Shown: positions 1 to 64,000, counted from the stretch's first letter. The stretch: DNA of 64,000 bases from Polyangia bacterium (GCA_046351615.1 JAXLYF010000011.1:10882-74881); one strand, 5' to 3'. The notes: generated from the letters alone by a model not told the origin. Program-made: numbers and translations.

Positions 1-124
1 TCGAGCGCTTCGAGTACTGCCGCTATCCTCGTCCGTACAGCGCCTACCTAGACATCAGCACGGCCTGCTCTCGCTACCGACTGATGGTGAACTGCTTGTA
101 GACGCTGTACGCGGACGGACTTCG

Positions 125-514
125 CTAGGCGAGGTGATCGCGGAGCCGCTCAGCCAGCTCACGCGGGTTCAGCGTGGTGTAGTCCTTGTGAACCGCCTCG
201 CTGATGTGCTTTTGCAGGTTGTGATCGGCGACGTCACGCAGGTGGCCCAGGAACTCTGGGTTGGCAGCGATGACGATGCGACCACAGCGGTGCGAGTTGA
301 GGCCCTGGCTGAGCGCGTGGCACAGCTCGCGGGCAAACTGCGTGTGGGCCGCGTGGTTGTGCGCGTCCGCAGCGCCATCGTGATGGTGCTTGTGACCGCC
401 CGCATGCGGGAACTCGCTGACCAGCTCGAACGCGTCGGAGCCGATCTTGACTTCAAAGATTCGCGCACGGCTGGAATCAGCGACGAGAACCCAAACAGGA
501 AGATGTGGTTGCAT
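125..514 (-). CDS. Small conserved protein, possibly host-attachment (Host_attach-like) family
   Basis: 129-aa ORF; N-terminus MQPHLPVWVLVADSSRARIF resembles the WVLVADG..ARIF start of 'protein required for attachment to host cells' family; His-rich middle (HKHHHDG, HNHAAH). Confidence 0.4.
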   Translation of the reverse strand: MQPHLPVWVLVADSSRARIFEVKIGSDAFELVSEFPHAGGHKHHHDGAADAHNHAAHTQFARELCHALSQGLNSHRCGRIVIAANPEFLGHLRDVADHNLQKHISEAVHKDYTTLNPRELAERLRDHLA

Positions 515-675
515 CAGAGTCTCCTTTGGTTTTCTAAAAAAGCGCGCGGATTGTGCCGAATTTTTTCCCTCACAGCAAGCGTGCGAGCGGGCAGTGACCG
601 GGTCTTTTGTCCGTCGGAATCAGCTGTGCGCTCTTGCTGCACCGAAAGGTCCGGGCAAGCCGGTATAATGACGGG

Positions 676-1944
676 ATGGCAACCTCAGACGATCCGTCGC
701 TTCGGCTTGTCACTGCGGCGCTGAGCGACGTAGGCCGGATTCGGCAGAACAACGAAGACGCGTTTGTGTGTGAGCCGGCGCTTGGACTCTATGCGGTCGC
801 TGACGGCATGGGTGGGCACGCTGGCGGCGAAGTCGCATCGGCGATGGCGATGGCTTCACTTCGTCGATCGATGGCCGCCGTTCCAGACGCGGGCTTTTTG
901 GCGGAGCCCTCGCTCGCGAATCGTCGGGTGCTGCTCGACTTTTTGCGTCAAGCGGTCTTGGACGCCAACGCGGACATCTTTGCGCGGAGCCAGCGCGAGC
1001 CCTCACTGCGAGGCATGGGCTGTACGCTCGATGTGGTGCTGGTGCGCGGGCGTAGCTTGTTTGTGGCTCACGTTGGAGACAGTCGGATCTACGGTCTGCT
1101 CGGTGGCACGCTGTATCCGCTGACGGAAGATCACACGTTTGGACAGACGCTGCTCAGCGGTGGCGCCATGACCTGGGAAGAAGTGCAGCGGCACCCGCAG
1201 CGCAACCTGCTCATGCGGGCGCTTGGTGTCTATCCCAAGGTCGAGGTGGATACGGCGTATCTGGACATCGCTCCGGGGGATGTGTTCTTGCTTTGTTCCG
1301 ACGGTGTACACGGGCTTGTCGATGACGCGCAGCTGGCGATGGCGCTCGGCAAGCATGCGGAGTTTGCAGCCCGGACCCTGATCGATGCAGCGCTTGATGC
1401 GGGCGGTCGTGACAATGCCACTGCGGTGGTGGTTCAGGTTGCCGCGTGCTCAGTCTGCGAGCCGATTCGGGTGGGCTCGGAGTCGGTTCGCTCGGTCATG
1501 GCGTCCGCCAGCTTGTTTGCCGACTTCAGTGCCGCAGAGCTTCTTCGGGTCCAGCGCATCGCCTTTGGCCGACAGATCAAAGCGGATGAAGTGGTGTTGC
1601 AGCTCGGTCAGCCGCTCGACGAAGTGTATCTGGTGATCGACGGCACGATGTCCGTCTGGCGAGACGGCGTGCAGGTGGGCTGGTTTGGCCCTGGGGATCC
1701 GTTTGGGGCGTTTGCGCTGCACCAGAGCGACAGTGACGTTGTGATCAAGGCCGATGCACCGACGCGACTGCTGGTGTTTCCGCTTGATGCGGTGCTGGAG
1801 CTGATTCAGACCGATACGGTGATGGGTGTGAAGCTGGCGCGAAACGCGCTGCGACGGGTCTGGCAGCGCTTTTTGCAGCTTTCGAATCAGCTGGCCCGTG
1901 CTCGCAACCGTAGCGATGCGGCTCAGTCGAAGAAAGCGGAGTGA
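676..1944 (+). CDS. PP2C-family Ser/Thr protein phosphatase fused to a C-terminal cyclic-nucleotide-binding (cNMP) domain
   Basis: Motifs NEDAF, YAVADGMGGHAGGEVAS, GCT, FVAHVGDSRIY, LLCSDGV, GGRDNATAVVV (PP2C); C-terminal ~120 aa with FGAFAL and cNMP-like beta-roll; start moved to in-frame ATG 676 (MATSDD...); TATAAT 7 bp upstream. Confidence 0.8.
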   Translation: MATSDDPSLRLVTAALSDVGRIRQNNEDAFVCEPALGLYAVADGMGGHAGGEVASAMAMASLRRSMAAVPDAGFLAEPSLANRRVLLDFLRQAVLDANADIFARSQREPSLRGMGCTLDVVLVRGRSLFVAHVGDSRIYGLLGGTLYPLTEDHTFGQTLLSGGAMTWEEVQRHPQRNLLMRALGVYPKVEVDTAYLDIAPGDVFLLCSDGVHGLVDDAQLAMALGKHAEFAARTLIDAALDAGGRDNATAVVVQVAACSVCEPIRVGSESVRSVMASASLFADFSAAELLRVQRIAFGRQIKADEVVLQLGQPLDEVYLVIDGTMSVWRDGVQVGWFGPGDPFGAFALHQSDSDVVIKADAPTRLLVFPLDAVLELIQTDTVMGVKLARNALRRVWQRFLQLSNQLARARNRSDAAQSKKAE

Positions 1945-3302
1945 ATCGCTTCCAATCCGCGCTGTGCGTCGCCTTCTTTGACGATGCACGAGATGTTGAT
2001 CTCCGAGGCACCTTGGGAAATCATCTCGACGCTGATGCCGGCCTGACCAAGCGTGGAAAACAGGCGGCCCGCAGTTCCGGTGGTGTCTTTGATGCCCGCG
2101 CCAACGACCGCCAAGATGGCGCGATCGGGCGACAGCATCACCTGTCCAAGCTGCTCTAGGTCGGCACGGGCGCGCTCTGCATCGGATAGCTTGTCGACGG
2201 TACACGAGATGCTGACTTCGCTGGTAGACACCAGGTCTACGACGACCCCGTGACGATCCAGTGCGCCGAACACGCGGGCCAAGAAGCCGTAGGCGTTGAA
2301 CATCCGGTTGGACGTGATGGTTACGACGCAGATGCCGCGCTTGACCGTGACCGCAGTGACGCAGCCCTTGGGGGCTTGCGGCTCATTGGTGATGACGGTG
2401 CCGGTTTCGCCCGGACGGAACGTGTTCTTGATCCGAATGGGCACCTGCGCCGAGACGACGCGCTCCATCGTGAACGGATGCAGCACTTCAGAGCCAAAGT
2501 AGGTCAGCTCTGCTGCTTCGGCGGGTGAGATCTTGGCGAGCACGCGGGCGCTTTTGACCTTGCGGGGGTCGGCGGTGAAGATGCCGTCCACTTCTTTCCA
2601 GACCTGCATCTCTTCAGCGTGGCCGTGTCCGAGCCCTGCCGCGATCATGGCAGTGGTGAAGTCGGTGTAGCCGCGTCCCACCGCATGCAGCAGTCCGCCG
2701 GGGACCATGCCAAAGAAGCCGGTGACGACGGGGACTTCACCAGCCTGGGGCCGACACAGCTCAGCGAGCCGCGTTTGGAGTCGACGAAAGAACGCTGGAT
2801 CCACTTCCTTGTCGTGCTCTGGAACCACCTGCGACAGGTCCACAAAGCGACTGGCCCTGCCGCGATCACGCAGCAGCGCGGACAGCACATAGGCGCTCAG
2901 TCGCTCGCCCAGGGCCATCACCAGATCCTGTGAGCGGGGCGATAGCTCGCGAATGACCGCGATGGCTTCCAAAAAGCGCTGGAGCTTCTCAATCTCTTCG
3001 CGGACAAACTGCAAGGTCTGCTGGCACAGCGACGCTTGGCGGATGGACTGCTGCACGGCCCGCAGGTGAAGCTGCTCCACCAGAGACAGCTCTTGGGCAA
3101 ACGGTGTGCTCTTGCGGGCTGCGTCGGCTGCAGCGAGGAGCAGGCTGGTGGTGCCTTCGGCTTTGGTGGTGCCGCTCATCGCCGAGACGACGGCAATGAC
3201 GGGCTTTTGGTGGCTGGTGCTCTCGATGATGGCGGCGACGTTGTGAAGGCGCTCGGCACTGCCCACACTGGTTCCGCCAAACTTTTGAACGATGATGCCC
3301 AT
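1923..3302 (-). CDS. lysC: Aspartate kinase (aspartokinase) with C-terminal ACT domains
   Basis: N-terminus MGIIVQKFGGTSV (classic aspartokinase start), ...VVSAMSGTT..., C-terminal ACT-like GAGIKDTTGTAGRLFSTLGQAGISVEMISQGASEINIS; start set at internal ATG 3302. Confidence 0.85.
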   Translation of the reverse strand: MGIIVQKFGGTSVGSAERLHNVAAIIESTSHQKPVIAVVSAMSGTTKAEGTTSLLLAAADAARKSTPFAQELSLVEQLHLRAVQQSIRQASLCQQTLQFVREEIEKLQRFLEAIAVIRELSPRSQDLVMALGERLSAYVLSALLRDRGRASRFVDLSQVVPEHDKEVDPAFFRRLQTRLAELCRPQAGEVPVVTGFFGMVPGGLLHAVGRGYTDFTTAMIAAGLGHGHAEEMQVWKEVDGIFTADPRKVKSARVLAKISPAEAAELTYFGSEVLHPFTMERVVSAQVPIRIKNTFRPGETGTVITNEPQAPKGCVTAVTVKRGICVVTITSNRMFNAYGFLARVFGALDRHGVVVDLVSTSEVSISCTVDKLSDAERARADLEQLGQVMLSPDRAILAVVGAGIKDTTGTAGRLFSTLGQAGISVEMISQGASEINISCIVKEGDAQRGLEAIHSAFFD

Positions 3303-3396
3303 GCGTCCGTGACTTATTGTGGGTTCTGTGCGCTGGGTCAAGCCCTCCGTTCCGCTTTGCGGTGCTGGACGCGCGCTGCTGTAAGCCGTGCATCCA

Positions 3397-3627
3397 GAAG
3401 TGGAAGCGAAGCGCTGCGCGGTGGAAGCGAGGCTCTGCGAGGTGAAAGCAAAGCGCTGCGAGGTGGGAGCGATGCTTTGCGAGATGGGAGCGCGGCTTTG
3501 CGAGGTGGGAGCGATGCGTTGTGCGGTGAAAGCGAAGCGTTGCGAGGTGGGAGCGCGGCTTTGCGAGGTGGGAGCGCGGCTTTGCGAAGTGAAAGCGAGG
3601 CTTGGCGAAGTGAAAGCGAGGCTGGAC
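3397..3627. repeat. 11 tandem copies of a 21-bp unit (consensus gcgaggtgggagcgcggcttt) in the intergenic leader region upstream of aspartate kinase
   Basis: Direct reading: gaagcgaagcgctgcgcggtg / gaagcgaggctctgcgaggtg / ... / aaagcgaggctggacgagaca, period 21; produces the spurious repetitive ORFs 3036..3758 and 3388..3699. Confidence 0.9.
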
Positions 3628-3670
3628 GAGACAAGGACTGGGCTTGGACCGCCCTCAGGCCGTTATTCCG

Positions 3671-4369
3671 TTACCGTACGTCCGCAATCGGTTGCCTGAG
3701 TGGGTCGCTTTGGAATCGGAACAAGATCACGATGTCTTGTCTTAGGACAAATGGATAGAATCCATGTAAGTAGCACTGCAGTAATGGAACGAAAGGATTG
3801 TCAGAAGTGTCTGAGTGATTCTTGGCGAGCTGCCAGTTGATGCAGTCATAAAGGTCGCCTGTTGCATAGGATAGGTAAAATCTGGCTTGCTCCATGAATC
3901 TGTGTGAATACAAATCGAATGGGAAATCTTGGCTGATGCTGTTGTAAATGCTGATGCCCATATGGGTCTTGAATGCATAGGCCGTGGATGGGTCTTTGAC
4001 CTCGTCTGGGTGACAAGCTATCTTATCAATGGACCATTGATGATCATGCGAGTGTTTTGACGATAATTCTTTGAGAACATTAAACTTCCAGTCAAAAGAA
4101 GGACTGGTGCGGACTCGCTGGCAGGCTGCTGCAAAGTCATGCTCTGTTCCTGTTTCAATATGAAGTGCTATTTTCTGTGCAAACAGATCCGGCGCGTATC
4201 TATGGGCCAGCTGGTTGTGCTTGACGAACAGCTCGACACCATAGGCATCAGGAGTCTGGGTCTTGTTGAGCCACTGAATGGACTTCCATGTTGCAAACAG
4301 GGAGCGAACGGACTGTGTTGCTGGGCCATAGTTGCCATTGGTTGGATCGAATCTATATGGTATAATCAT
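3671..4369 (-). CDS. Hypothetical protein (232 aa) encoded in low-GC island
   Basis: Long ORF in a ~47% GC segment embedded in ~65% GC DNA; start overlaps upstream ORF by ATGA (translational coupling); no recognisable motif. Confidence 0.55.
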   Translation of the reverse strand: MIIPYRFDPTNGNYGPATQSVRSLFATWKSIQWLNKTQTPDAYGVELFVKHNQLAHRYAPDLFAQKIALHIETGTEHDFAAACQRVRTSPSFDWKFNVLKELSSKHSHDHQWSIDKIACHPDEVKDPSTAYAFKTHMGISIYNSISQDFPFDLYSHRFMEQARFYLSYATGDLYDCINWQLAKNHSDTSDNPFVPLLQCYLHGFYPFVLRQDIVILFRFQSDPLRQPIADVR

Positions 4370-4794
4370 GGTAGAAAGCGTCCAAGTGAGTCAATGGACA
4401 AAGCGTGAGGCGCTTGGCGAACACGAACAAGCTGAATGATTGACTGTTGCGTCATGATGCCAATGCCAGAGATCATGGAGCCGATGATGGGTCCATTGGC
4501 GGTTATGGCCAATAAGTAGATGCGTCCCGCTGGAATCAGCGCTGTGACTGCATCGCGCAGGGCGCAGATGGCATCGTCATAGCTGGGTGTTTTTCCCGAG
4601 AGCTTTTGCCGATCCAAGGTGATGATCTTCTGATCGCGTGCGCTTATTGATGGAATAGGTCGGCTGTCTGTGTATGAATACAGTTCGGCAGAATTCATGC
4701 TGAAAGCATACTGCTTGTCTACACTGTGTCCATCGACAACTGGTGGGAACTGCGGATTTGAATATTTATGAATAAGATCGTGGAGTTGGCGCAA
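4366..4794 (-). CDS. Hypothetical protein (142 aa), first gene of a two-gene low-GC island operon
   Basis: ORF in low-GC island, 4-bp overlap with downstream gene; Gly/Ile-rich segment ITANGPIIGSMISGIGIM; no family recognised. Confidence 0.5.
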   Translation of the reverse strand: MRQLHDLIHKYSNPQFPPVVDGHSVDKQYAFSMNSAELYSYTDSRPIPSISARDQKIITLDRQKLSGKTPSYDDAICALRDAVTALIPAGRIYLLAITANGPIIGSMISGIGIMTQQSIIQLVRVRQAPHALSIDSLGRFLP

Positions 4795-4891
4795 GTCACA
4801 TGACTGTGCGAAGTGACGCTAGGCTGCCAGACACGTTGAATCAGCGCTGGCGGTCTGCGCGGAGGCGCTGGCAGTCTGCTGCGAGGGTTGC

Positions 4892-6481
4892 TTAGGTGGT
4901 GACGAGGGCGCGCTTGAGGATCTTGCCGGCGGGGGAGAGGGGCATTTCGGACAGGAAGCGGACGGCTTTGGGGACTTTGTAGCGGGCGAGCTTTTGGCGG
5001 AGGAATGCGAGCAGCTCGTCTTCGCTGGCAGCGGCGTCGGACTTGAGCACCACGAAGGCGCGTCCAACCTGGCCCCACTTTTCATCGGGAATGCCGATGA
5101 CGGCGCACTGCTTGACGGCGGGGTGTTCGTACAGAAGGCGCTCGATTTCAACGGGATAGACGTTTTCACCGCCGGAGATGAACATGTCTTTTTTGCGGTC
5201 CACGATGAAGAAGAAGCCGTCTTCGTCGATCTTGGCGATGTCGCCGGTGTGAAACCAGCCTTGGGCATCGATGGCGGAGCGGGTGGCTTCGGGATCCTCA
5301 AAGTAGCCGGAGCACATCGCGGGGCCTTTGAGGAGAAGCTCGCCGGCCTGTCCGGCTGGGAGATCGTGACCGCTGTCATCGACCACGCGCGCGGCGACAA
5401 AGGCGTTCGGGCGTCCGATGGAGCCAGCCTTGGTCTGGGCATACTCTGCGCCCATGCTGAAGCAGCCGGGACCAAACTCGGTCATGCCAAAGCCCTGCTT
5501 GAACGGAATGTCGTGAACTTGACGGAAGGCGTGGATGAGCGGAACGGGCAGGGGCGCGCCACCGCTGGTGACAAAGCGCACGGAGGCAAACGAGGTCTTG
5601 GCCAGGCTCGGGGTGTCGAGCAGCATCTGGTACTGCGTCGGTACGCAGAAGAACATCGTGACACGCTCGCGCTCAATGAGTCGCAACAGCTCGACGGTGT
5701 CCCACTTGCGCATGATGATGACCTTGCCGCCCGATAGCAGCAGCGGCACGGCGTAGACCAGCAGTCCTCCGGTGTGGAACATCGGGGTGTGGACCACGGT
5801 GACGTCACCGGGGATCAGCTCATGAATCATCGTGGTGAGCGAGTTGTGAGCCACCATGCGATGCGAGATCATCGCGGACTTGGGCAGTCCGGTGGTTCCG
5901 CCGGTTCCGAGCAGACACAGGATGTCTTCTCCGCTTGGGCCTTCGCCGGGCGCAAACAAGGGCGAGCCTTCGAGCGGTCCTTGGGTCACAACGGCTTCAA
6001 ACGACAGCGTGCCATCGGGCGTGGCACGGTGGCCGGTGCGTAGATAGGTGCGCAGGTCGGTGTGATGGGTGCGAAGGTAGGTCGCGTGCTCTTCGTACTC
6101 AGGGCCAAATACAAACGCCTTGGGTCCGGTCTTGACGACCAGCTCGTGTAGCTCCACCGGGTGGAGCCGGAAGTTGTAGGGCGCAAAGATCGCGCCGAGC
6201 TTTGCACAGGCGAACAGTAGGTCGATGTACTCAATGCCGTTTTGTGCGAGCAGTCCGACGCGGTCCCCCTTGCCGATGCCTTGGGCCACCAAGAAGCGGG
6301 CGAGGCGACAGGCTCGTTCGTTGATCGCGCGATAATCGAAGCGTCCAGCGTCCCCGCGCTCGACATCGACCACTGCTGTGCGCGCGCCGAAATACACCGC
6401 AGAGCGGGCTGCGTAGTCGACCGTTTGAGCAAAGGCGTCACGATAAGTCGTTCCGGTCAGCACCGGCGCTGCGGGGTTCAT
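4892..6481 (-). CDS. AMP-dependent acyl-CoA synthetase/ligase (fatty-acid--CoA ligase family)
   Basis: AMP-binding motif LLGTGGTTGLPKSAMISH, GYGMTE-like FGMTEFG, TGDIAKIDEDGFFFIVDRKKDMFISGGENVYPVEIE, C-terminal LPKTxxGKI-like LSPAGKILKRAL; start at ATG 6481 (MNPAAP...). Confidence 0.85.
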   Translation of the reverse strand: MNPAAPVLTGTTYRDAFAQTVDYAARSAVYFGARTAVVDVERGDAGRFDYRAINERACRLARFLVAQGIGKGDRVGLLAQNGIEYIDLLFACAKLGAIFAPYNFRLHPVELHELVVKTGPKAFVFGPEYEEHATYLRTHHTDLRTYLRTGHRATPDGTLSFEAVVTQGPLEGSPLFAPGEGPSGEDILCLLGTGGTTGLPKSAMISHRMVAHNSLTTMIHELIPGDVTVVHTPMFHTGGLLVYAVPLLLSGGKVIIMRKWDTVELLRLIERERVTMFFCVPTQYQMLLDTPSLAKTSFASVRFVTSGGAPLPVPLIHAFRQVHDIPFKQGFGMTEFGPGCFSMGAEYAQTKAGSIGRPNAFVAARVVDDSGHDLPAGQAGELLLKGPAMCSGYFEDPEATRSAIDAQGWFHTGDIAKIDEDGFFFIVDRKKDMFISGGENVYPVEIERLLYEHPAVKQCAVIGIPDEKWGQVGRAFVVLKSDAAASEDELLAFLRQKLARYKVPKAVRFLSEMPLSPAGKILKRALVTT

Positions 6482-6736
6482 CAGGGGGCCTCCTTCGGAT
6501 GCATCGTAGGAGGCCATAGGCTATCAGACCGAAGCAGTTGCGAAAACCACCGACTGTGGACTGCAACAGGGCGAAACCAAAAGCGACCCGCGTCCGAAAC
6601 CCAAGAGGGCGGATGCTGCGTTGGAAGGCTGCGCGGGTTCGGATAACGAGACGGGAATCCTCGTTGGCTGACCCGACCAGATCGGCTACGATGGCGATTC
6701 CCGCTCTCTGAAAAACGGCAAGGGTAGGAAGGTCTT

Positions 6737-9700
6737 ATGCAGTACTTCCAAAAAGCTCGACGAAGGTGTGCGCGGCTGGGTCTGTGGCTTCCGCTGTTGG
6801 CGCTGTGGCTGTCGACGCTGCCGATCGGGCTCGTGGGCTGTGGACCGAAGCTGTCGGCGCAAAGCTCGGTGGCCAGCGTCGAAGTGGTGCGGACAAGCGT
6901 GGATGTGGATGGCTCGTCAGGACATCACTCGGTGCTGGGCGAAGAGCGGGTGATGGCGGGGCAGACGCTTGCGGTGGCGGAGCGGGCCCAGGCACTTTTG
7001 CATCACGATGTCGGCGCGCGGCTGCTTGTCGATGGCGGAAGTGAAGTACTGGTCACCGAGCAGGGCGTGCAGCTGCGAAAAGGGCGACTCTGGGTCGATG
7101 CGCGCAGCGGCGGACGAATGGAAGTGACGGTCGGTCAGCAGACGCTGATATCGCAAGCGGCGGGCTTTGAGGTCACAAGCGCTGCGGGCGGGGCTCGACT
7201 TCTGGTGGTGCGCGGCGAAGTGGCGTATGTGGGCGCGGGCCGTGGTGTGGTTCATGCCGGAGAGCAGCTGTCTCTTCTGGACGCAGGAACGGCTCCGAAG
7301 CTGGCTCCAGTGGCGCTGTGGGATGACTGGACGGGTGGGCTTGGCTGGCCGGATCCGCGCGTGCAAGGTGGTGCGCCGGGACTCGGTGAAGTCGGGGCGC
7401 GAAAGCCGGGGAGCTTGGGCGAAGCGCGCTTTCCGCTGTCGCTGCATCGGCTGGAAGTACGGGTTCGGATCGAAGACGACCTAGCAATTACGACGGTCGA
7501 AGAGACGTTCTTTAACCCGGCGGAATCGACGCTGGAAGGCATCTTCCGGGTGCGGCTGCCCGACGATGCGATCTTGTCACGCTTTGCGATCGATCGGCAC
7601 GGTCGCTATGTCGATGGCTATGTCAAAGAGCGCGAGACGGCACGCCGTGACTACGAGTCGAAGGTGTACGAAGGCTCGACGCACGATCCGGCGCTGCTCG
7701 AGTGGGAGGCTCCGGGGCAGTTCAAAGCGCGGCTGTATCCGCTGCCTCCGGGTTCGACACGAAAGGTCTTGTATACGTACAGTCAGTGGCTGCCGTTTGG
7801 GGGACAGGGACACTCGCTGCGGACGTATCGCTTCCCGATGGGGGCAGCAGCGGGAGCGGGCGCACCGATGATTCAAGAGCTGGACATCGAGGTGGACGCG
7901 AGCCGGGCGCAGGCCAAGGAAGTGCGCTCGGGACTCGGCGCGGCGCTGTCTGACGATCGCAAGCGGGTGGTGATGCAGCGCACCGACTACGTGCCGAGCG
8001 CCGATTTGGTGGTCGAGCTGGTGGGTTCGGCGCGGCCTGACGACGTGGCGCGGGTGTATCGTGTGCCGCACGTCGATCCGCCCCGGCCCGGAGGTCACAG
8101 CGGCAAGCCGGAAGATGACTACGTGCTGATTCGGACGCTGCCTGCGCCGGTTCCTTCGTCGAGTGAGCGCGTTCCGCTGGATCTGGCGCTGCTGGTGGAT
8201 GTGTCGGCAGCCACCGATGCGACGCACTTGGCGATGGCCAAGACGCTGATTGAGTCGGTGCTGCGACGGCTGGGGCCAGAGGATCGGGTGGTGCTGCTCG
8301 GGGCGGACTTGGACGCGCATGCGGTCGGGGGCAAGCGGACTGGCAAGAAGGAAGCGGCGGCGGCTCCGACGTGGCAGGCGATGGGCGCAGACACGACGAA
8401 TCAGCTGCTGGAACAGCTGGGTCGGGCGACGACGGGTGGTGCGACGGATCTGGGAAGGACACTGAGTCAGGCGGCGGCGATGCTGGAGCCGACTCGCTTG
8501 GGTGCGGTGCTGTACGTCGGGGATGGCAAGCCCACGGTCGGGGAGCTGTCGCTGCCAGCGCTGCGCGAGCGACTGGCGAGCTTGCCACAGCCGCTTCGTC
8601 TGTACGCGGTCGGAATTGGCGATGATGCGAACCTGGACTTGCTATCGGGGCTGGCTGCGGTGAGCGCGGGACAGTCCTTCCGCGTTGGGGATCGCAGTGC
8701 AGCGGCAGAAACGGCGCTGCAAGTGGTCACGCACGTCAGTCGTCCGGCGGTGAGCAAGCTGAAGATCGATGTCGGAAGCTCACTCGATCGGGTGTACCCG
8801 CGTGAGACGGTGGCGGTGCGAGCGGGCGAGCCGTTGTTTGTGCTGGCGCGACTGAAGAAGCGGCTGCCACAGAGCATCACCATCGAGGGCGTGCAGCTTG
8901 GACAGCCGTTTAAGCGCAGCTATCGACTGGAAGGTCACGGCATCGACAACACGTCGGATCTGCGGCTGCGCTGGTCGCAGGCTCGGCTGCATCAGCTGCT
9001 GGAGAGCGGTGGTTCCGTCGAAGAAGTGGCGGAGCTGGGCGTTCGTCAGAACCTGATTACGCCGTATACGTCGTACTACGTGCCGAGTGAGGAAGAGGTG
9101 TCGCGGCTTGCGCGCTCGATTCCTGAGGTTCGCGCGGCGGGCTGTAGCAGTCGGTCGCCGATTTCCTTTAGTAGGAGTGAGTCCGCCCCGGCGGCAACGT
9201 CGGCTCCGATGGTGGTTGCGTCGGCGGATGCTCCCCCGCCACCGCCGGTGATGGCGGAAGGCAAGATGGGCAACAAAGACCGTCGTCGCGCAAAGAACGA
9301 TGAGCGGGAGGAAGCGAGCGCAGCACCGGAGCCAGAGGCGATGGAAGCCGATAAGCCCGCAGCGGCTCCGAAGCCATCTTCTGCAGTGATGCCGTCGCGA
9401 GACGAATCGTACGCAGAGGCTCCTGCGAAAAAGGCGAAGCGCTCGGCGGCAAAAGAAAAAGCGGCACTGGATGATGTGGACGCGCTGAAGGACCTACCGG
9501 GAGACGGCTTTGGTCTGGTCGGAACGGGCAAAGGCGGTGGCGGCGCGGCGGGCTCGGGTGAAGGAACGATAGGACTTGGCTCGCTGGGGACGATTGGTCA
9601 TGGCGCGGGCGGTGGCTACGGCAGTAAGACCGGCGCGAGTCGCGGAACTCGCGGCCTTAACCCAGAAGTGGTGCTTGGTGCGGCTGAAGTGCGAGGCTCG

Positions 9701-11407
9701 CTCGACAAAGAGATCGTTCGTCGCATCATCCGTCGTCACATCAGCGAAGTGAAGTTTTGCCAAGAGCGCGAGCTGCACCGAGGCGGCGCGAGCGTGGGAC
9801 GGGTGGTCATTCTGTTTTCGATTGGTGTAGATGGCGGGGTGAAGACGAGCTTGGTGCAAAGCTCGACGGTGGGAAATGCATCGCTAGAGCAGTGCGTGGC
9901 TGGGGCAGTACGTCGCTGGGAGTTTCCAAAGCCGCGCAGCGGTAGCCCGGCGGTGGTCACGTATCCGTTTACGTTCAAAGGCGATGGCATCAGCAGCGGC
10001 TATCAGGAAGTGGCGATGCCGTCGGTGGAAATCTCGACGCCGGATGTGACGGTGGTGGTCGGAATTGTGTCGCACCGGCCCAGAGGCTGCTCGGCGGCGT
10101 CGATGCAGCCGCTTGATGAGCGACGACAGCTGTGGAAAGAGCGATTGTCGGGGAGCGTGCGCAAGGCGATGGAAGTGCTGCAAGACGCCGAGCATGGCTG
10201 CGAAGTCCGTCGCTGGACCGATCGTCGTGAGCTGCTTCGTCTGATGCTGCGCAACGTCGGTGGTCCACGCGGGATGGTCGAGCTGTATAAGAACCTGTCC
10301 GAGGAGCCCGATGATCAGGAATACCTGCGTCACTCGATCCTCGGTGAGGTGCGCAGTCCGCGCGATCTGCGGGTGGTGTACGACGGGCTGGGGCTGGGCG
10401 ATGAAGAGCGCGCGCTGCTTGCGCAAGAAGTGGTGGCGAAGGCCAAGTCGCTGCCGGACAAGCTGACTCGGCTGACGGATCTGCTGGCGAAGTGGCCGGA
10501 GGATCTGCGGCTGCGCATCTTGCGGATGGAGACGGAAGAAGCGCTGGGCGAAGCGGACGCGGCGCGCCGGACGGCAGAGGAGATTCAGGTCGATCCGTAC
10601 GCGGATGCGCAGGCGCGGACGGCGGTGGGCGAGCTGCTCGTGCGACTGGGTGATGAGGTGGGTGCGCGACGGGCGTTTTCGGAGATCGTCGAGTTTGCGC
10701 CGCAAGATCCACTGGCGCGGCGACGGCTGGGGGATCTGTATCGGGCGCACGGGCTGTTTGACGAAGCGTATCGTCAGTATGAGACGCTGCTTCAGCTTCA
10801 GCCGGGGGACAACTCGGTGCTGATCCTGCTGGCAGCGGCGGCGGCGGGTTCGGGCAAGGTGGAAGAAGCGCTGGGTCTGGAAAAGCGCGTGGTCGGCGAT
10901 GCAGAGCCGGGCAGTGAGAGCGGTCTGGCGAAGGTGGCGCTGCTGTGGTCAAGCCTGCGACTGGCGGAGCTGCGCGAGCAAGCGCGGACGCTCAAGGGCA
11001 AGGACACGGCGGAAGAGCTGGCGCTTTTGAACCTGCGGGCGCGACAGAGTGGCATCGAAGGTCTGTATCGTCCGGTGCGGGTGTTTCTGTCGTGGGCGCA
11101 CCCGGAGGCGGACTTGGATCTGCGGGTGGCGGCTCCGGGGGAATCGGCGGGTCCAGCGATGGACTTGGCGCCGCAGTTTGGTCTGCTCGGCTGGCACAGC
11201 GACAAGGCTGCGTCGTCGCGCGGGGAATACGTGATTGAAGTCCGTCGGCAAGATCGCGCCAGAGCGATTGGCTACGACGTGGTGTTGGAAGTGGTGGTCG
11301 CGGAAGGTCAGAACGACGAGCGACTGCAAAGTAGCAAGTTCAGGATGGCGGGCGAGCTGGACTCGCGTCGCTTCCTGCTGCGAGACGGACGGCTTTTGCC
11401 CCAGTAA
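6737..11407 (+). CDS. Giant secreted lipoprotein (1556 aa): FecR-like, VIT, vWA, low-complexity linker, TonB-C-like and TPR domains
   Basis: Lipobox LVGCG; VIT-like block FPLSLHRLEVRVRIEDDLAITTVEETFFNP; vWA MIDAS DLALLVDVSAATD...GATDLG...LYVGDGKPTVG; TonB_C-like GSLDKEIVRRIIRRHISEVKFCQ...VTYPFTFK; C-terminal TPR with [34 protein letters not shown]. Confidence 0.8.
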   Translation: MQYFQKARRRCARLGLWLPLLALWLSTLPIGLVGCGPKLSAQSSVASVEVVRTSVDVDGSSGHHSVLGEERVMAGQTLAVAERAQALLHHDVGARLLVDGGSEVLVTEQGVQLRKGRLWVDARSGGRMEVTVGQQTLISQAAGFEVTSAAGGARLLVVRGEVAYVGAGRGVVHAGEQLSLLDAGTAPKLAPVALWDDWTGGLGWPDPRVQGGAPGLGEVGARKPGSLGEARFPLSLHRLEVRVRIEDDLAITTVEETFFNPAESTLEGIFRVRLPDDAILSRFAIDRHGRYVDGYVKERETARRDYESKVYEGSTHDPALLEWEAPGQFKARLYPLPPGSTRKVLYTYSQWLPFGGQGHSLRTYRFPMGAAAGAGAPMIQELDIEVDASRAQAKEVRSGLGAALSDDRKRVVMQRTDYVPSADLVVELVGSARPDDVARVYRVPHVDPPRPGGHSGKPEDDYVLIRTLPAPVPSSSERVPLDLALLVDVSAATDATHLAMAKTLIESVLRRLGPEDRVVLLGADLDAHAVGGKRTGKKEAAAAPTWQAMGADTTNQLLEQLGRATTGGATDLGRTLSQAAAMLEPTRLGAVLYVGDGKPTVGELSLPALRERLASLPQPLRLYAVGIGDDANLDLLSGLAAVSAGQSFRVGDRSAAAETALQVVTHVSRPAVSKLKIDVGSSLDRVYPRETVAVRAGEPLFVLARLKKRLPQSITIEGVQLGQPFKRSYRLEGHGIDNTSDLRLRWSQARLHQLLESGGSVEEVAELGVRQNLITPYTSYYVPSEEEVSRLARSIPEVRAAGCSSRSPISFSRSESAPAATSAPMVVASADAPPPPPVMAEGKMGNKDRRRAKNDEREEASAAPEPEAMEADKPAAAPKPSSAVMPSRDESYAEAPAKKAKRSAAKEKAALDDVDALKDLPGDGFGLVGTGKGGGGAAGSGEGTIGLGSLGTIGHGAGGGYGSKTGASRGTRGLNPEVVLGAAEVRGSLDKEIVRRIIRRHISEVKFCQERELHRGGASVGRVVILFSIGVDGGVKTSLVQSSTVGNASLEQCVAGAVRRWEFPKPRSGSPAVVTYPFTFKGDGISSGYQEVAMPSVEISTPDVTVVVGIVSHRPRGCSAASMQPLDERRQLWKERLSGSVRKAMEVLQDAEHGCEVRRWTDRRELLRLMLRNVGGPRGMVELYKNLSEEPDDQEYLRHSILGEVRSPRDLRVVYDGLGLGDEERALLAQEVVAKAKSLPDKLTRLTDLLAKWPEDLRLRILRMETEEALGEADAARRTAEEIQVDPYADAQARTAVGELLVRLGDEVGARRAFSEIVEFAPQDPLARRRLGDLYRAHGLFDEAYRQYETLLQLQPGDNSVLILLAAAAAGSGKVEEALGLEKRVVGDAEPGSESGLAKVALLWSSLRLAELREQARTLKGKDTAEELALLNLRARQSGIEGLYRPVRVFLSWAHPEADLDLRVAAPGESAGPAMDLAPQFGLLGWHSDKAASSRGEYVIEVRRQDRARAIGYDVVLEVVVAEGQNDERLQSSKFRMAGELDSRRFLLRDGRLLPQ

Positions 11408-11417
11408 TGAGGTCGCC

Positions 11418-14400
11418 ATGAAGAGCTTTGCGCAGGTTCGCAACAAACAAGTGGGCGGCCGCTTCGTCCTGGCCTGGACGCTGTCAGCGGCGCTGTGGAT
11501 GACGGGCTGTCCCAAGCCTCCGACGCAGGAACCGACGGTGGCTTCGGTGGAAGCAAGCCGAGACGGAGCGACGATCACGGCGGGCAAGACCCAGCTGCCG
11601 ATTCAGCGCAGTCATCGCTTGGTCGCGGGCAGCGTGGTGACGACTCCGCCGGGAGTTCGTGCGTCGCTGTACCTGGATGCAGGCGCGTGGGTGCTGCTCG
11701 ATCAGGGCAGTGTGCTCAAGCTGCTCGACAAAGGCATTGAGGTGGTGAGTGGTCGGGCGTGGATCGATGCGCGCGTCGGAACCGATGTGCCCGTGGTGGC
11801 GGCGGGCGTTTCGCTGACAGCGCAGCGGGCGGGCCTGGCGGTGACGATGACCGAGGGGGGCGCGAAGATCTATTGCGCGAGCGGTCAGGTGGCGTGGAAA
11901 GGCGAAGCGAAGTCGGGTCGGCTGGAGTCTGGTCTGACGCTGCTTGTGTCCGCGAAAGAGGCCAAGCAGACGGCGCAAGCGCTGTGGGACGACTTCACGC
12001 TGGGACTGGCTGAGCCGGGACCGCTGCGTGCGCTGGAGCCAGCAGGCGTGGGTCAGCTGACGGCGCGACCAGCGACGGGACTGGGGACAGCGCGGACGCC
12101 GCTGATTGTGCGTGCTCACGACGTCAATGTGTCGATAGATGGCGACATGGCGACGACGACGGTTGAGCAGACGTTCTTCAATCCGCGCTCGGAGTACTTG
12201 GAAGGTCTGTACACGGTGCGGCTGCCGGAAGCGGCGATCTTGGAACACTTCTCGGTGGCAGACGGCGACCAAGTGCCGCGTCGAGGCACTGTGATGCCGA
12301 TGGATCGCCAGGGCGGCGGGCTGTCGAGCTTTTCCGCAAACCTAGAGTGGGCGGGCGCAGGTCGCTATCGCGGCTTGGTTCGCAACATTGCGCCGGGAAA
12401 AGTACGCAAGGTGGTGCTGCGCTATCGCGAGTGGCTGCCGCACATTCCCTACTCGGACGCAGTGCGTCGTACCTACGTCTACCCGATGGGACAGAGCGCG
12501 CAGATGCAAGCGGGCTCGCTGTCGAACCTGGGAGAGTTTTCGCTGTCGGTGGATGTGGCGCAGGCGCAAGCGGCGGCACTGCAAGCAGGACTGGGCGCGC
12601 AGATCGAAGGATCGATGGTGACGCTGCGGCGCAGTGACTTCAAGCCGTCAGCGGACTTTGTGCTCGATCTGATCGACGGCAAAGAGCGGGTGAGTGAGCG
12701 GCTTGTGGCGTTCCGAGGGGACGAGCTGGACGGTCAGCGCTATCTGATGGTGCAGCCGACGCCAGCAGCGGGAAAGCCGAGCAAGGGCCTGGATGTGGTG
12801 CTGCTCGTCGATGTGTCGGCGGGAACGGATGAAGCGCGGCTGAGCCTGGCCAAGAGCGCGGCGCAAGCGGTGCTCAAGCGACTGACGCCAGCGGATCGGG
12901 TCGCGGTGGTGGCGGCGTCTCTGTCGTCGGCGACGCTGGGTAGCGAAGCGATGGGTCCGGCGACCAAAGAGCGGATTGATCAGCTCGATGTTCAGCTTGC
13001 GAAGCAGACGCCGGGCGGAGCGACGAACCTGCAGCAGGCGTTTTTGCGTGCGGTCGAGCTTCTGCCGCGTGGGCAAGGCGCGGTGATCTACATCGGGGAT
13101 GGTCGTCCGACGGTGGGCGCGCTGACTCCGAATGATCTGAAGGCGCAGCTTCAGCAGCTTGGGGATCTGCCTCGGTTCTTTGCGGCAGCGGTGGGCAGCG
13201 ATGCGAATGTGGCGCTTCTGGAGTCGCTGTGTCACTCGGGGACGCGATCGGGTGTGGTGCGCATCGAAGACGCGCCGGATGCGTCGCGGGCGGCGCTGTA
13301 TCTGCTGGAACGGGTGGCGCAGCCAAGCCTGACCGGCGTCAAAGTAGAGCTGGGTGAAGGCGCGGATGTGGTCTATCCCGACGAGCCAGTGACGCTAGAG
13401 AGCGGCGATGCGCTGACGGTGGTGGCGCGGCTGCGTGCGGATCGAGCGGCTCCGTCGAAGCTGGTGCTGCGCGGACTGCGAGACGGACAGCCGTTTGTCG
13501 AGCAGCGCGATCTGACGGTGCGGAACCTCGAAGACGGCGGGGACTTGGCTCGACGCTGGGCGCTGTATCGGATGCAAGGTCTGCTAGAGCGGGCGTCGGG
13601 AAAAGAAGCGATTTTGGACATCGGCAAGCGCTTTCAGGTGGTGACGCCGTGGACCGCGATTGTCGTCGAGCCGTCGGGTGGAGAGAGCTATCGTCCGATG
13701 GTCGGTGAGCTGGAGTCGGGACAGTTTGTGCCGCCGTCGCTGCGCGGACAGGCCCCGCAAGACTCGGCGATCGTGCTGGAGTCGGGCGTGTCGACGCAGA
13801 GCCTGCGCGCGGTGAGCGTGAGTGAGATGTATGTGCGGGCGCTCAAGTCGCAGAGCAGCGCGGCACGGCTGTGTTATGAGCGACGGGCAGCGGGAAATCC
13901 GGGTCTGTCGGGTCGCGTCGAGCTGAAGCTGAAGGTTGGCATCGACGGGCTCCCGAAAGATGTCAAGGTCTCGTCGTCAACGCTGCGCAACAAAGAGATC
14001 GACGACTGCATCGAGCGAGCGCTGCTGGCGGTGAAGCTGCCGGTGTCTCCCGACGGGAAGCTGCACGATGTGGACTACGCGCTACAGCTCAATCAAAAAG
14101 AGCACGACGACGGGCCGCAGCGCTGTAGTCCGGCGTCGCGGGCGTATCTACAAGTGCGTCGGTCGCTGTGGCGAGAGCGCTTGTCGAGTCATCCGGGCGT
14201 CGAGGGTGCGATGACGGTGTTCCAAGAGGCGGATGCGCGCTGTGAGCTAAAGACGTGGCTCGATCGACGGGCGCTCATCGATTTGATGCGTGTTCACGTC
14301 GGTGGCACGGCGCAGCAGGTCGATCTGCATCATCGCTTCGACGACAGTGAGTATGCGCAGGAAATCCAGTCGCATCTGCGTCGAGAGATCCTGCGTGCGG

Positions 14401-15503
14401 TGCGAACGGAAGCGGACATTCGGGCGGCGCAGAGTGGGCTGGCTCTCGACGGTGGTGTCGATGAAGCACTGCTTGCGCAAGAGCTGAAGAAGACCAAAGG
14501 AATCGCGGATCAGCTGACGGTGATTCGTCGCTTTTTGGCGCTGCTGCCGGACTCTTTGTCGCTGAAGCTGAAGCTGCTGGCGCTGCTGGAAGAGGCGAGC
14601 GCGGAAAAAGGGCTGTCTGCGACGGGTCAGCAAGCGCTGTTTGCCGAAGCGAACCGGCTGATTGAGTCGCTGCGCGTCGATCCGGGCGCTGATGCGGCGA
14701 TTCGTCAGGCGGTCGGTGAGTATCTGATCCGTCGCGGGGAAGGGGCCGAAGGGGCGCGCGCTCTGTCGGAGATCGTCGAGTTTGCACCGTTCGATCCGTG
14801 GGGACGACGACGGCTTGGTGATCTGTATCGCGCACACGGATTCTTCGACGCTGCGTATCGGGAATATCAGGGGCTCAGCTGGCTTTTGCCACAGGATGAC
14901 AGCGTGCTGCTGCTGCTGGCGGATGCAGCGGTGGGCGTCGGACGAACGGACGAAGCGCTGCGGCTGACGAGTCGGGTGGCAGAGTCGGTGGGCGCTCAGA
15001 AGACGCAGAAAGGGGCTCCGGCGTGGGCGCGGGCGCTGTATGCGGTGCGGATGGCTCGGCTGGTCGACGAGGCGCGACGCAAGGGCGATCAGAACCTGCT
15101 CGGGCAGCTCAAAGCGCGTGGACGCAGCGACGGAATTTCCAGCTACGCAGGGCAGATGCTGGTCGCGGTGACGTGGTCGCATCCCGATGCGAAGCTGCAG
15201 CTTCAGATTGCTCCGCCGGGGAAGGGGAGTGTGTTTCAGGGCGCCAGCGTGTCGGGCGGTGAGGTCGGCATCGAGGCGCAGCGCTATCCGCAGACGCAGC
15301 CGGGTGAGTGGCAGATTCGCGTGATCAAGCCGAGCATGGCGCTGGGTGCGGGCGAATACAAAGGCGAGCTGATGGTTTTGTTACACGCTGGAACGGCGGA
15401 AGAGACGATTCTGCGACAGCCGATCTCGGTGAGTGCGGGCTTTTCGTCGGTGAAAGAGTTTTCGCTGCGCGGTAGCGCGCTGACTCCGATTCCCACCAAG
15501 TAG
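11418..15503 (+). CDS. Paralogous giant lipoprotein (about 1360 aa): FecR-like, VIT, vWA, TonB-C-like, TPR
   Basis: Start moved to ATG 11418 just after the stop of the upstream gene (MKSFAQV...WMTGCPKPP lipoprotein signal); same domain order; [22 protein letters not shown], v[16 protein letters not shown]...GGATNL...[12 protein letters not shown]-terminal motif [34 protein letters not shown] nearly identical to upstream gene. Confidence 0.8.
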
Positions 15504-15558
15504 CGCGGAGATAGCGCTCGTCGTTTCGGGCGAATCGCTTCGGCGATATTCTCTGCGG

Positions 15559-17016
15559 ATGCCAAAACTCAAATTCCCGGTCCTTTGCACGCTGGCGCTC
15601 GTCGGCTGCACGAGCGAAGGACTTGATACCCTGGTTCCTCACTTTGATCCGCCCAGCTCGACGACGCTTCCGTCGGTCAACTCGCTGGTGCATGTCATCA
15701 ACCTGGATGCCGAGCCGACGATCTGCTATTCCACCGATGGAAGTCCCGTCGAGTGGAGCGATGGTAGCTGTGCCAAGAAGCTCGACGACAGCCGTGCGAT
15801 TGCGGTGCCCGCGTGCGGCTTCAACCTGATTCGCATCGCGTGGCCGACGGGCAGCGACGAAGCCAACTACAAGGTGGAAAGCGAAGCCTGTGCGTCCAGC
15901 TGCGAGCCGGTGGTTCCATGGCCAAACGGCGAGCTGGCGCAAGCGTTTGCGCGCTGGACCGACGAGGTCAAGTGCATGCTCAACAACTGCCAAAACCCGT
16001 CGAGCACCGGCAACTGGTCGATGAACTGCGACTCGGGAAAGGTGAGCTGGAACGTGAGCCTCAACGGGCTGCGCGCGATCAGCACGTTCACCTACGAGTC
16101 CTGTGCGCACTCGGTCAGCATTGACGTCAGCGACGGAGGCAAGACGGTCTCTCGCAAGTTCAACTTGGTCATTTCTGGCAAGCTGGTTCAGGACACCGAC
16201 TTCGACGGCAGCGGCAACGAAGGCGGCAACGTCACGATCGCGGGTGACTTCACAGGCAAGATCAACTCGCGGATGGTGCTCGACAGCAAGCAGCGCACGG
16301 GCGGTACCGTCGATGCGGGCTGTACGGTCGATCCAATCGACGGCAAGCAGTGTGCGCCCGGCGGAGCGACGATTGCGTACAACTTTCCCGACTGGAGCTG
16401 TCGCGGCGGCATCTGTCCGGTCGCTGCGTCGGGAACCTGCAAGCAGCCTGACAGCGATGGCGACGGAGTTACCGACGACAAAGACAACTGTCCGATGGTG
16501 GCGAACACGGATCAGCTCGATGTGGATCGCGACGGCGTCGGTGACGAGTGCGACAGCGAGCCGGCATTTGCGCTGCTTCGCTTCAAGGTCGGGAGCCGCT
16601 GTCTGACGCTGGGGAGCAAGAAGCAAGTTCACTCGACCAGCACCTGTGAGCCGACGGACCCCAAGCAGCAGTGGCAGATGTTTCCGTCGGGAAATGCCTA
16701 TGGATTCCGCAATCTGTCGACGGGAGAGTGCCTAAGCCAGAGCGGCGTGCTGGCGGGACCGTGGACGGTGGTGACTGCGCCGTGCGACGGAACCGACAAG
16801 CAGCGCTGGAAGCTGGAAGCCTATAACCAAGGCGGCACCGACGCGAAATATCCGCTGCGGATGCACAATGCCGCCGAAAACTTCTGCATCTACACCGACC
16901 TGACCGGGCTGGTCTACGGAACGGCGCTCAACTGCGACTTGGCTGGAACAGAGTCCAATCGCAAGGTCGGCGTGTATCTGGGCGGCGCGTTCGAGAAGGC
17001 TCCGTTTGTTCCATAG
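15559..17016 (+). CDS. Lipoprotein with thrombospondin type-3 (Ca-binding) repeats and a C-terminal ricin-B-type lectin (beta-trefoil) domain
   Basis: Signal/lipobox LALVGCTS; TSP3-like [39 protein letters not shown]; QxW motifs (KQQWQMF, KQRWKLE) typical of ricin B lectin. Confidence 0.75.
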
Positions 17017-17022
17017 CCCAAT

Positions 17023-17110
17023 GTAGGAATCGGGTAGGAATCGGTTGGGAATCGGTTGGGAATCGAGTAGGAATCGGTTGGGAATCGAGTAGGAATCGAG
17101 TAGGAATCGG
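17023..17110. repeat. About 8 tandem copies of an 11-bp unit (K)T(R)GGAATCG(R) in a convergent intergenic region
   Basis: gtaggaatcgg gtaggaatcgg ttgggaatcgg ttgggaatcga gtaggaatcgg ttgggaatcga gtaggaatcga gtaggaatcgg; related array at 63496-63561. Confidence 0.85.
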
Positions 17111-17130
17111 CTGGGTTCGATTCCTACTCG
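17099..17130. terminator. Hairpin (12-bp stem GAGTAGGAATCG / CGATTCCTACTC, 8-nt loop) between convergent genes; possible bidirectional terminator built from the last repeat units
   Basis: gagtaggaatcg gctgggtt cgattcctactc read directly; lies between the 15559..17016 (+) stop and the 17136 (-) stop. Confidence 0.45.
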
Positions 17131-17135
17131 CGGCG

Positions 17136-18677
17136 CTACGCTTTGAAGGCGCTGGCGTCGGGCAGACCGCTTCCCGCTAGATCGGCACCCATGGCGGTGA
17201 GTACGCCGGAAAAGATGTCGGGCTCATTGGGGGTGAGCTTGCCGACCTGCGGTGCGCCGGTGCGCGCGTCAAAGCCGTAAGTGAGGGTGGTCAGCGGATC
17301 GACACCGCCCAAGATGGTGTTGCCTTTGACCATCGGGGACAAAAGGACAAAGCCGTTGTTCAGATCATGTCCGCTGCCGAACGTGGTGGCGCTGTCGGGA
17401 CGATTGCGGGTCCGGCCAAAGTCGGTGGCGACATAGATCATGGTGCGATCCCACAGGCTCTCTCCGGTTGCGGTGTCAAACGGTTCGGACTTGAGCAGCG
17501 TGATGAGTTTATCGACGGTGCCCATGATCCGATCCCACATAAACGCCTGACCGCTGCGGTGATCGTTGTGGCTGAAGTCAAACGCGAGCGGCGGATTGAA
17601 CAGTCCGGTGCCACCACCGAGCTTGACGTTAAAGTCGGGACCGATCGTGACAGCGGAAGAGACACGATACTTGATGAGCAGGAATGCGAGCGCAGCCTGT
17701 CCCGCAAACGGATCATCAAAGAACGTAGGAAGCACTTGTCGGACGCGCGCACCGTCGGGAGACGTCGCAAGTCCATACTGCGTAAGCGGAATCTGCGGTG
17801 GCATATCCGGCAGTACGTTCAGCTTGGTGATCAGGTCTTGGGCTTCCAGCGTAGAGCTGGCCGCGCTCTGGGCGAGCCAGCGCTGCATCGACACCGCATC
17901 CGAAAACGTCTGACCAAAGACAGACTGCGTGTGCAGCTCATCGCGGGCCTTGCGCGCCAGATCCACCACGTCTTTACCGGGGGCTCCCAGAATGCCGCGC
18001 GTGCCATCCAAACCGAGCGGCCACAGCGACGGATTGGTGACGGTTTCAGCGTACATCGCCGCAGGAAGGGAGTCGTCTACGCCGCGCTCTGTGTAGCCAC
18101 CAAACGCCATGTTGACGTTGGGAACTGGCATTCCCTGTCCGAACTGGAGCGCAACACACTCCTGAAGGGTGCGTCCCTTCCATGCGTTGTTTCCGGTGAT
18201 GGAGCGCTTTTGGGCTATGACGTGATTGACCGACGTTCCCACCGAGGTCGCAACCAGCATGTCATCGGCGTACTTTTTGACAAACGCAAGCTGGTCGGTG
18301 TTCACCGGAATCGGAATGCTCCCGATCTTCGCAGAAGAGTGACGCACCGCGCGGAACGGACTTCCGGGGACGCTCTGCACAGACGCATCTGGGAATGCGT
18401 TCAGACGAATCGCATTGGCACCCGCTTCGGATTCCCGAACCGCGAGCATTCCGTCGACAATGCTGGCTCCTCCTGCTGCTGCGATCACGACCAAGAACTT
18501 GGGCTTGGTGCTGAGCGGATCGATGCGGGTTCCGAGCTTTTCACGCGACTGTGGAGTCTCTAGCGACTGACGACAACCGATCAGAAAGGGGGACAGCGAG
18601 GTCGATCCGGCAGCCAGGAGTCCCAGTGCAGAGAGCGCCTCTCTTCGCGACAGTCTTCCGCTATTTCGTAGTGACAT
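17136..18677 (-). CDS. Tat-signal secreted protein, DUF1501/DUF1552-like (sulfatase-fold family commonly paired with CxxCH 'PSCyt' proteins)
   Basis: Start set at MSLRNSGRLSRREALSALGLLAAGS (twin-arginine motif SRREAL); ~514 aa; family call from overall architecture and partner gene, not from a specific catalytic motif. Confidence 0.55.
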   Translation of the reverse strand: MSLRNSGRLSRREALSALGLLAAGSTSLSPFLIGCRQSLETPQSREKLGTRIDPLSTKPKFLVVIAAAGGASIVDGMLAVRESEAGANAIRLNAFPDASVQSVPGSPFRAVRHSSAKIGSIPIPVNTDQLAFVKKYADDMLVATSVGTSVNHVIAQKRSITGNNAWKGRTLQECVALQFGQGMPVPNVNMAFGGYTERGVDDSLPAAMYAETVTNPSLWPLGLDGTRGILGAPGKDVVDLARKARDELHTQSVFGQTFSDAVSMQRWLAQSAASSTLEAQDLITKLNVLPDMPPQIPLTQYGLATSPDGARVRQVLPTFFDDPFAGQAALAFLLIKYRVSSAVTIGPDFNVKLGGGTGLFNPPLAFDFSHNDHRSGQAFMWDRIMGTVDKLITLLKSEPFDTATGESLWDRTMIYVATDFGRTRNRPDSATTFGSGHDLNNGFVLLSPMVKGNTILGGVDPLTTLTYGFDARTGAPQVGKLTPNEPDIFSGVLTAMGADLAGSGLPDASAFKA

Positions 18678-18691
18678 CTGCTTGGCTCCCT

Positions 18692-19360
18692 TTAGTAAAA
18701 GACCGACTCTGCGGACGATAGGATCGCGAAACAGACAGCCTGCATCCACGCGCGTGCGGGCTCTGCAGTTGCTGTCGCTTCGATGTCTTTGGCAAGTCGA
18801 ACGTAGCGCTCCAGCTCGTTGCGATAGGGATTGCGCAGATACACCCGCTGCGTCAGCAGTCCGATCACACCACGAACCTCGGGACCATCGACGTTCCCAA
18901 GCTTTTTTCCACTCAAGGGAACGCCGCGAAAGATCACTGCTGCGGATGGATCGTCCAGATCCGCACTGACGCGCTGCGTACACGCTGTCCACGCCACGCG
19001 CTCTGCAACAATCGGAGTCGTGGTGGCTGTAGCGTTTGGTGATTCATACAGTCCGGCTCCGTAGGGATCGACGCCTCCCAGCGCGACGTTGTGTACCGCA
19101 GCGGTACAAGGATACAGTCCCAGCTCCAGACAGACAGACTCTGGACGAAGCTCAAGTGCCGTCGCAAAGTCTGTGTTCAAGCGCTCTGGACCTTTGAAGC
19201 GGATGTTGCCGCGCGCAGACTTCGCAACCGGAGTGGCCGGCAGCTCTAGGACATCGGGATCAGGGGGCGCTTGGGCGGAGTCCGTACACGCTACGCACAG
19301 CGCAGCACACATGAGGAGTTTGTTAAGGCGCACCGTAGGCCTCCGTCTTGACGATGTCAT
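18692..19360 (-). CDS. Hypothetical secreted/lipoprotein (222 aa); may be the C-terminal part of the upstream CxxCH gene if a frameshift is present
   Basis: Hydrophobic Cys-containing N-terminus LLMCAALCVACTDS; overlaps the end of ORF 19323..20747 in another frame; combined length ~696 aa would match DUF1585/1588/1592-type proteins. Confidence 0.45.
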   Translation of the reverse strand: MTSSRRRPTVRLNKLLMCAALCVACTDSAQAPPDPDVLELPATPVAKSARGNIRFKGPERLNTDFATALELRPESVCLELGLYPCTAAVHNVALGGVDPYGAGLYESPNATATTTPIVAERVAWTACTQRVSADLDDPSAAVIFRGVPLSGKKLGNVDGPEVRGVIGLLTQRVYLRNPYRNELERYVRLAKDIEATATAEPARAWMQAVCFAILSSAESVFY

Positions 19361-20747
19361 GGAGCAGTTTCTGAACGCGGAACTGATGAGTGGACTTGAA
19401 GCGCTGCCAGGTCGCTACAAACTCGGCGTTTTCTTCCGGCGTCGGCGCGTGTCCAACCAGCAGCTTCCAGTAGTCCTTGGTCGCTGAGATCGCGAAGGCA
19501 TCACTATCGACCGCGACCTGAGCCCACTCTCGCAGGTTGTTCACCGGCTTGCCAAAGATCACTCCCTTTTCAGGGGTCTGGCTGATGCGTGGCGCAGCGG
19601 TCGGGAAGAACATCTCGAGCCGATTGGGAATGTACTGGGTTTCGTACTTGGATGAAGCGATTCCGTTGTAGTTTCGGAATGGATACGTCAGTGGATCGAG
19701 CGTGGCATGACACGCTGCGCACTCTTTGGCGGTGACTCCCTTGGCGTCGTAGTCCTGTGGTTCGTTGGCGACGCTGTAGAGTCCTTCCTGCTTGGCGATG
19801 TCGAGTCCCAGATACGCGCGATACATCTGTGATGCTGCGTTGCGAGGAATCGCCGTAAACATGATGAAGTCGGTGAGCGACCAGGCTGTGGTCATGTTGC
19901 CTGCGCGGTGCGCTTGATCGACTTTTTGGGATGTCAGACTGGCGACCTTGCTGTAGCGCGTCGGGTTGACATCTCGACGGACAAAGAAGTCTGCGGTCAG
20001 TACTTCGCGCGCATCGTGATCATCGGTCTGGGTGTACGCAAACAGGTTGTAGTCGTCGTAGTAATCGGCCAGCGGAACGCCGCCTTTGTCTTCGCCATCT
20101 TTGAGCGATCCAACCGGACGAATCTTCGGATGCGCGACCTTCCAGAGCTGTCCGTTTTTGCCTCGCCAGAACTCTGTCTGCGCGCAGCGATCGATCTCTG
20201 TATCAATGAAAGCACGTCGTTCATCGTCGCTGGCTTTGGACACAAACGCATTTACGTCTGCAAAGGAAGGAGAGACTCCGCACAGGTCGCGCAGCACCTT
20301 TTTGTAGGCATGGCGCAGATCGTAGCGACACACCGAATACTGCGGATTGTCGCCTCCCTGACAGGCGTTGCTTCCCGGCTTGCTGCTGGGATCTGCGGGC
20401 TGGGTTCCACGCTGAATTTCTTCCAGATTGCTGACGCCGTCACCGTCGGCATCTTGCGCTTCAACTGCTGTGAGAGCGCTCGGAAGTGCGGTCGAAAAAT
20501 CCGCATCCGAAAGGGGTCGCGGCATGCCGAGCGCGAGGCTCTTTTCGAGCATCGTTCCAAAGACATTTCGCTGCGGCGGAGCGATGTGACAGTAGGTGCA
20601 AGAAGGCTGCTTTCCGACACACTCTGGGGATGTGGGGTACTTTTGACAGAACACTCCGCCAGCGGGGGGCTTTGCTTGTGCCTGTCCGGCCAAGCCCAAG
20701 CCCAAGACCGTCGTCAAGAGCGTCCACTGTAACGTGTATGTTTTCAC
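19323..20747 (-). CDS. Secreted protein with a cytochrome-c-like CxxCH motif (PSCyt-like), first gene of a three-gene minus-strand cluster
   Basis: Signal peptide MKTYTLQWTLLTTVLGLGLAGQAQA; CTYCH motif near the N-terminus; second CAACH motif; co-oriented with the Tat-signal DUF1501-like gene. Confidence 0.55.
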   Translation of the reverse strand: MKTYTLQWTLLTTVLGLGLAGQAQAKPPAGGVFCQKYPTSPECVGKQPSCTYCHIAPPQRNVFGTMLEKSLALGMPRPLSDADFSTALPSALTAVEAQDADGDGVSNLEEIQRGTQPADPSSKPGSNACQGGDNPQYSVCRYDLRHAYKKVLRDLCGVSPSFADVNAFVSKASDDERRAFIDTEIDRCAQTEFWRGKNGQLWKVAHPKIRPVGSLKDGEDKGGVPLADYYDDYNLFAYTQTDDHDAREVLTADFFVRRDVNPTRYSKVASLTSQKVDQAHRAGNMTTAWSLTDFIMFTAIPRNAASQMYRAYLGLDIAKQEGLYSVANEPQDYDAKGVTAKECAACHATLDPLTYPFRNYNGIASSKYETQYIPNRLEMFFPTAAPRISQTPEKGVIFGKPVNNLREWAQVAVDSDAFAISATKDYWKLLVGHAPTPEENAEFVATWQRFKSTHQFRVQKLLHDIVKTEAYGAP

Positions 20748-21054
20748 GAACTTACGCCTCCGACTGCGTAGTGGATGTCCATGCAGGGATCGCTGGACTG
20801 TTCACGGAACCACATCGATGTTGGACTTCCGATCTGGATGCGACACACAGACGTATGGCTAGCGTAGACGAAGCGCTGCCTTTGATGGTTCCAAACTGCG
20901 GTACGGATGCAATCGCAGCGACGGTTGTCTGTGGGATGAAAGGGGCTCTGTAGGCGCGTTGGGAATGCGCGCCAAGTGGACGCTGCTGCGCGATTCCGTT
21001 CGCCGCTTGGCTTGGCCGAGCCGCGACACGCGGAATCAGCAGGATCGGCGCGTA

Positions 21055-22509
21055 CTACGGCGTCGCGATCAGCACTTTGTACGGAATCGGATACTTGTTG
21101 CCAAAGGCCAAGATTCGCAGACAGCGCGGGTCGGTCGTGGTTGCAATGTCATGGGCGGTAGAGACCAATACTCCGCTGCCAGATACCGTGGTCGCAAGGC
21201 AGTCTGCATCGGACGTGAGCATCATTGAAATGGCCGTTGCAGTCGGTGCTTGTACTTGAACCATGATGTCACTTCCTGCCACTGCTGCGCCAAATCGGAT
21301 GTAATCAACGTCTCCTGCATAGTCGGTCGCACCATCGGTTGCATAGGCACCTTTTCCTGCGGCCAAGTTGGTGACTGTCGCGAGCGGTGTGCTGCCGGTA
21401 TCTGCGGTGCCAGGCTCTTTGGCAGAAAAAGAACTGCTCGGTAGTGCGCGAATCACCAGCTCATGCGTGTATCCAGTGGCATACCCCGTAAAGTTGGTAG
21501 GATATGTAGAAAGATAGTAGGTTTCAGCATTGGGCAGAAGCGCAAGGCTTCCCATGACCGTCTGGCCCATGTTGTTTAGGAATGTTCCTTGTGCATTGAG
21601 TGGCTGTCCACTGCCGAACATACCATTGCTGGGGGCCAGTGCTGCGTTGACAGATGGAAGCTGCTGACCAAAGTTGCTGTATTGCACATACAGGATCTGA
21701 TTGGCCGCCGTGGTGGCAAATCGATACAGGTTGGTGCTGAGCGGAGTCAGGAAGTCTTGATTGCCAATCGGTGTTCCCAGCGTAAGCGCAGTCGGATTCC
21801 GCGCTGTGACGGTGGGCATATTGGCATCTTGCGGTGCTGCGTAGTAGCTGACGGGCTGACCGAAGACGTCTGAACCGGCGACTCGCACCGAAGAAAGCGG
21901 ACCCGCTGCGGCCAGCGGATCGATGAGCGCCGTGGCCGTGAGTCGACCGGCAGTGATCGTCGCACCCGTGGTGATCGGCGAGGCTGCCGCGCCACCCAGT
22001 CGAGGCTGTCCAAACGTCGTGATGAACGGATTTTGCACGTAGTCTTGGTTGCGCAGCACAATCGGGACCAGTCCGCCCTGCATGCCAGAGGCTGGAGTCG
22101 TCTGCTGCTCTGCGGTCAGCGACGGAAGGACCGAAAACGCACCGGACAGCTTGATGGTGCGGTCGCCAGAGGTGATCGTGACATCGTGTGCGCCTACTTT
22201 TGCGGCATCAGAGATATCAACAGATAGCGTGATGTTTCCATCGCCATTTACAGCCATTTTCCCAACGGTAATGCCTGGATCTGCAAAATCAACGGTTGGC
22301 ATTGCCGATTGAAACGCTGTTCCTGACGTTGCGATCTGAACCTGCGGTGAGCGACCCAAGAAACCGGAATTTGGAATCAGTCCTGCAATGACAGGCATTG
22401 CCGTGCTGGCGGATTCCGTCGGGCTGTCTGAGCTACAGCCAAAGACAAAGCTGAGAGACAAACAGGCAGTGACGCGAAGCAGCGTCTGCCCGAAAAACTG
22501 ATTGTTCAT
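21055..22509 (-). CDS. Hypothetical lipoprotein (~485 aa), Thr/Ala/Gly-rich, probably beta-rich surface protein
   Basis: Start at MNNQFFGQTLLRVTACLSLSFVFGCSSDS (lipobox FVFGC); no catalytic motif recognised. Confidence 0.6.
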   Translation of the reverse strand: MNNQFFGQTLLRVTACLSLSFVFGCSSDSPTESASTAMPVIAGLIPNSGFLGRSPQVQIATSGTAFQSAMPTVDFADPGITVGKMAVNGDGNITLSVDISDAAKVGAHDVTITSGDRTIKLSGAFSVLPSLTAEQQTTPASGMQGGLVPIVLRNQDYVQNPFITTFGQPRLGGAAASPITTGATITAGRLTATALIDPLAAAGPLSSVRVAGSDVFGQPVSYYAAPQDANMPTVTARNPTALTLGTPIGNQDFLTPLSTNLYRFATTAANQILYVQYSNFGQQLPSVNAALAPSNGMFGSGQPLNAQGTFLNNMGQTVMGSLALLPNAETYYLSTYPTNFTGYATGYTHELVIRALPSSSFSAKEPGTADTGSTPLATVTNLAAGKGAYATDGATDYAGDVDYIRFGAAVAGSDIMVQVQAPTATAISMMLTSDADCLATTVSGSGVLVSTAHDIATTTDPRCLRILAFGNKYPIPYKVLIATP

Positions 22510-22972
22510 CGTGATGTACTCCTCAAGACCGGATCGCTCCCCGCAGCTCGGTGTCTGGCTGCATGGGCCGTTTGAAATCAACGACACCGCCGCGCCGATC
22601 GTAAAGGATTCATGGGCTGTCAAGCAACGGATTTGGAAACGATTTGATTGTTAAATATCCGGTGATTGGTCCACTGCTCATAAGCAATTGAATGGAAAGA
22701 AGAGACGTTGCCTGAATTTGAGATCCGGTATTTGATGACAGCTCTGAAGTGTTGAAAATATGACGCTACGTGCGATTTGCTTATGCATGTTCATTTGTTA
22801 ATTGTGCTGAAATCTGTCGTATCGTCCTGTTTTCATTTGTTCGCGGGCTTTATGTGCGCAAATGAAGTTGCAATCGATCGTCAGTCGCTGAATCGATCGC
22901 AGAGGACAGGCGCGCTGGCTGGGAGGACGCATCCGCGCAAGTGTGGACCGTCTGGCGCTGCGGGGTCATCCG

Positions 22973-23818
22973 TCAGCTTTGCCGGATGCGTGGGCCAGGG
23001 CGAGGCAGTTGCTCTTGATGACGGAATTCGTCCGGCGTCAGTCCTGTGCGACGCTTGAAGTGTCGATGCAGATGGCTCTGATCGCAGAATCCGACGCTCA
23101 AGGCGACCTCGCAGGGACTCTTTCCGCTAGCGAGCAGAGACTGTGCCGCTTCAATCCGACGCTCGATGAGATACGCATGCGGCGGAAGTCCATACTCTTG
23201 GCGAAACAAGCGAACGAGCGACACCGGATGCAGGTTGGCGAGCTGAGCGAGCTCTTCCAAGCGAAAGCCATGGCACGAGTGCTGATCCAGAATCGTGCGC
23301 ACTCTGGCTACATCGGTGCGGAGCCCTGCGCGACCTTCTGCGTGAGCTGACAAGCCCGCTGAGCGGGTCAGCTCAACCAGGAGATGGACCAGCGCCTCTT
23401 CGATGCTGTCGGCTGTACGTAGCGCCAGAAACCGGCGTAGCAGCACGGGACTTTCGAGCTGCGCTGCAGAGAAAGCCTGCTGGACAGAGGATGGACCCAA
23501 GCGACTCAATCGCGCGGAATCAATGCGCAGAACGGTCATCGCGGATGGCTGCTCAACGGATACGGTACGGAAGTGAGCGCCGGGGGGCTTGAGTCGAATC
23601 CCTCCTTCATACGTGATGCGATCGGTGGCACCGATTCGCCAGACGGATGCGCCAGTGTCAATGGAGGTGATGGTGAAGGTCTGTGTCTCACCGCTCCACA
23701 GCCTGCGTGACTGCGCCAGCTTGGCCCACTGCACGCCGGTGTAAATGGTTCGTAGCAGGACCAGAGGGTCACGGTCCTCTGGAAGCTTTGGGGTGCGATC
23801 CATGCTTAAAACATCCAA
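22973..23818 (-). CDS. AraC/XylS-family transcriptional regulator
   Basis: C-terminal double HTH: LEELAQLANLHPVSLVRLFRQEYGLPPHAYLIERRIEAAQSLL...SPCEVALSVGFCDQSHLHRHFKRRTGLTPDEF; N-terminal cupin-like ligand domain. Confidence 0.85.
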   Translation of the reverse strand: MDVLSMDRTPKLPEDRDPLVLLRTIYTGVQWAKLAQSRRLWSGETQTFTITSIDTGASVWRIGATDRITYEGGIRLKPPGAHFRTVSVEQPSAMTVLRIDSARLSRLGPSSVQQAFSAAQLESPVLLRRFLALRTADSIEEALVHLLVELTRSAGLSAHAEGRAGLRTDVARVRTILDQHSCHGFRLEELAQLANLHPVSLVRLFRQEYGLPPHAYLIERRIEAAQSLLASGKSPCEVALSVGFCDQSHLHRHFKRRTGLTPDEFRHQEQLPRPGPRIRQS

Positions 23819-23859
23819 GACGCAGCTGGGGTCCGATCAGCATAGTTGCTTTTCGGAGG

Positions 23860-24591
23860 ATGCAGAGCATGCAGCGTGGACCGAGTGATTTTTTTGTCTT
23901 TGGTGCGAGCAGCGAGCTGGCGCAACGGCTCTTTGAACAGGAGAGAGCCTGGCTCTTGGCAAATGTGCGAAGGCTTGTCTTGGTGCAGCGGAGCAGAGAG
24001 GTTGCATCGGCGTATCAGGGCTTCGATGTTCAGCTTGAGATCGCGGACGCTGCGGACCCTCGTGCGTTCGCAACGGCGCTTGAGCAGATCGTCCAACGTC
24101 ATGCGCAGGCCAAGCAGCACATGCATGTCTTTCCAACCTATGGAAAGTTCAACTGGAGCACGGCTCGACGACCGCACTTTGTCCCCTCCCAGGATGGCTT
24201 TCAGATAAACCTCAACTCGAGGCTTCAGATCATTGAAGCGTTTCGGTCCTTCGCTGCGAACACTACGTTCCATCTGCTCGGATCTCTGCTGTCGAACTTT
24301 CCGTACCTTGGCGACTACGCGATGAGCATGTGGTACGTGAACCAGCTTCCGAGTCATCCCTCGTATAGTGATCTGGATCTGCGCGTCTACAACTTGGGAG
24401 GAATGAAGACTCGCTTTTGGGATCACTCCAAAGAGAACACTGCATCGAATCCCTTCCTTCACAGAGAGATTCCTACGCGACAACTTCTACAAGCGATGGC
24501 CAGTGATCAGCGCGGAGTCACAAACATCTATCCGACGACGCTTTCACGCGCGCTCAGCTGGATTGCTCGTCGCGGAGTACGCCTGTTGTAG
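23860..24591 (+). CDS. Hypothetical protein (~243 aa) divergent from AraC regulator; weak Rossmann-like N-terminus
   Basis: GGAGG immediately before ATG 23860; FFVFGASSELAQRL resembles an NAD(P)-binding beta-alpha start but lacks a full GxGxxG motif; function not assignable. Confidence 0.5.
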   Translation: MQSMQRGPSDFFVFGASSELAQRLFEQERAWLLANVRRLVLVQRSREVASAYQGFDVQLEIADAADPRAFATALEQIVQRHAQAKQHMHVFPTYGKFNWSTARRPHFVPSQDGFQINLNSRLQIIEAFRSFAANTTFHLLGSLLSNFPYLGDYAMSMWYVNQLPSHPSYSDLDLRVYNLGGMKTRFWDHSKENTASNPFLHREIPTRQLLQAMASDQRGVTNIYPTTLSRALSWIARRGVRLL

Positions 24592-24630
24592 GCGACGTGA
24601 GCTTGATGCTCAAGGTCTGCGGCTTGAGAC

Positions 24631-24662
24631 TTCCGCAACTTTCTCACTCGGGCTGCGGAAGT
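24631..24662 (+). terminator. Candidate intrinsic terminator hairpin (8-bp stem CTTCCGCA/TGCGGAAG, 16-nt loop) followed by TTTG
   Basis: Read directly 40 bp downstream of the 23860..24591 stop. Confidence 0.3.
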
Positions 24663-24834
24663 TTGACCGTCCTTTCTCGATGGACTTGATCTGTTCTGGC
24701 TTGAGATCCCGGTGACTCGCTCCTCGTCGGAGTGTGGGGTGGTCGTTCCCTCGTGCGGAGTCTGTCTGAAGCAGCATGGGCGTGCGTCGGTGCGGAAATT
24801 TTTCCAGTTCCAGTGACAGTTTTGTGCGGGCTCG

Positions 24835-25341
24835 GTGTTGGAGAGCCCGGAGGAAATCACGATGCGACAATCCATGAGTCTTGCGCTGAGTCTGTTTGCG
24901 ATGGCGGCCTGCGAGCAGAGCTACGAACCCGATGTTCCGATGATGACAACGACGGAGATGAACACCTCGCTGGATCGGGTGGAGCAGACGCTGAGCCGGG
25001 ATCATCCCAAAGCGCTGAGCGGCCTGCCAAGTAGCGTCAAAGCGGCGTTTGCACAAGCGCGCGCAGAGGTGCAGTTCCCAAAGAGCGTGGATGAGTTTTC
25101 CTTTGTGCTGAGTGCCGCGATGGCGACGCTGGGCGATTCCCATACTTCCTTGGCGGTGCAAGCAGACAGACAGACAGACTTTGGCATTGTCGATCTTCCG
25201 CTTGTGTGGCTAAAAGAGGGTCTGGTCGTCAAAAAGGATCTGGGTCCGCTGCGCAAAGGAGACCTGATTGTAAGCATCGGACAGCGCGTTCGCTTCGGTC
25301 CTGCTGGCAGATCTACGGCGAGTGATTCCGTCGGAAAATGA
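24835..25341 (+). CDS. N-terminal part (signal peptide + PDZ-like region) of an S41 C-terminal-processing peptidase; ends prematurely, 4-bp overlap with the next ORF in another frame
   Basis: Signal/lipobox LSLFAMAACEQ; PDZ-like GDLIVSIG; ORF stops where an S41 peptidase would continue. Confidence 0.5.
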   Translation: MLESPEEITMRQSMSLALSLFAMAACEQSYEPDVPMMTTTEMNTSLDRVEQTLSRDHPKALSGLPSSVKAAFAQARAEVQFPKSVDEFSFVLSAAMATLGDSHTSLAVQADRQTDFGIVDLPLVWLKEGLVVKKDLGPLRKGDLIVSIGQRVRFGPAGRSTASDSVGK

Positions 25342-26225
25342 TGACTGTGCGCGCGCGTGCGGCAGAGCTTCTGGTGCGCAGTGACTACCTTCGCTGCGGA
25401 GTCCTGGGTCAGCGTGGTGAGCGTCTCGGTCGGGCGAAACGGGTGCAACTGGATCTGCGCCTGTCGCTTCGTCCGGCTCCGCAAGTGGTAGAGAGTCCGG
25501 TTCCGTTTGTTCGCTATGAGATCGATCTGGCGCACTCGCTGGGTGTGCTGTCGCTGGATGCCTGTACGCACAACGATCTGTTTGAACAGACGCTTCAGCA
25601 GTTTATGACAGAGGTTGCGCGCAATCGGATTCAGAAGATCGCGATCGATCTGCGACAGAATCGCGGTGGAGACGCAACGGTTGCGCTGTCCTTTCTGCGC
25701 TACATTCCGAAGATGTATTCGGCATTTTCCGTCGAGCTTCGCAGCTCTGCGGACTTGCTGAAACAGATCCGGCGTTTGCATCTGATGCCTACGTACAAGC
25801 GCTTGCTGCGTTCGGAGTCGATGCCAAGCTGCCTTCTATACCATTCCGGCTCCCGCCATTGCGGCGCTCCTTTCGTCTTCGCTTCCGACGGTGGATCCGA
25901 GTCTTCTGTATTCAGGAAAGCTCTATGTCTGACCGGACCGCAGACCTGGAGCAGTGCGAATCTGTTTACGCTGCTCGTGAAAGACAATCAGCTGGGACAG
26001 CAAGTGGGAGAGTCGATCGGAAACGAGCGAACTTACGGACAGCAGCTTTCCTTTGAGCTGTCAGGAACGCACTTTCTGTTTCACTCTGCGTCGAGCCGAA
26101 ACATCCGTCCCAATCCCAAGCTGCCCAATGATCGCGCGGTCGTTCCTGATGTAGAAGTTCCGCTGCTGCGCAGTGATGTCTTGCGTGATCGCGATCCGGT
26201 GCGCGCGTACATCGAGTCCTTGTAG
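25338..26225 (+). CDS. S41-family peptidase catalytic domain (C-terminal part of split gene)
   Basis: IAIDLRQNRGGD (S41 'DLRxNxGG' signature) and catalytic-Ser block TGPQTWSSANLF; together with 24835..25341 totals ~460 aa, typical of tail-specific proteases, suggesting a frameshift. Confidence 0.55.
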   Translation: MMTVRARAAELLVRSDYLRCGVLGQRGERLGRAKRVQLDLRLSLRPAPQVVESPVPFVRYEIDLAHSLGVLSLDACTHNDLFEQTLQQFMTEVARNRIQKIAIDLRQNRGGDATVALSFLRYIPKMYSAFSVELRSSADLLKQIRRLHLMPTYKRLLRSESMPSCLLYHSGSRHCGAPFVFASDGGSESSVFRKALCLTGPQTWSSANLFTLLVKDNQLGQQVGESIGNERTYGQQLSFELSGTHFLFHSASSRNIRPNPKLPNDRAVVPDVEVPLLRSDVLRDRDPVRAYIESL

Positions 26226-26263
26226 GCGAGGCTGCGTGCAGACAGCGGAAGAGGGAACGCTCG

Positions 26264-26924
26264 TCATTCCTCGCTCGTTTCTCGGGATGCAGAGATCGCA
26301 GTGATCTTCGGGACTTTCTGCGCTGTCTCAGATCCGGTGAACGATTCCCAGACGATGTGCGTGGGCGAGCGCGGCCACGATCCGGACACCACAGCCGCAC
26401 CACGCGCGGTCGATCGAGCGTAGGTGCGCACGCCGTCTCGTTCTTGCCAGGCAGAGGCAATCACTTGCTCGACGACGGACCGTCCAGGTGTTCCATCGCG
26501 ATGAAGTAGATTCCGTCGCTGGTGCTGCCGCTGGTGTAGACGGTGGCGAGGTTGCGATGAGACAGGCGGGCTGCCGCGCGTGCTTCTTGATGGAATCGTG
26601 CAACCACCTTGCCGTCGTGGGCGAGATCTGAGCGCAGGATCTTGAGCGCGACCTCTCGATCCATTCGATCTGGAGTGCGCGATAGACGGTTCCCATTCCG
26701 CCTTCACCCAGGCGTGCGACGATCGCGAAGCTCTCAATCCGACGACCAATCAGCGGATCGATCTGCGCGTTGGGTAGCTCACTCGGGTCGATCAGAATCG
26801 CGCCGTCGTGCGGACAGAACAGCTCGCCCTCTGTCTGGCTGGGACGCTTGCAGACCGCACAGACGAGGGACTGTGGCCCCAGCTGATTCCGAGAGGGACG
26901 TGTTTGCAAGCGCGTAGCCACCAC
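26264..26924 (-). pseudogene. Remnant of a Ser/Thr protein kinase (N-lobe only) broken over at least three reading frames
   Basis: Frame A: Zn-ribbon-like CAVCKRP...CPHDG then G-loop LGEGGMGTVYRA; frame B (26461..26664): VALKILRSDLAHDGKVVARFHQEARAAARLSHRNLATVY...YFIAMEHLDG (subdomains II-V); frame A again: ALAHAHRLGIVHRI (VIb) then stop; no DFG/APE region. Confidence 0.55.
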
Positions 26925-26980
26925 CCTGCGACATCATATCGCCTAAGGGAAGCGGCGTTCAATGTGCCGTAACGGAACGT

Positions 26981-27037
26981 CTTAGGCGGGGCGGAGGTGG
27001 GACAACCACCGACGGTGCGCTCGGAGCCGAGGGAGCC
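26981..27037. repeat. Copy A of a ~57-bp direct repeat; copy B at 28530-28586 is the 3' end of the OmpA-family gene
   Basis: cttaggcggggcggaggtgggacaaccaccgacggtgcgctcggagccgaggga vs 28530 cttaggcgggcggaggtgggacaaccaccgacggtgcgctcggagccgaggga (one extra g in copy A). Confidence 0.85.
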
Positions 27038-27274
27038 GCTGGGACCGCACCATGATTCCTCGCAGCCTCAAGCAGGAGGGTGTTCTGCCTGAGCGGACGC
27101 GGAAGGATAGGAAGCGTGAGCGCAGGACGGTGTAGAGGACAGGAAGCTTGCTGCGCAGTGGGCACAGGAACTGCGGTGCGAGCCCAGGATAGCTCCTGGT
27201 CATTTCCCTGAACGGGTCTGCCATCAGGAATCTCTGTCTTTCCAGCGCCTTGCGGTTTTGCACACATCGCGCCG

Positions 27275-28519
27275 GTGGCTCTGCCTACAATGGACCGATG
27301 GGGGATGGTTGCGGTTGCTACCGTGTCGGATGATGGCGCAGCGCAGGCTCTGGTCGAGCTGCTCACAGAACATGAGATCCCGGTAGATGTCCGGAGCTTC
27401 GGGACCGATTCCTATCTGGGCACTGCCACACCGCAGACCTACGAAGTCCGTGTCCCCGAAGATCAGCTCGACGAGGCGCGGTCCCTGATACGGAGTATCG
27501 ACAGCACGCCTGGCCCCTCCGATACGAAGCCGACAGATGAAGCAACCACACCGCTGGACGAGGAGCCCCAAATAGCCGAGAGCCAGGATCCGAGCGACGA
27601 GCTGCCTGCTGAGCGGAGCCCTCGGCTGTGGATGGTGGTGCCCCTGGGCATCGTCGGCATCGTTCCTGTCGGCTGCCTGTACGCGCGCTGGCCTCGCCTC
27701 GGCTACCTGCTCCTTAGCATTGGCGCAGGGGGACTCCTGGCTGGCCTGATGACCGGCCAGCCCCGTGGTCTCGTCCTGTTTGCCGTGGCAAAGGCCCTGG
27801 ACCTGGTGCTTGCGCCCACGCTCCTGGCCATCACCAGCCAGCGCCGAAATCAGAGCGAGAGGCCGCTCCGCAACGGGCTCCTGTTGTCGGTCCTCTGTCT
27901 GCTTGCCGTCATCGGGGTCGGGCTGTCTTGGCAATCGGCACAGCGGCGGAGCGAGCTCACGAAGCAGTCGTCGGTGCTCTTCGAGCAGGCCTTCAAGCAA
28001 ATCCTAGACGGGCAGCCTCCTATCGATGAAGCGGGGCAGGCGCTGAAGTTTCCTCCGGTGCCGGTGGGCCAGGTACACGCCGCCCTGGTGGAGTATTGCG
28101 TGACCTGGCCGCAGCGCCTGCGCAGGATCATCGAAGCGTACGTAGATCAGCGCCGTCAGTGGGAATCGCTTGATGGTGCGCCTCCTTCCGAGTCGTGGAG
28201 CCGGTTGCGCTTGCAGGATGCCCAGCAGCTCTGCGCTCTGGTCACGGAATATCAATCTGCCTGGGAGTCCATGGTCGAGCGGCTGCAGCCGGCCTTCCGC
28301 GAGGATCATTTGGCCCTGGAGCTATTCATTGGCTTCGAAACCGCCTTCAAGGGCAGCAAGGGACAGCAGCGTGTGAATCACCTGGTGGAGCTGATGGACC
28401 AGCAGTGCAAGCTGTGGCAGGCGCAAGCACAGCAGCTTGCCGATAACAAACCAGACGAGGGCTTGGAAAAGAGAGCCGAGCTGGCAGCGCAGCTCGGTGA
28501 AGCCCTGAACGGCTTCTGA
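27275..28519 (+). CDS. Membrane protein with N-terminal DUF2007-like (putative signal-transducing) domain, 4-5 TM helices and a C-terminal helical cytoplasmic domain
   Basis: MVAVATVSDDGAAQALVELLTEHEIPV resembles DUF2007; hydrophobic stretches LWMVVPLGIVGIVPVGCLY, LLLSIGAGGLLAGLM, LVLFAVAKALDLVLAPTLLAI, LLLSVLCLLAVIGVGL. Confidence 0.55.
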   Translation: MALPTMDRWGMVAVATVSDDGAAQALVELLTEHEIPVDVRSFGTDSYLGTATPQTYEVRVPEDQLDEARSLIRSIDSTPGPSDTKPTDEATTPLDEEPQIAESQDPSDELPAERSPRLWMVVPLGIVGIVPVGCLYARWPRLGYLLLSIGAGGLLAGLMTGQPRGLVLFAVAKALDLVLAPTLLAITSQRRNQSERPLRNGLLLSVLCLLAVIGVGLSWQSAQRRSELTKQSSVLFEQAFKQILDGQPPIDEAGQALKFPPVPVGQVHAALVEYCVTWPQRLRRIIEAYVDQRRQWESLDGAPPSESWSRLRLQDAQQLCALVTEYQSAWESMVERLQPAFREDHLALELFIGFETAFKGSKGQQRVNHLVELMDQQCKLWQAQAQQLADNKPDEGLEKRAELAAQLGEALNGF

Positions 28520-28528
28520 GTCAGGGCT
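28501..28528. terminator. Hairpin AGCCCTGA-acggcttctgag-TCAGGGCT between convergent genes (overlaps stop codon of 27275..28519)
   Basis: Perfect 8-bp inverted repeat read directly. Confidence 0.35.
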
Positions 28529-28530
28529 GC

Positions 28531-30438
28531 TTAGGCGGGCGGAGGTGGGACAACCACCGACGGTGCGCTCGGAGCCGAGGGAACAGCCGGAGCCGAGGGA
28601 GCAGCCGGAGCCGAGGGAGCAGCCGGAGCCGAGGGAGCAGCGGGAACTGCGGGAGCCGCCGGAGCCGAGGGAGCAGCCGGAGCCGAGGGCGCAGCGGGAG
28701 CCGCCGGAGCCGAGGGCGGAGTCGGAGCCGAGGGCGCAGCCGGAGCCGAGGGCGCAGCGGGAGCAGGCTGCTGGACCACGGGTGGTGGTGCAACTGGAAC
28801 GATCGCTGGCTCCTTCGCCGGAATCGCCGGAGCTGCGGTCTGATTTGCCGGAGCTGCGGTTTGATTTGCCGGAGCTGCGGTCTGATTTGCCGGAGCTGCG
28901 GTCTGATTTGCCGGAGCCGCGGTCTGATTTGCCGGAGCCACTGGGGCTTTGCGAATCACTGTCGGGCGAGCGGGCGGAATCAGCTTGAACTCGACGCGGC
29001 GGTTCTGCGCGCGTCCGGTTGCTTGGCCATTGTCTGCGACGGGTCGCGTCGAGCCATAGCCAACCGCTTGCAGCCGCGTCGCGTCCACGCCCTTGCTGAT
29101 GAGGTATGCCTTCACCGCGTCGGCACGAGCCTGCGATAGCGTCAGGTTGTCGTTGGGATTGCCGACGTTATCGGTGTGGCCTTGGACTTCGAGTCGCACC
29201 GTCGGCACTTCCGCCAGCGCGGCCACCGCCTGATCGAGCACGGTGAACGAGCTGGGCACCAGATCCGCCTTGTTTGGCAGGAACTGAACGCCTTCGATCT
29301 TCTTGTCGACAAAGCGCGCCAGACTGGACGGAACTTCGTCGGGGCAGCCGTCCTGATCTTGGTAGTTGTTGACGGTTTCCGACTGCTGCGGACATTTGTC
29401 GAGTCGATCGACGATGCCATCGCTGTCGGTGTCGATATCGGGGCAGCCTTGGTTGACCTGCGGGCCGATTTCCGTCGGGCACTTGTCGAGACGATCAACC
29501 ACGCCATCGCTGTCGGTATCGACGTCGGGGCAGCCGCCATTTTCCGTCGGACCGGCCTGCTGCGGACACTTGTCGAGTCGATCGACGATGCTGTCGCCAT
29601 CACCATCGCGATCGGGGCAGCCGCTGTTTTCCGTCGGGCCCTTTTCACTGGGACAGCGATCTTCTTTGTCGGGGATGCCGTCTTGATCGATGTCGATCGG
29701 CTTGGGCGGCTCGGCGGGCTTGTCGCTACCGAAGCCAAAGCGTCCGTAGACGCTGGCCAGTGCTTCGTAGTCGGGCGTAAAGCTCGGCGTCCGAATCTCG
29801 GGCACCAGCACGATGCGTCCGTCGACGCGCAGACCGACCCAGCGGTTCAGATCGAAGCGCATACCGGCGCCAGCGTGGAAGGCACCCAGCACTTCACTGC
29901 GCAGCGGCAGGCCGGGATCGGGACGAACACCAATGGCGCCACCACCGGCGAGGATGAACGGCTGGAAGCGATCGTTTCCGCCAAACGGCCAGCGGAACAT
30001 CAGGTGGCCTCGTCCGGTGTAGACGAGCACTTGCGCGGGCTTTTCGGCAAGCTGCGTCGGCATCGCGACGAACTCACCTTCGAGCAGGAAGTGTCGGCTG
30101 AGTCCGTAGCCGATGCGCGCACCGATCGCCGCGCTGTGACGGAGATCGCTGCCCGGTGCGGCATAGTCGCTGCGACCAAGTGCTGCCGTCGAAGAAAAGA
30201 AGTGCGCTCCGACGATGAGAGAGACCTCAAGCGGTCGTTCTGCGATGGTCACCGGGGTCGATGGCACCGCGGGGGCCGCTTTGCTGTCGGCGGGCTGCGC
30301 TTCTTCGGCCCTGACCAGGCCTTCAGACGAAGCTCCGAGGAGACAGAGTGCCACCGTCGGAACTGCTGCTTGCTTCCACAGCGGAAGCTGCCCGCTTGTC
30401 CGAATCCCAAGACGTCTTTGCGCCGCACGTCGCTGCAT
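28531..30438 (-). CDS. OmpA-family outer-membrane protein with N-terminal beta-barrel-like region, thrombospondin type-3 repeats, OmpA_C peptidoglycan-binding domain and Pro/Ala-rich repetitive C-terminal tail
   Basis: OmpA_C: VQGHTDNVGNPNDNLTLSQARADAVKAYL...GYGSTRPVADNGQATGRAQNRRVEF; TSP3: DQDGIPDKEDRCP, DRDGDGDSIVDRLDKCP, DVDTDSDGVVDRLDKCP, DIDTDSDGIVDRLDKCP; tail (PANQTAA)x6 and (PAAPSAP)n encoded by two distinct 21-bp DNA repeats (28545-28935); start at ATG 30438. Confidence 0.85.
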   Translation of the reverse strand: MQRRAAQRRLGIRTSGQLPLWKQAAVPTVALCLLGASSEGLVRAEEAQPADSKAAPAVPSTPVTIAERPLEVSLIVGAHFFSSTAALGRSDYAAPGSDLRHSAAIGARIGYGLSRHFLLEGEFVAMPTQLAEKPAQVLVYTGRGHLMFRWPFGGNDRFQPFILAGGGAIGVRPDPGLPLRSEVLGAFHAGAGMRFDLNRWVGLRVDGRIVLVPEIRTPSFTPDYEALASVYGRFGFGSDKPAEPPKPIDIDQDGIPDKEDRCPSEKGPTENSGCPDRDGDGDSIVDRLDKCPQQAGPTENGGCPDVDTDSDGVVDRLDKCPTEIGPQVNQGCPDIDTDSDGIVDRLDKCPQQSETVNNYQDQDGCPDEVPSSLARFVDKKIEGVQFLPNKADLVPSSFTVLDQAVAALAEVPTVRLEVQGHTDNVGNPNDNLTLSQARADAVKAYLISKGVDATRLQAVGYGSTRPVADNGQATGRAQNRRVEFKLIPPARPTVIRKAPVAPANQTAAPANQTAAPANQTAAPANQTAAPANQTAAPAIPAKEPAIVPVAPPPVVQQPAPAAPSAPAAPSAPTPPSAPAAPAAPSAPAAPSAPAAPAVPAAPSAPAAPSAPAAPSAPAVPSAPSAPSVVVPPPPA

Positions 30439-30607
30439 GTACGTAAACTCCGAACCAGCCAAGTGAAAGTGGGCGCATCCTAGCAGCCGCTCGAAGGTGT
30501 GTAAACGCGCTCGTACCGGCGAAATCAAGACGGGCTGTGGCGCGGAATGCGGCGGAATTTGGCAGAACGTGGGCGAATTGGGCCAAAAAGGCCGATTTTT
30601 GCGGGGC

Positions 30608-31465
30608 TTACTTGAGCGGAATCGTCAGGCCAAGCTGTAGGCTGGCGGGCATAACGCTGATGGGGAAGCAGACCTCGCCGTCGAGCTTGTCGCAGTCGGA
30701 TCGGCGGGACAGCACGATGGGCGTGACGATGGCGGCGGCGACTCCGCTGGCTCCGACGGCGGCGAGCGTCCACACCCACCAGCGGGAATACCAGCGCTTT
30801 TCGGTCTTGAAGACGGCTTCTTCGCGGCGCTTTTGCTCGGGCTGGATTTCGAGGATGAGGTCGCGATCGTACTGCTCTCCAGCGACGGTGGCGACGCTCC
30901 AGGTCTGCTCGAAGTAGCCGATGCGACGGACGCGAACGACGTGGGGACCGGGACGTAGCTCTAGCTCTAGCGGGGTTTCGCCTCGAAGATCTTCGTCGAC
31001 AAAGACCTGAGCGCCGGGGACATCGCTCGATACCTTGAGGATGGCGAGCAGCGGCGTAAGCTCCACCTCGACGGCAACCATGCGGCCTTCGATCGCGGTA
31101 AAATCGGAGCTGAAGGTCGAATAGCCTCGGCGGCTGATCACGATCTGGTGCGGTCCGGGCGCGAGCGCGGTGCGAGGCGGGAGCGGGGTGATTCCGATCA
31201 GCTTTCCGTCGATGCGAACCTCTGCTTTGGGGGGCGCACCAAGGAGCGCAAACGCGGTCTCGTTTTGCTTGGCTTCGCTTGGGACGGGCGCACCAGATCG
31301 GGTCGCAGGCTGATCGGCAGCGACGGGAGCGGGCGCACCAGACTGGGCCCAGACGGGCAGCGCGGGCACAAGCAGCGTCAGTGCACAGGCGACAGCGAGT
31401 CCGGTTCGGTGGGAAAACCGCCAGCGATCGTGCGTCCGTTCGGAGCGACCCATGCGTGCGGGCAT
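30608..31465 (-). CDS. PEGA-domain protein with signal peptide and C-terminal TM anchor
   Basis: Two PEGA-like modules (EVRIDGKLIGITP...GPHQIVISRRGY and QVFVDEDLRGETP...GPHVVRVRRIGY); signal LAVACALTLLVPALPVWAQ; C-terminal TM WWVWTLAAVGASGVAAAIV. Confidence 0.7.
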   Translation of the reverse strand: MPARMGRSERTHDRWRFSHRTGLAVACALTLLVPALPVWAQSGAPAPVAADQPATRSGAPVPSEAKQNETAFALLGAPPKAEVRIDGKLIGITPLPPRTALAPGPHQIVISRRGYSTFSSDFTAIEGRMVAVEVELTPLLAILKVSSDVPGAQVFVDEDLRGETPLELELRPGPHVVRVRRIGYFEQTWSVATVAGEQYDRDLILEIQPEQKRREEAVFKTEKRWYSRWWVWTLAAVGASGVAAAIVTPIVLSRRSDCDKLDGEVCFPISVMPASLQLGLTIPLK

Positions 31466-31493
31466 CAGTGATTATTTTGTCATGTTGGTAATG

Positions 31494-31510
31494 AATCTCA
31501 CAATGAGATT
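31494..31510. promoter_or_regulatory. Perfect 7-bp inverted repeat AATCTCA-caa-TGAGATT in the AT-rich divergent promoter region between the PEGA gene and the A/K/D-rich gene
   Basis: Read directly; surrounding 120 bp is unusually AT-rich (ttattttgtcatgttggtaatg..., ttaattggtaagataaattactttaaattg). Confidence 0.3.
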
Positions 31511-31657
31511 GCAGCTCCGTCCCTAGGTGGGATTGTCAGCACTTGTCGGCGTTGTCTATTAATTGGTAAGATAAATTACTTTAAATTGCGTTCCTCCTCT
31601 GGGAGGGCGGGCGAGGACAGTGTTCGCGGGGACGCAGCGGCACTGTCGGGGGGACCG

Positions 31658-32185
31658 ATGGCGGACATCAAGCGTGAGATCCGAACGCTGGGGCAGCGGC
31701 TCTCGGGGCTGACGGCGGGCAACAAGTATACGTTTGTGCTCAAGCGGCCCAATGTGCGCGTCGACGTGGTCAATGCCGAGCGCGCGATTGAGCTTTCTTC
31801 GACGCAAGTGAGTGCGATTCGCAAGCTGCTGGCGGACCTGGAGCAGGCTCGCGACGATGCGATGCGCGGCAGCGTCGATTCGGCCAAGGGCAAGCTGTCG
31901 GCGGCGCGGGCGGTGGCCAAAGACATCGTCAAAGCGGTGTCGGATGCCAAAGAGTTTGCGCTGCGAGCGACGGAAGATGCCAAAGACGCGCATGCCGATG
32001 TCAAAGATGCGTATTCCGCCGCGAAAGATGGCGCAGAGCATGCCGTCGGAGTGGCCGAAAACCTGATGACGGGCCTGGGCGACGTGGTGAAGGCGGTGGC
32101 AGCGCTGGTGATCGAGGCCGAGACGAGCGCGCCTCCAGCGACGGCACCGAGCACGGCAACGGGAAGTCCGCCAAGTGCTCAGTAG
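31658..32185 (+). CDS. Small Ala/Lys/Asp-rich helical protein (175 aa) of unknown function
   Basis: Start at MADIKREIRTLGQ; repeated DAKD/AKD motifs (SDAKEFALRATEDAKDAHADVKDAYSAAKDGAEH), predicted amphipathic helices; Pro/Thr/Ala-rich tail. Confidence 0.55.
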   Translation: MADIKREIRTLGQRLSGLTAGNKYTFVLKRPNVRVDVVNAERAIELSSTQVSAIRKLLADLEQARDDAMRGSVDSAKGKLSAARAVAKDIVKAVSDAKEFALRATEDAKDAHADVKDAYSAAKDGAEHAVGVAENLMTGLGDVVKAVAALVIEAETSAPPATAPSTATGSPPSAQ

Positions 32186-32231
32186 CGACGGGCGGGGCGC
32201 TTCGACAAATCGCTAGATACGGGGAATCGCG

Positions 32232-35200
32232 ATGGACGTAAATCAGCAGCTTGCTTCGGTTCGATCGGATGTGGACAAGGTCAGCAAAAAGACCATCGAC
32301 GAGCTGAACAAGGTCGCCGCCGAGGGACTTCAGACGGTTCAAAACGTCGCCGCTGGCGTGGAAAAAGTGCAGGGCAAGGTCGCCGCCGACGCGAAGACGG
32401 CGCTGTCGGAGGCCAAGACGGCGGTCGAAAAGGCCAAGTCGGACGTCAAGCAGGCGGTCGAAAAGGTCAAAAAGGTCGTCGACAACGCGCAGCAGTCGGT
32501 GCAAAAGACGGCAGCGTCGGGCGCGCTCGGTGTGATCGGCAAGATCCAGGGCGCGGTAACGAAGATCACCGGGGCGATCTCGTCGTACAAAGACACGATC
32601 GTCAACGCGATCGACAAGGTGAAGTCGACGGTGGCGGGGGTCGTCGGGCCGCTGATCGACAAGGCAAAGGCGGCGCTGGCGAACATCGAGGCGAGGCTGC
32701 GACAGCTCGTCGAGATGGCAATGGCGGCGTTTGCGGACATCAAAGCGAAGGTCGAAAAGGTGATCGCGGATGTCTCGACGTGCTTTGAGGTGCTGAGCAC
32801 GGCGGGTCCGGCGGCGTTTGAGCACGCGAAGCAGGCGATCGCGGCGGCGAAAGAAGCGGCGCAGGCGGCAAGCAAGCGTGACTTTTTGCTGGCGAAGAAC
32901 CGAGCGGAAGACGCGCAAAAAGCAGCGATGTCGGCGGTGAGCGAGGGTCAGCAGTGCTTCGATGCGATCAAGCGGCTGATCGGCGGCCTGGCAGTGGCTG
33001 CGGATGGTCTGTCGTCGAGCTTGAAGCGGCATCTGGAAGCGGCTCAGTCGGCGGCGAAGGAAGCGCTGGCTGCGACGCGCGAAGATGTGACGGGCGTGGT
33101 GTCGCAAGCGAAGGCGGGCGCGGCAGAGATTCGTGGTGCGGTGGACGCGGGCGTCAGTGAGATCTCGACGGCGACGCAGGCTACGGCGCAGAAGATCTCG
33201 CAGATTGTGACGGTGACGGCGAGCGCAGCGGCGAAGCAAGCGGTGGATACGGCGCGCAGCATCGTGTCGGAGATCGAGAGCACGGCGGGCGAGCTGCGAG
33301 GGATCGCGCTGGAGACGATGAGCAAGGTGAGCGAGACGGCTCATCAGCTGGACGTGCCGGGTCCGTCGGTGGATGATCTGCAAAAGACGGTGACGGACGC
33401 GATGTCGCAGCAGGACGACGCGCGGACGAAGCTGCAAAAGATTCAGCAGCTTCAGGGCAAGCTGGCTGGGCTGTCGTGGGCAGAGCTGGGTCCGGTCGGT
33501 CAAGAAGTCCAGGCCGAGGTAAACAAGATCGTCGGTGCGGGTCAGCGGACGCTCGATTCGGCGCGCAGCTTTGCGGGCAGCGTCAAGAGCACGGTGACGC
33601 AGCTTGGATCGGACGTGACGACGGCGATCACCCAGCGGGTGGATCAGTGGAAAGGCGTCGGTGAGTCGGCGCAGAAGCTGTTTAACGAAACCAAGGACAA
33701 GGTCAAAAAGCACGTCGACGAGATCAAGGCGGAGATCGACTCGATCATCAAAGATGCGCAAAAGTGCGTCGATGAGCTGAAAAAGTCCGTCGAGGACTTG
33801 GTCCAGAGCGTAAAAGACGGCATCGAGAAGGCAAAGAACCTCGATGTGAGCGGCGCGATGGACGTGGTGGTGAAGGCGAAGAACCTGTTCGAGACAGGCA
33901 AGCGTCACTGGGACACGATGCGCGGTCACTTCGAGAAGATGAAGGCGCACGTTCTGTCGGTGAAAGACACGGTCGACGGGGTGGTCGGTCAAGCGGGCGA
34001 CGTGATCGAGCAGGCGAAAGGTGCGTTCCAGAGCACGATCGATGCGCCAAAGGAAGTGGCGGGGCTGGTGAAGTCGGCGTCGGAAAAGCTGCTCGGGGAC
34101 GCCAATCAGACGATGGCGACGGCGCAGGCCGAGTTCAAGACGGCGATGGCGGGCGCGAGCAAGCTGCTGGATCTGGCGAGCTGTACTTCGTCGTCGACGG
34201 TGCAGATGGGAATTTCGGCGGCGAGCAGCCTGGCGCAGAGCGCGGTCAACGCGGGCAAGTCGGCGATGGCGGCGGGTCAAGGCGTGATGGCGACGGCGAT
34301 GAGCGCGGTCGGTGTGTTCGACGAAAACGCGCGAAAGCAGGCGGCCAAGGCGTGTGACTCGGCGATGGATGCAGCGAAGTCGGCGCTCAAGGCAGTAGAA
34401 GACGCTGCGAAGGCGACGGACAAGGTCGCAAGTGGCGATGCGGCGGGGGCTCAGCAAGCGGCGGCGCAGGTCGAACAAAAAGCGGCGGACGCGGCGGGTC
34501 AAGCAGCGAAGGCGCAGAAAGAAGCGAGCGCGGCGGAACAGAACGCGAAGCAAGCGGCGGCGGATTCCACCAATCCCGATGCGGTGGAAAAGAAGCAGCA
34601 GGAAAAGAAGGGCGAAGCGGGCGCGAAAAAAGACGGCGCGCAGGCGGATGCCAAAAAAGACGGCGCGAAGGCGGGCGACGAAAAGAAAGACGCTGCGGAC
34701 AGCAAGGGCGCGGGCGACGAAAAGAAAGACGCTGCGGGCGACGGCAAAGCGGACGCGAAGGCGGATGGCGCGAAGGACGGGGCTCCTGGAGCGGATGCGA
34801 AGGGAGACGGCAAAGCGGACGCGAAGGCGGACGCGAAAGCAGACGGAGCGAAAGACGGGGCGCCTGGAGCGGATGCGAAGGGAGACGGCAAAGCGGACGC
34901 GAAGGCGGACGCGAAGGCGGATGGCGCGAAGGACGGGGCTCCTGGAGCGGATGCGAAGGGAGACGGACTGCCTGGAGCGGACGCGAAGGGAGACGGAGCG
35001 AAGCTTCCTGAAGGAAAAGGAGCGGACGCAAAGGGAGACGGACTACCCGGAGCGGACGCGAAGGGAGACGGAGCGAAGCTTCCTGAAGGAAAAGGAGCGG
35101 ACGCAAAGGGAGACGGACTGCCCGGAGCGGACGCAAAGGGAGACGGAGCGAAGCTTCCTGAAGGAAAAGGAGCGGACGCAAAGGGAGACGGACTGCCCGG

Positions 35201-35771
35201 AGCGGACGCGAAGGGAGACGGAGCGAAGCTTCCTGAAGGAAAGGGAGCAGAGGGCGGGAAGCTTCCAGAAGGAAAGGGAGCAGAGGGCGGGAAGCTTCCA
35301 GAAGGAAAGGGAGCAGAGGGCGGGAAGCTTCCAGAAGGAAAGGGAGCAGAGGGCGGGAAACTTCCAGAAGGAAAGGGAGCAGAGGGCGGGAAGCTTCCAG
35401 AAGGAAAGGGAGCAGAGGGCGGGAAGCTTCCTGAAGGAAAGGGAGCAGAGGGCGGGAAGCTTCCTGAAGGAAAGGGAGCAGAGGGCGGGAAGCTGCCGGG
35501 ACGCAGTCAGCCTGCTCCGGCTGGCGGACAGCCAGGAGGTGCTCCAGCGGGTGATGCGAAGAGCGCGGCTCAGCCTGTTCCGTCAGCACCGGGAAATGCG
35601 CCTGCGGGTCGGGATAACGGCGGAATTCTGTCGAATGCGGGCAAGGCGGGTGGGGCGGCTCCAGCAGGAGGCACAGCGGCGGGCGGCAAGTCGTCGGCAG
35701 CCGGTGGCAGCGCCAAGGATGCGGCCAAGAAGACCGATCCGCTCAGCAAGCGTCCAGTGTGGAAACCGTAA
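32232..35771 (+). CDS. Giant (1179 aa) Ala/Lys/Val/Gln-rich alpha-helical repeat protein with highly repetitive Gly/Asp/Lys-rich C-terminus; unknown function
   Basis: First ~800 aa of 11-mer-like amphipathic helix sequence (KVAADAKTALSEAKTAVEKAKSDVKQAVEKVKKVV...); no signal peptide; C-terminus: 20-aa repeats ADAKGDGKADAKADAKADGAKDGAPG x3, 25-aa repeats DAKGDGLPGADAKGDGAKLPEGKGA x4, 11-aa repeats AEGGKLPEGKG x8. Confidence 0.75.
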   Translation: MDVNQQLASVRSDVDKVSKKTIDELNKVAAEGLQTVQNVAAGVEKVQGKVAADAKTALSEAKTAVEKAKSDVKQAVEKVKKVVDNAQQSVQKTAASGALGVIGKIQGAVTKITGAISSYKDTIVNAIDKVKSTVAGVVGPLIDKAKAALANIEARLRQLVEMAMAAFADIKAKVEKVIADVSTCFEVLSTAGPAAFEHAKQAIAAAKEAAQAASKRDFLLAKNRAEDAQKAAMSAVSEGQQCFDAIKRLIGGLAVAADGLSSSLKRHLEAAQSAAKEALAATREDVTGVVSQAKAGAAEIRGAVDAGVSEISTATQATAQKISQIVTVTASAAAKQAVDTARSIVSEIESTAGELRGIALETMSKVSETAHQLDVPGPSVDDLQKTVTDAMSQQDDARTKLQKIQQLQGKLAGLSWAELGPVGQEVQAEVNKIVGAGQRTLDSARSFAGSVKSTVTQLGSDVTTAITQRVDQWKGVGESAQKLFNETKDKVKKHVDEIKAEIDSIIKDAQKCVDELKKSVEDLVQSVKDGIEKAKNLDVSGAMDVVVKAKNLFETGKRHWDTMRGHFEKMKAHVLSVKDTVDGVVGQAGDVIEQAKGAFQSTIDAPKEVAGLVKSASEKLLGDANQTMATAQAEFKTAMAGASKLLDLASCTSSSTVQMGISAASSLAQSAVNAGKSAMAAGQGVMATAMSAVGVFDENARKQAAKACDSAMDAAKSALKAVEDAAKATDKVASGDAAGAQQAAAQVEQKAADAAGQAAKAQKEASAAEQNAKQAAADSTNPDAVEKKQQEKKGEAGAKKDGAQADAKKDGAKAGDEKKDAADSKGAGDEKKDAAGDGKADAKADGAKDGAPGADAKGDGKADAKADAKADGAKDGAPGADAKGDGKADAKADAKADGAKDGAPGADAKGDGLPGADAKGDGAKLPEGKGADAKGDGLPGADAKGDGAKLPEGKGADAKGDGLPGADAKGDGAKLPEGKGADAKGDGLPGADAKGDGAKLPEGKGAEGGKLPEGKGAEGGKLPEGKGAEGGKLPEGKGAEGGKLPEGKGAEGGKLPEGKGAEGGKLPEGKGAEGGKLPEGKGAEGGKLPGRSQPAPAGGQPGGAPAGDAKSAAQPVPSAPGNAPAGRDNGGILSNAGKAGGAAPAGGTAAGGKSSAAGGSAKDAAKKTDPLSKRPVWKP
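34738..35500 (+). repeat. In-frame coding tandem repeats: 60-bp units (x3), 75-bp units (x4), then 33-bp units gaaggaaagggagcagagggcgggaagcttcca (x8-9)
   Basis: Direct reading of DNA 34738-35500; produces long antisense shadow ORFs (34387..35589, 34432..35979). Confidence 0.85.
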
Positions 35772-35845
35772 GGCTTCATCGTCGAGGAACATCGCCGCAG
35801 ATGTGGCACGAGTGGTTCATATCGGACGGAGCGAGGGAGGGCTAG

Positions 35846-36922
35846 ATGCGCTGGCTGCTGAAAGCCTCTGCCGAGGGTCTGTCGCTAGAGCCTGCACCGA
35901 GCTTCGGGAACGCGGCAGATGTCGAGCTGCTGCTGCGTCGGTTTTCGACCAACCGGGCGGCGATGCAGACGCTGCGTGAGGCGGTGCGTACCGTCGATGC
36001 GGCGGTGCAGACGCTGCTTCTGCGTGATGAGGAGATCATTCGCGTGGCGGCGGCTCTGATCGTCGCTGGACGGCTGACGTTGGTTCCTCCGCAGCCTGCG
36101 CCGCTGTTCCCGGTCTTCTACTACAAGGGTGGGGCAAAGGAAGACGAGGGAGAGGAATCGCAGCCAGAGAGCAGCAAGCCCGCCGACAGCAGCAACGATA
36201 CGGCCAAGGTTCCGATCGAGTGGGAGCTGGTGTTTTCAGACGGACCGGCGGTCAAGGGCTTTGTCTCGATGTTCGAGGGGCCCGATGGAAAGCCCCAAAA
36301 GGAGCTGAAGCCCGACGGAAACGGTCATCACAAGCTGGATGACTTTTGGCGACATGATCCGTATGCCGTCACGCTGGTTGGCACTGTCGAGGTGAGCGGA
36401 AAGCTGGAAGATGCCGATGGAAAAGGCATCAAGGACGCGAAGATCACCGTCGAGCCCGTGTATGGCGATGCGGTGATTGCAACCACCGACGGTGGCGGTA
36501 CGTTCAAGGTCAAAGGCTTTGTCGAAGAAGAAGAGTTCGATGTCTTCATCACGGCGGGTGGTGTCGCGATCGAAGGGAAGCTGCAAGACGAGGACGGAAA
36601 AGCCGTAGCGGGTGCGTCGCTGTTGCTGCTGCTGGATGGTGGATCACTCGTATCAGTGGAAACTGGCAAAGATGGAACCTTCACGGTGCCCGGTCGCCTG
36701 CCGGGCGAAGGCTTTTCCGTCGAGGTGGTGGGCGTCAATCCCGGGTTTTCTGCCGAGGGTCAGTTTGTCGATGAAGAGGGCAAGCCGATCGCGGGAGCCA
36801 GTGCGCGGCTTCTGTTCGATGGCGGGCTGACTGTGACGGTTGCCAGCGATGGAGATGGCAAGTTCAAAGTGCCAGGTCTTCTGCCGCAAGAAGGCTATTC
36901 GCTGGAGTTTCTGAGTCGCTAG
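35846..36922 (+). CDS. Protein with three tandem CarboxypepD_reg-like (carboxypeptidase regulatory-like, beta-sandwich) repeats and an unknown ~110-aa N-terminal domain
   Basis: Repeats: VSGKLEDADGKGIKDAKITVEPVYGDAVIATTDGGGTFKVKGF; IEGKLQDEDGKAVAGASLLLLLDGGSLVSVETGKDGTFTVPG; AEGQFVDEEGKPIAGASARLLFDGGLTVTVASDGDGKFKVPG; acidic linker EDEGEESQPESSKPADSS. Confidence 0.65.
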   Translation: MRWLLKASAEGLSLEPAPSFGNAADVELLLRRFSTNRAAMQTLREAVRTVDAAVQTLLLRDEEIIRVAAALIVAGRLTLVPPQPAPLFPVFYYKGGAKEDEGEESQPESSKPADSSNDTAKVPIEWELVFSDGPAVKGFVSMFEGPDGKPQKELKPDGNGHHKLDDFWRHDPYAVTLVGTVEVSGKLEDADGKGIKDAKITVEPVYGDAVIATTDGGGTFKVKGFVEEEEFDVFITAGGVAIEGKLQDEDGKAVAGASLLLLLDGGSLVSVETGKDGTFTVPGRLPGEGFSVEVVGVNPGFSAEGQFVDEEGKPIAGASARLLFDGGLTVTVASDGDGKFKVPGLLPQEGYSLEFLSR

Positions 36923-36958
36923 CAGCGTCGCTCTGTTGCTCAGATGCGGGCGCGTGGA

Positions 36959-36987
36959 CAAAAGAGTCATGGAAAAGGACTCTTTTG
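36959..36987 (+). terminator. AT-rich perfect palindrome CAAAAGAGTC-atggaaaag-GACTCTTTTG (10-bp stem) 37 bp after the 35846..36922 stop; candidate bidirectional terminator or protein-binding site
   Basis: Read directly; conspicuous in a 65% GC genome. Confidence 0.35.
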
Positions 36988-37293
36988 GCGGCAGGCTGTG
37001 GTCCGTTTGGGAGTCTGCTTGGGAGTCCGCGTCAGAAGTGCGCAGGAGGCCCTGTGATGAGCCCAGTTGTGCGTCCAGTTGTGCGTCGTTTTGGGGGCTT
37101 ATCATTCGCTGCATGCGGGTGAGAGATCCTTCTTCAATGGACGGCCATGAAGGCTGCGGTGACACCCTGTAGGAATCGGGCGCACCGTCGCGCAGGCGGA
37201 TTGTGAGTACAGTTCTCAACTGCATCGCGAACGCAAACAATCTTGCGCGCATAGCGTCCGCTTCCCGCTTCCATACACTCGGTACATGGCGCT

Positions 37294-37299
37294 ATAATG
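37294..37299 (+). promoter_or_regulatory. TATAAT hexamer ~25-35 bp upstream of the likely tssJ start; candidate -10 element for the T6SS operon
   Basis: ggcgcTATAATgtgacc; weak -35 TTCCAT 18 bp upstream. Confidence 0.2.
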
Positions 37300-37322
37300 T
37301 GACCTTGGGGGAGCAACTCGAA

Positions 37323-37784
37323 GTGCTTGTTGTGTGGCTCAGCCAGGGCGGACAGAGAGCGACCAAGGGACTGCTTCTGCTGGTCGTCCTTTTGTCCTGT
37401 CTGTGCGGAGGCTGTGCAAGTCATCCGTGGAAGATGCAGATGACGATCGCCACCGACGCAAACAACAACTCTCCGGTGCTGATTTCCGTGGTGCTTCCCA
37501 AGAGCCAACCGCTGTTTAAAAAGCTGCTGGATATGACGGCGAAGCAGTGGTTTACGCAGCGGGAACAGCTGCTGCGCGATCATCGGCGAGAGCTGGAAGA
37601 GACGTACTTTGAGTTCATTCCGGGACAGCAAGTTCCCGAGATCAATCGCAAAGTTTCGAGCAGTGTGAGCCAAGGGATTCTGTTTGTGAACTACCAGACT
37701 CCGGGATCGCATCGCTATACCTTCGACACAAACCAGGCGCTCAAGATCAGCTTTGCTCAGCAGAGTGTGAACTTGAGCCAGTAA
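37323..37784 (+). CDS. tssJ: Type VI secretion lipoprotein TssJ (SciN/VasD family)
   Basis: Lipoprotein signal KGLLLLVVLLSCLCGGCAS then TIATDANNNSPVLISVVLPKSQPLFKKLLDMTAKQWF, matching TssJ pattern (LNpd..gr.sPv.vrvYqLks...F..ADF); the ORF track begins at ATG 37203 but a 45-aa pre-signal extension is unlikely, so start placed at in-frame GTG 37323 (or 37332). Confidence 0.6.
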   Translation: MLVVWLSQGGQRATKGLLLLVVLLSCLCGGCASHPWKMQMTIATDANNNSPVLISVVLPKSQPLFKKLLDMTAKQWFTQREQLLRDHRRELEETYFEFIPGQQVPEINRKVSSSVSQGILFVNYQTPGSHRYTFDTNQALKISFAQQSVNLSQ

Positions 37785-37802
37785 TGGGAAGTAGGAATCG
37801 GA

Positions 37803-39143
37803 ATGCCGAGCGCGCATGATCTTCCTCCGCAGATTCAGTGGCACGAAGGAATGCTGCTGGCTCCGCAGCACTTTCAGCAGATGGTGCAGCGGACGGAAAA
37901 GCTTCTTCACTACCATGTGAGTCTGGGGCTTCCGTATCAGTTTGGCGTGACGCGGCTGCGCTATGAATCGACGCAGCTTTTTACGGGAACGCTGCGTGTT
38001 ACAGAGCTGGAAGCGGTGCTTCCCGATGGCTTGGTGGTGTCGTTTAAGACCGGCCCCGCGGCAGAGCTGCAAGTGGATCTGAAAGCGCATGCAGAGAGCG
38101 CGAAGCATTCCCCGATTCCTGTCTACTTGGTGGTGCCGATTGAGCGGACTGGAGGCAGCAAAGGGGAAGGGGATCTGGGTCGGTTTCTGTCGATTCCCGG
38201 TGATGAGGTCGATGACGAGGTCAGTGGTGGGCGTCCGCTGCGGATTCCGCGACTGAAGCCTCGGCTGCGGCTGATTGCGGGGACAGAGTCTCCTCCTCCT
38301 CGCTTTGTGGCGCTGCCGCTGCTTGCGGTGGTCTACAAAAACGGCGCGTTTGTTCCTGCGGACTACATTCCGCCGCTGATTCGCGTGGAAGTGGACTCTC
38401 CGCTGGGTGAGCTGTGTGCGCAGGTGAGCAGTCTGATTCGGGCCAAAGCGACGTATCTGCTGGAAGTGATTCGGTCTCCGGCGATTACGACCAAGCCACA
38501 AGCGATTGAAGAAAATCGCAGGCTGCTTTCACAGCTGGTGCTGAATCTTCCGCCGTTTGAAGCGCTGCTGGCGACGGGAACGAGTCACCCCTATTCGCTG
38601 TATGTTGCGCTGACTGCGGTGGCCGGAAGCGTGGCAGGAGTCGGCAATCAGCTGATGCCTCCGGTCTTTCCTGCGTACGATCACTTGAACCTGCGGCGAT
38701 CGTTTGCGGAGGTTGTTCAGTTTGTGAATCAGTCGCTCAGCGACGGAATTTCTGAAGCGTTTACGGCGCTTCCGTTCCGCAATGAAAACAACCTGTTCGC
38801 ACTTCAGTTTGAAAGGGAGTGGACGCGTCGCACGGTGGTGATGGGCTTCAAGGGGGCTCCAGGGGCCACGGATCAGCAGATCACAGAGTGGGTGACGAGC
38901 AGTCTGATCGGAACCGCAAGTCGCTTCAAAGTGCTGCGTGAGCGACGACTGCTGGGGGCCACACGAACTCCTATTGATCGAGTCGAAGGTCTGGTGGCCA
39001 CGCGCGGAATGCTGCTGTTTCAGCTTCAGCTCAACCCAGAGTTTATTGTGCCGAGCGAGCCGCTGGTGATCGGAAACTCTGTGGAAAAACCACCGGGCAT
39101 TCGTCCGGCAGAGGCCTACTTATATGTTGCAAACAAAGAGTAG
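37803..39143 (+). CDS. tssK: Type VI secretion baseplate protein TssK
   Basis: N-terminus IQWHEGMLLAPQHFQQ (TssK signature W.EGM.L.PQHFQQ), 446 aa. Confidence 0.9.
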   Translation: MPSAHDLPPQIQWHEGMLLAPQHFQQMVQRTEKLLHYHVSLGLPYQFGVTRLRYESTQLFTGTLRVTELEAVLPDGLVVSFKTGPAAELQVDLKAHAESAKHSPIPVYLVVPIERTGGSKGEGDLGRFLSIPGDEVDDEVSGGRPLRIPRLKPRLRLIAGTESPPPRFVALPLLAVVYKNGAFVPADYIPPLIRVEVDSPLGELCAQVSSLIRAKATYLLEVIRSPAITTKPQAIEENRRLLSQLVLNLPPFEALLATGTSHPYSLYVALTAVAGSVAGVGNQLMPPVFPAYDHLNLRRSFAEVVQFVNQSLSDGISEAFTALPFRNENNLFALQFEREWTRRTVVMGFKGAPGATDQQITEWVTSSLIGTASRFKVLRERRLLGATRTPIDRVEGLVATRGMLLFQLQLNPEFIVPSEPLVIGNSVEKPPGIRPAEAYLYVANKE

Positions 39144-39202
39144 GAACATGCTGGGCGTCCGCAGTGTCGACGGATGGAGCGTCAACGTAACGAGGGCGCA
39201 AC

Positions 39203-40111
39203 ATGGCGAGTGAGTCCTCTGATCAGCTGTTCTTGGTGGACTACTTCCGCGAGTTCTACGCGGCGGTCCTGCATCACCGCATGCAGATCGAGCGCTCGCA
39301 GCTTCCACCCGCCGAAGAGGACAGCATTGAGATTCGCGAAGCCGACATCTTGGCCGAAGAAAAGATACCGGGTGCGGAGCAGTCACAGATTGCGCCCGAC
39401 ATTGTGCAGGCGCTCCTGATTGAGCTGATGGAGTCCCAACAGCAAGCAATTCAGCGACGGGGAGATCCGCGCGAACAGAAGCGATTTCGAGACATTCAGT
39501 ACGTGATGTCCGCGATGGCTGATGAAGTCATGCTGAGCATCGAGTGGATCGGAAAAGAGTACTGGAGCACGCATCTATTGGAAGAGCGGCTGTATGGTAC
39601 GCACGATGCGGGTACGCGCTTTTTCGACAACCTGGACTCTCTGCTTCAGAACAGAGACGCAACGCGCGCGGATGTGCTTGCGGTGTATCTGCTCGCAGTG
39701 TCACTGGGATTCCGTGGCAAGCATCGCAGCGTAAACAGTGCGGCGCAGATTGCGCACTATCGAAACCAAGCCTACGTCACGCTGTTTCAGCGCAGTCCGG
39801 CGCTACCAGAAAGCGCTCCGCTGTTTCCGCAAGCGTACGCGCACACGCTCGATGGACAGACACCAAGCTGGCTGCCACAGCTTCGTCCGTGGCTACTATC
39901 ACTGGTCGGCGTTGCGGTGTTCTATCTGCTGGTTGCGCATGTGATCTGGGATCGGCGCTCGACCTCGGTTGGGAATCGCTTGGAAGAGATTCTGCAACAC
40001 AAAGACAGCCCAGACGTAAACACACCGGCGCGCTCTGTGAACAGCTCTATGGAGCCGAAAGCAGAAGCCGCTACTGCAACGGCGAGCAGTGTAACCGTTC
40101 GAAAGAACTAG
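39203..40111 (+). CDS. tssL: Type VI secretion membrane protein TssL (DotU/IcmH family), no peptidoglycan-binding extension
   Basis: DotU-like core with LAVSLGFRGKHR (cf. LGF.G.Y motif) and single C-terminal TM PWLLSLVGVAVFYLLVAHVIW. Confidence 0.8.
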   Translation: MASESSDQLFLVDYFREFYAAVLHHRMQIERSQLPPAEEDSIEIREADILAEEKIPGAEQSQIAPDIVQALLIELMESQQQAIQRRGDPREQKRFRDIQYVMSAMADEVMLSIEWIGKEYWSTHLLEERLYGTHDAGTRFFDNLDSLLQNRDATRADVLAVYLLAVSLGFRGKHRSVNSAAQIAHYRNQAYVTLFQRSPALPESAPLFPQAYAHTLDGQTPSWLPQLRPWLLSLVGVAVFYLLVAHVIWDRRSTSVGNRLEEILQHKDSPDVNTPARSVNSSMEPKAEAATATASSVTVRKN

Positions 40112-40178
40112 GAATTTGTCGTGGATGTTTCGATGTGCTGCAAAGTGATAGGATGAATCATTCAATGCACCTGTCCGT

Positions 40179-41267
40179 GTGACAGGTTGTGATGGGGGAA
40201 CTGTGCCAAACCGTGTGCTTGGCTGGCTGATACTCTGTGTATCGGTACTGCTGCTGTGTTCAGCGCCAGCGCTTTGTCAGGAAGAGAGTGCCGCAACCTA
40301 TGAAGAGGAGGGCGCACGGCTGTTCCTGAGCAAGAGCTATGAGGGTGCGATCAAGCAGTTTACCCAAGCGTATCGACTCGATCCGAAGCCGCAGTATCTG
40401 TTTAACATCGGTCAGTCCTATCGGAAGCTGGGTCTGGCTGCGGAAGCGACAGAGTACTATCAGCGCTATCTGCACGATGAACAGAAGGTGGATCCAACCA
40501 TCTACGCAGATCTGACGACGTACATCGATCAGTACTACGCATCGCAAGAGCGTGGTGGGAGTCGTCCCAAGTCCAAGAGTGAAGCCGCAGAGCCTGCGCC
40601 GATGCTGGCCGCAGAGGAAATCGCCGATGCGGAAGAGCTGATTGCGCAGTTTGTTCGGGACTACCGAGCGGGCAATCAAGCGGTGGCCAATGAGATCATG
40701 GATCAGCTCAAGCAAGTGCTGCTGGTCCGTGGCGATCCGATCCTGATGTATCACATCGCGAACGGATACGATCAGGTCAAGAAGCGCAAGGAAGCCCTGG
40801 AATACTATCGTCGCTTCGTTGCGGTAGAGACTGCGGACCCTCGTCTTCGTCGTCGATCATTTGAACGGATTGCCCTTCTTACGCCTGCGCCGCCTGGTCA
40901 GAAGTATCTGTGGCCGAGCTTGGCGCTGGCGATTCCGGGACTTGCGGGTGTGCTGACCGGAGTGGCCCTTGCGGTTCAATCCGGGGACAACTTCCAGCAG
41001 TTCCTCAATGAAGCAGATGAACAGAAGAAGCGGGAACTCCGCGACAAAGGAGTCGGTCTGTCTATCGGATCGGTGACCTCCTATGCCATCGGTGGTGCCC
41101 TACTGGCCGGCGCAGGTGCGTTTGCGATTGTTGCCCTTAAAAAGGGAGTCCGTCAAAACGCGGAAGAGAAACGGACGGAACCCTCGCGCACAACGAAAAG
41201 CACCCTGACCGGATCGCTTCTGCCGCTGCCTGGCGGCGTGGGTCTGTCCTTGGGAGGGAATTTCTAA
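40179..41267 (+). CDS. TPR-repeat protein with signal peptide and two C-terminal TM helices, inserted between tssL and tssM
   Basis: TPR-like AIKQFTQAYRLDPKPQYLFNIGQSYRKLGLAAEATEYYQRYL; hydrophobic LWPSLALAIPGLAGVLTGVALAV and IGGALLAGAGAFAIVAL. Confidence 0.65.
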   Translation: MTGCDGGTVPNRVLGWLILCVSVLLLCSAPALCQEESAATYEEEGARLFLSKSYEGAIKQFTQAYRLDPKPQYLFNIGQSYRKLGLAAEATEYYQRYLHDEQKVDPTIYADLTTYIDQYYASQERGGSRPKSKSEAAEPAPMLAAEEIADAEELIAQFVRDYRAGNQAVANEIMDQLKQVLLVRGDPILMYHIANGYDQVKKRKEALEYYRRFVAVETADPRLRRRSFERIALLTPAPPGQKYLWPSLALAIPGLAGVLTGVALAVQSGDNFQQFLNEADEQKKRELRDKGVGLSIGSVTSYAIGGALLAGAGAFAIVALKKGVRQNAEEKRTEPSRTTKSTLTGSLLPLPGGVGLSLGGNF

Positions 41268-42715
41268 TGCTTAAGACTTCGCTTCTGTCTGCATTCCTAT
41301 CGGTGGGGCTGCTGGCCAGCACGGGCTGTACGCTGACCATGAACTATCAGCAGTGTAGCCAAGACAGCGACTGTACGGCGGCGGATGGAACGCCGGGCTA
41401 TTGCTCGTCGGATCAGCTCTGTCTGCCGAACACTCCGCTTGAGAGTCTGTGTACGATTACGATTCCTGATGCACCGTCTCCCAATGCGGTTCATCTGGGT
41501 GCGCTGCTGGATCTGCGTGACAAAAACGGACGACTGACCGAAGCGCATCGACTGCTCGCGCTGAAGCTGGGTGTCAAGCAGATTAACGATCTGGTGCAGC
41601 TGGATGGATCGCGTCCGCTGGCGATTGATGTCTGCAACGTGGGCGTGTCTGCGATCGACGCTGACAATGCGACCAAGATCCTGATCGAACAGCGCAATGT
41701 CGTGGCGATCATCGGACCGAACACGGCGTCCGCTGCGACCAACATGATCGGTCGAATCAAAGCGGCTGGCGTTCCCACGATCTCGCCTGCGATCATGGAC
41801 AGCGGAATTGCTGATGCAGCAAGTCAGGGTCTGTTTTATCGCTTGGCTCCCGTCGAAAGAGAGCAAGGCCTTCAGCTGGTTCGTGAGCTGGTGACGCTGT
41901 CTGGCGGAAAGAGCACCGCGCAGCTTGGACTTCTGTCTGTCACCGATTCCTATGGTGAAAACATTCGTCGCAAGTTCACTCCTGAGTGGCAGCGCCGTGA
42001 TCCGATCAACAACAAGACGGATCGATTCATTTCGTACAAAGACAACGATGCAAACCTGCTGAGCGTTACGACCAAGACGCTGCTTGATGCGAAGCCGAGC
42101 TTCGTGGTGCTGATTCCGGGATCGAACAGTCATCTGGTGGTGGGAGGTTTTGCGGATCTTCCGTTTGATCCGAAGAACCCCGGCTCCTTCGAGAGCACGA
42201 CCCAGGTGCTGGCTTCTTCCAGTGCGCGGACCGGAGACTTGATCAGGATGGCGCGGACCGGAGAAGACAAGATGAAGAATCATCTGTCGCGCATCACCGG
42301 AGTCGCTCCGCTGAGCTTTATTGATAGTCAAGAAGGCGCAGATTTTAAGTCGAGCTTCACGGCCACAAATCCGGGTCTGGCGCTCGAAGATGACTTCATG
42401 GTGGGCTACACCTACGACGCGCTGTTTGTGCTGGGTGCGGCCTCTGCTACGTTCAAGGGAGCGAGCCGACCGGATCAAATCCTGTCTGTTCTGCGACGCC
42501 TCAATGGCAACGCCAACTCGCTGTCTTTGACGCCGCGACTGTTCAACGAAACGGTTCAGAAGCTGGCACAGCAGCCGACCGATCCGTTCACTCTGCTTGG
42601 TGTTACAGGTGCGATTCGCTTCCAGACAGATGGCAGCCGAGATCCGGTTCTGCTCGAGCGCTGGAAGATCGATATCACCACCGGAGCGTACGTAAACACT
42701 CCGGCCAACATGTAA
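41267..42715 (+). CDS. Lipoprotein with periplasmic-binding-protein type I (LIVBP/ANF-receptor-like) fold, inside the T6SS locus
   Basis: Lipobox LLASTGCT; HLGALLDLRDKNGRL...GVKQINDL...VVAIIGPNTASAATNMIGRIKAAGVPTISP resembles Leu/Ile/Val-binding protein family N-lobe. Confidence 0.6.
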   Translation: MLKTSLLSAFLSVGLLASTGCTLTMNYQQCSQDSDCTAADGTPGYCSSDQLCLPNTPLESLCTITIPDAPSPNAVHLGALLDLRDKNGRLTEAHRLLALKLGVKQINDLVQLDGSRPLAIDVCNVGVSAIDADNATKILIEQRNVVAIIGPNTASAATNMIGRIKAAGVPTISPAIMDSGIADAASQGLFYRLAPVEREQGLQLVRELVTLSGGKSTAQLGLLSVTDSYGENIRRKFTPEWQRRDPINNKTDRFISYKDNDANLLSVTTKTLLDAKPSFVVLIPGSNSHLVVGGFADLPFDPKNPGSFESTTQVLASSSARTGDLIRMARTGEDKMKNHLSRITGVAPLSFIDSQEGADFKSSFTATNPGLALEDDFMVGYTYDALFVLGAASATFKGASRPDQILSVLRRLNGNANSLSLTPRLFNETVQKLAQQPTDPFTLLGVTGAIRFQTDGSRDPVLLERWKIDITTGAYVNTPANM

Positions 42716-42739
42716 CGCCAGGCACCTAGGACGCGTGAC

Positions 42740-45700
42740 GTGCTGATACGCATTGGCATAGCTGTTCTTTTATTGGCGGTCATCGCCGTCGGTGTCTTTT
42801 TCATCTTGCGAATGCGTCGCAAGAAGAAAGAGCAGGCCGAGGCTCCGCCGCCTCCGCCCAAAGATCCGCAGAAAGCCAAGCGGCTGGCAGAGCTGCGGAC
42901 GAGCTTGAATGCGCTGGTTGCGGAAGAGCTCAAGCAGCTCGATCAGAATGTGGGCGGAATGCCCGGACGCTATTCGATGCCGTGGTGTCTGGTGCTGAGT
43001 GAAAAAGGAGCGGGACAGAGTACGGTCCTACAGAACACCGGACTTCACATTCCGTTCCGTGGTGCGAGTGATCAGCTGGCAGAGTCCGCACACTGTCGAT
43101 TCTGGTTTTATGACAAAGGGGTTGCGATCGATCTAGGCGCGGAGGTGTGGCAAGAAGAGGAGGCCTTTGTTCACTTCTGTCATCTGCTGCGTGCGGCGCG
43201 TCCGAAGCGTCCGGTGGACTCTGTTCTGGTGCTGGTTGCGGCTGAAACTCTCGTCGGTGATGACAAGCAGAGTGAAGACAAGATCAAGGCGCAGAGTGAG
43301 CTTTTGTATCAGCGACTGCTGCGCTTTCAGCAAGAGATCTCGCTGCGTCTTCCCACCTACGTGATGATCAGCAAGAGCGATACGATTCCCGGCTTTACGG
43401 CGTTCTGCGGGGGTCTGTCTACGCATCAGCGCGAGCAGCTCGCGGGCTGGTCGTCTCCCTATCCGCTCAACATTTCGTATAACACGACCTGGGTCGATCA
43501 AGCGTTTGCAGAGCTGTACAAGACGCAGTGCGGTCTTCAGCTGGATCTGTTGGCGAGCGCAAAGCTGTCGGACAAAGAACAGGATCTGGCATTCCTTCTG
43601 CCGCGCAACACCCAAGCGCTGCGCGATCCGATGAAGCTGTATCTGGATCAGCTATTCCGGGTGAGCGTCTACAGTGAGTCGAACCTTCTGCGCGGCGTGT
43701 ACATGTGTGGAGACGCCACGATCGCCAGCGCGATGGTGCAAAAGTCTGAAGAGTCGGAAGGACTGAAGCATCCGGTCTTCATTCATGATCTGTTTGCGAA
43801 GAAGCTGTTTCCTGAAAGTGGACTGGCCAAGCCACTGAAGAAGGGAATGCTGAATCAGCAGCGTGCGCTGCGGCTGGTTCGGGTTGCGCTGGGTGCGTCG
43901 GTGCTGGTGAGCGTTCTGCTGCTGTGGACGGCGTACGCAAACCTAAGCCGTGATGTCCGCGCGGTGATGGGATTCCTAGACAAAGTTCCGGTCGGAAGCA
44001 CGCTGTCGGTTGCGCAAGACAGAGACCGCTTCGCGCAGCAGACCCAGGAGCTTCTGTCCGCGATTGGCAACGTCGCCAACAGTCGTCTGTTCAGCGTTCG
44101 GCTGCCGTCCTCGTGGCTTAGCTCGCTGGATGATGATGTTCAGGAAGCGATGCGACGCTCGTTTGAGCGCGTGGTGCTGGGCGGACTGTATGAAGGTCTG
44201 GCGCTGAAAGCCAAGCAGGTGTTGGGACTGGAAGGAGACCTGGCTGCGCCGCCACCCAGCGACGAGCCGCCTCCGGCTGGAGAGCCCGGATCAGGACGTC
44301 CCGCAGCCGCAGCAGAGCGTCTGACTTCGCGGACGGTTCAGATTCAGTCGCTTCAGAACATGCCGGAGTATCAAGAGCTGCGTGATCTGTCGCGCGCGTA
44401 TCTGGAGTTTGTTCAAAACGTCGATACCTACAATCGCTTGGGCGCGGATCATCACAAGCGCTTCGATACGGTGGTTCCGCTGGTGAAGTACGTGTTTGGC
44501 GTCGAGCTTCAGCCGATCTTTTTGCGCAATGCAGAGCTGTATCAGGAAGCGCTCGCCAATGCGACCAGTCGTTCCTTTGACATGGGACTGGTGAATCCGA
44601 AGGTACAAGCGCGAGCACGAACGATCTGCAAAGCGCTGCATCGACGGCTGTTTATCGACAACGCGATTGCGATCGAAACAGAAGAGATCTTGGCGCACGT
44701 CAGTCGCTTAAAAGCAGAGAGTGAAGGCGGCGGTGCGGACCTTCCGGTGCTGACCGAGCTGCGCGATGTTCTGTTGCGTCTGGAGCGTGATCTGGGTCGT
44801 CCAGAGCTTCAGTGGATGTCGAAGGACGCTCTGGAGCTGGGTGATCCGATGGCGGAAGTGCTGGCGTCACTTCGTCACTTTTCACCAGATGGACGGATGA
44901 GCGATGAGCTGCGTCAGGAGTGGCAGCAGTCGCATCAGCAGCTTCGGCGCAGGCTGCTGGAAGTTCAGCTTCCGGCGATGGGACTCATCCTTGTTCGTGA
45001 CAACGAAAAGCATCGCTTGGCGATGACGCAAGGTGTGGTGGAGCTGAAGGCGAACCTGGAGACGTTCCTCTCGCTTGCGTTTGTGCAGCAGAACCTGGAA
45101 AAGCCGCATGCCCAGAACTCGGAAGGTTCCTATCGCGTGGTCTGGAATGATGATCTGCTGCGTCAGTCCACTGCATTTGCGGATGCCTACGATGCGTATG
45201 TCCGCGATCGCTTGGGACAGATGTATCGCCACATCCGCGAAGTCGTAAAGAGCACTGCGCTGGAGCGACTGGGACAGAACATGCCTGCGCTGGTGGGACA
45301 AGCGCGAAGGGAAGAGCGCGTCCTGCGCTTTAGTGGCGATGTGAATGCGCTGCAAGATGAGCTAAGCAGTGAGGTCGGAGATCTGAAGCGCGTATCAACG
45401 GTGCTGCGCCAGATTCTGGAGACCTATGATCGCTTGACGCTCAAGGCTGCACATGCCGAGCTGTATCAGCAGCTGCAGGAAGACTCACGCGAGATCTTGC
45501 GCCGCATCGATCTGCTTCCAGAGCGCGAAGAGATGTATCGCGTGTCGAGCAAGCTGGCGAGCTGGCGCGGAGAGAAGCCTCCGGTCTTGGCTGCCTTTGA
45601 TGTGGAAGATGCCGATGCGCTGTCGCAGTACATCAAGACGCAGCGCAATCGCATCAAGGGCTGGGGTCGTGATTATGCCAAGGTTCCGGTGTCTCTGCTG

Positions 45701-46843
45701 GACGGTCTGACAAGCGCGCGCAGCGACGATCCGCTGCTTGGGAAGTGGCGCAACATCGTCAATCAGCTGGAGTACTTTGAGCGGATGACTCCGGGTAACT
45801 CGGTGAAGGAAATGGAGTCGTTCTTTGACACCACGCTCATCACCGTGACGCCGGAAAACTGTCTGGACAAGCTGCCGAAACAGACCGGAGACAACACCGA
45901 CTTTTTCTTGCAAGCGAAGGCGCGGGTGCATGACTCCGTTCGCAAGCGCTGCTTGGTGTTCGCGGCAGAAAAGATCTTGGAGATGTATGAACACCTGGCG
46001 CGGCGCTTCAACCAAGACCTCGCAGGGAAGTTCCCGTTTACGCGCAATGCGCAGTCGCTGGATGATCCCGATGCGATTCCGCGCGACATTCGCGGCTTCT
46101 TCCAAGAGTACGACGAGTTCATCCGTCAGTACGATGCCTACGTCGGTCGGCGCGAGACGATTGGCGGATCGGGGGAAGTGGGACGTGAGGTGAATAACTT
46201 CCTTCAGTCCCTGCGTGAGGTCCGTCCGTTCTTTGCGCCCCTGCTTGGAGATCGCGGAGATCTCGCGCGCTACAACGTGTCGATCGATTACCGCATCAAC
46301 AAGAGCAACGAGATAAACGGTCAGCAGATCGCAGAGTGGGGTTTTGCAACGGGCGATCAGAAGGTCGAAGACGGACAGGGATTTTGGCAGCTTGGCGATC
46401 GGGTGCGTCTGTCGATGCGCTGGGCCAAAGATGGTCCGTATGTTCCGGCTCCTACCGGACAGCCGCGTGGTGCTTCGGTGGACTCGAACGACACCATCTC
46501 CTTTGACTTCGCGGGCATCTGGGGTTTGGTGCGAATCATTCGCATGTTCCGGGCCTCGCCGATTGATCTGCGCAAGTCGCTGGATCGGCAGCCGCATGTC
46601 CTGAAGTTCATGGTCGATATCACAGAGCGAAAGCACACCGGGCGCGTGCGACTTTTGCCGGATTCCTACTACACCAACAAGGGAAACACGCCGAGCGGAG
46701 CGGCCAAGATGTCGTTTCTTTACAACAAGGCGGTGGTGTTTGTGCGTGTGATCATAAACCCACCAGAGAGCAAGGACTTGCTGGTGATTCCCGTCGACTG
46801 GCCGACCCTGGCACCGCTGACACGCGGGCGGAATGGACAGTGA
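42740..46843 (+). CDS. tssM: Type VI secretion membrane subunit TssM (IcmF family), 1367 aa
   Basis: N-terminal TM IGIAVLLLAVIAVGVFFIL, P-loop region MPWCLVLSEKGAGQSTVLQ (Walker A with Gln in place of the usual Lys), size and position between tssL and tssA. Confidence 0.85.
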   Translation: MLIRIGIAVLLLAVIAVGVFFILRMRRKKKEQAEAPPPPPKDPQKAKRLAELRTSLNALVAEELKQLDQNVGGMPGRYSMPWCLVLSEKGAGQSTVLQNTGLHIPFRGASDQLAESAHCRFWFYDKGVAIDLGAEVWQEEEAFVHFCHLLRAARPKRPVDSVLVLVAAETLVGDDKQSEDKIKAQSELLYQRLLRFQQEISLRLPTYVMISKSDTIPGFTAFCGGLSTHQREQLAGWSSPYPLNISYNTTWVDQAFAELYKTQCGLQLDLLASAKLSDKEQDLAFLLPRNTQALRDPMKLYLDQLFRVSVYSESNLLRGVYMCGDATIASAMVQKSEESEGLKHPVFIHDLFAKKLFPESGLAKPLKKGMLNQQRALRLVRVALGASVLVSVLLLWTAYANLSRDVRAVMGFLDKVPVGSTLSVAQDRDRFAQQTQELLSAIGNVANSRLFSVRLPSSWLSSLDDDVQEAMRRSFERVVLGGLYEGLALKAKQVLGLEGDLAAPPPSDEPPPAGEPGSGRPAAAAERLTSRTVQIQSLQNMPEYQELRDLSRAYLEFVQNVDTYNRLGADHHKRFDTVVPLVKYVFGVELQPIFLRNAELYQEALANATSRSFDMGLVNPKVQARARTICKALHRRLFIDNAIAIETEEILAHVSRLKAESEGGGADLPVLTELRDVLLRLERDLGRPELQWMSKDALELGDPMAEVLASLRHFSPDGRMSDELRQEWQQSHQQLRRRLLEVQLPAMGLILVRDNEKHRLAMTQGVVELKANLETFLSLAFVQQNLEKPHAQNSEGSYRVVWNDDLLRQSTAFADAYDAYVRDRLGQMYRHIREVVKSTALERLGQNMPALVGQARREERVLRFSGDVNALQDELSSEVGDLKRVSTVLRQILETYDRLTLKAAHAELYQQLQEDSREILRRIDLLPEREEMYRVSSKLASWRGEKPPVLAAFDVEDADALSQYIKTQRNRIKGWGRDYAKVPVSLLDGLTSARSDDPLLGKWRNIVNQLEYFERMTPGNSVKEMESFFDTTLITVTPENCLDKLPKQTGDNTDFFLQAKARVHDSVRKRCLVFAAEKILEMYEHLARRFNQDLAGKFPFTRNAQSLDDPDAIPRDIRGFFQEYDEFIRQYDAYVGRRETIGGSGEVGREVNNFLQSLREVRPFFAPLLGDRGDLARYNVSIDYRINKSNEINGQQIAEWGFATGDQKVEDGQGFWQLGDRVRLSMRWAKDGPYVPAPTGQPRGASVDSNDTISFDFAGIWGLVRIIRMFRASPIDLRKSLDRQPHVLKFMVDITERKHTGRVRLLPDSYYTNKGNTPSGAAKMSFLYNKAVVFVRVIINPPESKDLLVIPVDWPTLAPLTRGRNGQ

Positions 46844-46852
46844 GGATGCGCG

Positions 46853-47971
46853 ATGTCTGAGATGCCACCGATTGATCTGGAATCGCTACTACAGCCGATC
46901 TCGGAGCGCGAGCCGTCCGGGGAGTGGCTGCGCTATGAGGGAACGTATGATGCGCTGACAGAAGCGCGTCGCGAAGAAGACGACAGCCTTCCGCAAGGTG
47001 TCTGGCAGATCAAGGTCAAGCGTGCGGATTTTGCGAAGGTTTCGCAACTTGGCCAAAAAGCGCTGCGTGAGCGAAGCAAAGATCTTCAGATCGCGGTCTG
47101 GCTGTGTGAAGCCTGGCTGAAGCTGCATGGCGTGCCCGGAATGACGCTGGGAATTCAGCTCTGTACGCAGCTTTTGTCGCGCTTTTGGCCTTCTCTGTAT
47201 CCGCTGGTGGAAGAAGGGGATGCATCGTATCGGATGGCTCCGCTGGAGCTTCTGTCGAGCAAGATCTCGGTGCGTCTCAAAGAGATTTCTCTGACGGAGC
47301 CGTACGGTGAAAAGTCGGCGCTGTCTTGGATCGACTGGGAGCGTGCGCTGCGCAATGAAAAGGCTTCCAGCGCAGGCGATGAGATCGTGCCAGCCGTGTT
47401 CTTGGCCGCTGCGGCAAACACAAGTGGTCGATTCTATTCAGCGCTGTACACAGAGCTGACTGCGCTGGATGATGCAGCGCGTGCGCTGGAAGATCTGGTG
47501 GTTGAAAAGCTTCCCGATCAGCCAGCGATCTTGCGAGTGCTTCGCAACTTGGTCCGCGATATCCAGGCCTTGATTGCGCAGTACACCCCAGCGCCCGCAG
47601 CCCAGGTTGTGCCTGAGCCAGTGGCCCAGGATGGCAGCCGCAGCGACGGTGAAACAGACCTTGGTGAGCCTTCGGAGGCCGCGATGCATGGCGATGGATC
47701 ATCGGCAGGTCGCTCCAGTGCCCGGGGCGATGCCCGAGGTGAAGATGTTCCAAATGGCCCGATCCGTAGTCGGGTTCAAGCATATCAACGACTTGTAGAA
47801 GCGGCTGAATACCTTCAGCGCACAGAGCCTCACAGTCCGGTGCCGTACCTTGTGAAGCGGGCCGTGGCTTGGGGTAACATGGACCTGATCCAACTTCTTG
47901 GTGAGCTAGTAGCCGAGGGGGGAGATCGCCAGACGATCTATGCGCTGCTGGGGGTAAAGGGGCCGCAGTAG
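46853..47971 (+). CDS. tssA: Type VI secretion protein TssA (ImpA_N domain)
   Basis: ImpA_N signature LLQPISEREPSGEWLRYEGTYDALTEARRE; precedes tssBC. Confidence 0.8.
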   Translation: MSEMPPIDLESLLQPISEREPSGEWLRYEGTYDALTEARREEDDSLPQGVWQIKVKRADFAKVSQLGQKALRERSKDLQIAVWLCEAWLKLHGVPGMTLGIQLCTQLLSRFWPSLYPLVEEGDASYRMAPLELLSSKISVRLKEISLTEPYGEKSALSWIDWERALRNEKASSAGDEIVPAVFLAAAANTSGRFYSALYTELTALDDAARALEDLVVEKLPDQPAILRVLRNLVRDIQALIAQYTPAPAAQVVPEPVAQDGSRSDGETDLGEPSEAAMHGDGSSAGRSSARGDARGEDVPNGPIRSRVQAYQRLVEAAEYLQRTEPHSPVPYLVKRAVAWGNMDLIQLLGELVAEGGDRQTIYALLGVKGPQ

Positions 47972-48072
47972 GACAACAAGAGCAATGGTTCCCATGAGAT
48001 GCCAAGGATTGGCCCTGGCGTCTGTAGATCAAACCGGGGCCTGTATGCCCCACTGGCTGAAGTGAGGAAGCG

Positions 48073-48579
48073 ATGTCTGAGAGTACCCAGCACAAGCTCG
48101 ACCGAGTAAGGCCGCCACGGGTCCAGATCACCTACGATGTGGAGATCGGTGGCGCCATCCAGATGAAGGAACTCCCCTTTGTGGTGGGAATCCTGGCTGA
48201 TCTTGCGGGTCAGCAGGATGCTCTTCCCAAGCTGAAGGAGCGCAAGTTCGTTCAGATCGATCGCGACAACTTTAACCAGGTGCTCGCCAACGTTGCGCCT
48301 CGGCTAAAGTACAGCGTTCCCAATCAGATCAAGAAGGACGGATCGGCCTTCGGTGTGGATCTGACGTTCCGTCATCTGGATGACTTTCATCCCACGGCGA
48401 TCGTGAAGAACACCAAGTCGCTGCGCGAGATGCTAGAGATGCGCCAGCGTCTGGTGGACCTTCTGACCAAGCTGGACGGAAACGAAGAGCTGCAAGGTCA
48501 GCTTCAGAAGCTGCTTGCGGACAAAGAGAAGTTTGGTGCCGTCAAGGCTCTTGCCGCCAAGAGCGCGGTGGCGAGCTAA
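48073..48579 (+). CDS. tssB: Type VI secretion sheath small subunit TssB (VipA)
   Basis: RVQITYDVEIGGAIQMKELPFVVGILADLAG matches VipA/ImpB core. Confidence 0.9.
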   Translation: MSESTQHKLDRVRPPRVQITYDVEIGGAIQMKELPFVVGILADLAGQQDALPKLKERKFVQIDRDNFNQVLANVAPRLKYSVPNQIKKDGSAFGVDLTFRHLDDFHPTAIVKNTKSLREMLEMRQRLVDLLTKLDGNEELQGQLQKLLADKEKFGAVKALAAKSAVAS

Positions 48580-48591
48580 GGAGGGGTTGCC

Positions 48592-50058
48592 GTGGCTGAA
48601 AATGAAACAACGACCAAGACGAGCAATGACATCCTCGACAACCTGATCCGTGACGGCAAGATGGCTCGTGATGAGCTACAGCTTGCGCACTCGCGGACCC
48701 TGATTGGCGAGTTTGTGAACCAGGTGGATCCAGAGCAAGTTCCACCCGCAGCAGATCTGGCCAAGCTGGTGCTTCAGAAGATCGCGCAGATCGATGAAGT
48801 GCTGACGCAGCAGGTCAACGCGATCATGCACGATGAGCGCTTCCAGAAGCTGGAAGGATCGTGGCGCGGTCTGAACTATCTGGTGATGAACACCGAGACC
48901 TCCACTTCGCTCAAGCTGCGTGTGATGCACGCGACGAAGAAGGAGCTGCTAAACGATCTGGAAAAGGCTTCGGAATTCGATCAGAGCAATCTGTTCAAGA
49001 AGATCTATGAAGAGGAGTTTGGTACGTTCGGCGGCGCTCCCTACGGCTGCCTGGTTGGCGACTATGAGTTCGGTCGTCATCCGCAGGACATCTCGCTCCT
49101 GTCCAAGATCTCGAACGTGGCCGCAGCGGCGCATGCTCCGTTCATCAGCGCGGCGAGTCCGAAGCTGTTTGATATGGAAAGCTACACCGAGCTTGGCAAC
49201 CCGCGTGATCTGGCCAAGCTGTTTGAAAGCTCGGAGCTGATTACGTGGCGTTCGTTCCGTGAATCGGAAGACTCTCGCTACGTTGCGCTGACGCTGCCGC
49301 GCGTGCTGGGTCGTCTTCCCTACGGAAGCAAGACGGTTCCGGTGGAAGAGTTCCAGTTCGAAGAAGACACGGACGGAAAAGATCACAGCAAGTATCTGTG
49401 GAGCAACTCCGCGTACGTGCTGGGTCAGCGCGTGACCAACGCGTTTGCGCTGCACAAGTGGACCGCTGCGATTCGCGGTGTGGAAGGTGGCGGAATTGTG
49501 CAGGGACTCCCGGCGCATACCTTCAAGACCGATGAAGGGGATATCGCGCTGAAGTGTCCGACGGAAATCGCCATCACGGATCGCCGTGAAAAGGAGCTGT
49601 CGGATCTGGGCTTTATCGCGCTGTGTCACTGCAAGGACACCGATTACGCGGCGTTCTTTGGTGGCCAGACGACCAACAAGCCCAAGACGTACAACACGCC
49701 GCAGGCCAATGCCAATGCGTCGCTGTCGTCGCAGCTTCCGTACCTGCTCGCTTCGTCGCGGTTTGCGCACTACCTCAAAGCGATCATGCGCGACAAGGTG
49801 GGTAGCTTCCTCACGCGGGAAAATGTTCAGAACTATCTGAACAACTGGATCGCAAACTACATCCTGCTGCGGGATGATGCGGGCCAGGAAACCAAGGCAA
49901 AGTATCCGCTGCGCGAGGCCCGGATCGACGTGTTCGATGTTCCGGGTAAGCCTGGTGTGTACCGTGCGGTTGCATTCCTAAAGCCGCACTTCCAGCTCAA
50001 CGAGCTGACTGCTTCGATTCGCTTGGTGGCAGAGCTTCCTCCGCCTGCCGCTGGTTGA
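48592..50058 (+). CDS. tssC: Type VI secretion sheath large subunit TssC (VipB)
   Basis: HDERFQKLEGSWRGLNYLV, DQSNLFKKIYEEEFGTFGGAPYGCLVGDYEF match VipB/ImpC. Confidence 0.92.
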   Translation: MAENETTTKTSNDILDNLIRDGKMARDELQLAHSRTLIGEFVNQVDPEQVPPAADLAKLVLQKIAQIDEVLTQQVNAIMHDERFQKLEGSWRGLNYLVMNTETSTSLKLRVMHATKKELLNDLEKASEFDQSNLFKKIYEEEFGTFGGAPYGCLVGDYEFGRHPQDISLLSKISNVAAAAHAPFISAASPKLFDMESYTELGNPRDLAKLFESSELITWRSFRESEDSRYVALTLPRVLGRLPYGSKTVPVEEFQFEEDTDGKDHSKYLWSNSAYVLGQRVTNAFALHKWTAAIRGVEGGGIVQGLPAHTFKTDEGDIALKCPTEIAITDRREKELSDLGFIALCHCKDTDYAAFFGGQTTNKPKTYNTPQANANASLSSQLPYLLASSRFAHYLKAIMRDKVGSFLTRENVQNYLNNWIANYILLRDDAGQETKAKYPLREARIDVFDVPGKPGVYRAVAFLKPHFQLNELTASIRLVAELPPPAAG

Positions 50059-50122
50059 TCACTGAATGCTATGGAAGTGCCTCTCCTTCTCACGGAGGCA
50101 GAGGCCGTAAGGGGAATTCGAG

Positions 50123-50611
50123 ATGCAAAACATTTTCTGGGAAATTGAAGGAATCAAGGGAGAGTCGACCTCCGATCAGGGCAAGGACATGATCGAGCTT
50201 CTGTCCTATAACCACGGTGTTTCGATGCCGCTCACCTCGGGTCCGTCGAACACCAGCCGCGCCTCCGGTCGCTGTGTCCACCAGGACTTCACCGTGACCA
50301 AGCATGCGGACTTGGCCTCGCCGACGCTCAACCTCAAGTGCTGCGGTGGCGAAGACATCAAGTCGATGAAGGTCCACGTTTGGAAGGCCGACAGCGCCGG
50401 CAAGCCGATCGAGTACCTGACCTATACGTTCGATTCCTGCATCGTGACCAGCGTCTCTGTGGGCGGTGGTGGCGATCAGCCGATCGAGACGATTACGTTT
50501 AGCTACAAGAAGATCACCTGGGACTACAACCAGCAGCTCCAGGCTCAGCCAGGTGGCAAGAAGGGCAAGAACTCTTCGAAGTGGTCGCTCGAAGAGAACA
50601 AGGGCAGCTAA
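50123..50611 (+). CDS. hcp: Hcp (TssD) inner tube protein
   Basis: 162 aa; IEGIKGEST...TKHADLASPTLNLKCCGGEDIKSMKV...ITFSYKKITWDY typical Hcp. Confidence 0.9.
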   Translation: MQNIFWEIEGIKGESTSDQGKDMIELLSYNHGVSMPLTSGPSNTSRASGRCVHQDFTVTKHADLASPTLNLKCCGGEDIKSMKVHVWKADSAGKPIEYLTYTFDSCIVTSVSVGGGGDQPIETITFSYKKITWDYNQQLQAQPGGKKGKNSSKWSLEENKGS

Positions 50612-50679
50612 GTCGACAAGACCGACACCATCGGTCTGTGACTTTGCTTGCTTTGCAATGAGTTAGGAAACGTCAAACG

Positions 50680-51159
50680 ATGCCGCTTCCATCCAAACAG
50701 CACGTCGCTGCGGTTCCGCTATTTGAGCGGCTCTCTGATCGAAAGCCAGAGCAGCCGCGCGAGCCGGTTCCGCTGCGTACGCTGTCGTTTCCTGACTTGC
50801 TAGCGTCCGTTCAGGATGAGGTTGCGCGACTCCTTAACACCAGAACGGGTCTGTCTTCCCATGAGCTGCTCGAGCGGGAGCGCTCTGTCATCGATTTTGG
50901 GGCCAGCGATTTGCTTTGGGTCAATCCATACGATCCACAGTCGATGCGGCACTTGGTACAGATGCTTGCGCAGACCGTGGAAGCATTTGAACCTCGGCTC
51001 GCGCATCCGCGTGTGACGGTTGTTCAGTTCGTGCAAACAGAGTCCAAGCTCATCCTCAACATCAGCGGAACCCTGATCACGCAAGATCTGCGCGAGCCGG
51101 TGTCGTTCCGGGTGATGGCCAGTCCTCGTCTTCTGGAGCATCGTAGCCATGAGCAGTGA
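50680..51159 (+). CDS. tssE: Type VI secretion baseplate protein TssE (gp25-like)
   Basis: SVQDEVARLLNTR...AFEPRL (GPW/gp25 family signature). Confidence 0.85.
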   Translation: MPLPSKQHVAAVPLFERLSDRKPEQPREPVPLRTLSFPDLLASVQDEVARLLNTRTGLSSHELLERERSVIDFGASDLLWVNPYDPQSMRHLVQMLAQTVEAFEPRLAHPRVTVVQFVQTESKLILNISGTLITQDLREPVSFRVMASPRLLEHRSHEQ

Positions 51160-52957
51160 AGCCAAAGACGAGCTGCTGCGCTCCTATCAGCGCGAGCTAC
51201 AGTATCTGCGCTCGATGGGCGCGGAGTTTGCGCGAAAGTATCCGAAGATCGCGTCCCGACTTGATCTGTCTGCTGAAGCGTGTGCGGATCCCCACGTTGA
51301 GCGACTGATCGAGAGCTTTGCGTTTCTGACCGCACGACTTCAGCAGCGACTGGATGCGGACTTTCCGCTCCTGACAACTTCTCTGCTGGACTGTCTGTAT
51401 CCTCATCTTTTGCAGACCGTTCCTTCGATGTCGATTGCGCACTTCGATGTCGATCCAGAGCAAGGTCTGCCGCTGGGTGGGTTCTCTGTTCGCAAGGGCT
51501 CGCGGCTGTTTGCTCAGACGGACACCGGGGCACTCTGTCGATTCCGAACCGGCAGTGAGATCACGCTCTGGCCGATCGAGATTGTCTCTGCGCAGATTGA
51601 AGCGACGGATCGATATCCGTATCTGGATGCGTATCCCAAAGGGATCGCAATGCTGCGGCTGAAGCTGGTCTGTCAGACTGGCAGCTTCAATGAACTGGAT
51701 CTGCGATCGCTGCGTCTGTTTGTGAATGCCAGCGCAGAAGTCGCGTCCGCGATCTATGATCTGCTGACTGCATCTACCGTCGGTGTAGCGCTGCTTCCTG
51801 ATGGTCGTCCTGAAGTGCAGTATCTGGGACCGCAAGCGCTTCGTCCGGTTGGCTTGGAAGCGGATCAGGCGCTGCTTCCTTCCCCGGACTATGCGCATCC
51901 GGCGTATCGACTGCTTCAGGAATACTTTGTCTTCCCGCAGAAGTTTCTGTTCTTCGATGTCGATCTACCGCGCATCCAGCTTGCGAGAAAAAGCGCCGAT
52001 CTGCTGATCCTGCTTTCGGAAGTTCCGCCGCGCTCTGTCTCGGTTGGGAAGAGCACGTTCCTGCTGGGCTGCGCACCGATCATCAACCTGTTTGGAAAGA
52101 CAGCGGAGCCGATTCGGCTGACGCACAAGCTGCCGGAATATCAGCTCATCGCGGACAAGCGCGAAGAAAAGACCTGCGAGATTCACTCGATCGACAAGGT
52201 GTCGATGAGTGCGGATCCATCTTCCAGTCAGGTGATAGCTCCGTTCTTTTCGTTCAATCACCCAGCGAGCGGAGACCAGCATCAAGCGTTCTATTACGCG
52301 CAGCGCAGACCGACTGGACGCGCGGACATGGTGGGCTGTGACACCTATCTGTCGTTTGTCGATCTGCGCTTCAAACCGACGCAGCCAGCGACGCAGACTG
52401 TCTTTGCACACACGCTCTGTACCAACCGCGACTTGGCCGCACAGATGCCCGCACGGGCGCGACTGCAGATGGAAGACTCTGCGCCTGTGAAGTCGGTGGT
52501 CTGTCTGTCCAAGCCAACAGAGCCGATTACGCCGCCGCTGGGAGGCGCTGCGCTGTGGCAGCTGGTGTCGCATCTGTCGCTCAATCACTTGTCTCTCATC
52601 GGTGGAAGAGAGAGCCGTGATGCGCTGCGGGAGATCCTGCGACTGTATCGCATGAGTCCAACCACAGCGACGGAAAATCAGATCTTAGGAATCTATGAGC
52701 TGCGCTGTGTTCCCAAGACGCTTCAAGCGGGACGCGATGCGTGGCGCGGCTTTGTTCACGGTCAAGAAGTACAGATTGTCTTTGATGAGTCGATGTATGT
52801 CGGTCAGAGCGCGCTGATGATGTCTGCCGTGCTGAGCCGCTTCTTCGGTCTGTACACTGCGGTCAACTCATTTACAACGCTGGTGGTTCGTAGTCGCCAG
52901 CGACAGGAGGCGTGGAAGAAATGGCCACCACTGGCGGGCTCCCGCAACCTTCTGTAA
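51149..52957 (+). CDS. tssF: Type VI secretion baseplate protein TssF
   Basis: YQRELQYLRSMGAEFARKYPKIASRL...DPHVERLIESFAFLTARL...FPLLTTSLLDCLYPHLLQTVPSMSIAHF. Confidence 0.9.
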   Translation: MSSEAKDELLRSYQRELQYLRSMGAEFARKYPKIASRLDLSAEACADPHVERLIESFAFLTARLQQRLDADFPLLTTSLLDCLYPHLLQTVPSMSIAHFDVDPEQGLPLGGFSVRKGSRLFAQTDTGALCRFRTGSEITLWPIEIVSAQIEATDRYPYLDAYPKGIAMLRLKLVCQTGSFNELDLRSLRLFVNASAEVASAIYDLLTASTVGVALLPDGRPEVQYLGPQALRPVGLEADQALLPSPDYAHPAYRLLQEYFVFPQKFLFFDVDLPRIQLARKSADLLILLSEVPPRSVSVGKSTFLLGCAPIINLFGKTAEPIRLTHKLPEYQLIADKREEKTCEIHSIDKVSMSADPSSSQVIAPFFSFNHPASGDQHQAFYYAQRRPTGRADMVGCDTYLSFVDLRFKPTQPATQTVFAHTLCTNRDLAAQMPARARLQMEDSAPVKSVVCLSKPTEPITPPLGGAALWQLVSHLSLNHLSLIGGRESRDALREILRLYRMSPTTATENQILGIYELRCVPKTLQAGRDAWRGFVHGQEVQIVFDESMYVGQSALMMSAVLSRFFGLYTAVNSFTTLVVRSRQRQEAWKKWPPLAGSRNLL

Positions 52958-54000
52958 TTGATGAGCTGTATAAAGATCCGCAGCGCTTCAACTTCTTTCA
53001 GCTGGTGCGGCTGCTGGAGATGCTTGCGCCAGCGTCCGAGTCACTGGGTGAAGGTGGCGAGCCAGCACTGGAAGCGGTGCGATTCCGTTCTTCCTTTTCG
53101 CTGGCATTTCCCGCAAGTGACATCGCTGCGATCGAGCGACCGAGCACCGAAGATGGCGTCCCCACCGTAACGGTTTCGATGCTTGGCTTGGGTGGTGCGC
53201 ACGGACCGCTTCCGCACAGCATGACAGACTGGGTGCTGGAACGGAATGCAGCGCGCGATCATGCGCTGCGTGACTTTCTGGACATCTTTGATCATCGCTT
53301 GGTGTCTCTGCTGTTTCGGGTTCGTCAGCGCTGTAAGCTGGGAACAGAGTGGACATCCCCCGACGAGCATCACTTCACAGAGTTCCTGTATGCACTGATG
53401 GGAATGCTGACGGAAGGACTGCGCGAGCGGCTGAAGGTTCCTGATCGTGCGCTGCTTCGCTATGCAGGACTACTGACCAAGCAGCCGCGTGATGCGGCGG
53501 GACTGGAGCGACTCCTGACCGATCACTTTCAGGTCAAAGTGATCTGCCATCAGCTTCGCGGAATGATGCGTCCGATCGAAGAAGAGCAGTGGACAAAGAT
53601 CGGACTGAGCGGTCAAAACCAGCTGCTTGGGAGCCAAGCGCTCGTCGGAACGATGGTCTGGGATCAGCAAGCAGGAATCGAGCTGGAAGTCGGACCGCTG
53701 CCGTGGAATCGCTATCTGGACTTTTTGCCGGGACAGCCGGGACTGCAAGCGCTGATTCAGCTTGCGCGATTTTACATCGGACCAGAGTTTGAGATCTTTG
53801 TCGCGCTGCTCATCCAAGCGGAAGAGATTCCGCGCGCACGGCTGAGTCAGCCGATCAGTGACAAGCCACCTGCGTCGGAGCAGCCGGTCTTGGGATTGAC
53901 CTCGTTTCTGTCGTACGGGACCAAGCTGCGCGGGACTCCCAGAGTCGCGCTGGGTGCGGTGGCCCGATACAGCGATGAACCACTGAGGGCGACGCCGTGA
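52912..54000 (+). CDS. tssG: Type VI secretion baseplate protein TssG
   Basis: PQRFNFFQLVRLLEML (TssG N-terminal signature); overlaps tssF end and vgrG start. Confidence 0.85.
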   Translation: MEEMATTGGLPQPSVIDELYKDPQRFNFFQLVRLLEMLAPASESLGEGGEPALEAVRFRSSFSLAFPASDIAAIERPSTEDGVPTVTVSMLGLGGAHGPLPHSMTDWVLERNAARDHALRDFLDIFDHRLVSLLFRVRQRCKLGTEWTSPDEHHFTEFLYALMGMLTEGLRERLKVPDRALLRYAGLLTKQPRDAAGLERLLTDHFQVKVICHQLRGMMRPIEEEQWTKIGLSGQNQLLGSQALVGTMVWDQQAGIELEVGPLPWNRYLDFLPGQPGLQALIQLARFYIGPEFEIFVALLIQAEEIPRARLSQPISDKPPASEQPVLGLTSFLSYGTKLRGTPRVALGAVARYSDEPLRATP

Positions 54001-56033
54001 GCGATCATGATTTTCTAAGTGCATCGACTCCTGCTGCGGATGCCTTGGTCTTGGAGTCTTTTCAGGGACAGGAAGAGCTGTCTCTGCCGTTTCTGTATAC
54101 GCTTCAGTTTCTGTCCAAAGATCGCAAGCTCGACTTCAAGAAGCTGATGGGAAAGGCGGTCACGATCACGATCGCACTTCCTGACAAGTCGAAGCGCTAC
54201 ATCTGCGGAATCGTGTCGCGCTTTATTGAATCGGGATACGATCCCAAGCACACGATCTACATCGCGGAGCTGCGTCCGTGGCTGTGGCTGCTGACGCTGC
54301 ATGCGGACAATCGGATCTTTCAAAACAAGAGCGTTCCCGAGATCATCGAAGAGGTCTTTTCGGACCTCGGTCTTAAGGACTTCAAAAAGAGCCTGAAGGG
54401 AACGTACGCCAAGCGTGAGTTCTGTGTTCAGTATCAGGAGTCGAGCTTTGACTTTGTCAGCCGCCTGATGGAAGACGAAGGAATCTTCTATTACTTCGAA
54501 CACACCGACGGAAAACACACGATGGTGCTGGCCGATGATAGCGATGGCTACGCCAAGTGTACGGGCTCTGATGAAGTGCGGATGGGACTGGATGACTCTC
54601 CGAACTGTCTGCGTGACTGCACGTTTGAGGAGTCGCTGGTTTCGACAGGATACGCACTGACCGATTACAACTTCGAGATTCCTTCGACCGATCTGTTCGT
54701 GAAGACAGGCGGTGGGAGTCCGGCGCTGGTCGTCTACGATCATCCCGGAAATTACGCCAAGAAGAACGATGGCGAGAAGCTGGCCAAGCTGCGGATTGAA
54801 TCCGTTGAACATGCCCAGAAAGTGCTGCGCGCAAGTGGAAATGCGCGTGGCTTTACGTCGGGTGGAAAGTTCAAGCTGACCAAGCACGATCGCAGCGATC
54901 TCAATCAGGAGTATGTGATTCGCAGCGTGTCTCACATTGCGGATCGCGGAAACTACGGAAACTCGATCGAAGCACTGCCGGCCTCTGTGGTGTTTCGTCC
55001 ACCACGTCGTACCCGTCGACAGATGGCACTGGGAAGCCAGACTGCGGTGGTGGTTGGCAAGTCCGGTGAAGAGATGTGGACCGACAAATACGGTCGCGTC
55101 AAAGTGCAGTTTCCGTGGGATCGCAAAGGAAAGAAGGACGAAAACAGCTCGTGCTGGGTACGCGTTGCGCAGCACTGGGCGGGCAAGGGCTACGGAACGT
55201 TCTTTCTGCCGCGCATCGGTCAGGAAGTGGTGATTACGTTCATTGATGGGAATCCCGATAGACCGCTGATTACCGGCGCTGTGTATAACGCGGAACAGAC
55301 GGTTCCCTACGCACTTCCAGACAACCAGACCAAGAGCACGACCAAGTCGCGAACCAGCAAGGGCGGTGGTGGCTTTAACGAGATTCGTCTGGAAGACAAG
55401 AAGGACTCCGAAGAGATCTACGTTCATGCGCAGAAGGACATGAACATCGAGGTCAAGCACGACCGCACCGCCAAGATCGAAAATGACTGCAAGACAGAGA
55501 TCAAAAATGATCGCAGCGCGAAGATCGATAACAACGACAAGACGGTGGTGAAAAAGAACCGTGAAGTCGAAGTGACCGAAGGCGATGAGCTGCTGCAAGT
55601 GAAGAAGGGGAATCGGACGATCTCTGTCGACAAAGGCGATGAAAAGCACACCGTCAAAGGCAAGCGAGAAGTCTCTGTAGAAAAAGACGAAAAGCACAGC
55701 AACAAAGCGAAGTTCAGCCACACGGTCGATAAGGACTACATCTTGACCATCAAAGGAAACCTCACGATTGAGGTGGATGGCGACATCAAGATCAAGTCGA
55801 AGAAGGGCATCAAAGCAGAGGCCTCTGCTGCGGTGGATCTCAAGTCAGGAGCGGATATGAAGCTCAAGGCGGGAGCCAACATGAAGCAGGAAGCGGCTGT
55901 GAACATGGATGTCAAAGCGGGTGTGGGAATGAAGCTGGAAGGCGTCAACATCGACGTGAAAGCGTCAGCGATGGCGAAGCTGGAAGGCGGTGCAATGGCT
56001 GCGATCAAGGGTGCACTACTAAAGCTGAACTAA
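53997..56033 (+). CDS. vgrG: VgrG (TssI) spike protein, core form (678 aa) without C-terminal effector extension
   Basis: LESFQGQEELSLPFLYTLQFLS, RYICGIVSRF, LRPWLWLLTLHADNRIFQNKSVPEII, gp5-like C-terminal beta-helix repeats (EVKHDRTAKIENDCKTEIKNDRSAKIDNND...). Confidence 0.9.
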   Translation: MSDHDFLSASTPAADALVLESFQGQEELSLPFLYTLQFLSKDRKLDFKKLMGKAVTITIALPDKSKRYICGIVSRFIESGYDPKHTIYIAELRPWLWLLTLHADNRIFQNKSVPEIIEEVFSDLGLKDFKKSLKGTYAKREFCVQYQESSFDFVSRLMEDEGIFYYFEHTDGKHTMVLADDSDGYAKCTGSDEVRMGLDDSPNCLRDCTFEESLVSTGYALTDYNFEIPSTDLFVKTGGGSPALVVYDHPGNYAKKNDGEKLAKLRIESVEHAQKVLRASGNARGFTSGGKFKLTKHDRSDLNQEYVIRSVSHIADRGNYGNSIEALPASVVFRPPRRTRRQMALGSQTAVVVGKSGEEMWTDKYGRVKVQFPWDRKGKKDENSSCWVRVAQHWAGKGYGTFFLPRIGQEVVITFIDGNPDRPLITGAVYNAEQTVPYALPDNQTKSTTKSRTSKGGGGFNEIRLEDKKDSEEIYVHAQKDMNIEVKHDRTAKIENDCKTEIKNDRSAKIDNNDKTVVKKNREVEVTEGDELLQVKKGNRTISVDKGDEKHTVKGKREVSVEKDEKHSNKAKFSHTVDKDYILTIKGNLTIEVDGDIKIKSKKGIKAEASAAVDLKSGADMKLKAGANMKQEAAVNMDVKAGVGMKLEGVNIDVKASAMAKLEGGAMAAIKGALLKLN

Positions 56034-56034
56034 C

Positions 56035-57279
56035 ATGAGCGAAGAGTCACAGCATACACAGGACACAGCGTCCCATCCGAGCACTGGCGCAGCGGAGAGC
56101 GAGCATGTAGAGCACGATGCCGATGGCAACGTCAGCATGCGTGGACCTCTCCGTGATGGAAAGATGGACGGGGAGTTTTCCTTTTTCCAGCACGGAAAGC
56201 TGTTTCAAAAATCGCACTATAAAGACGATCAACTCGACGGAGAATCGATCGAGTACTTCCCAAGTGGAAAGGTCTGTCAGCGCGTTCATTTCAAGGCCGG
56301 AAAGATCACCGGACTCTTGCGGCGCTTTGATGAACAGGGTCGTCCTGAGCTGCTGGCTGCGTACGTTCAAGGCGAGCTACATGGCGACATGGTGACCTAT
56401 GAAAACGGTCAGATGCAGAGCCAGCAGCACCATGTCAAAGGCAAGAAGCACGGAGTCGGAATCATTTATTCTCCCGACGGAAGTCCACTGCTGTCTGCGC
56501 AGTTTCAGAACGACAAACGACATGGCGAAGCGGTCTACTTTGGACCGCGTGGCGTGGTGGTTCGTCGTGAGCCGTATGTGGAAGGACTGATTCACGGAAC
56601 CGTTCAGGACTTCATGCCAGATGGTCGGCTGCGCGAAAGCAGTCAGTATGTTGCGGGCAAGCTGCATGGTGAGTCGCTGGTGTTTCATCCAAACGGAAAG
56701 CTGCAGCGACGGACTCGCTATGAGCAGGGGGCTCCCGTCGGTACGCCGGAGCAGTTTGATGAAAAGGGGCGTCCGCTTCAGACTGCGCAGGGACCGACGA
56801 CTCCTTCGGTGGAAGCACAAGCGGCGGATGCGGCCAAGCAGTCTGCGATTCGCGGTCTGATGGATGTGGCGCGCAAGAAGGTGGTCGCTGCGGTGGTTCC
56901 TGCTGTGACTGGAGCGTTCAGCGGTGCTGCGATGCCAGCGGCTCCCGAGCTTCCCAGTGCACCGGAGCTTCCGCAAGCACCGGAGGTTCCGCAGGTTCCA
57001 GAGTCTCCGGTAGAGAAGCCTGAGCTTGGTGAAGCTGCGCAAAAGCTGGCGGAAAAAGTCAAAGAACAAGCAGCAGAGAAGGCAGCGGAGCAGGCCGCAG
57101 AAAAAGCCGCAGAAAAATCCGATGCCAAGGCGCTGGCCGCGAAGGTGGATGCGTCCGCAGCAAAGGCTGCAAAGAAAGCGCCACCACCGCCACCGCCGCC
57201 ACGCAAGGGCCTGATCTTGGAGCCTCCGAACATCGGTACGCTGCCTAGAACAGAGCCACCGACACCAAGGGGGAAGTGA
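56035..57279 (+). CDS. MORN-variant repeat protein (YwqK-like repeats) with low-complexity C-terminus (PEL/PEV repeats, AEKAAEQAAEKAAEK, poly-Pro)
   Basis: Repeated G..DG....Y..NGKL motifs (FFQHGKLFQKSHYKDDQLDGESIEYFPSGKV..., VTYENGQMQSQQHHVKGKKHGVGIIYSPDGS..., LVFHPNGKLQRRTRYEQG); tail APELPSAPELPQAPEVPQVPESP...PPPPPPPRKG. Confidence 0.7.
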   Translation: MSEESQHTQDTASHPSTGAAESEHVEHDADGNVSMRGPLRDGKMDGEFSFFQHGKLFQKSHYKDDQLDGESIEYFPSGKVCQRVHFKAGKITGLLRRFDEQGRPELLAAYVQGELHGDMVTYENGQMQSQQHHVKGKKHGVGIIYSPDGSPLLSAQFQNDKRHGEAVYFGPRGVVVRREPYVEGLIHGTVQDFMPDGRLRESSQYVAGKLHGESLVFHPNGKLQRRTRYEQGAPVGTPEQFDEKGRPLQTAQGPTTPSVEAQAADAAKQSAIRGLMDVARKKVVAAVVPAVTGAFSGAAMPAAPELPSAPELPQAPEVPQVPESPVEKPELGEAAQKLAEKVKEQAAEKAAEQAAEKAAEKSDAKALAAKVDASAAKAAKKAPPPPPPPRKGLILEPPNIGTLPRTEPPTPRGK

Positions 57280-57665
57280 TGCCAAACGCAGTATGTATGG
57301 GAGCAATGCTCAAGTGTTCGTTTGGGGTGGCTCCGGGATCGCTGATGGTGCTTCCCACCAACCTTGTGATGTCGAGTGGGCCGGTGGCAAACATCATGGA
57401 TCACAAGCCAATGGTGAACGTCATGCCCTTTGGAATGTGTCAGTCGATGGCCAATCCGATGGTGGCAGCAGCGACGGCAGCGGCCATGGGAGTCCTGACT
57501 CCGATGCCATGCATTCCCAACACGCCGGCACCGTGGATTGTCGGGGCGCCGACCGTGCTGCTGGGGAACATGCCGATCCTGAACAACTCCGCGAAGTTGA
57601 TGTGTATGTGGGCGGGCGTGATCGAGATTCTGCCTCCTGGTGTTCCGACGATCATGACTCCTTAA
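57276..57665 (+). CDS. DUF4280-family PAAR-like protein (putative VgrG tip/sharpening or cargo-adaptor protein)
   Basis: 129 aa, Cys/Met/Pro-rich; CMGAMLKCSFGVAPGSLMVLP...NVMPFGMCQSMANPMVAAATAAAMGVLTPMPCIP...LMCMWAGVIEI matches the DUF4280 PAAR-like pattern; 4-bp overlap with upstream gene. Confidence 0.7.
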   Translation: MMPNAVCMGAMLKCSFGVAPGSLMVLPTNLVMSSGPVANIMDHKPMVNVMPFGMCQSMANPMVAAATAAAMGVLTPMPCIPNTPAPWIVGAPTVLLGNMPILNNSAKLMCMWAGVIEILPPGVPTIMTP

Positions 57666-57674
57666 GGAGCGAAG

Positions 57675-58547
57675 ATGGCTACGCGAGTTCGCAAGACAGC
57701 AGTAGTTGCACCGGCAGAGCCTGTACCAGAGACGACTCCTGTCCAGACCACGCGGCGACGGGCTACGACCAGTCGAACGGCGGCAACGCGACGGACAGCA
57801 AGCTCTTCTCGGAGTCAGCGGATTGCGGTGGGCGCAGAGCCTGTGCTTCCCGATGCAGAGCTGTCTGCGGACTCCGCAAAAGGGGTGGCTGCACCTGCGG
57901 AAGTCGCCGTCTCTGTTCCAGACACAGTCGCGGCTTCCGTTCCAGAGCCAGTGGTTGCAGAGTCGCAGAGCCCGGCTCCCGAACCGCCCAAGGCTGCTGC
58001 GACAGATGGACTTGCACTGACAGAGGGCGCTGGGCTTTCGCTTGCGATCACTGCGCGGGTGGAATCGATTCAGAAGCTGCTTTCGGAAGGACAAGAGCGC
58101 CTGTCGCAAGAGATCAGCAAGTCGCAGACCCAGACTGTACGCAACGTCTCTGGACTTGCGCATGATGTCGATCGCTTGATGACGCAGCTTCAGGGGCTTT
58201 CGTCGCGGATTACGCAGACAGAGAGCACCCTTGCGCGAATTGAAGCGACGCTGGTTCCGCTGTCGCGAGCGATCTCTGCCAGCTTGCTTCCCAGCAAACC
58301 TGTCGAAAAAGTGGTGAGTCCTGAGCTGTTAGAGAGTCGACTTGCAACGGCGATGGCTCCGATCTTGGCAGAGCTTATCGAGCTACGTGCGCTAAGGGCG
58401 CGTGAGAGCAGCCTGGCGCAAGTGGAGCAGCAGATTCTGCTGACGGAACTGAAGCGATTGCGAAACGTTGCACTTCCGGTCGCGGAGCGGACTACGGATC
58501 CTTTACTCTCTGTAGGAAAGACTTCGCGACGTTTGTCTTCAAAATAG
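57675..58547 (+). CDS. Hypothetical protein: disordered Arg/Thr/Pro/Ala/Val-rich N-terminus plus C-terminal coiled-coil domain; tightly linked (10-bp gap) to PAAR-like gene
   Basis: N-terminus TTRRRATTSRTAATRRTASSSRSQR; C-terminus heptad-like LSEGQERLSQEISKSQTQTVRNVSGLAHDVDRLMTQLQGLSSRITQTESTLARIEATL. Confidence 0.55.
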   Translation: MATRVRKTAVVAPAEPVPETTPVQTTRRRATTSRTAATRRTASSSRSQRIAVGAEPVLPDAELSADSAKGVAAPAEVAVSVPDTVAASVPEPVVAESQSPAPEPPKAAATDGLALTEGAGLSLAITARVESIQKLLSEGQERLSQEISKSQTQTVRNVSGLAHDVDRLMTQLQGLSSRITQTESTLARIEATLVPLSRAISASLLPSKPVEKVVSPELLESRLATAMAPILAELIELRALRARESSLAQVEQQILLTELKRLRNVALPVAERTTDPLLSVGKTSRRLSSK

Positions 58548-58625
58548 TGACTGGGTACGGTGTGGGATGGGGTGGGGGACTTGTAGTAGGTAGTGATTCC
58601 TAGACTGGCTTAGTGAGGGGGGAAC

Positions 58626-61600
58626 TTGATGCGACATACACTCACGGTGAGGGGACTGTGCCTTGCGGTCTGGTCATGCCTCGCGCTTCTGTGGGCATCC
58701 TGTAGTGTGCCAGACGGCGTGATGTTGTCGATCCGTGCTCCCGAGGGAGTGCGACTTCAGAGCTACATCATCAAGATTCAGGATCGCAGCACCCGCAAAG
58801 TGGTGTTTCTGTCCGGTATCCAAACGCTGAGCGAAAAGCGACTGCTGGCGAGTGATCCGCTGAAGGTTGCGCTGCCGTTTTCGCAGCACGGACGATTCTT
58901 GATCCAGGTGCTGGCTGCCAATGTTCCCAACGTAGAGTCTCTGCCGCAGAAAGGGAATCCCGAGCCGCAGTACTTCTTTGCGCGGATGCTCGACATCGCG
59001 TCGTATCAGGAATTTGAAGCAAAGCTGCTGCCAATTCCTTCGGAATACGATGTGGACGGAGACCACTTTCCCGACGCTGTGACCTGGACTGCGCAGAACG
59101 CTGAAGCGGCTGCGATGTATCAAGATCAACCGGAAGTGCTGGACTGTGTGGACTCCGATCCAGCCCCTGGTGATCTGGAACCGGTGCGACTGCGGAGCTT
59201 TGACATTCATCCGCTGGCGACGCCGTCTTGTAACGTCAAGCTGCGTCCTTCCCATCCGCCGAGCACCCTTCCTCCGCTGGAGCTATTCGACGTAACGTGT
59301 GCGAAGGAGCCGCGCGCGTGCGAAGACAAAGACGGTGACGGAGATCCCGAAGGCAGCGACTGCGATGACACCGACAAGAATCGCTATCACGGAAATCCTC
59401 GACCGCGAAACTGTTGTGAGTGTACCGATGTCACTTCCTGCGCGACGAATCACAAGAAGCGCGCGGATCTCTCTTTGTGTCAGCCGAAGCGCTGCGATAC
59501 GACGTTTGACTTTGACTGCACAGGACTGAACGTAGACTGCTTCACCGACGAAGATTGTGATGGCTATTCGCCGAACAATCCCGATGTGAAGCTGCGTGAC
59601 TGTGATGACACGGACTCGCGCGTGCATCCCAATGCGCAGAAGCTGTGTGATCCTGCTGATGGTGTGATCAAAGACTGGGCGTGCGATGGTCGTCCGCAAG
59701 CGGGCTGTGTTCCGTGCGATCTGGACGGTGATGGATTTCAGCGCTCAGAGGTTCTAGCCGGACAGACTTGTCCGACGACAAACTACAAGATGTCGGGACG
59801 TCCTCTGGACTGCGATGACAACGATCGCGGTGTGTTTCCGGGCTCTGCGACAGCGGCAGGAACTGCTACCAAGTACGGTGCGCTGGATCCTGCATCGAAG
59901 GGCTTCAATGTCCTTTCTGCCATGCGCGGACTGTGTCGCAACACGGACTCCACCGGAGCGATTCAGAACACAAGCTGCGAAGATCCCACGCTGGCGCGAG
60001 CTGGCTGTCCTTCGCTGTCTTGTGATGCGGACGGAGACGGATTCCCAAAGAACGTGGTTGGCTGCACGGTGGTCGGAAAGCCGTTTGACTGCAACGACAG
60101 CGATCCGACTGCATTTCCTGGTGCTCCGATTGCGTGTGATGGCAAAGATCATGACTGTGACAACGTCGCGGATGTCTGTTCCTTTGACCGTGACAAAGAT
60201 GGGTACGATGCAGCCAGTGACTGTGATGATGCCAACGCAGATGTCCATCCGTTCGCGGTGGAGATGTGCAATGGCAGAGACGATGACTGCGACGGTCTGA
60301 TCGACGAGCTGAACCCGGACTCTGCTGGAGCGCGGATGGTTCAGACCGGAACCGATGGATCGAAAAAGACCACGTCTTGCGCGGACTCTACCGTTGGTCT
60401 GTGTGGACAGAAGGACGGCAGCGGATTCTTCAGCGGTCGCTGTGTCTGTACGTCTACGGTTCCTTCTTCCACCGTTGACACCAAGGCGTTTCAGGGGTGT
60501 CCGTCTCAAGACAACAATGCACTGTTTACGGCGCGCTGCTTTGGTGCAAATCAACCCAAGCCGCAGACCTGCGATGCGCTCAATCCGGTGGATGATGACT
60601 GCAACGGCAGCCTCGATGATCCAACAGGAAACAACCTGAAGGAAAAGGGACAAGCGTGCGGAATCACGGTGGCCGGTACGCGCTGCAAGGCCGGTACAGT
60701 AACGGGCTGTGTGCGCACCAAAGACAATCCGTTTTATGCGCTGAGCGTTCCGGGCTTCGCACAAAAAGATCGCTACTTGGTTTGCAAGGATCAGACGGAT
60801 CCGATCGCAGAGCTTTGCAACGGTCTCGACGATGACTGTAGTGGCGCGCTGCCAGCCAACGAGAAGGATGCAGATGGCGACAAGTACATGTCCTGCTCGG
60901 GCTGCAAGGACACGGACAATCCCGCTGCGTTTAATACGAACCTTCTGTATTGCAACGACTGCGATGACAGCAACCGCAATGTCTGGCCCGCGATTCCCGC
61001 ACCCAGCATGCAGGCGCGTGATGGCGCTCCGGAGCTATGTGACAGCCTGGACAACAAGTGCGTGAGCGGAAACGTCAGCATGACGCCCGGCAACGACGGA
61101 TTTGAGCAGTGCGGAAACGGAGCAGATACCGGAAAGGGAACCTGCTGCCCGATGCTGCGGATGTGTATCGATCCGCAGACAGACTTCGCTCACTGCGGAA
61201 GCTGCACCGGCGCTTGTAGCTCGAGCACGGCGGATCGCTGCGGTGGTGGACAGTGCATGTGCAATAACGAAGTGGCCTGCGATCCGGCCAGTCAGGTCAA
61301 GTCTCTGTGCAAGGCCGGAACGGGCTGCGTGCAGTGTCTGGCTGGTGCAGACTGCTTGCGCATCCTGGGTTCTTCGACCACCACGAAGGCATGCAGTGCG
61401 ACCCAGAATCGCTGCGTAGAGTGTACCGACAACGGGTTCTGCTCGGCCTTCCCTGGACGTCCTGCTTGCGATACCGGAACCGGAAAGTGCGCAGTCTGCT
61501 TGAGCAACATGGACTGCAAGACTCCGACGGCACCGGGCTGCAAAGTCGATCCAGCCGACAGCAGCAAGAACATGTGTGTGGAGTGTACGCAAAACAGTCA

Positions 61601-62642
61601 CTGCACCACGCCTGGCAAGACCACTTGTGACACCACGATCAACAAGTGCGTCCCGTGCTTGATCGCTGCGGACTGCAAGAACATGTCTCCTGCGCAGTGC
61701 AAGACGGACCCGGACTCTACGCTCAACATGTGTGTGGAGTGTCTGACCAGCAATGACTGTAAGACGCTGACTTCGCGTCCGATCTGCGATGCAACCAAGA
61801 ACAAGTGTGTGCCGTGTCTGGGGGATACGGACTGTCCGAACACGGCTCCCAAGTGCTTCAAGGATGTGGGCGGAGACACGTCGAAGAACCTGTGTGTCCC
61901 GTGCTTGAGCAGCACAGACTGCGCGGGTGTCGCGGGCAAGCCAGTCTGCGATCTGGTGTCGCATCAGTGCATTGCGTGCCAGGGAAACCCAGACTGCTCT
62001 GGCGTTGCAGGAAAGCCGGCGTGCTACATAAACGCTGCGGACACGACCAAGAATCAGTGTGTTCCGTGCGTAGGAACTACGGACTGTCCGATGGCGACTC
62101 CGACGTGCAAGCAGAATGCGGCGGATCCCAGCAAGAACATGTGTCTCATCTGTCTGGCGGATGCCAACTGTCCAGCGACGACGCCTGCTTGCTACAAAGA
62201 TCCAGGTATGGATGACACCAAGAACTACTGCGTGGAGTGCACGTCCAACCTGCAGTGCAAGGCTGCGAGTCCGGTGTGTTACGTCGATGCAGATCCCAAG
62301 AAGAATGCCTGCGCAGCATGTCTGGCCAATGCGGACTGCACAAACGCGAGCACTCCCAAGTGTTACGTAGATGCAACAGACAAGCACAAGAATGTCTGCA
62401 CCGCGTGTCTGATGAACGCGGACTGCAACGGAACCAACAAGTTCTGTCAGACGGTCAATGCGATGCCGGTGAAGAACCTCTGTGTGCCGTGCGCAGCGAA
62501 TGCGGACTGTAAGGGAGCGACTCCTAAGTGCTACATCGACATGGCAGATCCTACCAAGACGCTGTGTGTAGAGTGCTTGATGAATGCGGACTGTCCAATG
62601 AGCAAGCCAACGTGTAATATGACAACGCACGCTTGTATGTAA
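58626..62642 (+). CDS. Giant (1338 aa) Cys-rich secreted lipoprotein: N-terminal domain, MopE-like 'putative metal-binding' Cys/Asp motifs, then ~16 tandem ~35-aa four-Cys repeats (Myxococcus-type Cys-rich repeat)
   Basis: Signal LCLAVWSCLALLWASCSV; MopE-like DCDDTDKNRYHGNPR, DCDDTDSRVHPNAQKLCD, CNDSDPTAFPGAPIACDGKDHDCD, DCDDANADVHPFAVEMCNGRDDDCDGLIDE; C-terminal repeats C(V)xC(L)x3DCx5-7CxxDx5-8KNxC e.g. CVPCLGDTDCPNTAPKCFKDVGGDTSKNL. Confidence 0.8.
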   Translation: MMRHTLTVRGLCLAVWSCLALLWASCSVPDGVMLSIRAPEGVRLQSYIIKIQDRSTRKVVFLSGIQTLSEKRLLASDPLKVALPFSQHGRFLIQVLAANVPNVESLPQKGNPEPQYFFARMLDIASYQEFEAKLLPIPSEYDVDGDHFPDAVTWTAQNAEAAAMYQDQPEVLDCVDSDPAPGDLEPVRLRSFDIHPLATPSCNVKLRPSHPPSTLPPLELFDVTCAKEPRACEDKDGDGDPEGSDCDDTDKNRYHGNPRPRNCCECTDVTSCATNHKKRADLSLCQPKRCDTTFDFDCTGLNVDCFTDEDCDGYSPNNPDVKLRDCDDTDSRVHPNAQKLCDPADGVIKDWACDGRPQAGCVPCDLDGDGFQRSEVLAGQTCPTTNYKMSGRPLDCDDNDRGVFPGSATAAGTATKYGALDPASKGFNVLSAMRGLCRNTDSTGAIQNTSCEDPTLARAGCPSLSCDADGDGFPKNVVGCTVVGKPFDCNDSDPTAFPGAPIACDGKDHDCDNVADVCSFDRDKDGYDAASDCDDANADVHPFAVEMCNGRDDDCDGLIDELNPDSAGARMVQTGTDGSKKTTSCADSTVGLCGQKDGSGFFSGRCVCTSTVPSSTVDTKAFQGCPSQDNNALFTARCFGANQPKPQTCDALNPVDDDCNGSLDDPTGNNLKEKGQACGITVAGTRCKAGTVTGCVRTKDNPFYALSVPGFAQKDRYLVCKDQTDPIAELCNGLDDDCSGALPANEKDADGDKYMSCSGCKDTDNPAAFNTNLLYCNDCDDSNRNVWPAIPAPSMQARDGAPELCDSLDNKCVSGNVSMTPGNDGFEQCGNGADTGKGTCCPMLRMCIDPQTDFAHCGSCTGACSSSTADRCGGGQCMCNNEVACDPASQVKSLCKAGTGCVQCLAGADCLRILGSSTTTKACSATQNRCVECTDNGFCSAFPGRPACDTGTGKCAVCLSNMDCKTPTAPGCKVDPADSSKNMCVECTQNSHCTTPGKTTCDTTINKCVPCLIAADCKNMSPAQCKTDPDSTLNMCVECLTSNDCKTLTSRPICDATKNKCVPCLGDTDCPNTAPKCFKDVGGDTSKNLCVPCLSSTDCAGVAGKPVCDLVSHQCIACQGNPDCSGVAGKPACYINAADTTKNQCVPCVGTTDCPMATPTCKQNAADPSKNMCLICLADANCPATTPACYKDPGMDDTKNYCVECTSNLQCKAASPVCYVDADPKKNACAACLANADCTNASTPKCYVDATDKHKNVCTACLMNADCNGTNKFCQTVNAMPVKNLCVPCAANADCKGATPKCYIDMADPTKTLCVECLMNADCPMSKPTCNMTTHACM

Positions 62643-62658
62643 CGGTAAGGAGAGCCTT

Positions 62659-63477
62659 GTGATGGACGGACGCAGTGAGGATACCGAAGCGAAGATTGCT
62701 GAGCTACAGGCTCTTCTTCCCGGTAGTGATGCGGCGGCTCTGTATGAAGCGAGCCGTCGCGCGGCGCTGGCGGTTGAGTTTCGTGGTGTCGATGAAGTCT
62801 TGGGACTGCTTAGGAATCGATCGTCTCAGATTGAGCAGCTGGGAGAGCTGACCCTACAAGCGCTGACACGCGCCGCTCAGCTTGGTCACTTGCAAGCCGG
62901 AGTGGATCTCGCCAATCGCATCTATTTTTCCCGGCAGACAGAGCGCGCAAGCGAAGCGTTTGCACTGGCAGACAGAGCGCAGAGCATTCCGCGCGCGCTG
63001 TATCTGCTCGGGCTGTTTTACTTTGCAGGCTTTGGCTGCGAAAAAGATGCATCGAAAAGTATTCATTATCATCAGCTCGCGGCAGAAGCCGGGGAAGCCG
63101 ATGCGATGTTCGAGCTGTATGTCTTTTACACCAAGGGAGTCGGAACCTCCGTCGACAAAGCGGTTGCCTTTTCGTGGTGTGAACGTGCGGCGGAAGCAGG
63201 CAATCATCGCGCCATGGCGAACCTGGGTGGCTTCTACGCAACCGGCGATGGTGTGACGCAAGATCCCGAAAAGGCCGTGGTGTTTTACGATCGCGCCGCC
63301 CAAGCGGGAAATGGTCTTGCGGCAGCTACGCTCGGCATGATGTACGCAATCGGTGATGGAGCGCCCCACAGTGACGAGTCCGCACGTCGCTACTTTCGCA
63401 TGGCAGAGTCTCTGCGCTACGACTGGCGTGCGCTCGCTGATCAGTGTGGACTCCGTACCGATCCGTACGAAGCGTAG
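62659..63477 (+). CDS. Sel1-repeat (TPR-like) protein
   Basis: Sel1 units: ALYLLGLFYFAGFGCEKDASKSIHYHQLAAEAGEADAMFELYVFYTKGVGTSVDKAVAFSWCERAAEAGNHRAMANLGGFYATGDGVTQDPEKAVVFYDRAAQAGNGLAAATLGMMYAIGDG. Confidence 0.8.
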   Translation: MMDGRSEDTEAKIAELQALLPGSDAAALYEASRRAALAVEFRGVDEVLGLLRNRSSQIEQLGELTLQALTRAAQLGHLQAGVDLANRIYFSRQTERASEAFALADRAQSIPRALYLLGLFYFAGFGCEKDASKSIHYHQLAAEAGEADAMFELYVFYTKGVGTSVDKAVAFSWCERAAEAGNHRAMANLGGFYATGDGVTQDPEKAVVFYDRAAQAGNGLAAATLGMMYAIGDGAPHSDESARRYFRMAESLRYDWRALADQCGLRTDPYEA

Positions 63478-63495
63478 TCCGCTCTTTCTTTCTCC

Positions 63496-63561
63496 TCTCC
63501 AGTGATTGGGAATCGATTGGGAATCGATTGGGAGTCGATTGGGAATCGATTGGGAATCGAT
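63496..63561. repeat. Six tandem copies of 11-bp unit attgggaatcg (two with g-to-a variant ggagtcg) in convergent intergenic region
   Basis: gattgggaatcgattgggaatcgattgggagtcgattgggaatcgattgggaatcgattgggagtcg; shares the GGGAATCG core with array at 17023-17110. Confidence 0.85.
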
Positions 63562-63575
63562 TGGGAGTCGTGTGC

Positions 63576-63962
63576 CTACAGCCCGATTCGCTGGTTGTGG
63601 CGCGCGGCTTGCCACGCAGTTCCAAAGCGTCCCGGCCACTTGGTCTGCGGATTCTGTTTGAGCGAATCGGTGACAAGCTCGATCCAGCGCTGGAGCAGTA
63701 CGCGGCTCTCTGCAAACGCCTTCTGCGACGACGGAGGACTGAGCAGCCAGCGCTGTTCATACTGATTCCGTTCCGATTCAAACAAGGGAAGGAGTCGCTC
63801 TGGATGCTGAAGGACCAGGCGATGCAGGCGCTCATGCTGCCAGAACAGCGAATGGGAATCGGCGCGTCCAAATGCGGGCTGTCCCAGCTCTTCCGGCGGC
63901 AGCGGCTCATGCACCGACGCGGGCTTAAACAGCGACAGACACGGCGCCGAGGTCGCGGTCAC
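63576..63962 (-). CDS. Hypothetical protein (128 aa) at the window edge
   Basis: ORF with ATG at 63962; no motif recognised; may extend or be mis-started given proximity to window end. Confidence 0.35.
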   Translation of the reverse strand: MTATSAPCLSLFKPASVHEPLPPEELGQPAFGRADSHSLFWQHERLHRLVLQHPERLLPLFESERNQYEQRWLLSPPSSQKAFAESRVLLQRWIELVTDSLKQNPQTKWPGRFGTAWQAARHNQRIGL

Positions 63963-64000
63963 ATGGTGGCGATCTCCCTGCGGAGACAGCCGCGAAACCC

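Follow-up and report, generated by a model that had tools for sequence, protein, structure and literature searches.

The region just 3′ of vgrG is a frequent site of effector/immunity pairs. In the T6SS locus analyzed here, it holds three closely packed genes, and the question is whether they encode a toxin with its immunity protein or parts of the secretion spike. None of the three products resembles a toxin or immunity protein; the locus represents a new form of a module that is known but poorly understood. The best explanation would make the region an H3-type T6SS spike-tip module, with a MORN-repeat protein as the partner of the DUF4280 cap and with the tail of that protein recruiting a third one, ORF3. 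Taken whole, this statement has an even chance of being right.

Gene order and type of the secretion system

The window, i.e., the whole 64,000-nt stretch of DNA that was analyzed (GCA_046351615.1, JAXLYF010000011.1:10882-74881), carries the three post-vgrG ORFs on the + strand, in the order 678-aa VgrG, 414-aa MORN_2 protein, 128-aa DUF4280 protein, and 290-aa ORF3. The features of this region are as follows.

53997..56033, + strand: vgrG (TssI), 678 aa, spike core only (TIGR03361, 614 bits; Pfam domains)
56035..57279, + strand: TseF-family MORN-repeat protein, 414 aa, with a lineage-specific C-terminal extension (MORN_2, HMM)
56098..56757, + strand: MORN beta-hairpin array, aa 22-241, 19 strands (AF2, Foldseek)
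56809..56910, + strand: helix after the MORN array, aa 259-292, ...KQSAIRGLMDVARKKVV... (AF2, low confidence)
56911..57177, + strand: variable low-complexity spacer of the MORN protein, aa 293-381 (tandem repeats, alignment of relatives)
57178..57279, + strand: C-terminal short linear motif of the MORN protein, then stop codon (invariant residues, 8 lineages)
57279..57665, + strand: DUF4280 PAAR-like tip protein, 128 aa (PF14107; 129 aa if started at the GTG at 57276)
57675..58547, + strand: ORF3, 290 aa, lineage-restricted, no family match (homolog searches, synteny)
57675..57824, + strand: Arg/Thr/Ser-rich N-terminal peptide of ORF3, aa 1-50 (conservation)
57825..58013, + strand: acidic Pro/Ala/Val-rich linker of ORF3, aa 51-113 (variable, predicted disordered)
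58014..58547, + strand: helical domain and basic C-terminal end of ORF3 (AF2)
58626..62642, + strand: Cys-rich lipoprotein with MopE-type metal-binding motifs, 1338 aa (PF11617, 74 bits)
62659..63477, + strand: Sel1-repeat protein (PF08238, 93.7 bits)

In agreement with the description of VgrG as a bare core in an earlier note on this DNA, Pfam and NCBIfam recognize only the Phage_GPD, Phage_base_V, and Gp5_trimer_C domains, followed by beta-helix repeats at the C-terminal end, where no effector domain was found. The window contains the complete cluster tssK-L-M-A-B-C-hcp-E-F-G-vgrG. Its TssC is 65% identical to TssC3 of Pseudomonas aeruginosa, and its VgrG is 41% identical to VgrG3 over the full length. 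In the P. aeruginosa H3-T6SS, vgrG3 (PA2373), the “YwqK antitoxin” gene tseF (PA2374), and the DUF4280 gene PA2375 similarly lie side by side at the cluster end. Because the tss cluster is complete, its proteins show these identities to TssC3 and VgrG3 (and to PA2375; see below), and the gene order is that of the P. aeruginosa H3 locus, the cluster is, by these sequence criteria, an H3-type (group 4a) T6SS of an uncultured Myxococcales/Polyangia bacterium. No tssH, tagH, ppkA, or tssJ gene is found in the window, whereas clpV3 adjoins vgrG3 in P. aeruginosa.

The vgrG and MORN genes are separated by a single nucleotide (TAA, c, ATG). The TGA stop codon of the latter lies inside GTGATG, overlapping the next gene by 4 nt if it starts at the GTG at 57276 and by 1 nt if it starts at the ATG at 57279, which is the likelier start. 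ORF3 begins after a 9-nt gap (TAAGGAGcgaagATG after the DUF4280 stop), with a Shine-Dalgarno-like AAGGAG spanning that stop codon. Across positions 53500-64000, no promoter-like sites were found, and terminator-like sites did not exceed the chance level. All three genes had been described as translationally coupled to vgrG; given the spacing, coupling is a reasonable inference rather than a demonstrated fact. A second 290-aa ORF in another frame (57293-58165) is a chance ORF.

The MORN protein and the DUF4280 cap

The 128-aa DUF4280 protein, identified earlier as a PAAR-like cap, deserves that name: it matches PF14107 with 116.1 bits (cutoff, 26.3; profile positions 1-107 of 109), shares 60% identity with PA2375 of the H3-T6SS (89 to 97% within its own lineage), and retains its cysteines. 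Cys13, Cys54, Cys78, and Cys109 occur in all of 22 diverse orthologs and Cys6 in at least 90% of them; four conserved metal-coordinating cysteines have been described in PAAR-like DUF4280 proteins (PMC5349215). The protein has no extension domain. Its gene lies 1.2 kb 3′ of vgrG in one operon-like block, as it does in more than 50 related loci.

The upstream protein matches Pfam MORN_2 with 68.6 bits (cutoff, 29.6). AF2 models its repeats as a 19-strand beta-hairpin array (pLDDT, >90), for which the best PDB matches in Foldseek are MORN1 proteins (E = 3e-9) and junctophilins. In a pairwise comparison with TseF, it shows 28% identity (E = 5e-17). A family HMM was built from 46 non-myxobacterial syntenic MORN orthologs, with this lineage and TseF left out; its best-domain scores were 149.5 bits for the window protein, 120.3 for TseF, and at most 78 for unlinked MORN_2 proteins. 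Since both left-out proteins outscore the unlinked ones, the window protein is, on these scores, a member of the TseF (PA2374) family beyond generic repeat likeness; its gene is likewise directly 3′ of an H3-type vgrG and adjoins the DUF4280 gene. TseF itself is only 178 aa long, with ~3 annotated MORN motifs and no tail, compared with 414 aa, 19 strands, and a 160-aa extension here. The predicted helix at aa 259-292 probably corresponds to the C-terminal amphipathic helix that ends the short orthologs (hhxRhxxhhRGx), judging by its position and pattern in a segment of low AF2 confidence.

Among 80 species-level DUF4280 loci, ~50 show the vgrG-MORN-DUF4280 order. Of the 52 non-duplicate loci with this order, which come from several phyla, 46 resemble the window in that the MORN stop codon overlaps the DUF4280 start; in P. 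aeruginosa, by contrast, PA2375 is convergent to tseF. In beta-proteobacteria, the triad is found inside the core cluster, ahead of tssK-L-M. The same order has been reported, with no function assigned, in the T6SS-b (group i4a) of Paraburkholderia phymatum, which comprises vgrG Bphy_5985, the YwqK-family gene Bphy_5986, and the PAAR-like gene Bphy_5987 (PMC8356804); locus L029 has this layout too. The DUF4280 proteins of the window and of P. phymatum are 67.5% identical; however, the P. phymatum MORN protein is short and tail-less, and its triad is followed by genes for a hypothetical protein, a solute-binding protein, and dicarboxylate symporters rather than by ORF3 and the lipoprotein. The earlier note had considered that the MORN protein might be unlinked to T6SS in all relatives; it is T6SS-linked in nearly all of them. 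In a Paenibacillus that lacks a T6SS, the MORN protein gene lies 2 nt after that for DUF4280. Several vgrG-linked DUF4280 genes have no MORN gene (loci L027, L039, L059, L082, and L083, as well as Caballeronia), so the MORN protein is not obligatory for the cap.

These gene arrangements suggest a tip-associated MORN-DUF4280 complex, and it is quite probable that the TseF-family MORN protein is the DUF4280 partner. It would be made in step with the cap and bind to it, acting at the tip either as a chaperone or adaptor or as a passenger carried out on the spike. A proposed working analogy for the first role is the DUF4150/PIPY PAAR-like cap, which needs the dedicated chaperone DUF2169 and whose gene strictly co-occurs with vgrG and that accessory gene (PMC11883445). 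The families and folds are unrelated, with a novel fold in DUF2169 and a beta-hairpin array in the MORN protein, and the MORN gene, as noted above, is missing from some DUF4280 loci. A partner-recruiting DUF4280 cap with the conserved Cys residues is also represented by Francisella IglG, whose N-terminal helix binds IglF (PMC5014421, PMC5349215). However, the NCBIfam IglG model matches the window protein only weakly (63.9 bits; cutoff, 200), there is no N-terminal extension here, the putative partner is a MORN protein encoded upstream, and the Francisella T6SS belongs to subtype ii rather than subtype i.

TseF has been reported to be secreted by the H3-T6SS, to bind PQS and outer-membrane vesicles, and to have a role in iron uptake (PMC5379069), although these properties have been called contentious (PMC12133291). 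A passenger role of the MORN protein would explain why TseF was found secreted. PQS is specific to Pseudomonas, so PQS binding cannot be the general function of the TseF family.

The MORN tail, ORF3, and the lipoprotein

The MORN protein of the myxobacterial lineage has gained ~160 residues, as shown by co-occurrence only; the tail is entirely absent from short MORN orthologs. The PEL/PEV repeat, the A/E/K-rich segment, and the proline run described in the earlier note are all present, but there are 7 prolines rather than 8 in the run, with Arg next (PPPPPPPR). The acidic P-E-(L/V)-P repeat (aa 293-333) has a net charge of -6 and the A/E/K-rich helix (aa 334-381) one of +3. The DNA under this spacer contains tandem repeats with periods of 18, 12, and 9, and more distant relatives have Ala/Gly-rich sequence in its place. 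Behind the spacer is the invariant motif PPPPPPPRKGLILEPPNIGTLP…RGK; the tail ends PPPPPPP-R-K-G-L-I-L-E-P-P-N-I-G-T-L-P ... R-G-K, followed by the stop codon, and all 8 aligned lineages retain its residues P, R, LEPP, G, LP, and R unchanged. The motif is kept even in those lineages whose remaining tail is unalignable. The tail described earlier as bizarre and of low complexity is not noise: a short motif that never varies is carried on a spacer that does.

The MORN tail, ORF3, and the Cys-rich lipoprotein are found in the myxobacterial lineage only, always together: all three are present in each of ~14 distinct contigs and in none of the ~45 non-myxobacterial loci. P. aeruginosa has no counterpart of ORF3 or the lipoprotein. 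ORF3 is always encoded after DUF4280 and before the lipoprotein, which has a lipobox (LWASC, read from the sequence) and is separated from ORF3 by 78 nt in the window. It follows ORF3 in every relative with enough flanking sequence and is a conserved fifth gene of the block. The Sel1-repeat gene after it is usual but not constant, being missing in loci L004/L010 and L012. The co-occurrence of tail and ORF3 is limited to one clade and may be due to common descent instead of a functional connection.

ORF3 has no match over threshold in Pfam, NCBIfam, PADLOC, or PHROG, in line with the earlier statement that no known toxin domain is present. PDB searches by fold and by sequence likewise yielded nothing significant. 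Neither homolog nor PDB searches found the housekeeping structural homolog considered in that note, or any other housekeeping homolog. The matches to ORF3 comprise 18 cluster representatives among 1.84 billion proteins and 27 among 5.8 billion, and the full-length family members share one common helical C-terminal domain. The N-terminal peptide, which begins MATRVRKT...TTRRRATTSRTAATRRTASSSRSQRI and has a net charge of +9 over aa 1-50, is near-invariant in the family (70 to 96% identity, compared with 52 to 80% for the helices and 16 to 40% for the linker). Its pattern is retained in distant members (P0037-P0041), and it contains many R-x-x-S/T sites, as read from the sequence. AF2 models this peptide as disordered (pLDDT, <50). 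The linker (aa 51-113) has a net charge of -8, variable length, and predicted disorder, whereas the helices (aa 114-204 and 216-266) are modeled with pLDDT of 85 to 97 and include the conserved motif QTVRNVSGLAHDVDRLM. Thus, the disordered-looking N terminus and long helices recognized previously are there, but the R/T-rich N terminus is the most conserved segment rather than mere disorder. The ordered parts evolve at a rate similar to those of TssG and the MORN protein.

No small immunity gene adjoins ORF3; the next gene encodes the 1338-aa lipoprotein. Neither presence/absence polymorphism nor a case of ORF3 away from DUF4280 was seen among the homologs found, every related locus having the gene. 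The suggestion that ORF3 is a cargo effector is still possible but is weakened by this invariable presence and synteny and by the lack of an immunity partner. On sequence grounds, the most likely role of ORF3 is that of a spike-associated cargo or accessory protein specific to this lineage.

In the proposed mechanism, the tail would consist of a flexible, variable spacer with an invariant, proline-rich docking motif at its end. Its gain coincides with two new downstream genes, those for ORF3 and the Cys-rich lipoprotein, and the motif would recruit ORF3 to the loaded spike; such recruitment is suggested only tentatively. ORF3 would then be non-enzymatic cargo or a co-adaptor, with its arginine-rich N-terminal peptide serving as a loading or delivery element and the helical hairpin carrying the function. 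In its working, the peptide would resemble RIX (arginine-rich type six), the domain at the N terminus of Vibrio effectors and secreted adaptors that serves their delivery (PMC10435454). Reports of RIX are limited to Vibrionaceae and Moritellaceae; the domain has a predicted helical structure and precedes polymorphic C termini. By description, both are conserved Arg-rich N termini of ~50 to 55 aa, linked to T6SS and not fused to PAAR, VgrG, or Hcp. In contrast, the ORF3 peptide is Thr/Ser-rich and predicted to be disordered, and it precedes a single conserved C-terminal domain.

A broader version of this reading, in which TseF-type MORN proteins are universal stoichiometric partners of DUF4280, T6SS-less Firmicutes included, the tail is a loading arm for ORF3 cargo, and the ORF3 peptide is an undescribed delivery signal analogous but not homologous to RIX, appears unlikely. 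If true, it would mean that TseF-type MORN proteins are not species-specific metal-uptake effectors but chaperones, adaptors, or riders of the cap and that ORF3 is a new cargo class whose N-terminal peptide is a previously undescribed T6SS delivery signal.

A possible, if doubtful, alternative is that ORF3 is a non-secreted structural or regulatory (Tag-type) accessory of this T6SS lineage. It might, for example, regulate assembly or firing, with phosphorylation or docking taking place at its Ser/Thr/Arg-rich N-terminal peptide, and stand in for the missing TagH/Fha, ClpV, and TssJ functions. Its strict, core-gene-like presence and synteny would fit this role, as would the TssG- and MORN-like rates of its ordered parts, the many R-x-x-S/T sites, and the lack of a toxin domain or immunity gene. 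The absence of tssH, tagH, ppkA, and tssJ from the window points the same way (Caballeronia has tagH directly after vgrG). However, ORF3 has no FHA or other regulatory domain, and the cluster has no linked kinase or phosphatase, the sole PP2C being 35 kb away. The preferred spike-associated role is a better fit to the location of ORF3 behind the cap gene and to its appearing together with the MORN tail.

Effector and immunity readings of the MORN protein

It is quite improbable that the extended MORN protein is an effector acting on eukaryotic cells, with the array binding membrane phospholipids, the poly-proline/PxxPxR tail engaging SH3/profilin/EVH1-type host proteins, and ORF3 helping. The nearest folds found by Foldseek, MORN1 and junctophilin, are eukaryotic and membrane associated, and PPPPPPPRK in the tail fits the class II SH3-ligand pattern, a match to consensus patterns only. 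Links between H3-T6SS effectors and interactions with the host have been described (PMC12133291), and TseF binds membrane vesicles (PMC5379069). Nevertheless, the short orthologs have no such tail at all, bacterial proteins of the envelope and of motility often contain proline-rich spacers (a weak match to GltJ was seen), and neither WH2 nor any other host-mimic domain was detected by Pfam or NCBIfam.

Very improbable, too, is a polymorphic toxin system in which the MORN/YwqK protein confers immunity, as an antitoxin-type protein, to ORF3 as the cognate cargo toxin. YwqK is the antitoxin, or immunity protein, of the Bacillus subtilis LXG toxin YwqJ; its repeats are of the same MORN_2 type, which gave these proteins their database name; NCBI lists them as “toxin-antitoxin system YwqK family antitoxin.” The MORN_2 repeats and the position just 3′ of vgrG agree with such a role, which the earlier note had in mind. 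Unlike ywqK, however, the gene has no adjoining cognate toxin and belongs to core T6SS clusters, not to variable cassettes: instead of a strain-variable distribution, it shows a fixed syntenic position beside a bare, toxin-free 128-aa DUF4280 in ~50 species from several phyla. In those species, ORF3 is absent and the next genes encode transporters or TssK. No LXG/deaminase or other polymorphic toxin gene lies beside the MORN gene, with VgrG, DUF4280, and ORF3 all lacking toxin matches, and ORF3 is never variable or swapped among relatives. The order would also be atypical, with the immunity gene upstream and the cap gene between it and the “toxin.” Furthermore, TseF of the same family has been reported to be secreted (PMC5379069), which also counters an immunity role. 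From all this, we infer that the MORN protein is not an immunity protein.

The least probable alternative, that ORF3 and the Cys-rich lipoprotein form an independent, T6SS-unrelated downstream operon adjacent by chance in this clade, could draw on the absence of both from every non-myxobacterial relative of the cluster, on the extracytoplasmic nature of the lipoprotein, and on the 78-nt gap before its gene, but ORF3 starts 9 nt past the DUF4280 stop with a Shine-Dalgarno-like sequence across it, no promoter-like site was found, ORF3 is never seen apart from DUF4280, and the DUF4280-ORF3-lipoprotein adjacency is kept in ~14 contigs, down to ~31% ORF3 identity, while the flanks past the Sel1 gene differ.

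The H3-type cluster and the genes that follow vgrG

The window carries a complete T6SS cluster at 37.8 to 56 kb on the + strand, with the gene order tssK, tssL, a TPR gene, a periplasmic-binding-protein-like gene, tssM, tssA, tssB, tssC, hcp, tssE, tssF, tssG, and vgrG. The TssC protein is 65% identical to P. aeruginosa TssC3, VgrG is 41% identical to VgrG3 over its full length, and the DUF4280 protein encoded downstream is 60% identical to PA2375. Judging by these identities to P. aeruginosa H3 proteins, the system is of the H3 type, a group named 4a or i4a in the literature (PMC8356804, PMC7970981). No gene for ClpV/TssH, TssJ, TagH/FHA, or PpkA was found anywhere in the window (positions 1 to 64000). 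In Oxalobacteraceae, Caballeronia, and the H3 locus of P. aeruginosa, tssH lies between an upstream tssG and a downstream vgrG (loci compared: L015, 4530-7277; L087, 3384-5990; L091, 15414-17963), whereas the window has no tssH at this place and tssG directly overlaps vgrG. The TPR and Peripla_BP_6 genes between tssL and tssM (40179-42715, + strand) are non-T6SS genes within the cluster. In beta-proteobacteria (L029, 10661-14282), a solute-binding protein and two Na+:dicarboxylate symporters are encoded after DUF4280, similarly to the T6SS-b of P. phymatum. Immediately 5' of tssK is the gene for an 1179-aa protein (32232-35771, + strand), whose long N-terminal part is helical and gives weak coiled-coil-type matches and whose C-terminal region consists of tandem peptide repeats (GADAKGDGLPGADAKGDGAKLPEGK and GAEGGKLPEGK). 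Genes for a PP2C phosphatase fused to a cyclic-nucleotide-binding domain and for two giant VIT-VWA proteins are found upstream of the cluster.

Genes around the trio (coordinates in the window, strand, product)
607-1944 and 6737-15503, + strand: PP2C/cyclic-nucleotide-binding fusion and two VIT-VWA genes; tie to the trio not established
53997-56033, + strand: vgrG, 678 aa; gp27/gp5-type core and beta-helix only
56035-57279, + strand: MORN_2 protein, 414 aa
57279-57665, + strand: DUF4280 protein; alternative GTG start at 57276
57675-58547, + strand: ORF3, 290 aa; matches no family

The three ORFs after vgrG are present exactly as first described, with the same coordinates, and the trio is a real part of the T6SS. 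A domain scan of VgrG for an effector domain returned none. The vgrG and MORN genes are joined as TAA-c-ATG, the MORN and DUF4280 genes by the overlapping GTGATG/TGA, and the DUF4280 gene and ORF3 by TAAGGAGcgaagATG; the DUF4280 protein probably starts at the ATG at 57279. There are no promoter-like sites within the block that runs from vgrG through the long-tailed MORN gene, DUF4280, and ORF3 to a Cys-rich lipoprotein gene, and terminator-like sites occur in it at chance frequency. Scanning the three proteins with PADLOC and PHROGs brought up nothing meaningful. A second ORF of exactly 290 aa (57293-58165, + strand) overlaps the DUF4280 gene and ORF3 in another frame; it is not conserved as a protein in relatives and was dismissed as a chance ORF in GC-rich DNA. 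Close relatives are found in Myxococcales/Polyangia MAGs, and in one contig of an uncultured Myxococcales MAG (L006) the stretch from DUF4280 to the Sel1-repeat gene is identical to that in the window.

The TseF family and its coupling to the DUF4280 cap

The annotated H3 locus of P. aeruginosa includes vgrG3, a gene for a 178-aa "YwqK family antitoxin," and DUF4280. This 178-aa protein is TseF (PA2374), described as a MORN-motif protein that is secreted by the H3-T6SS and binds PQS-containing vesicles for iron uptake (PMC5379069). It is one of just two proteins with reported export by this system in P. aeruginosa, and its iron/PQS role is contentious according to a 2025 review (PMC12133291). 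An HMM built from 46 syntenic MORN orthologs, with the Myxococcales/Polyangia sequences and TseF left out, scored the window protein at 149.5 bits, TseF at 120.3 bits, and unlinked MORN_2 proteins at no more than 78 bits (best-domain scores). Most organisms with a TseF-family gene are not known to make PQS. In the AF2 model, residues 22 to 241 of the window protein form a 19-strand beta-hairpin array (pLDDT >90), with MORN1 and junctophilin as the nearest solved folds. The proposal that this protein is a YwqK-type immunity protein does not hold: its gene has no toxin gene as a neighbor and is no variable cassette, so that two defining features of such proteins are missing. The MORN protein is TseF-like, and to label proteins in such genomic contexts "YwqK family antitoxin" is misleading.

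A scan with a DUF4280 alignment, limited to one genome per species, yielded 80 loci. In about 50 of these, vgrG is followed by the gene for a 160- to 290-aa MORN_2 protein and then by DUF4280, in taxa that include Oxalobacteraceae, Comamonadaceae, Gemmatimonadota, Nitrospirales, and Chlorobiota; in beta-proteobacteria, the triad sits within the core cluster, with tssH on one side and tssK-tssL-tssM on the other. The MORN orthologs were collected from these syntenic loci, as fragments and unlinked MORN_2 proteins made up most of what a homology search with residues 1 to 290 returned. Among 52 nonduplicate loci, 46 have a MORN stop codon that overlaps the start codon of DUF4280, and in 3 more the two lie within 9 nt of each other. 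Gene pairs whose stop and start codons stay overlapped in different phyla usually code for proteins that are produced in a fixed proportion and bind one another. This overlap, seen in most loci and in several phyla, is a conserved gene partnership of the TseF family with the cap, and such coupling suggests that the MORN protein is a partner of the DUF4280 cap. The MORN gene is absent from five vgrG-linked DUF4280 loci and from Caballeronia, and in P. aeruginosa tseF and PA2375 are convergent. In Paenibacillus harenae (L047, 10001-12195), a 601-aa MORN protein is encoded 2 nt after DUF4280, with no T6SS genes seen at the locus. DUF4280 genes with 57 to 73% identity to that in the window are also found in loci that have no detectable T6SS gene, including those in archaeal MAGs and Firmicutes (L028, L062, and L063 from Methanoperedens; L043, L049, and L050 from Competibacter; and L047 from Paenibacillus).

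The MORN protein might serve as a chaperone or adaptor, by analogy with DUF2169 and the DUF4150/PIPY cap (PMC11883445), or could be a passenger riding the spike tip, a role that would explain the secretion of TseF. No paper in the literature searched treats DUF4280 together with MORN; the same vgrG-MORN-DUF4280 order appears, uncommented, in the P. phymatum paper (PMC8356804). Two members of the trio thus belong to a known, poorly understood H3-type tip module, a TseF-like MORN protein and a PA2375-like DUF4280 protein. The cross-phylum coupling of the two genes is the most useful outcome of this analysis, as it offers a testable alternative to the disputed function of TseF: proteins of the TseF type may associate with the spike tip as partners of a noncanonical PAAR-like cap, in parallel to the recently described DUF2169-PIPY pair.

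The MORN tail and ORF3

What is new in the trio is the motif-bearing tail of the MORN protein and an orphan, ORF3, whose basic peptide is invariant. In short MORN orthologs, a conserved amphipathic helix plus RGx, such as ...ILRRLETMVRGQ, comes straight after the array and closes the protein. Their last 12 codons (L013 to L081) encode endings such as LETMVRGQ, LKRLVRGD, and EKLFRGS, and TseF (L088, 6404-6940, - strand) ends in a Trp-rich helix, MARWRWWWIRLAEP. This helical element coincides with the overlap at the DUF4280 start codon. The window protein has a comparable helix at residues 259 to 292, followed by ∼120 further residues. An alignment of eight lineages shows that the middle of this tail varies freely, from PE(L/V)P repeats and an A/E/K helix in the window to Ala/Gly-rich sequence in distant relatives, whereas its end is fixed: a proline run (seven residues in the window, not eight as previously claimed) and an R are followed by two or three hydrophobic residues, then by LEPPx(I/L)G(T/S)LP, and at the terminus by R-G/A-K/R. 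The tail is thus a flexible spacer displaying a short linear motif. A WH2-like reading of the segment ...AIRGLMDVARKKVV... was rejected on inspection, as its spacing is unlike the WH2 consensus LLxxIxxGxxLKKV; a better alignment is obtained with the helix at the C terminus of the short orthologs.

The ORF3 family is tiny: 5.8 billion proteins contained 27 clusters of it, and a profile search of 1.84 billion yielded 18 representatives. The order of the block, which ends in the Cys-rich MopE-motif lipoprotein gene, is the same in every locus with enough flank, even where ORF3 identity is only ∼31%. In line with the disorder proposed in the earlier note, AF2 predicts a disordered N terminus (residues 1 to 113), followed by two long helices at 114 to 204 and 216 to 266 (pLDDT 85 to 97), but the extreme N terminus is also the best conserved part of ORF3: the peptide MATRVRKT...TTRRRATTSRTAATRRTASSSRSQRI shows 70 to 96% identity, compared to 52 to 80% in the helices and 16 to 40% in the acidic linker, and its pattern is kept in distant members. 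Comparison of the model with PDB folds (best E = 3.9) brought up only generic coiled coils and no relative, and so did a profile search against PDB. Weak Pfam matches (Baculo_PEP_C, Sec3_CC, Sec10_N, NPV_P10, and IcmG/DotF) were discarded because they are far under the cutoffs and typical of coiled coils. A search of the window found no other protein that shares the N- or C-terminal region of ORF3.

The tail, ORF3, and the lipoprotein occur together, solely in this clade. In the simplest model, the tail motif would recruit ORF3 to the spike, although this co-occurrence argument is confounded by shared ancestry. By analogy, the arginine-rich peptide could then serve for delivery in the way of the Vibrio RIX domain (PMC10435454); unlike in that system, the C terminus of ORF3 does not show polymorphism. 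As a serious rival, ORF3 may be a nonsecreted protein with an accessory or regulatory role in a cluster that has no tssH, tagH, or tssJ. A search of the window for tssH, tagH, ppkA, and tssJ, aimed at tying its Ser/Thr-rich peptide to a phosphorylation pathway, found none of them and left only the distant PP2C. A classical antibacterial effector is argued against, since ORF3 has no known toxin domain, as stated in the earlier note, and related loci reveal neither an immunity neighbor nor presence/absence variation. The idea that the acidic PE repeat and the basic ORF3 peptide pair electrostatically was rejected as a conserved feature because distant relatives retain the peptide but have Ala/Gly-rich sequence in place of the repeat.

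The myxobacterial version can be viewed as a natural experiment, in which a spacer-plus-motif tail was placed on the same partner with an orphan ORF3 alongside, and could reveal how cargo hooks onto DUF4280-type spikes. If these genes are plain lineage-specific accessories, a cleaner annotation is still gained.

A weak relative of ORF3, the 288-aa protein P0051 (E = 5e-4), has an N-terminal region that is HTH-like by eye and the conserved helix motif NFTGVAHHLDSLMERV (in ORF3, RNVSGLAHDVDRLMTQ), which hints that the helical module exists also outside the T6SS block. The 1338-aa Cys-rich lipoprotein (58626-62642, + strand) carries the lipobox LWASC and MopE-type metal-binding motifs and may bear on metal uptake, a theme reported for H3-type systems. 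In the myxobacterial lineage, its gene is always directly 3' of ORF3, and the product is only 751 aa long in L086.
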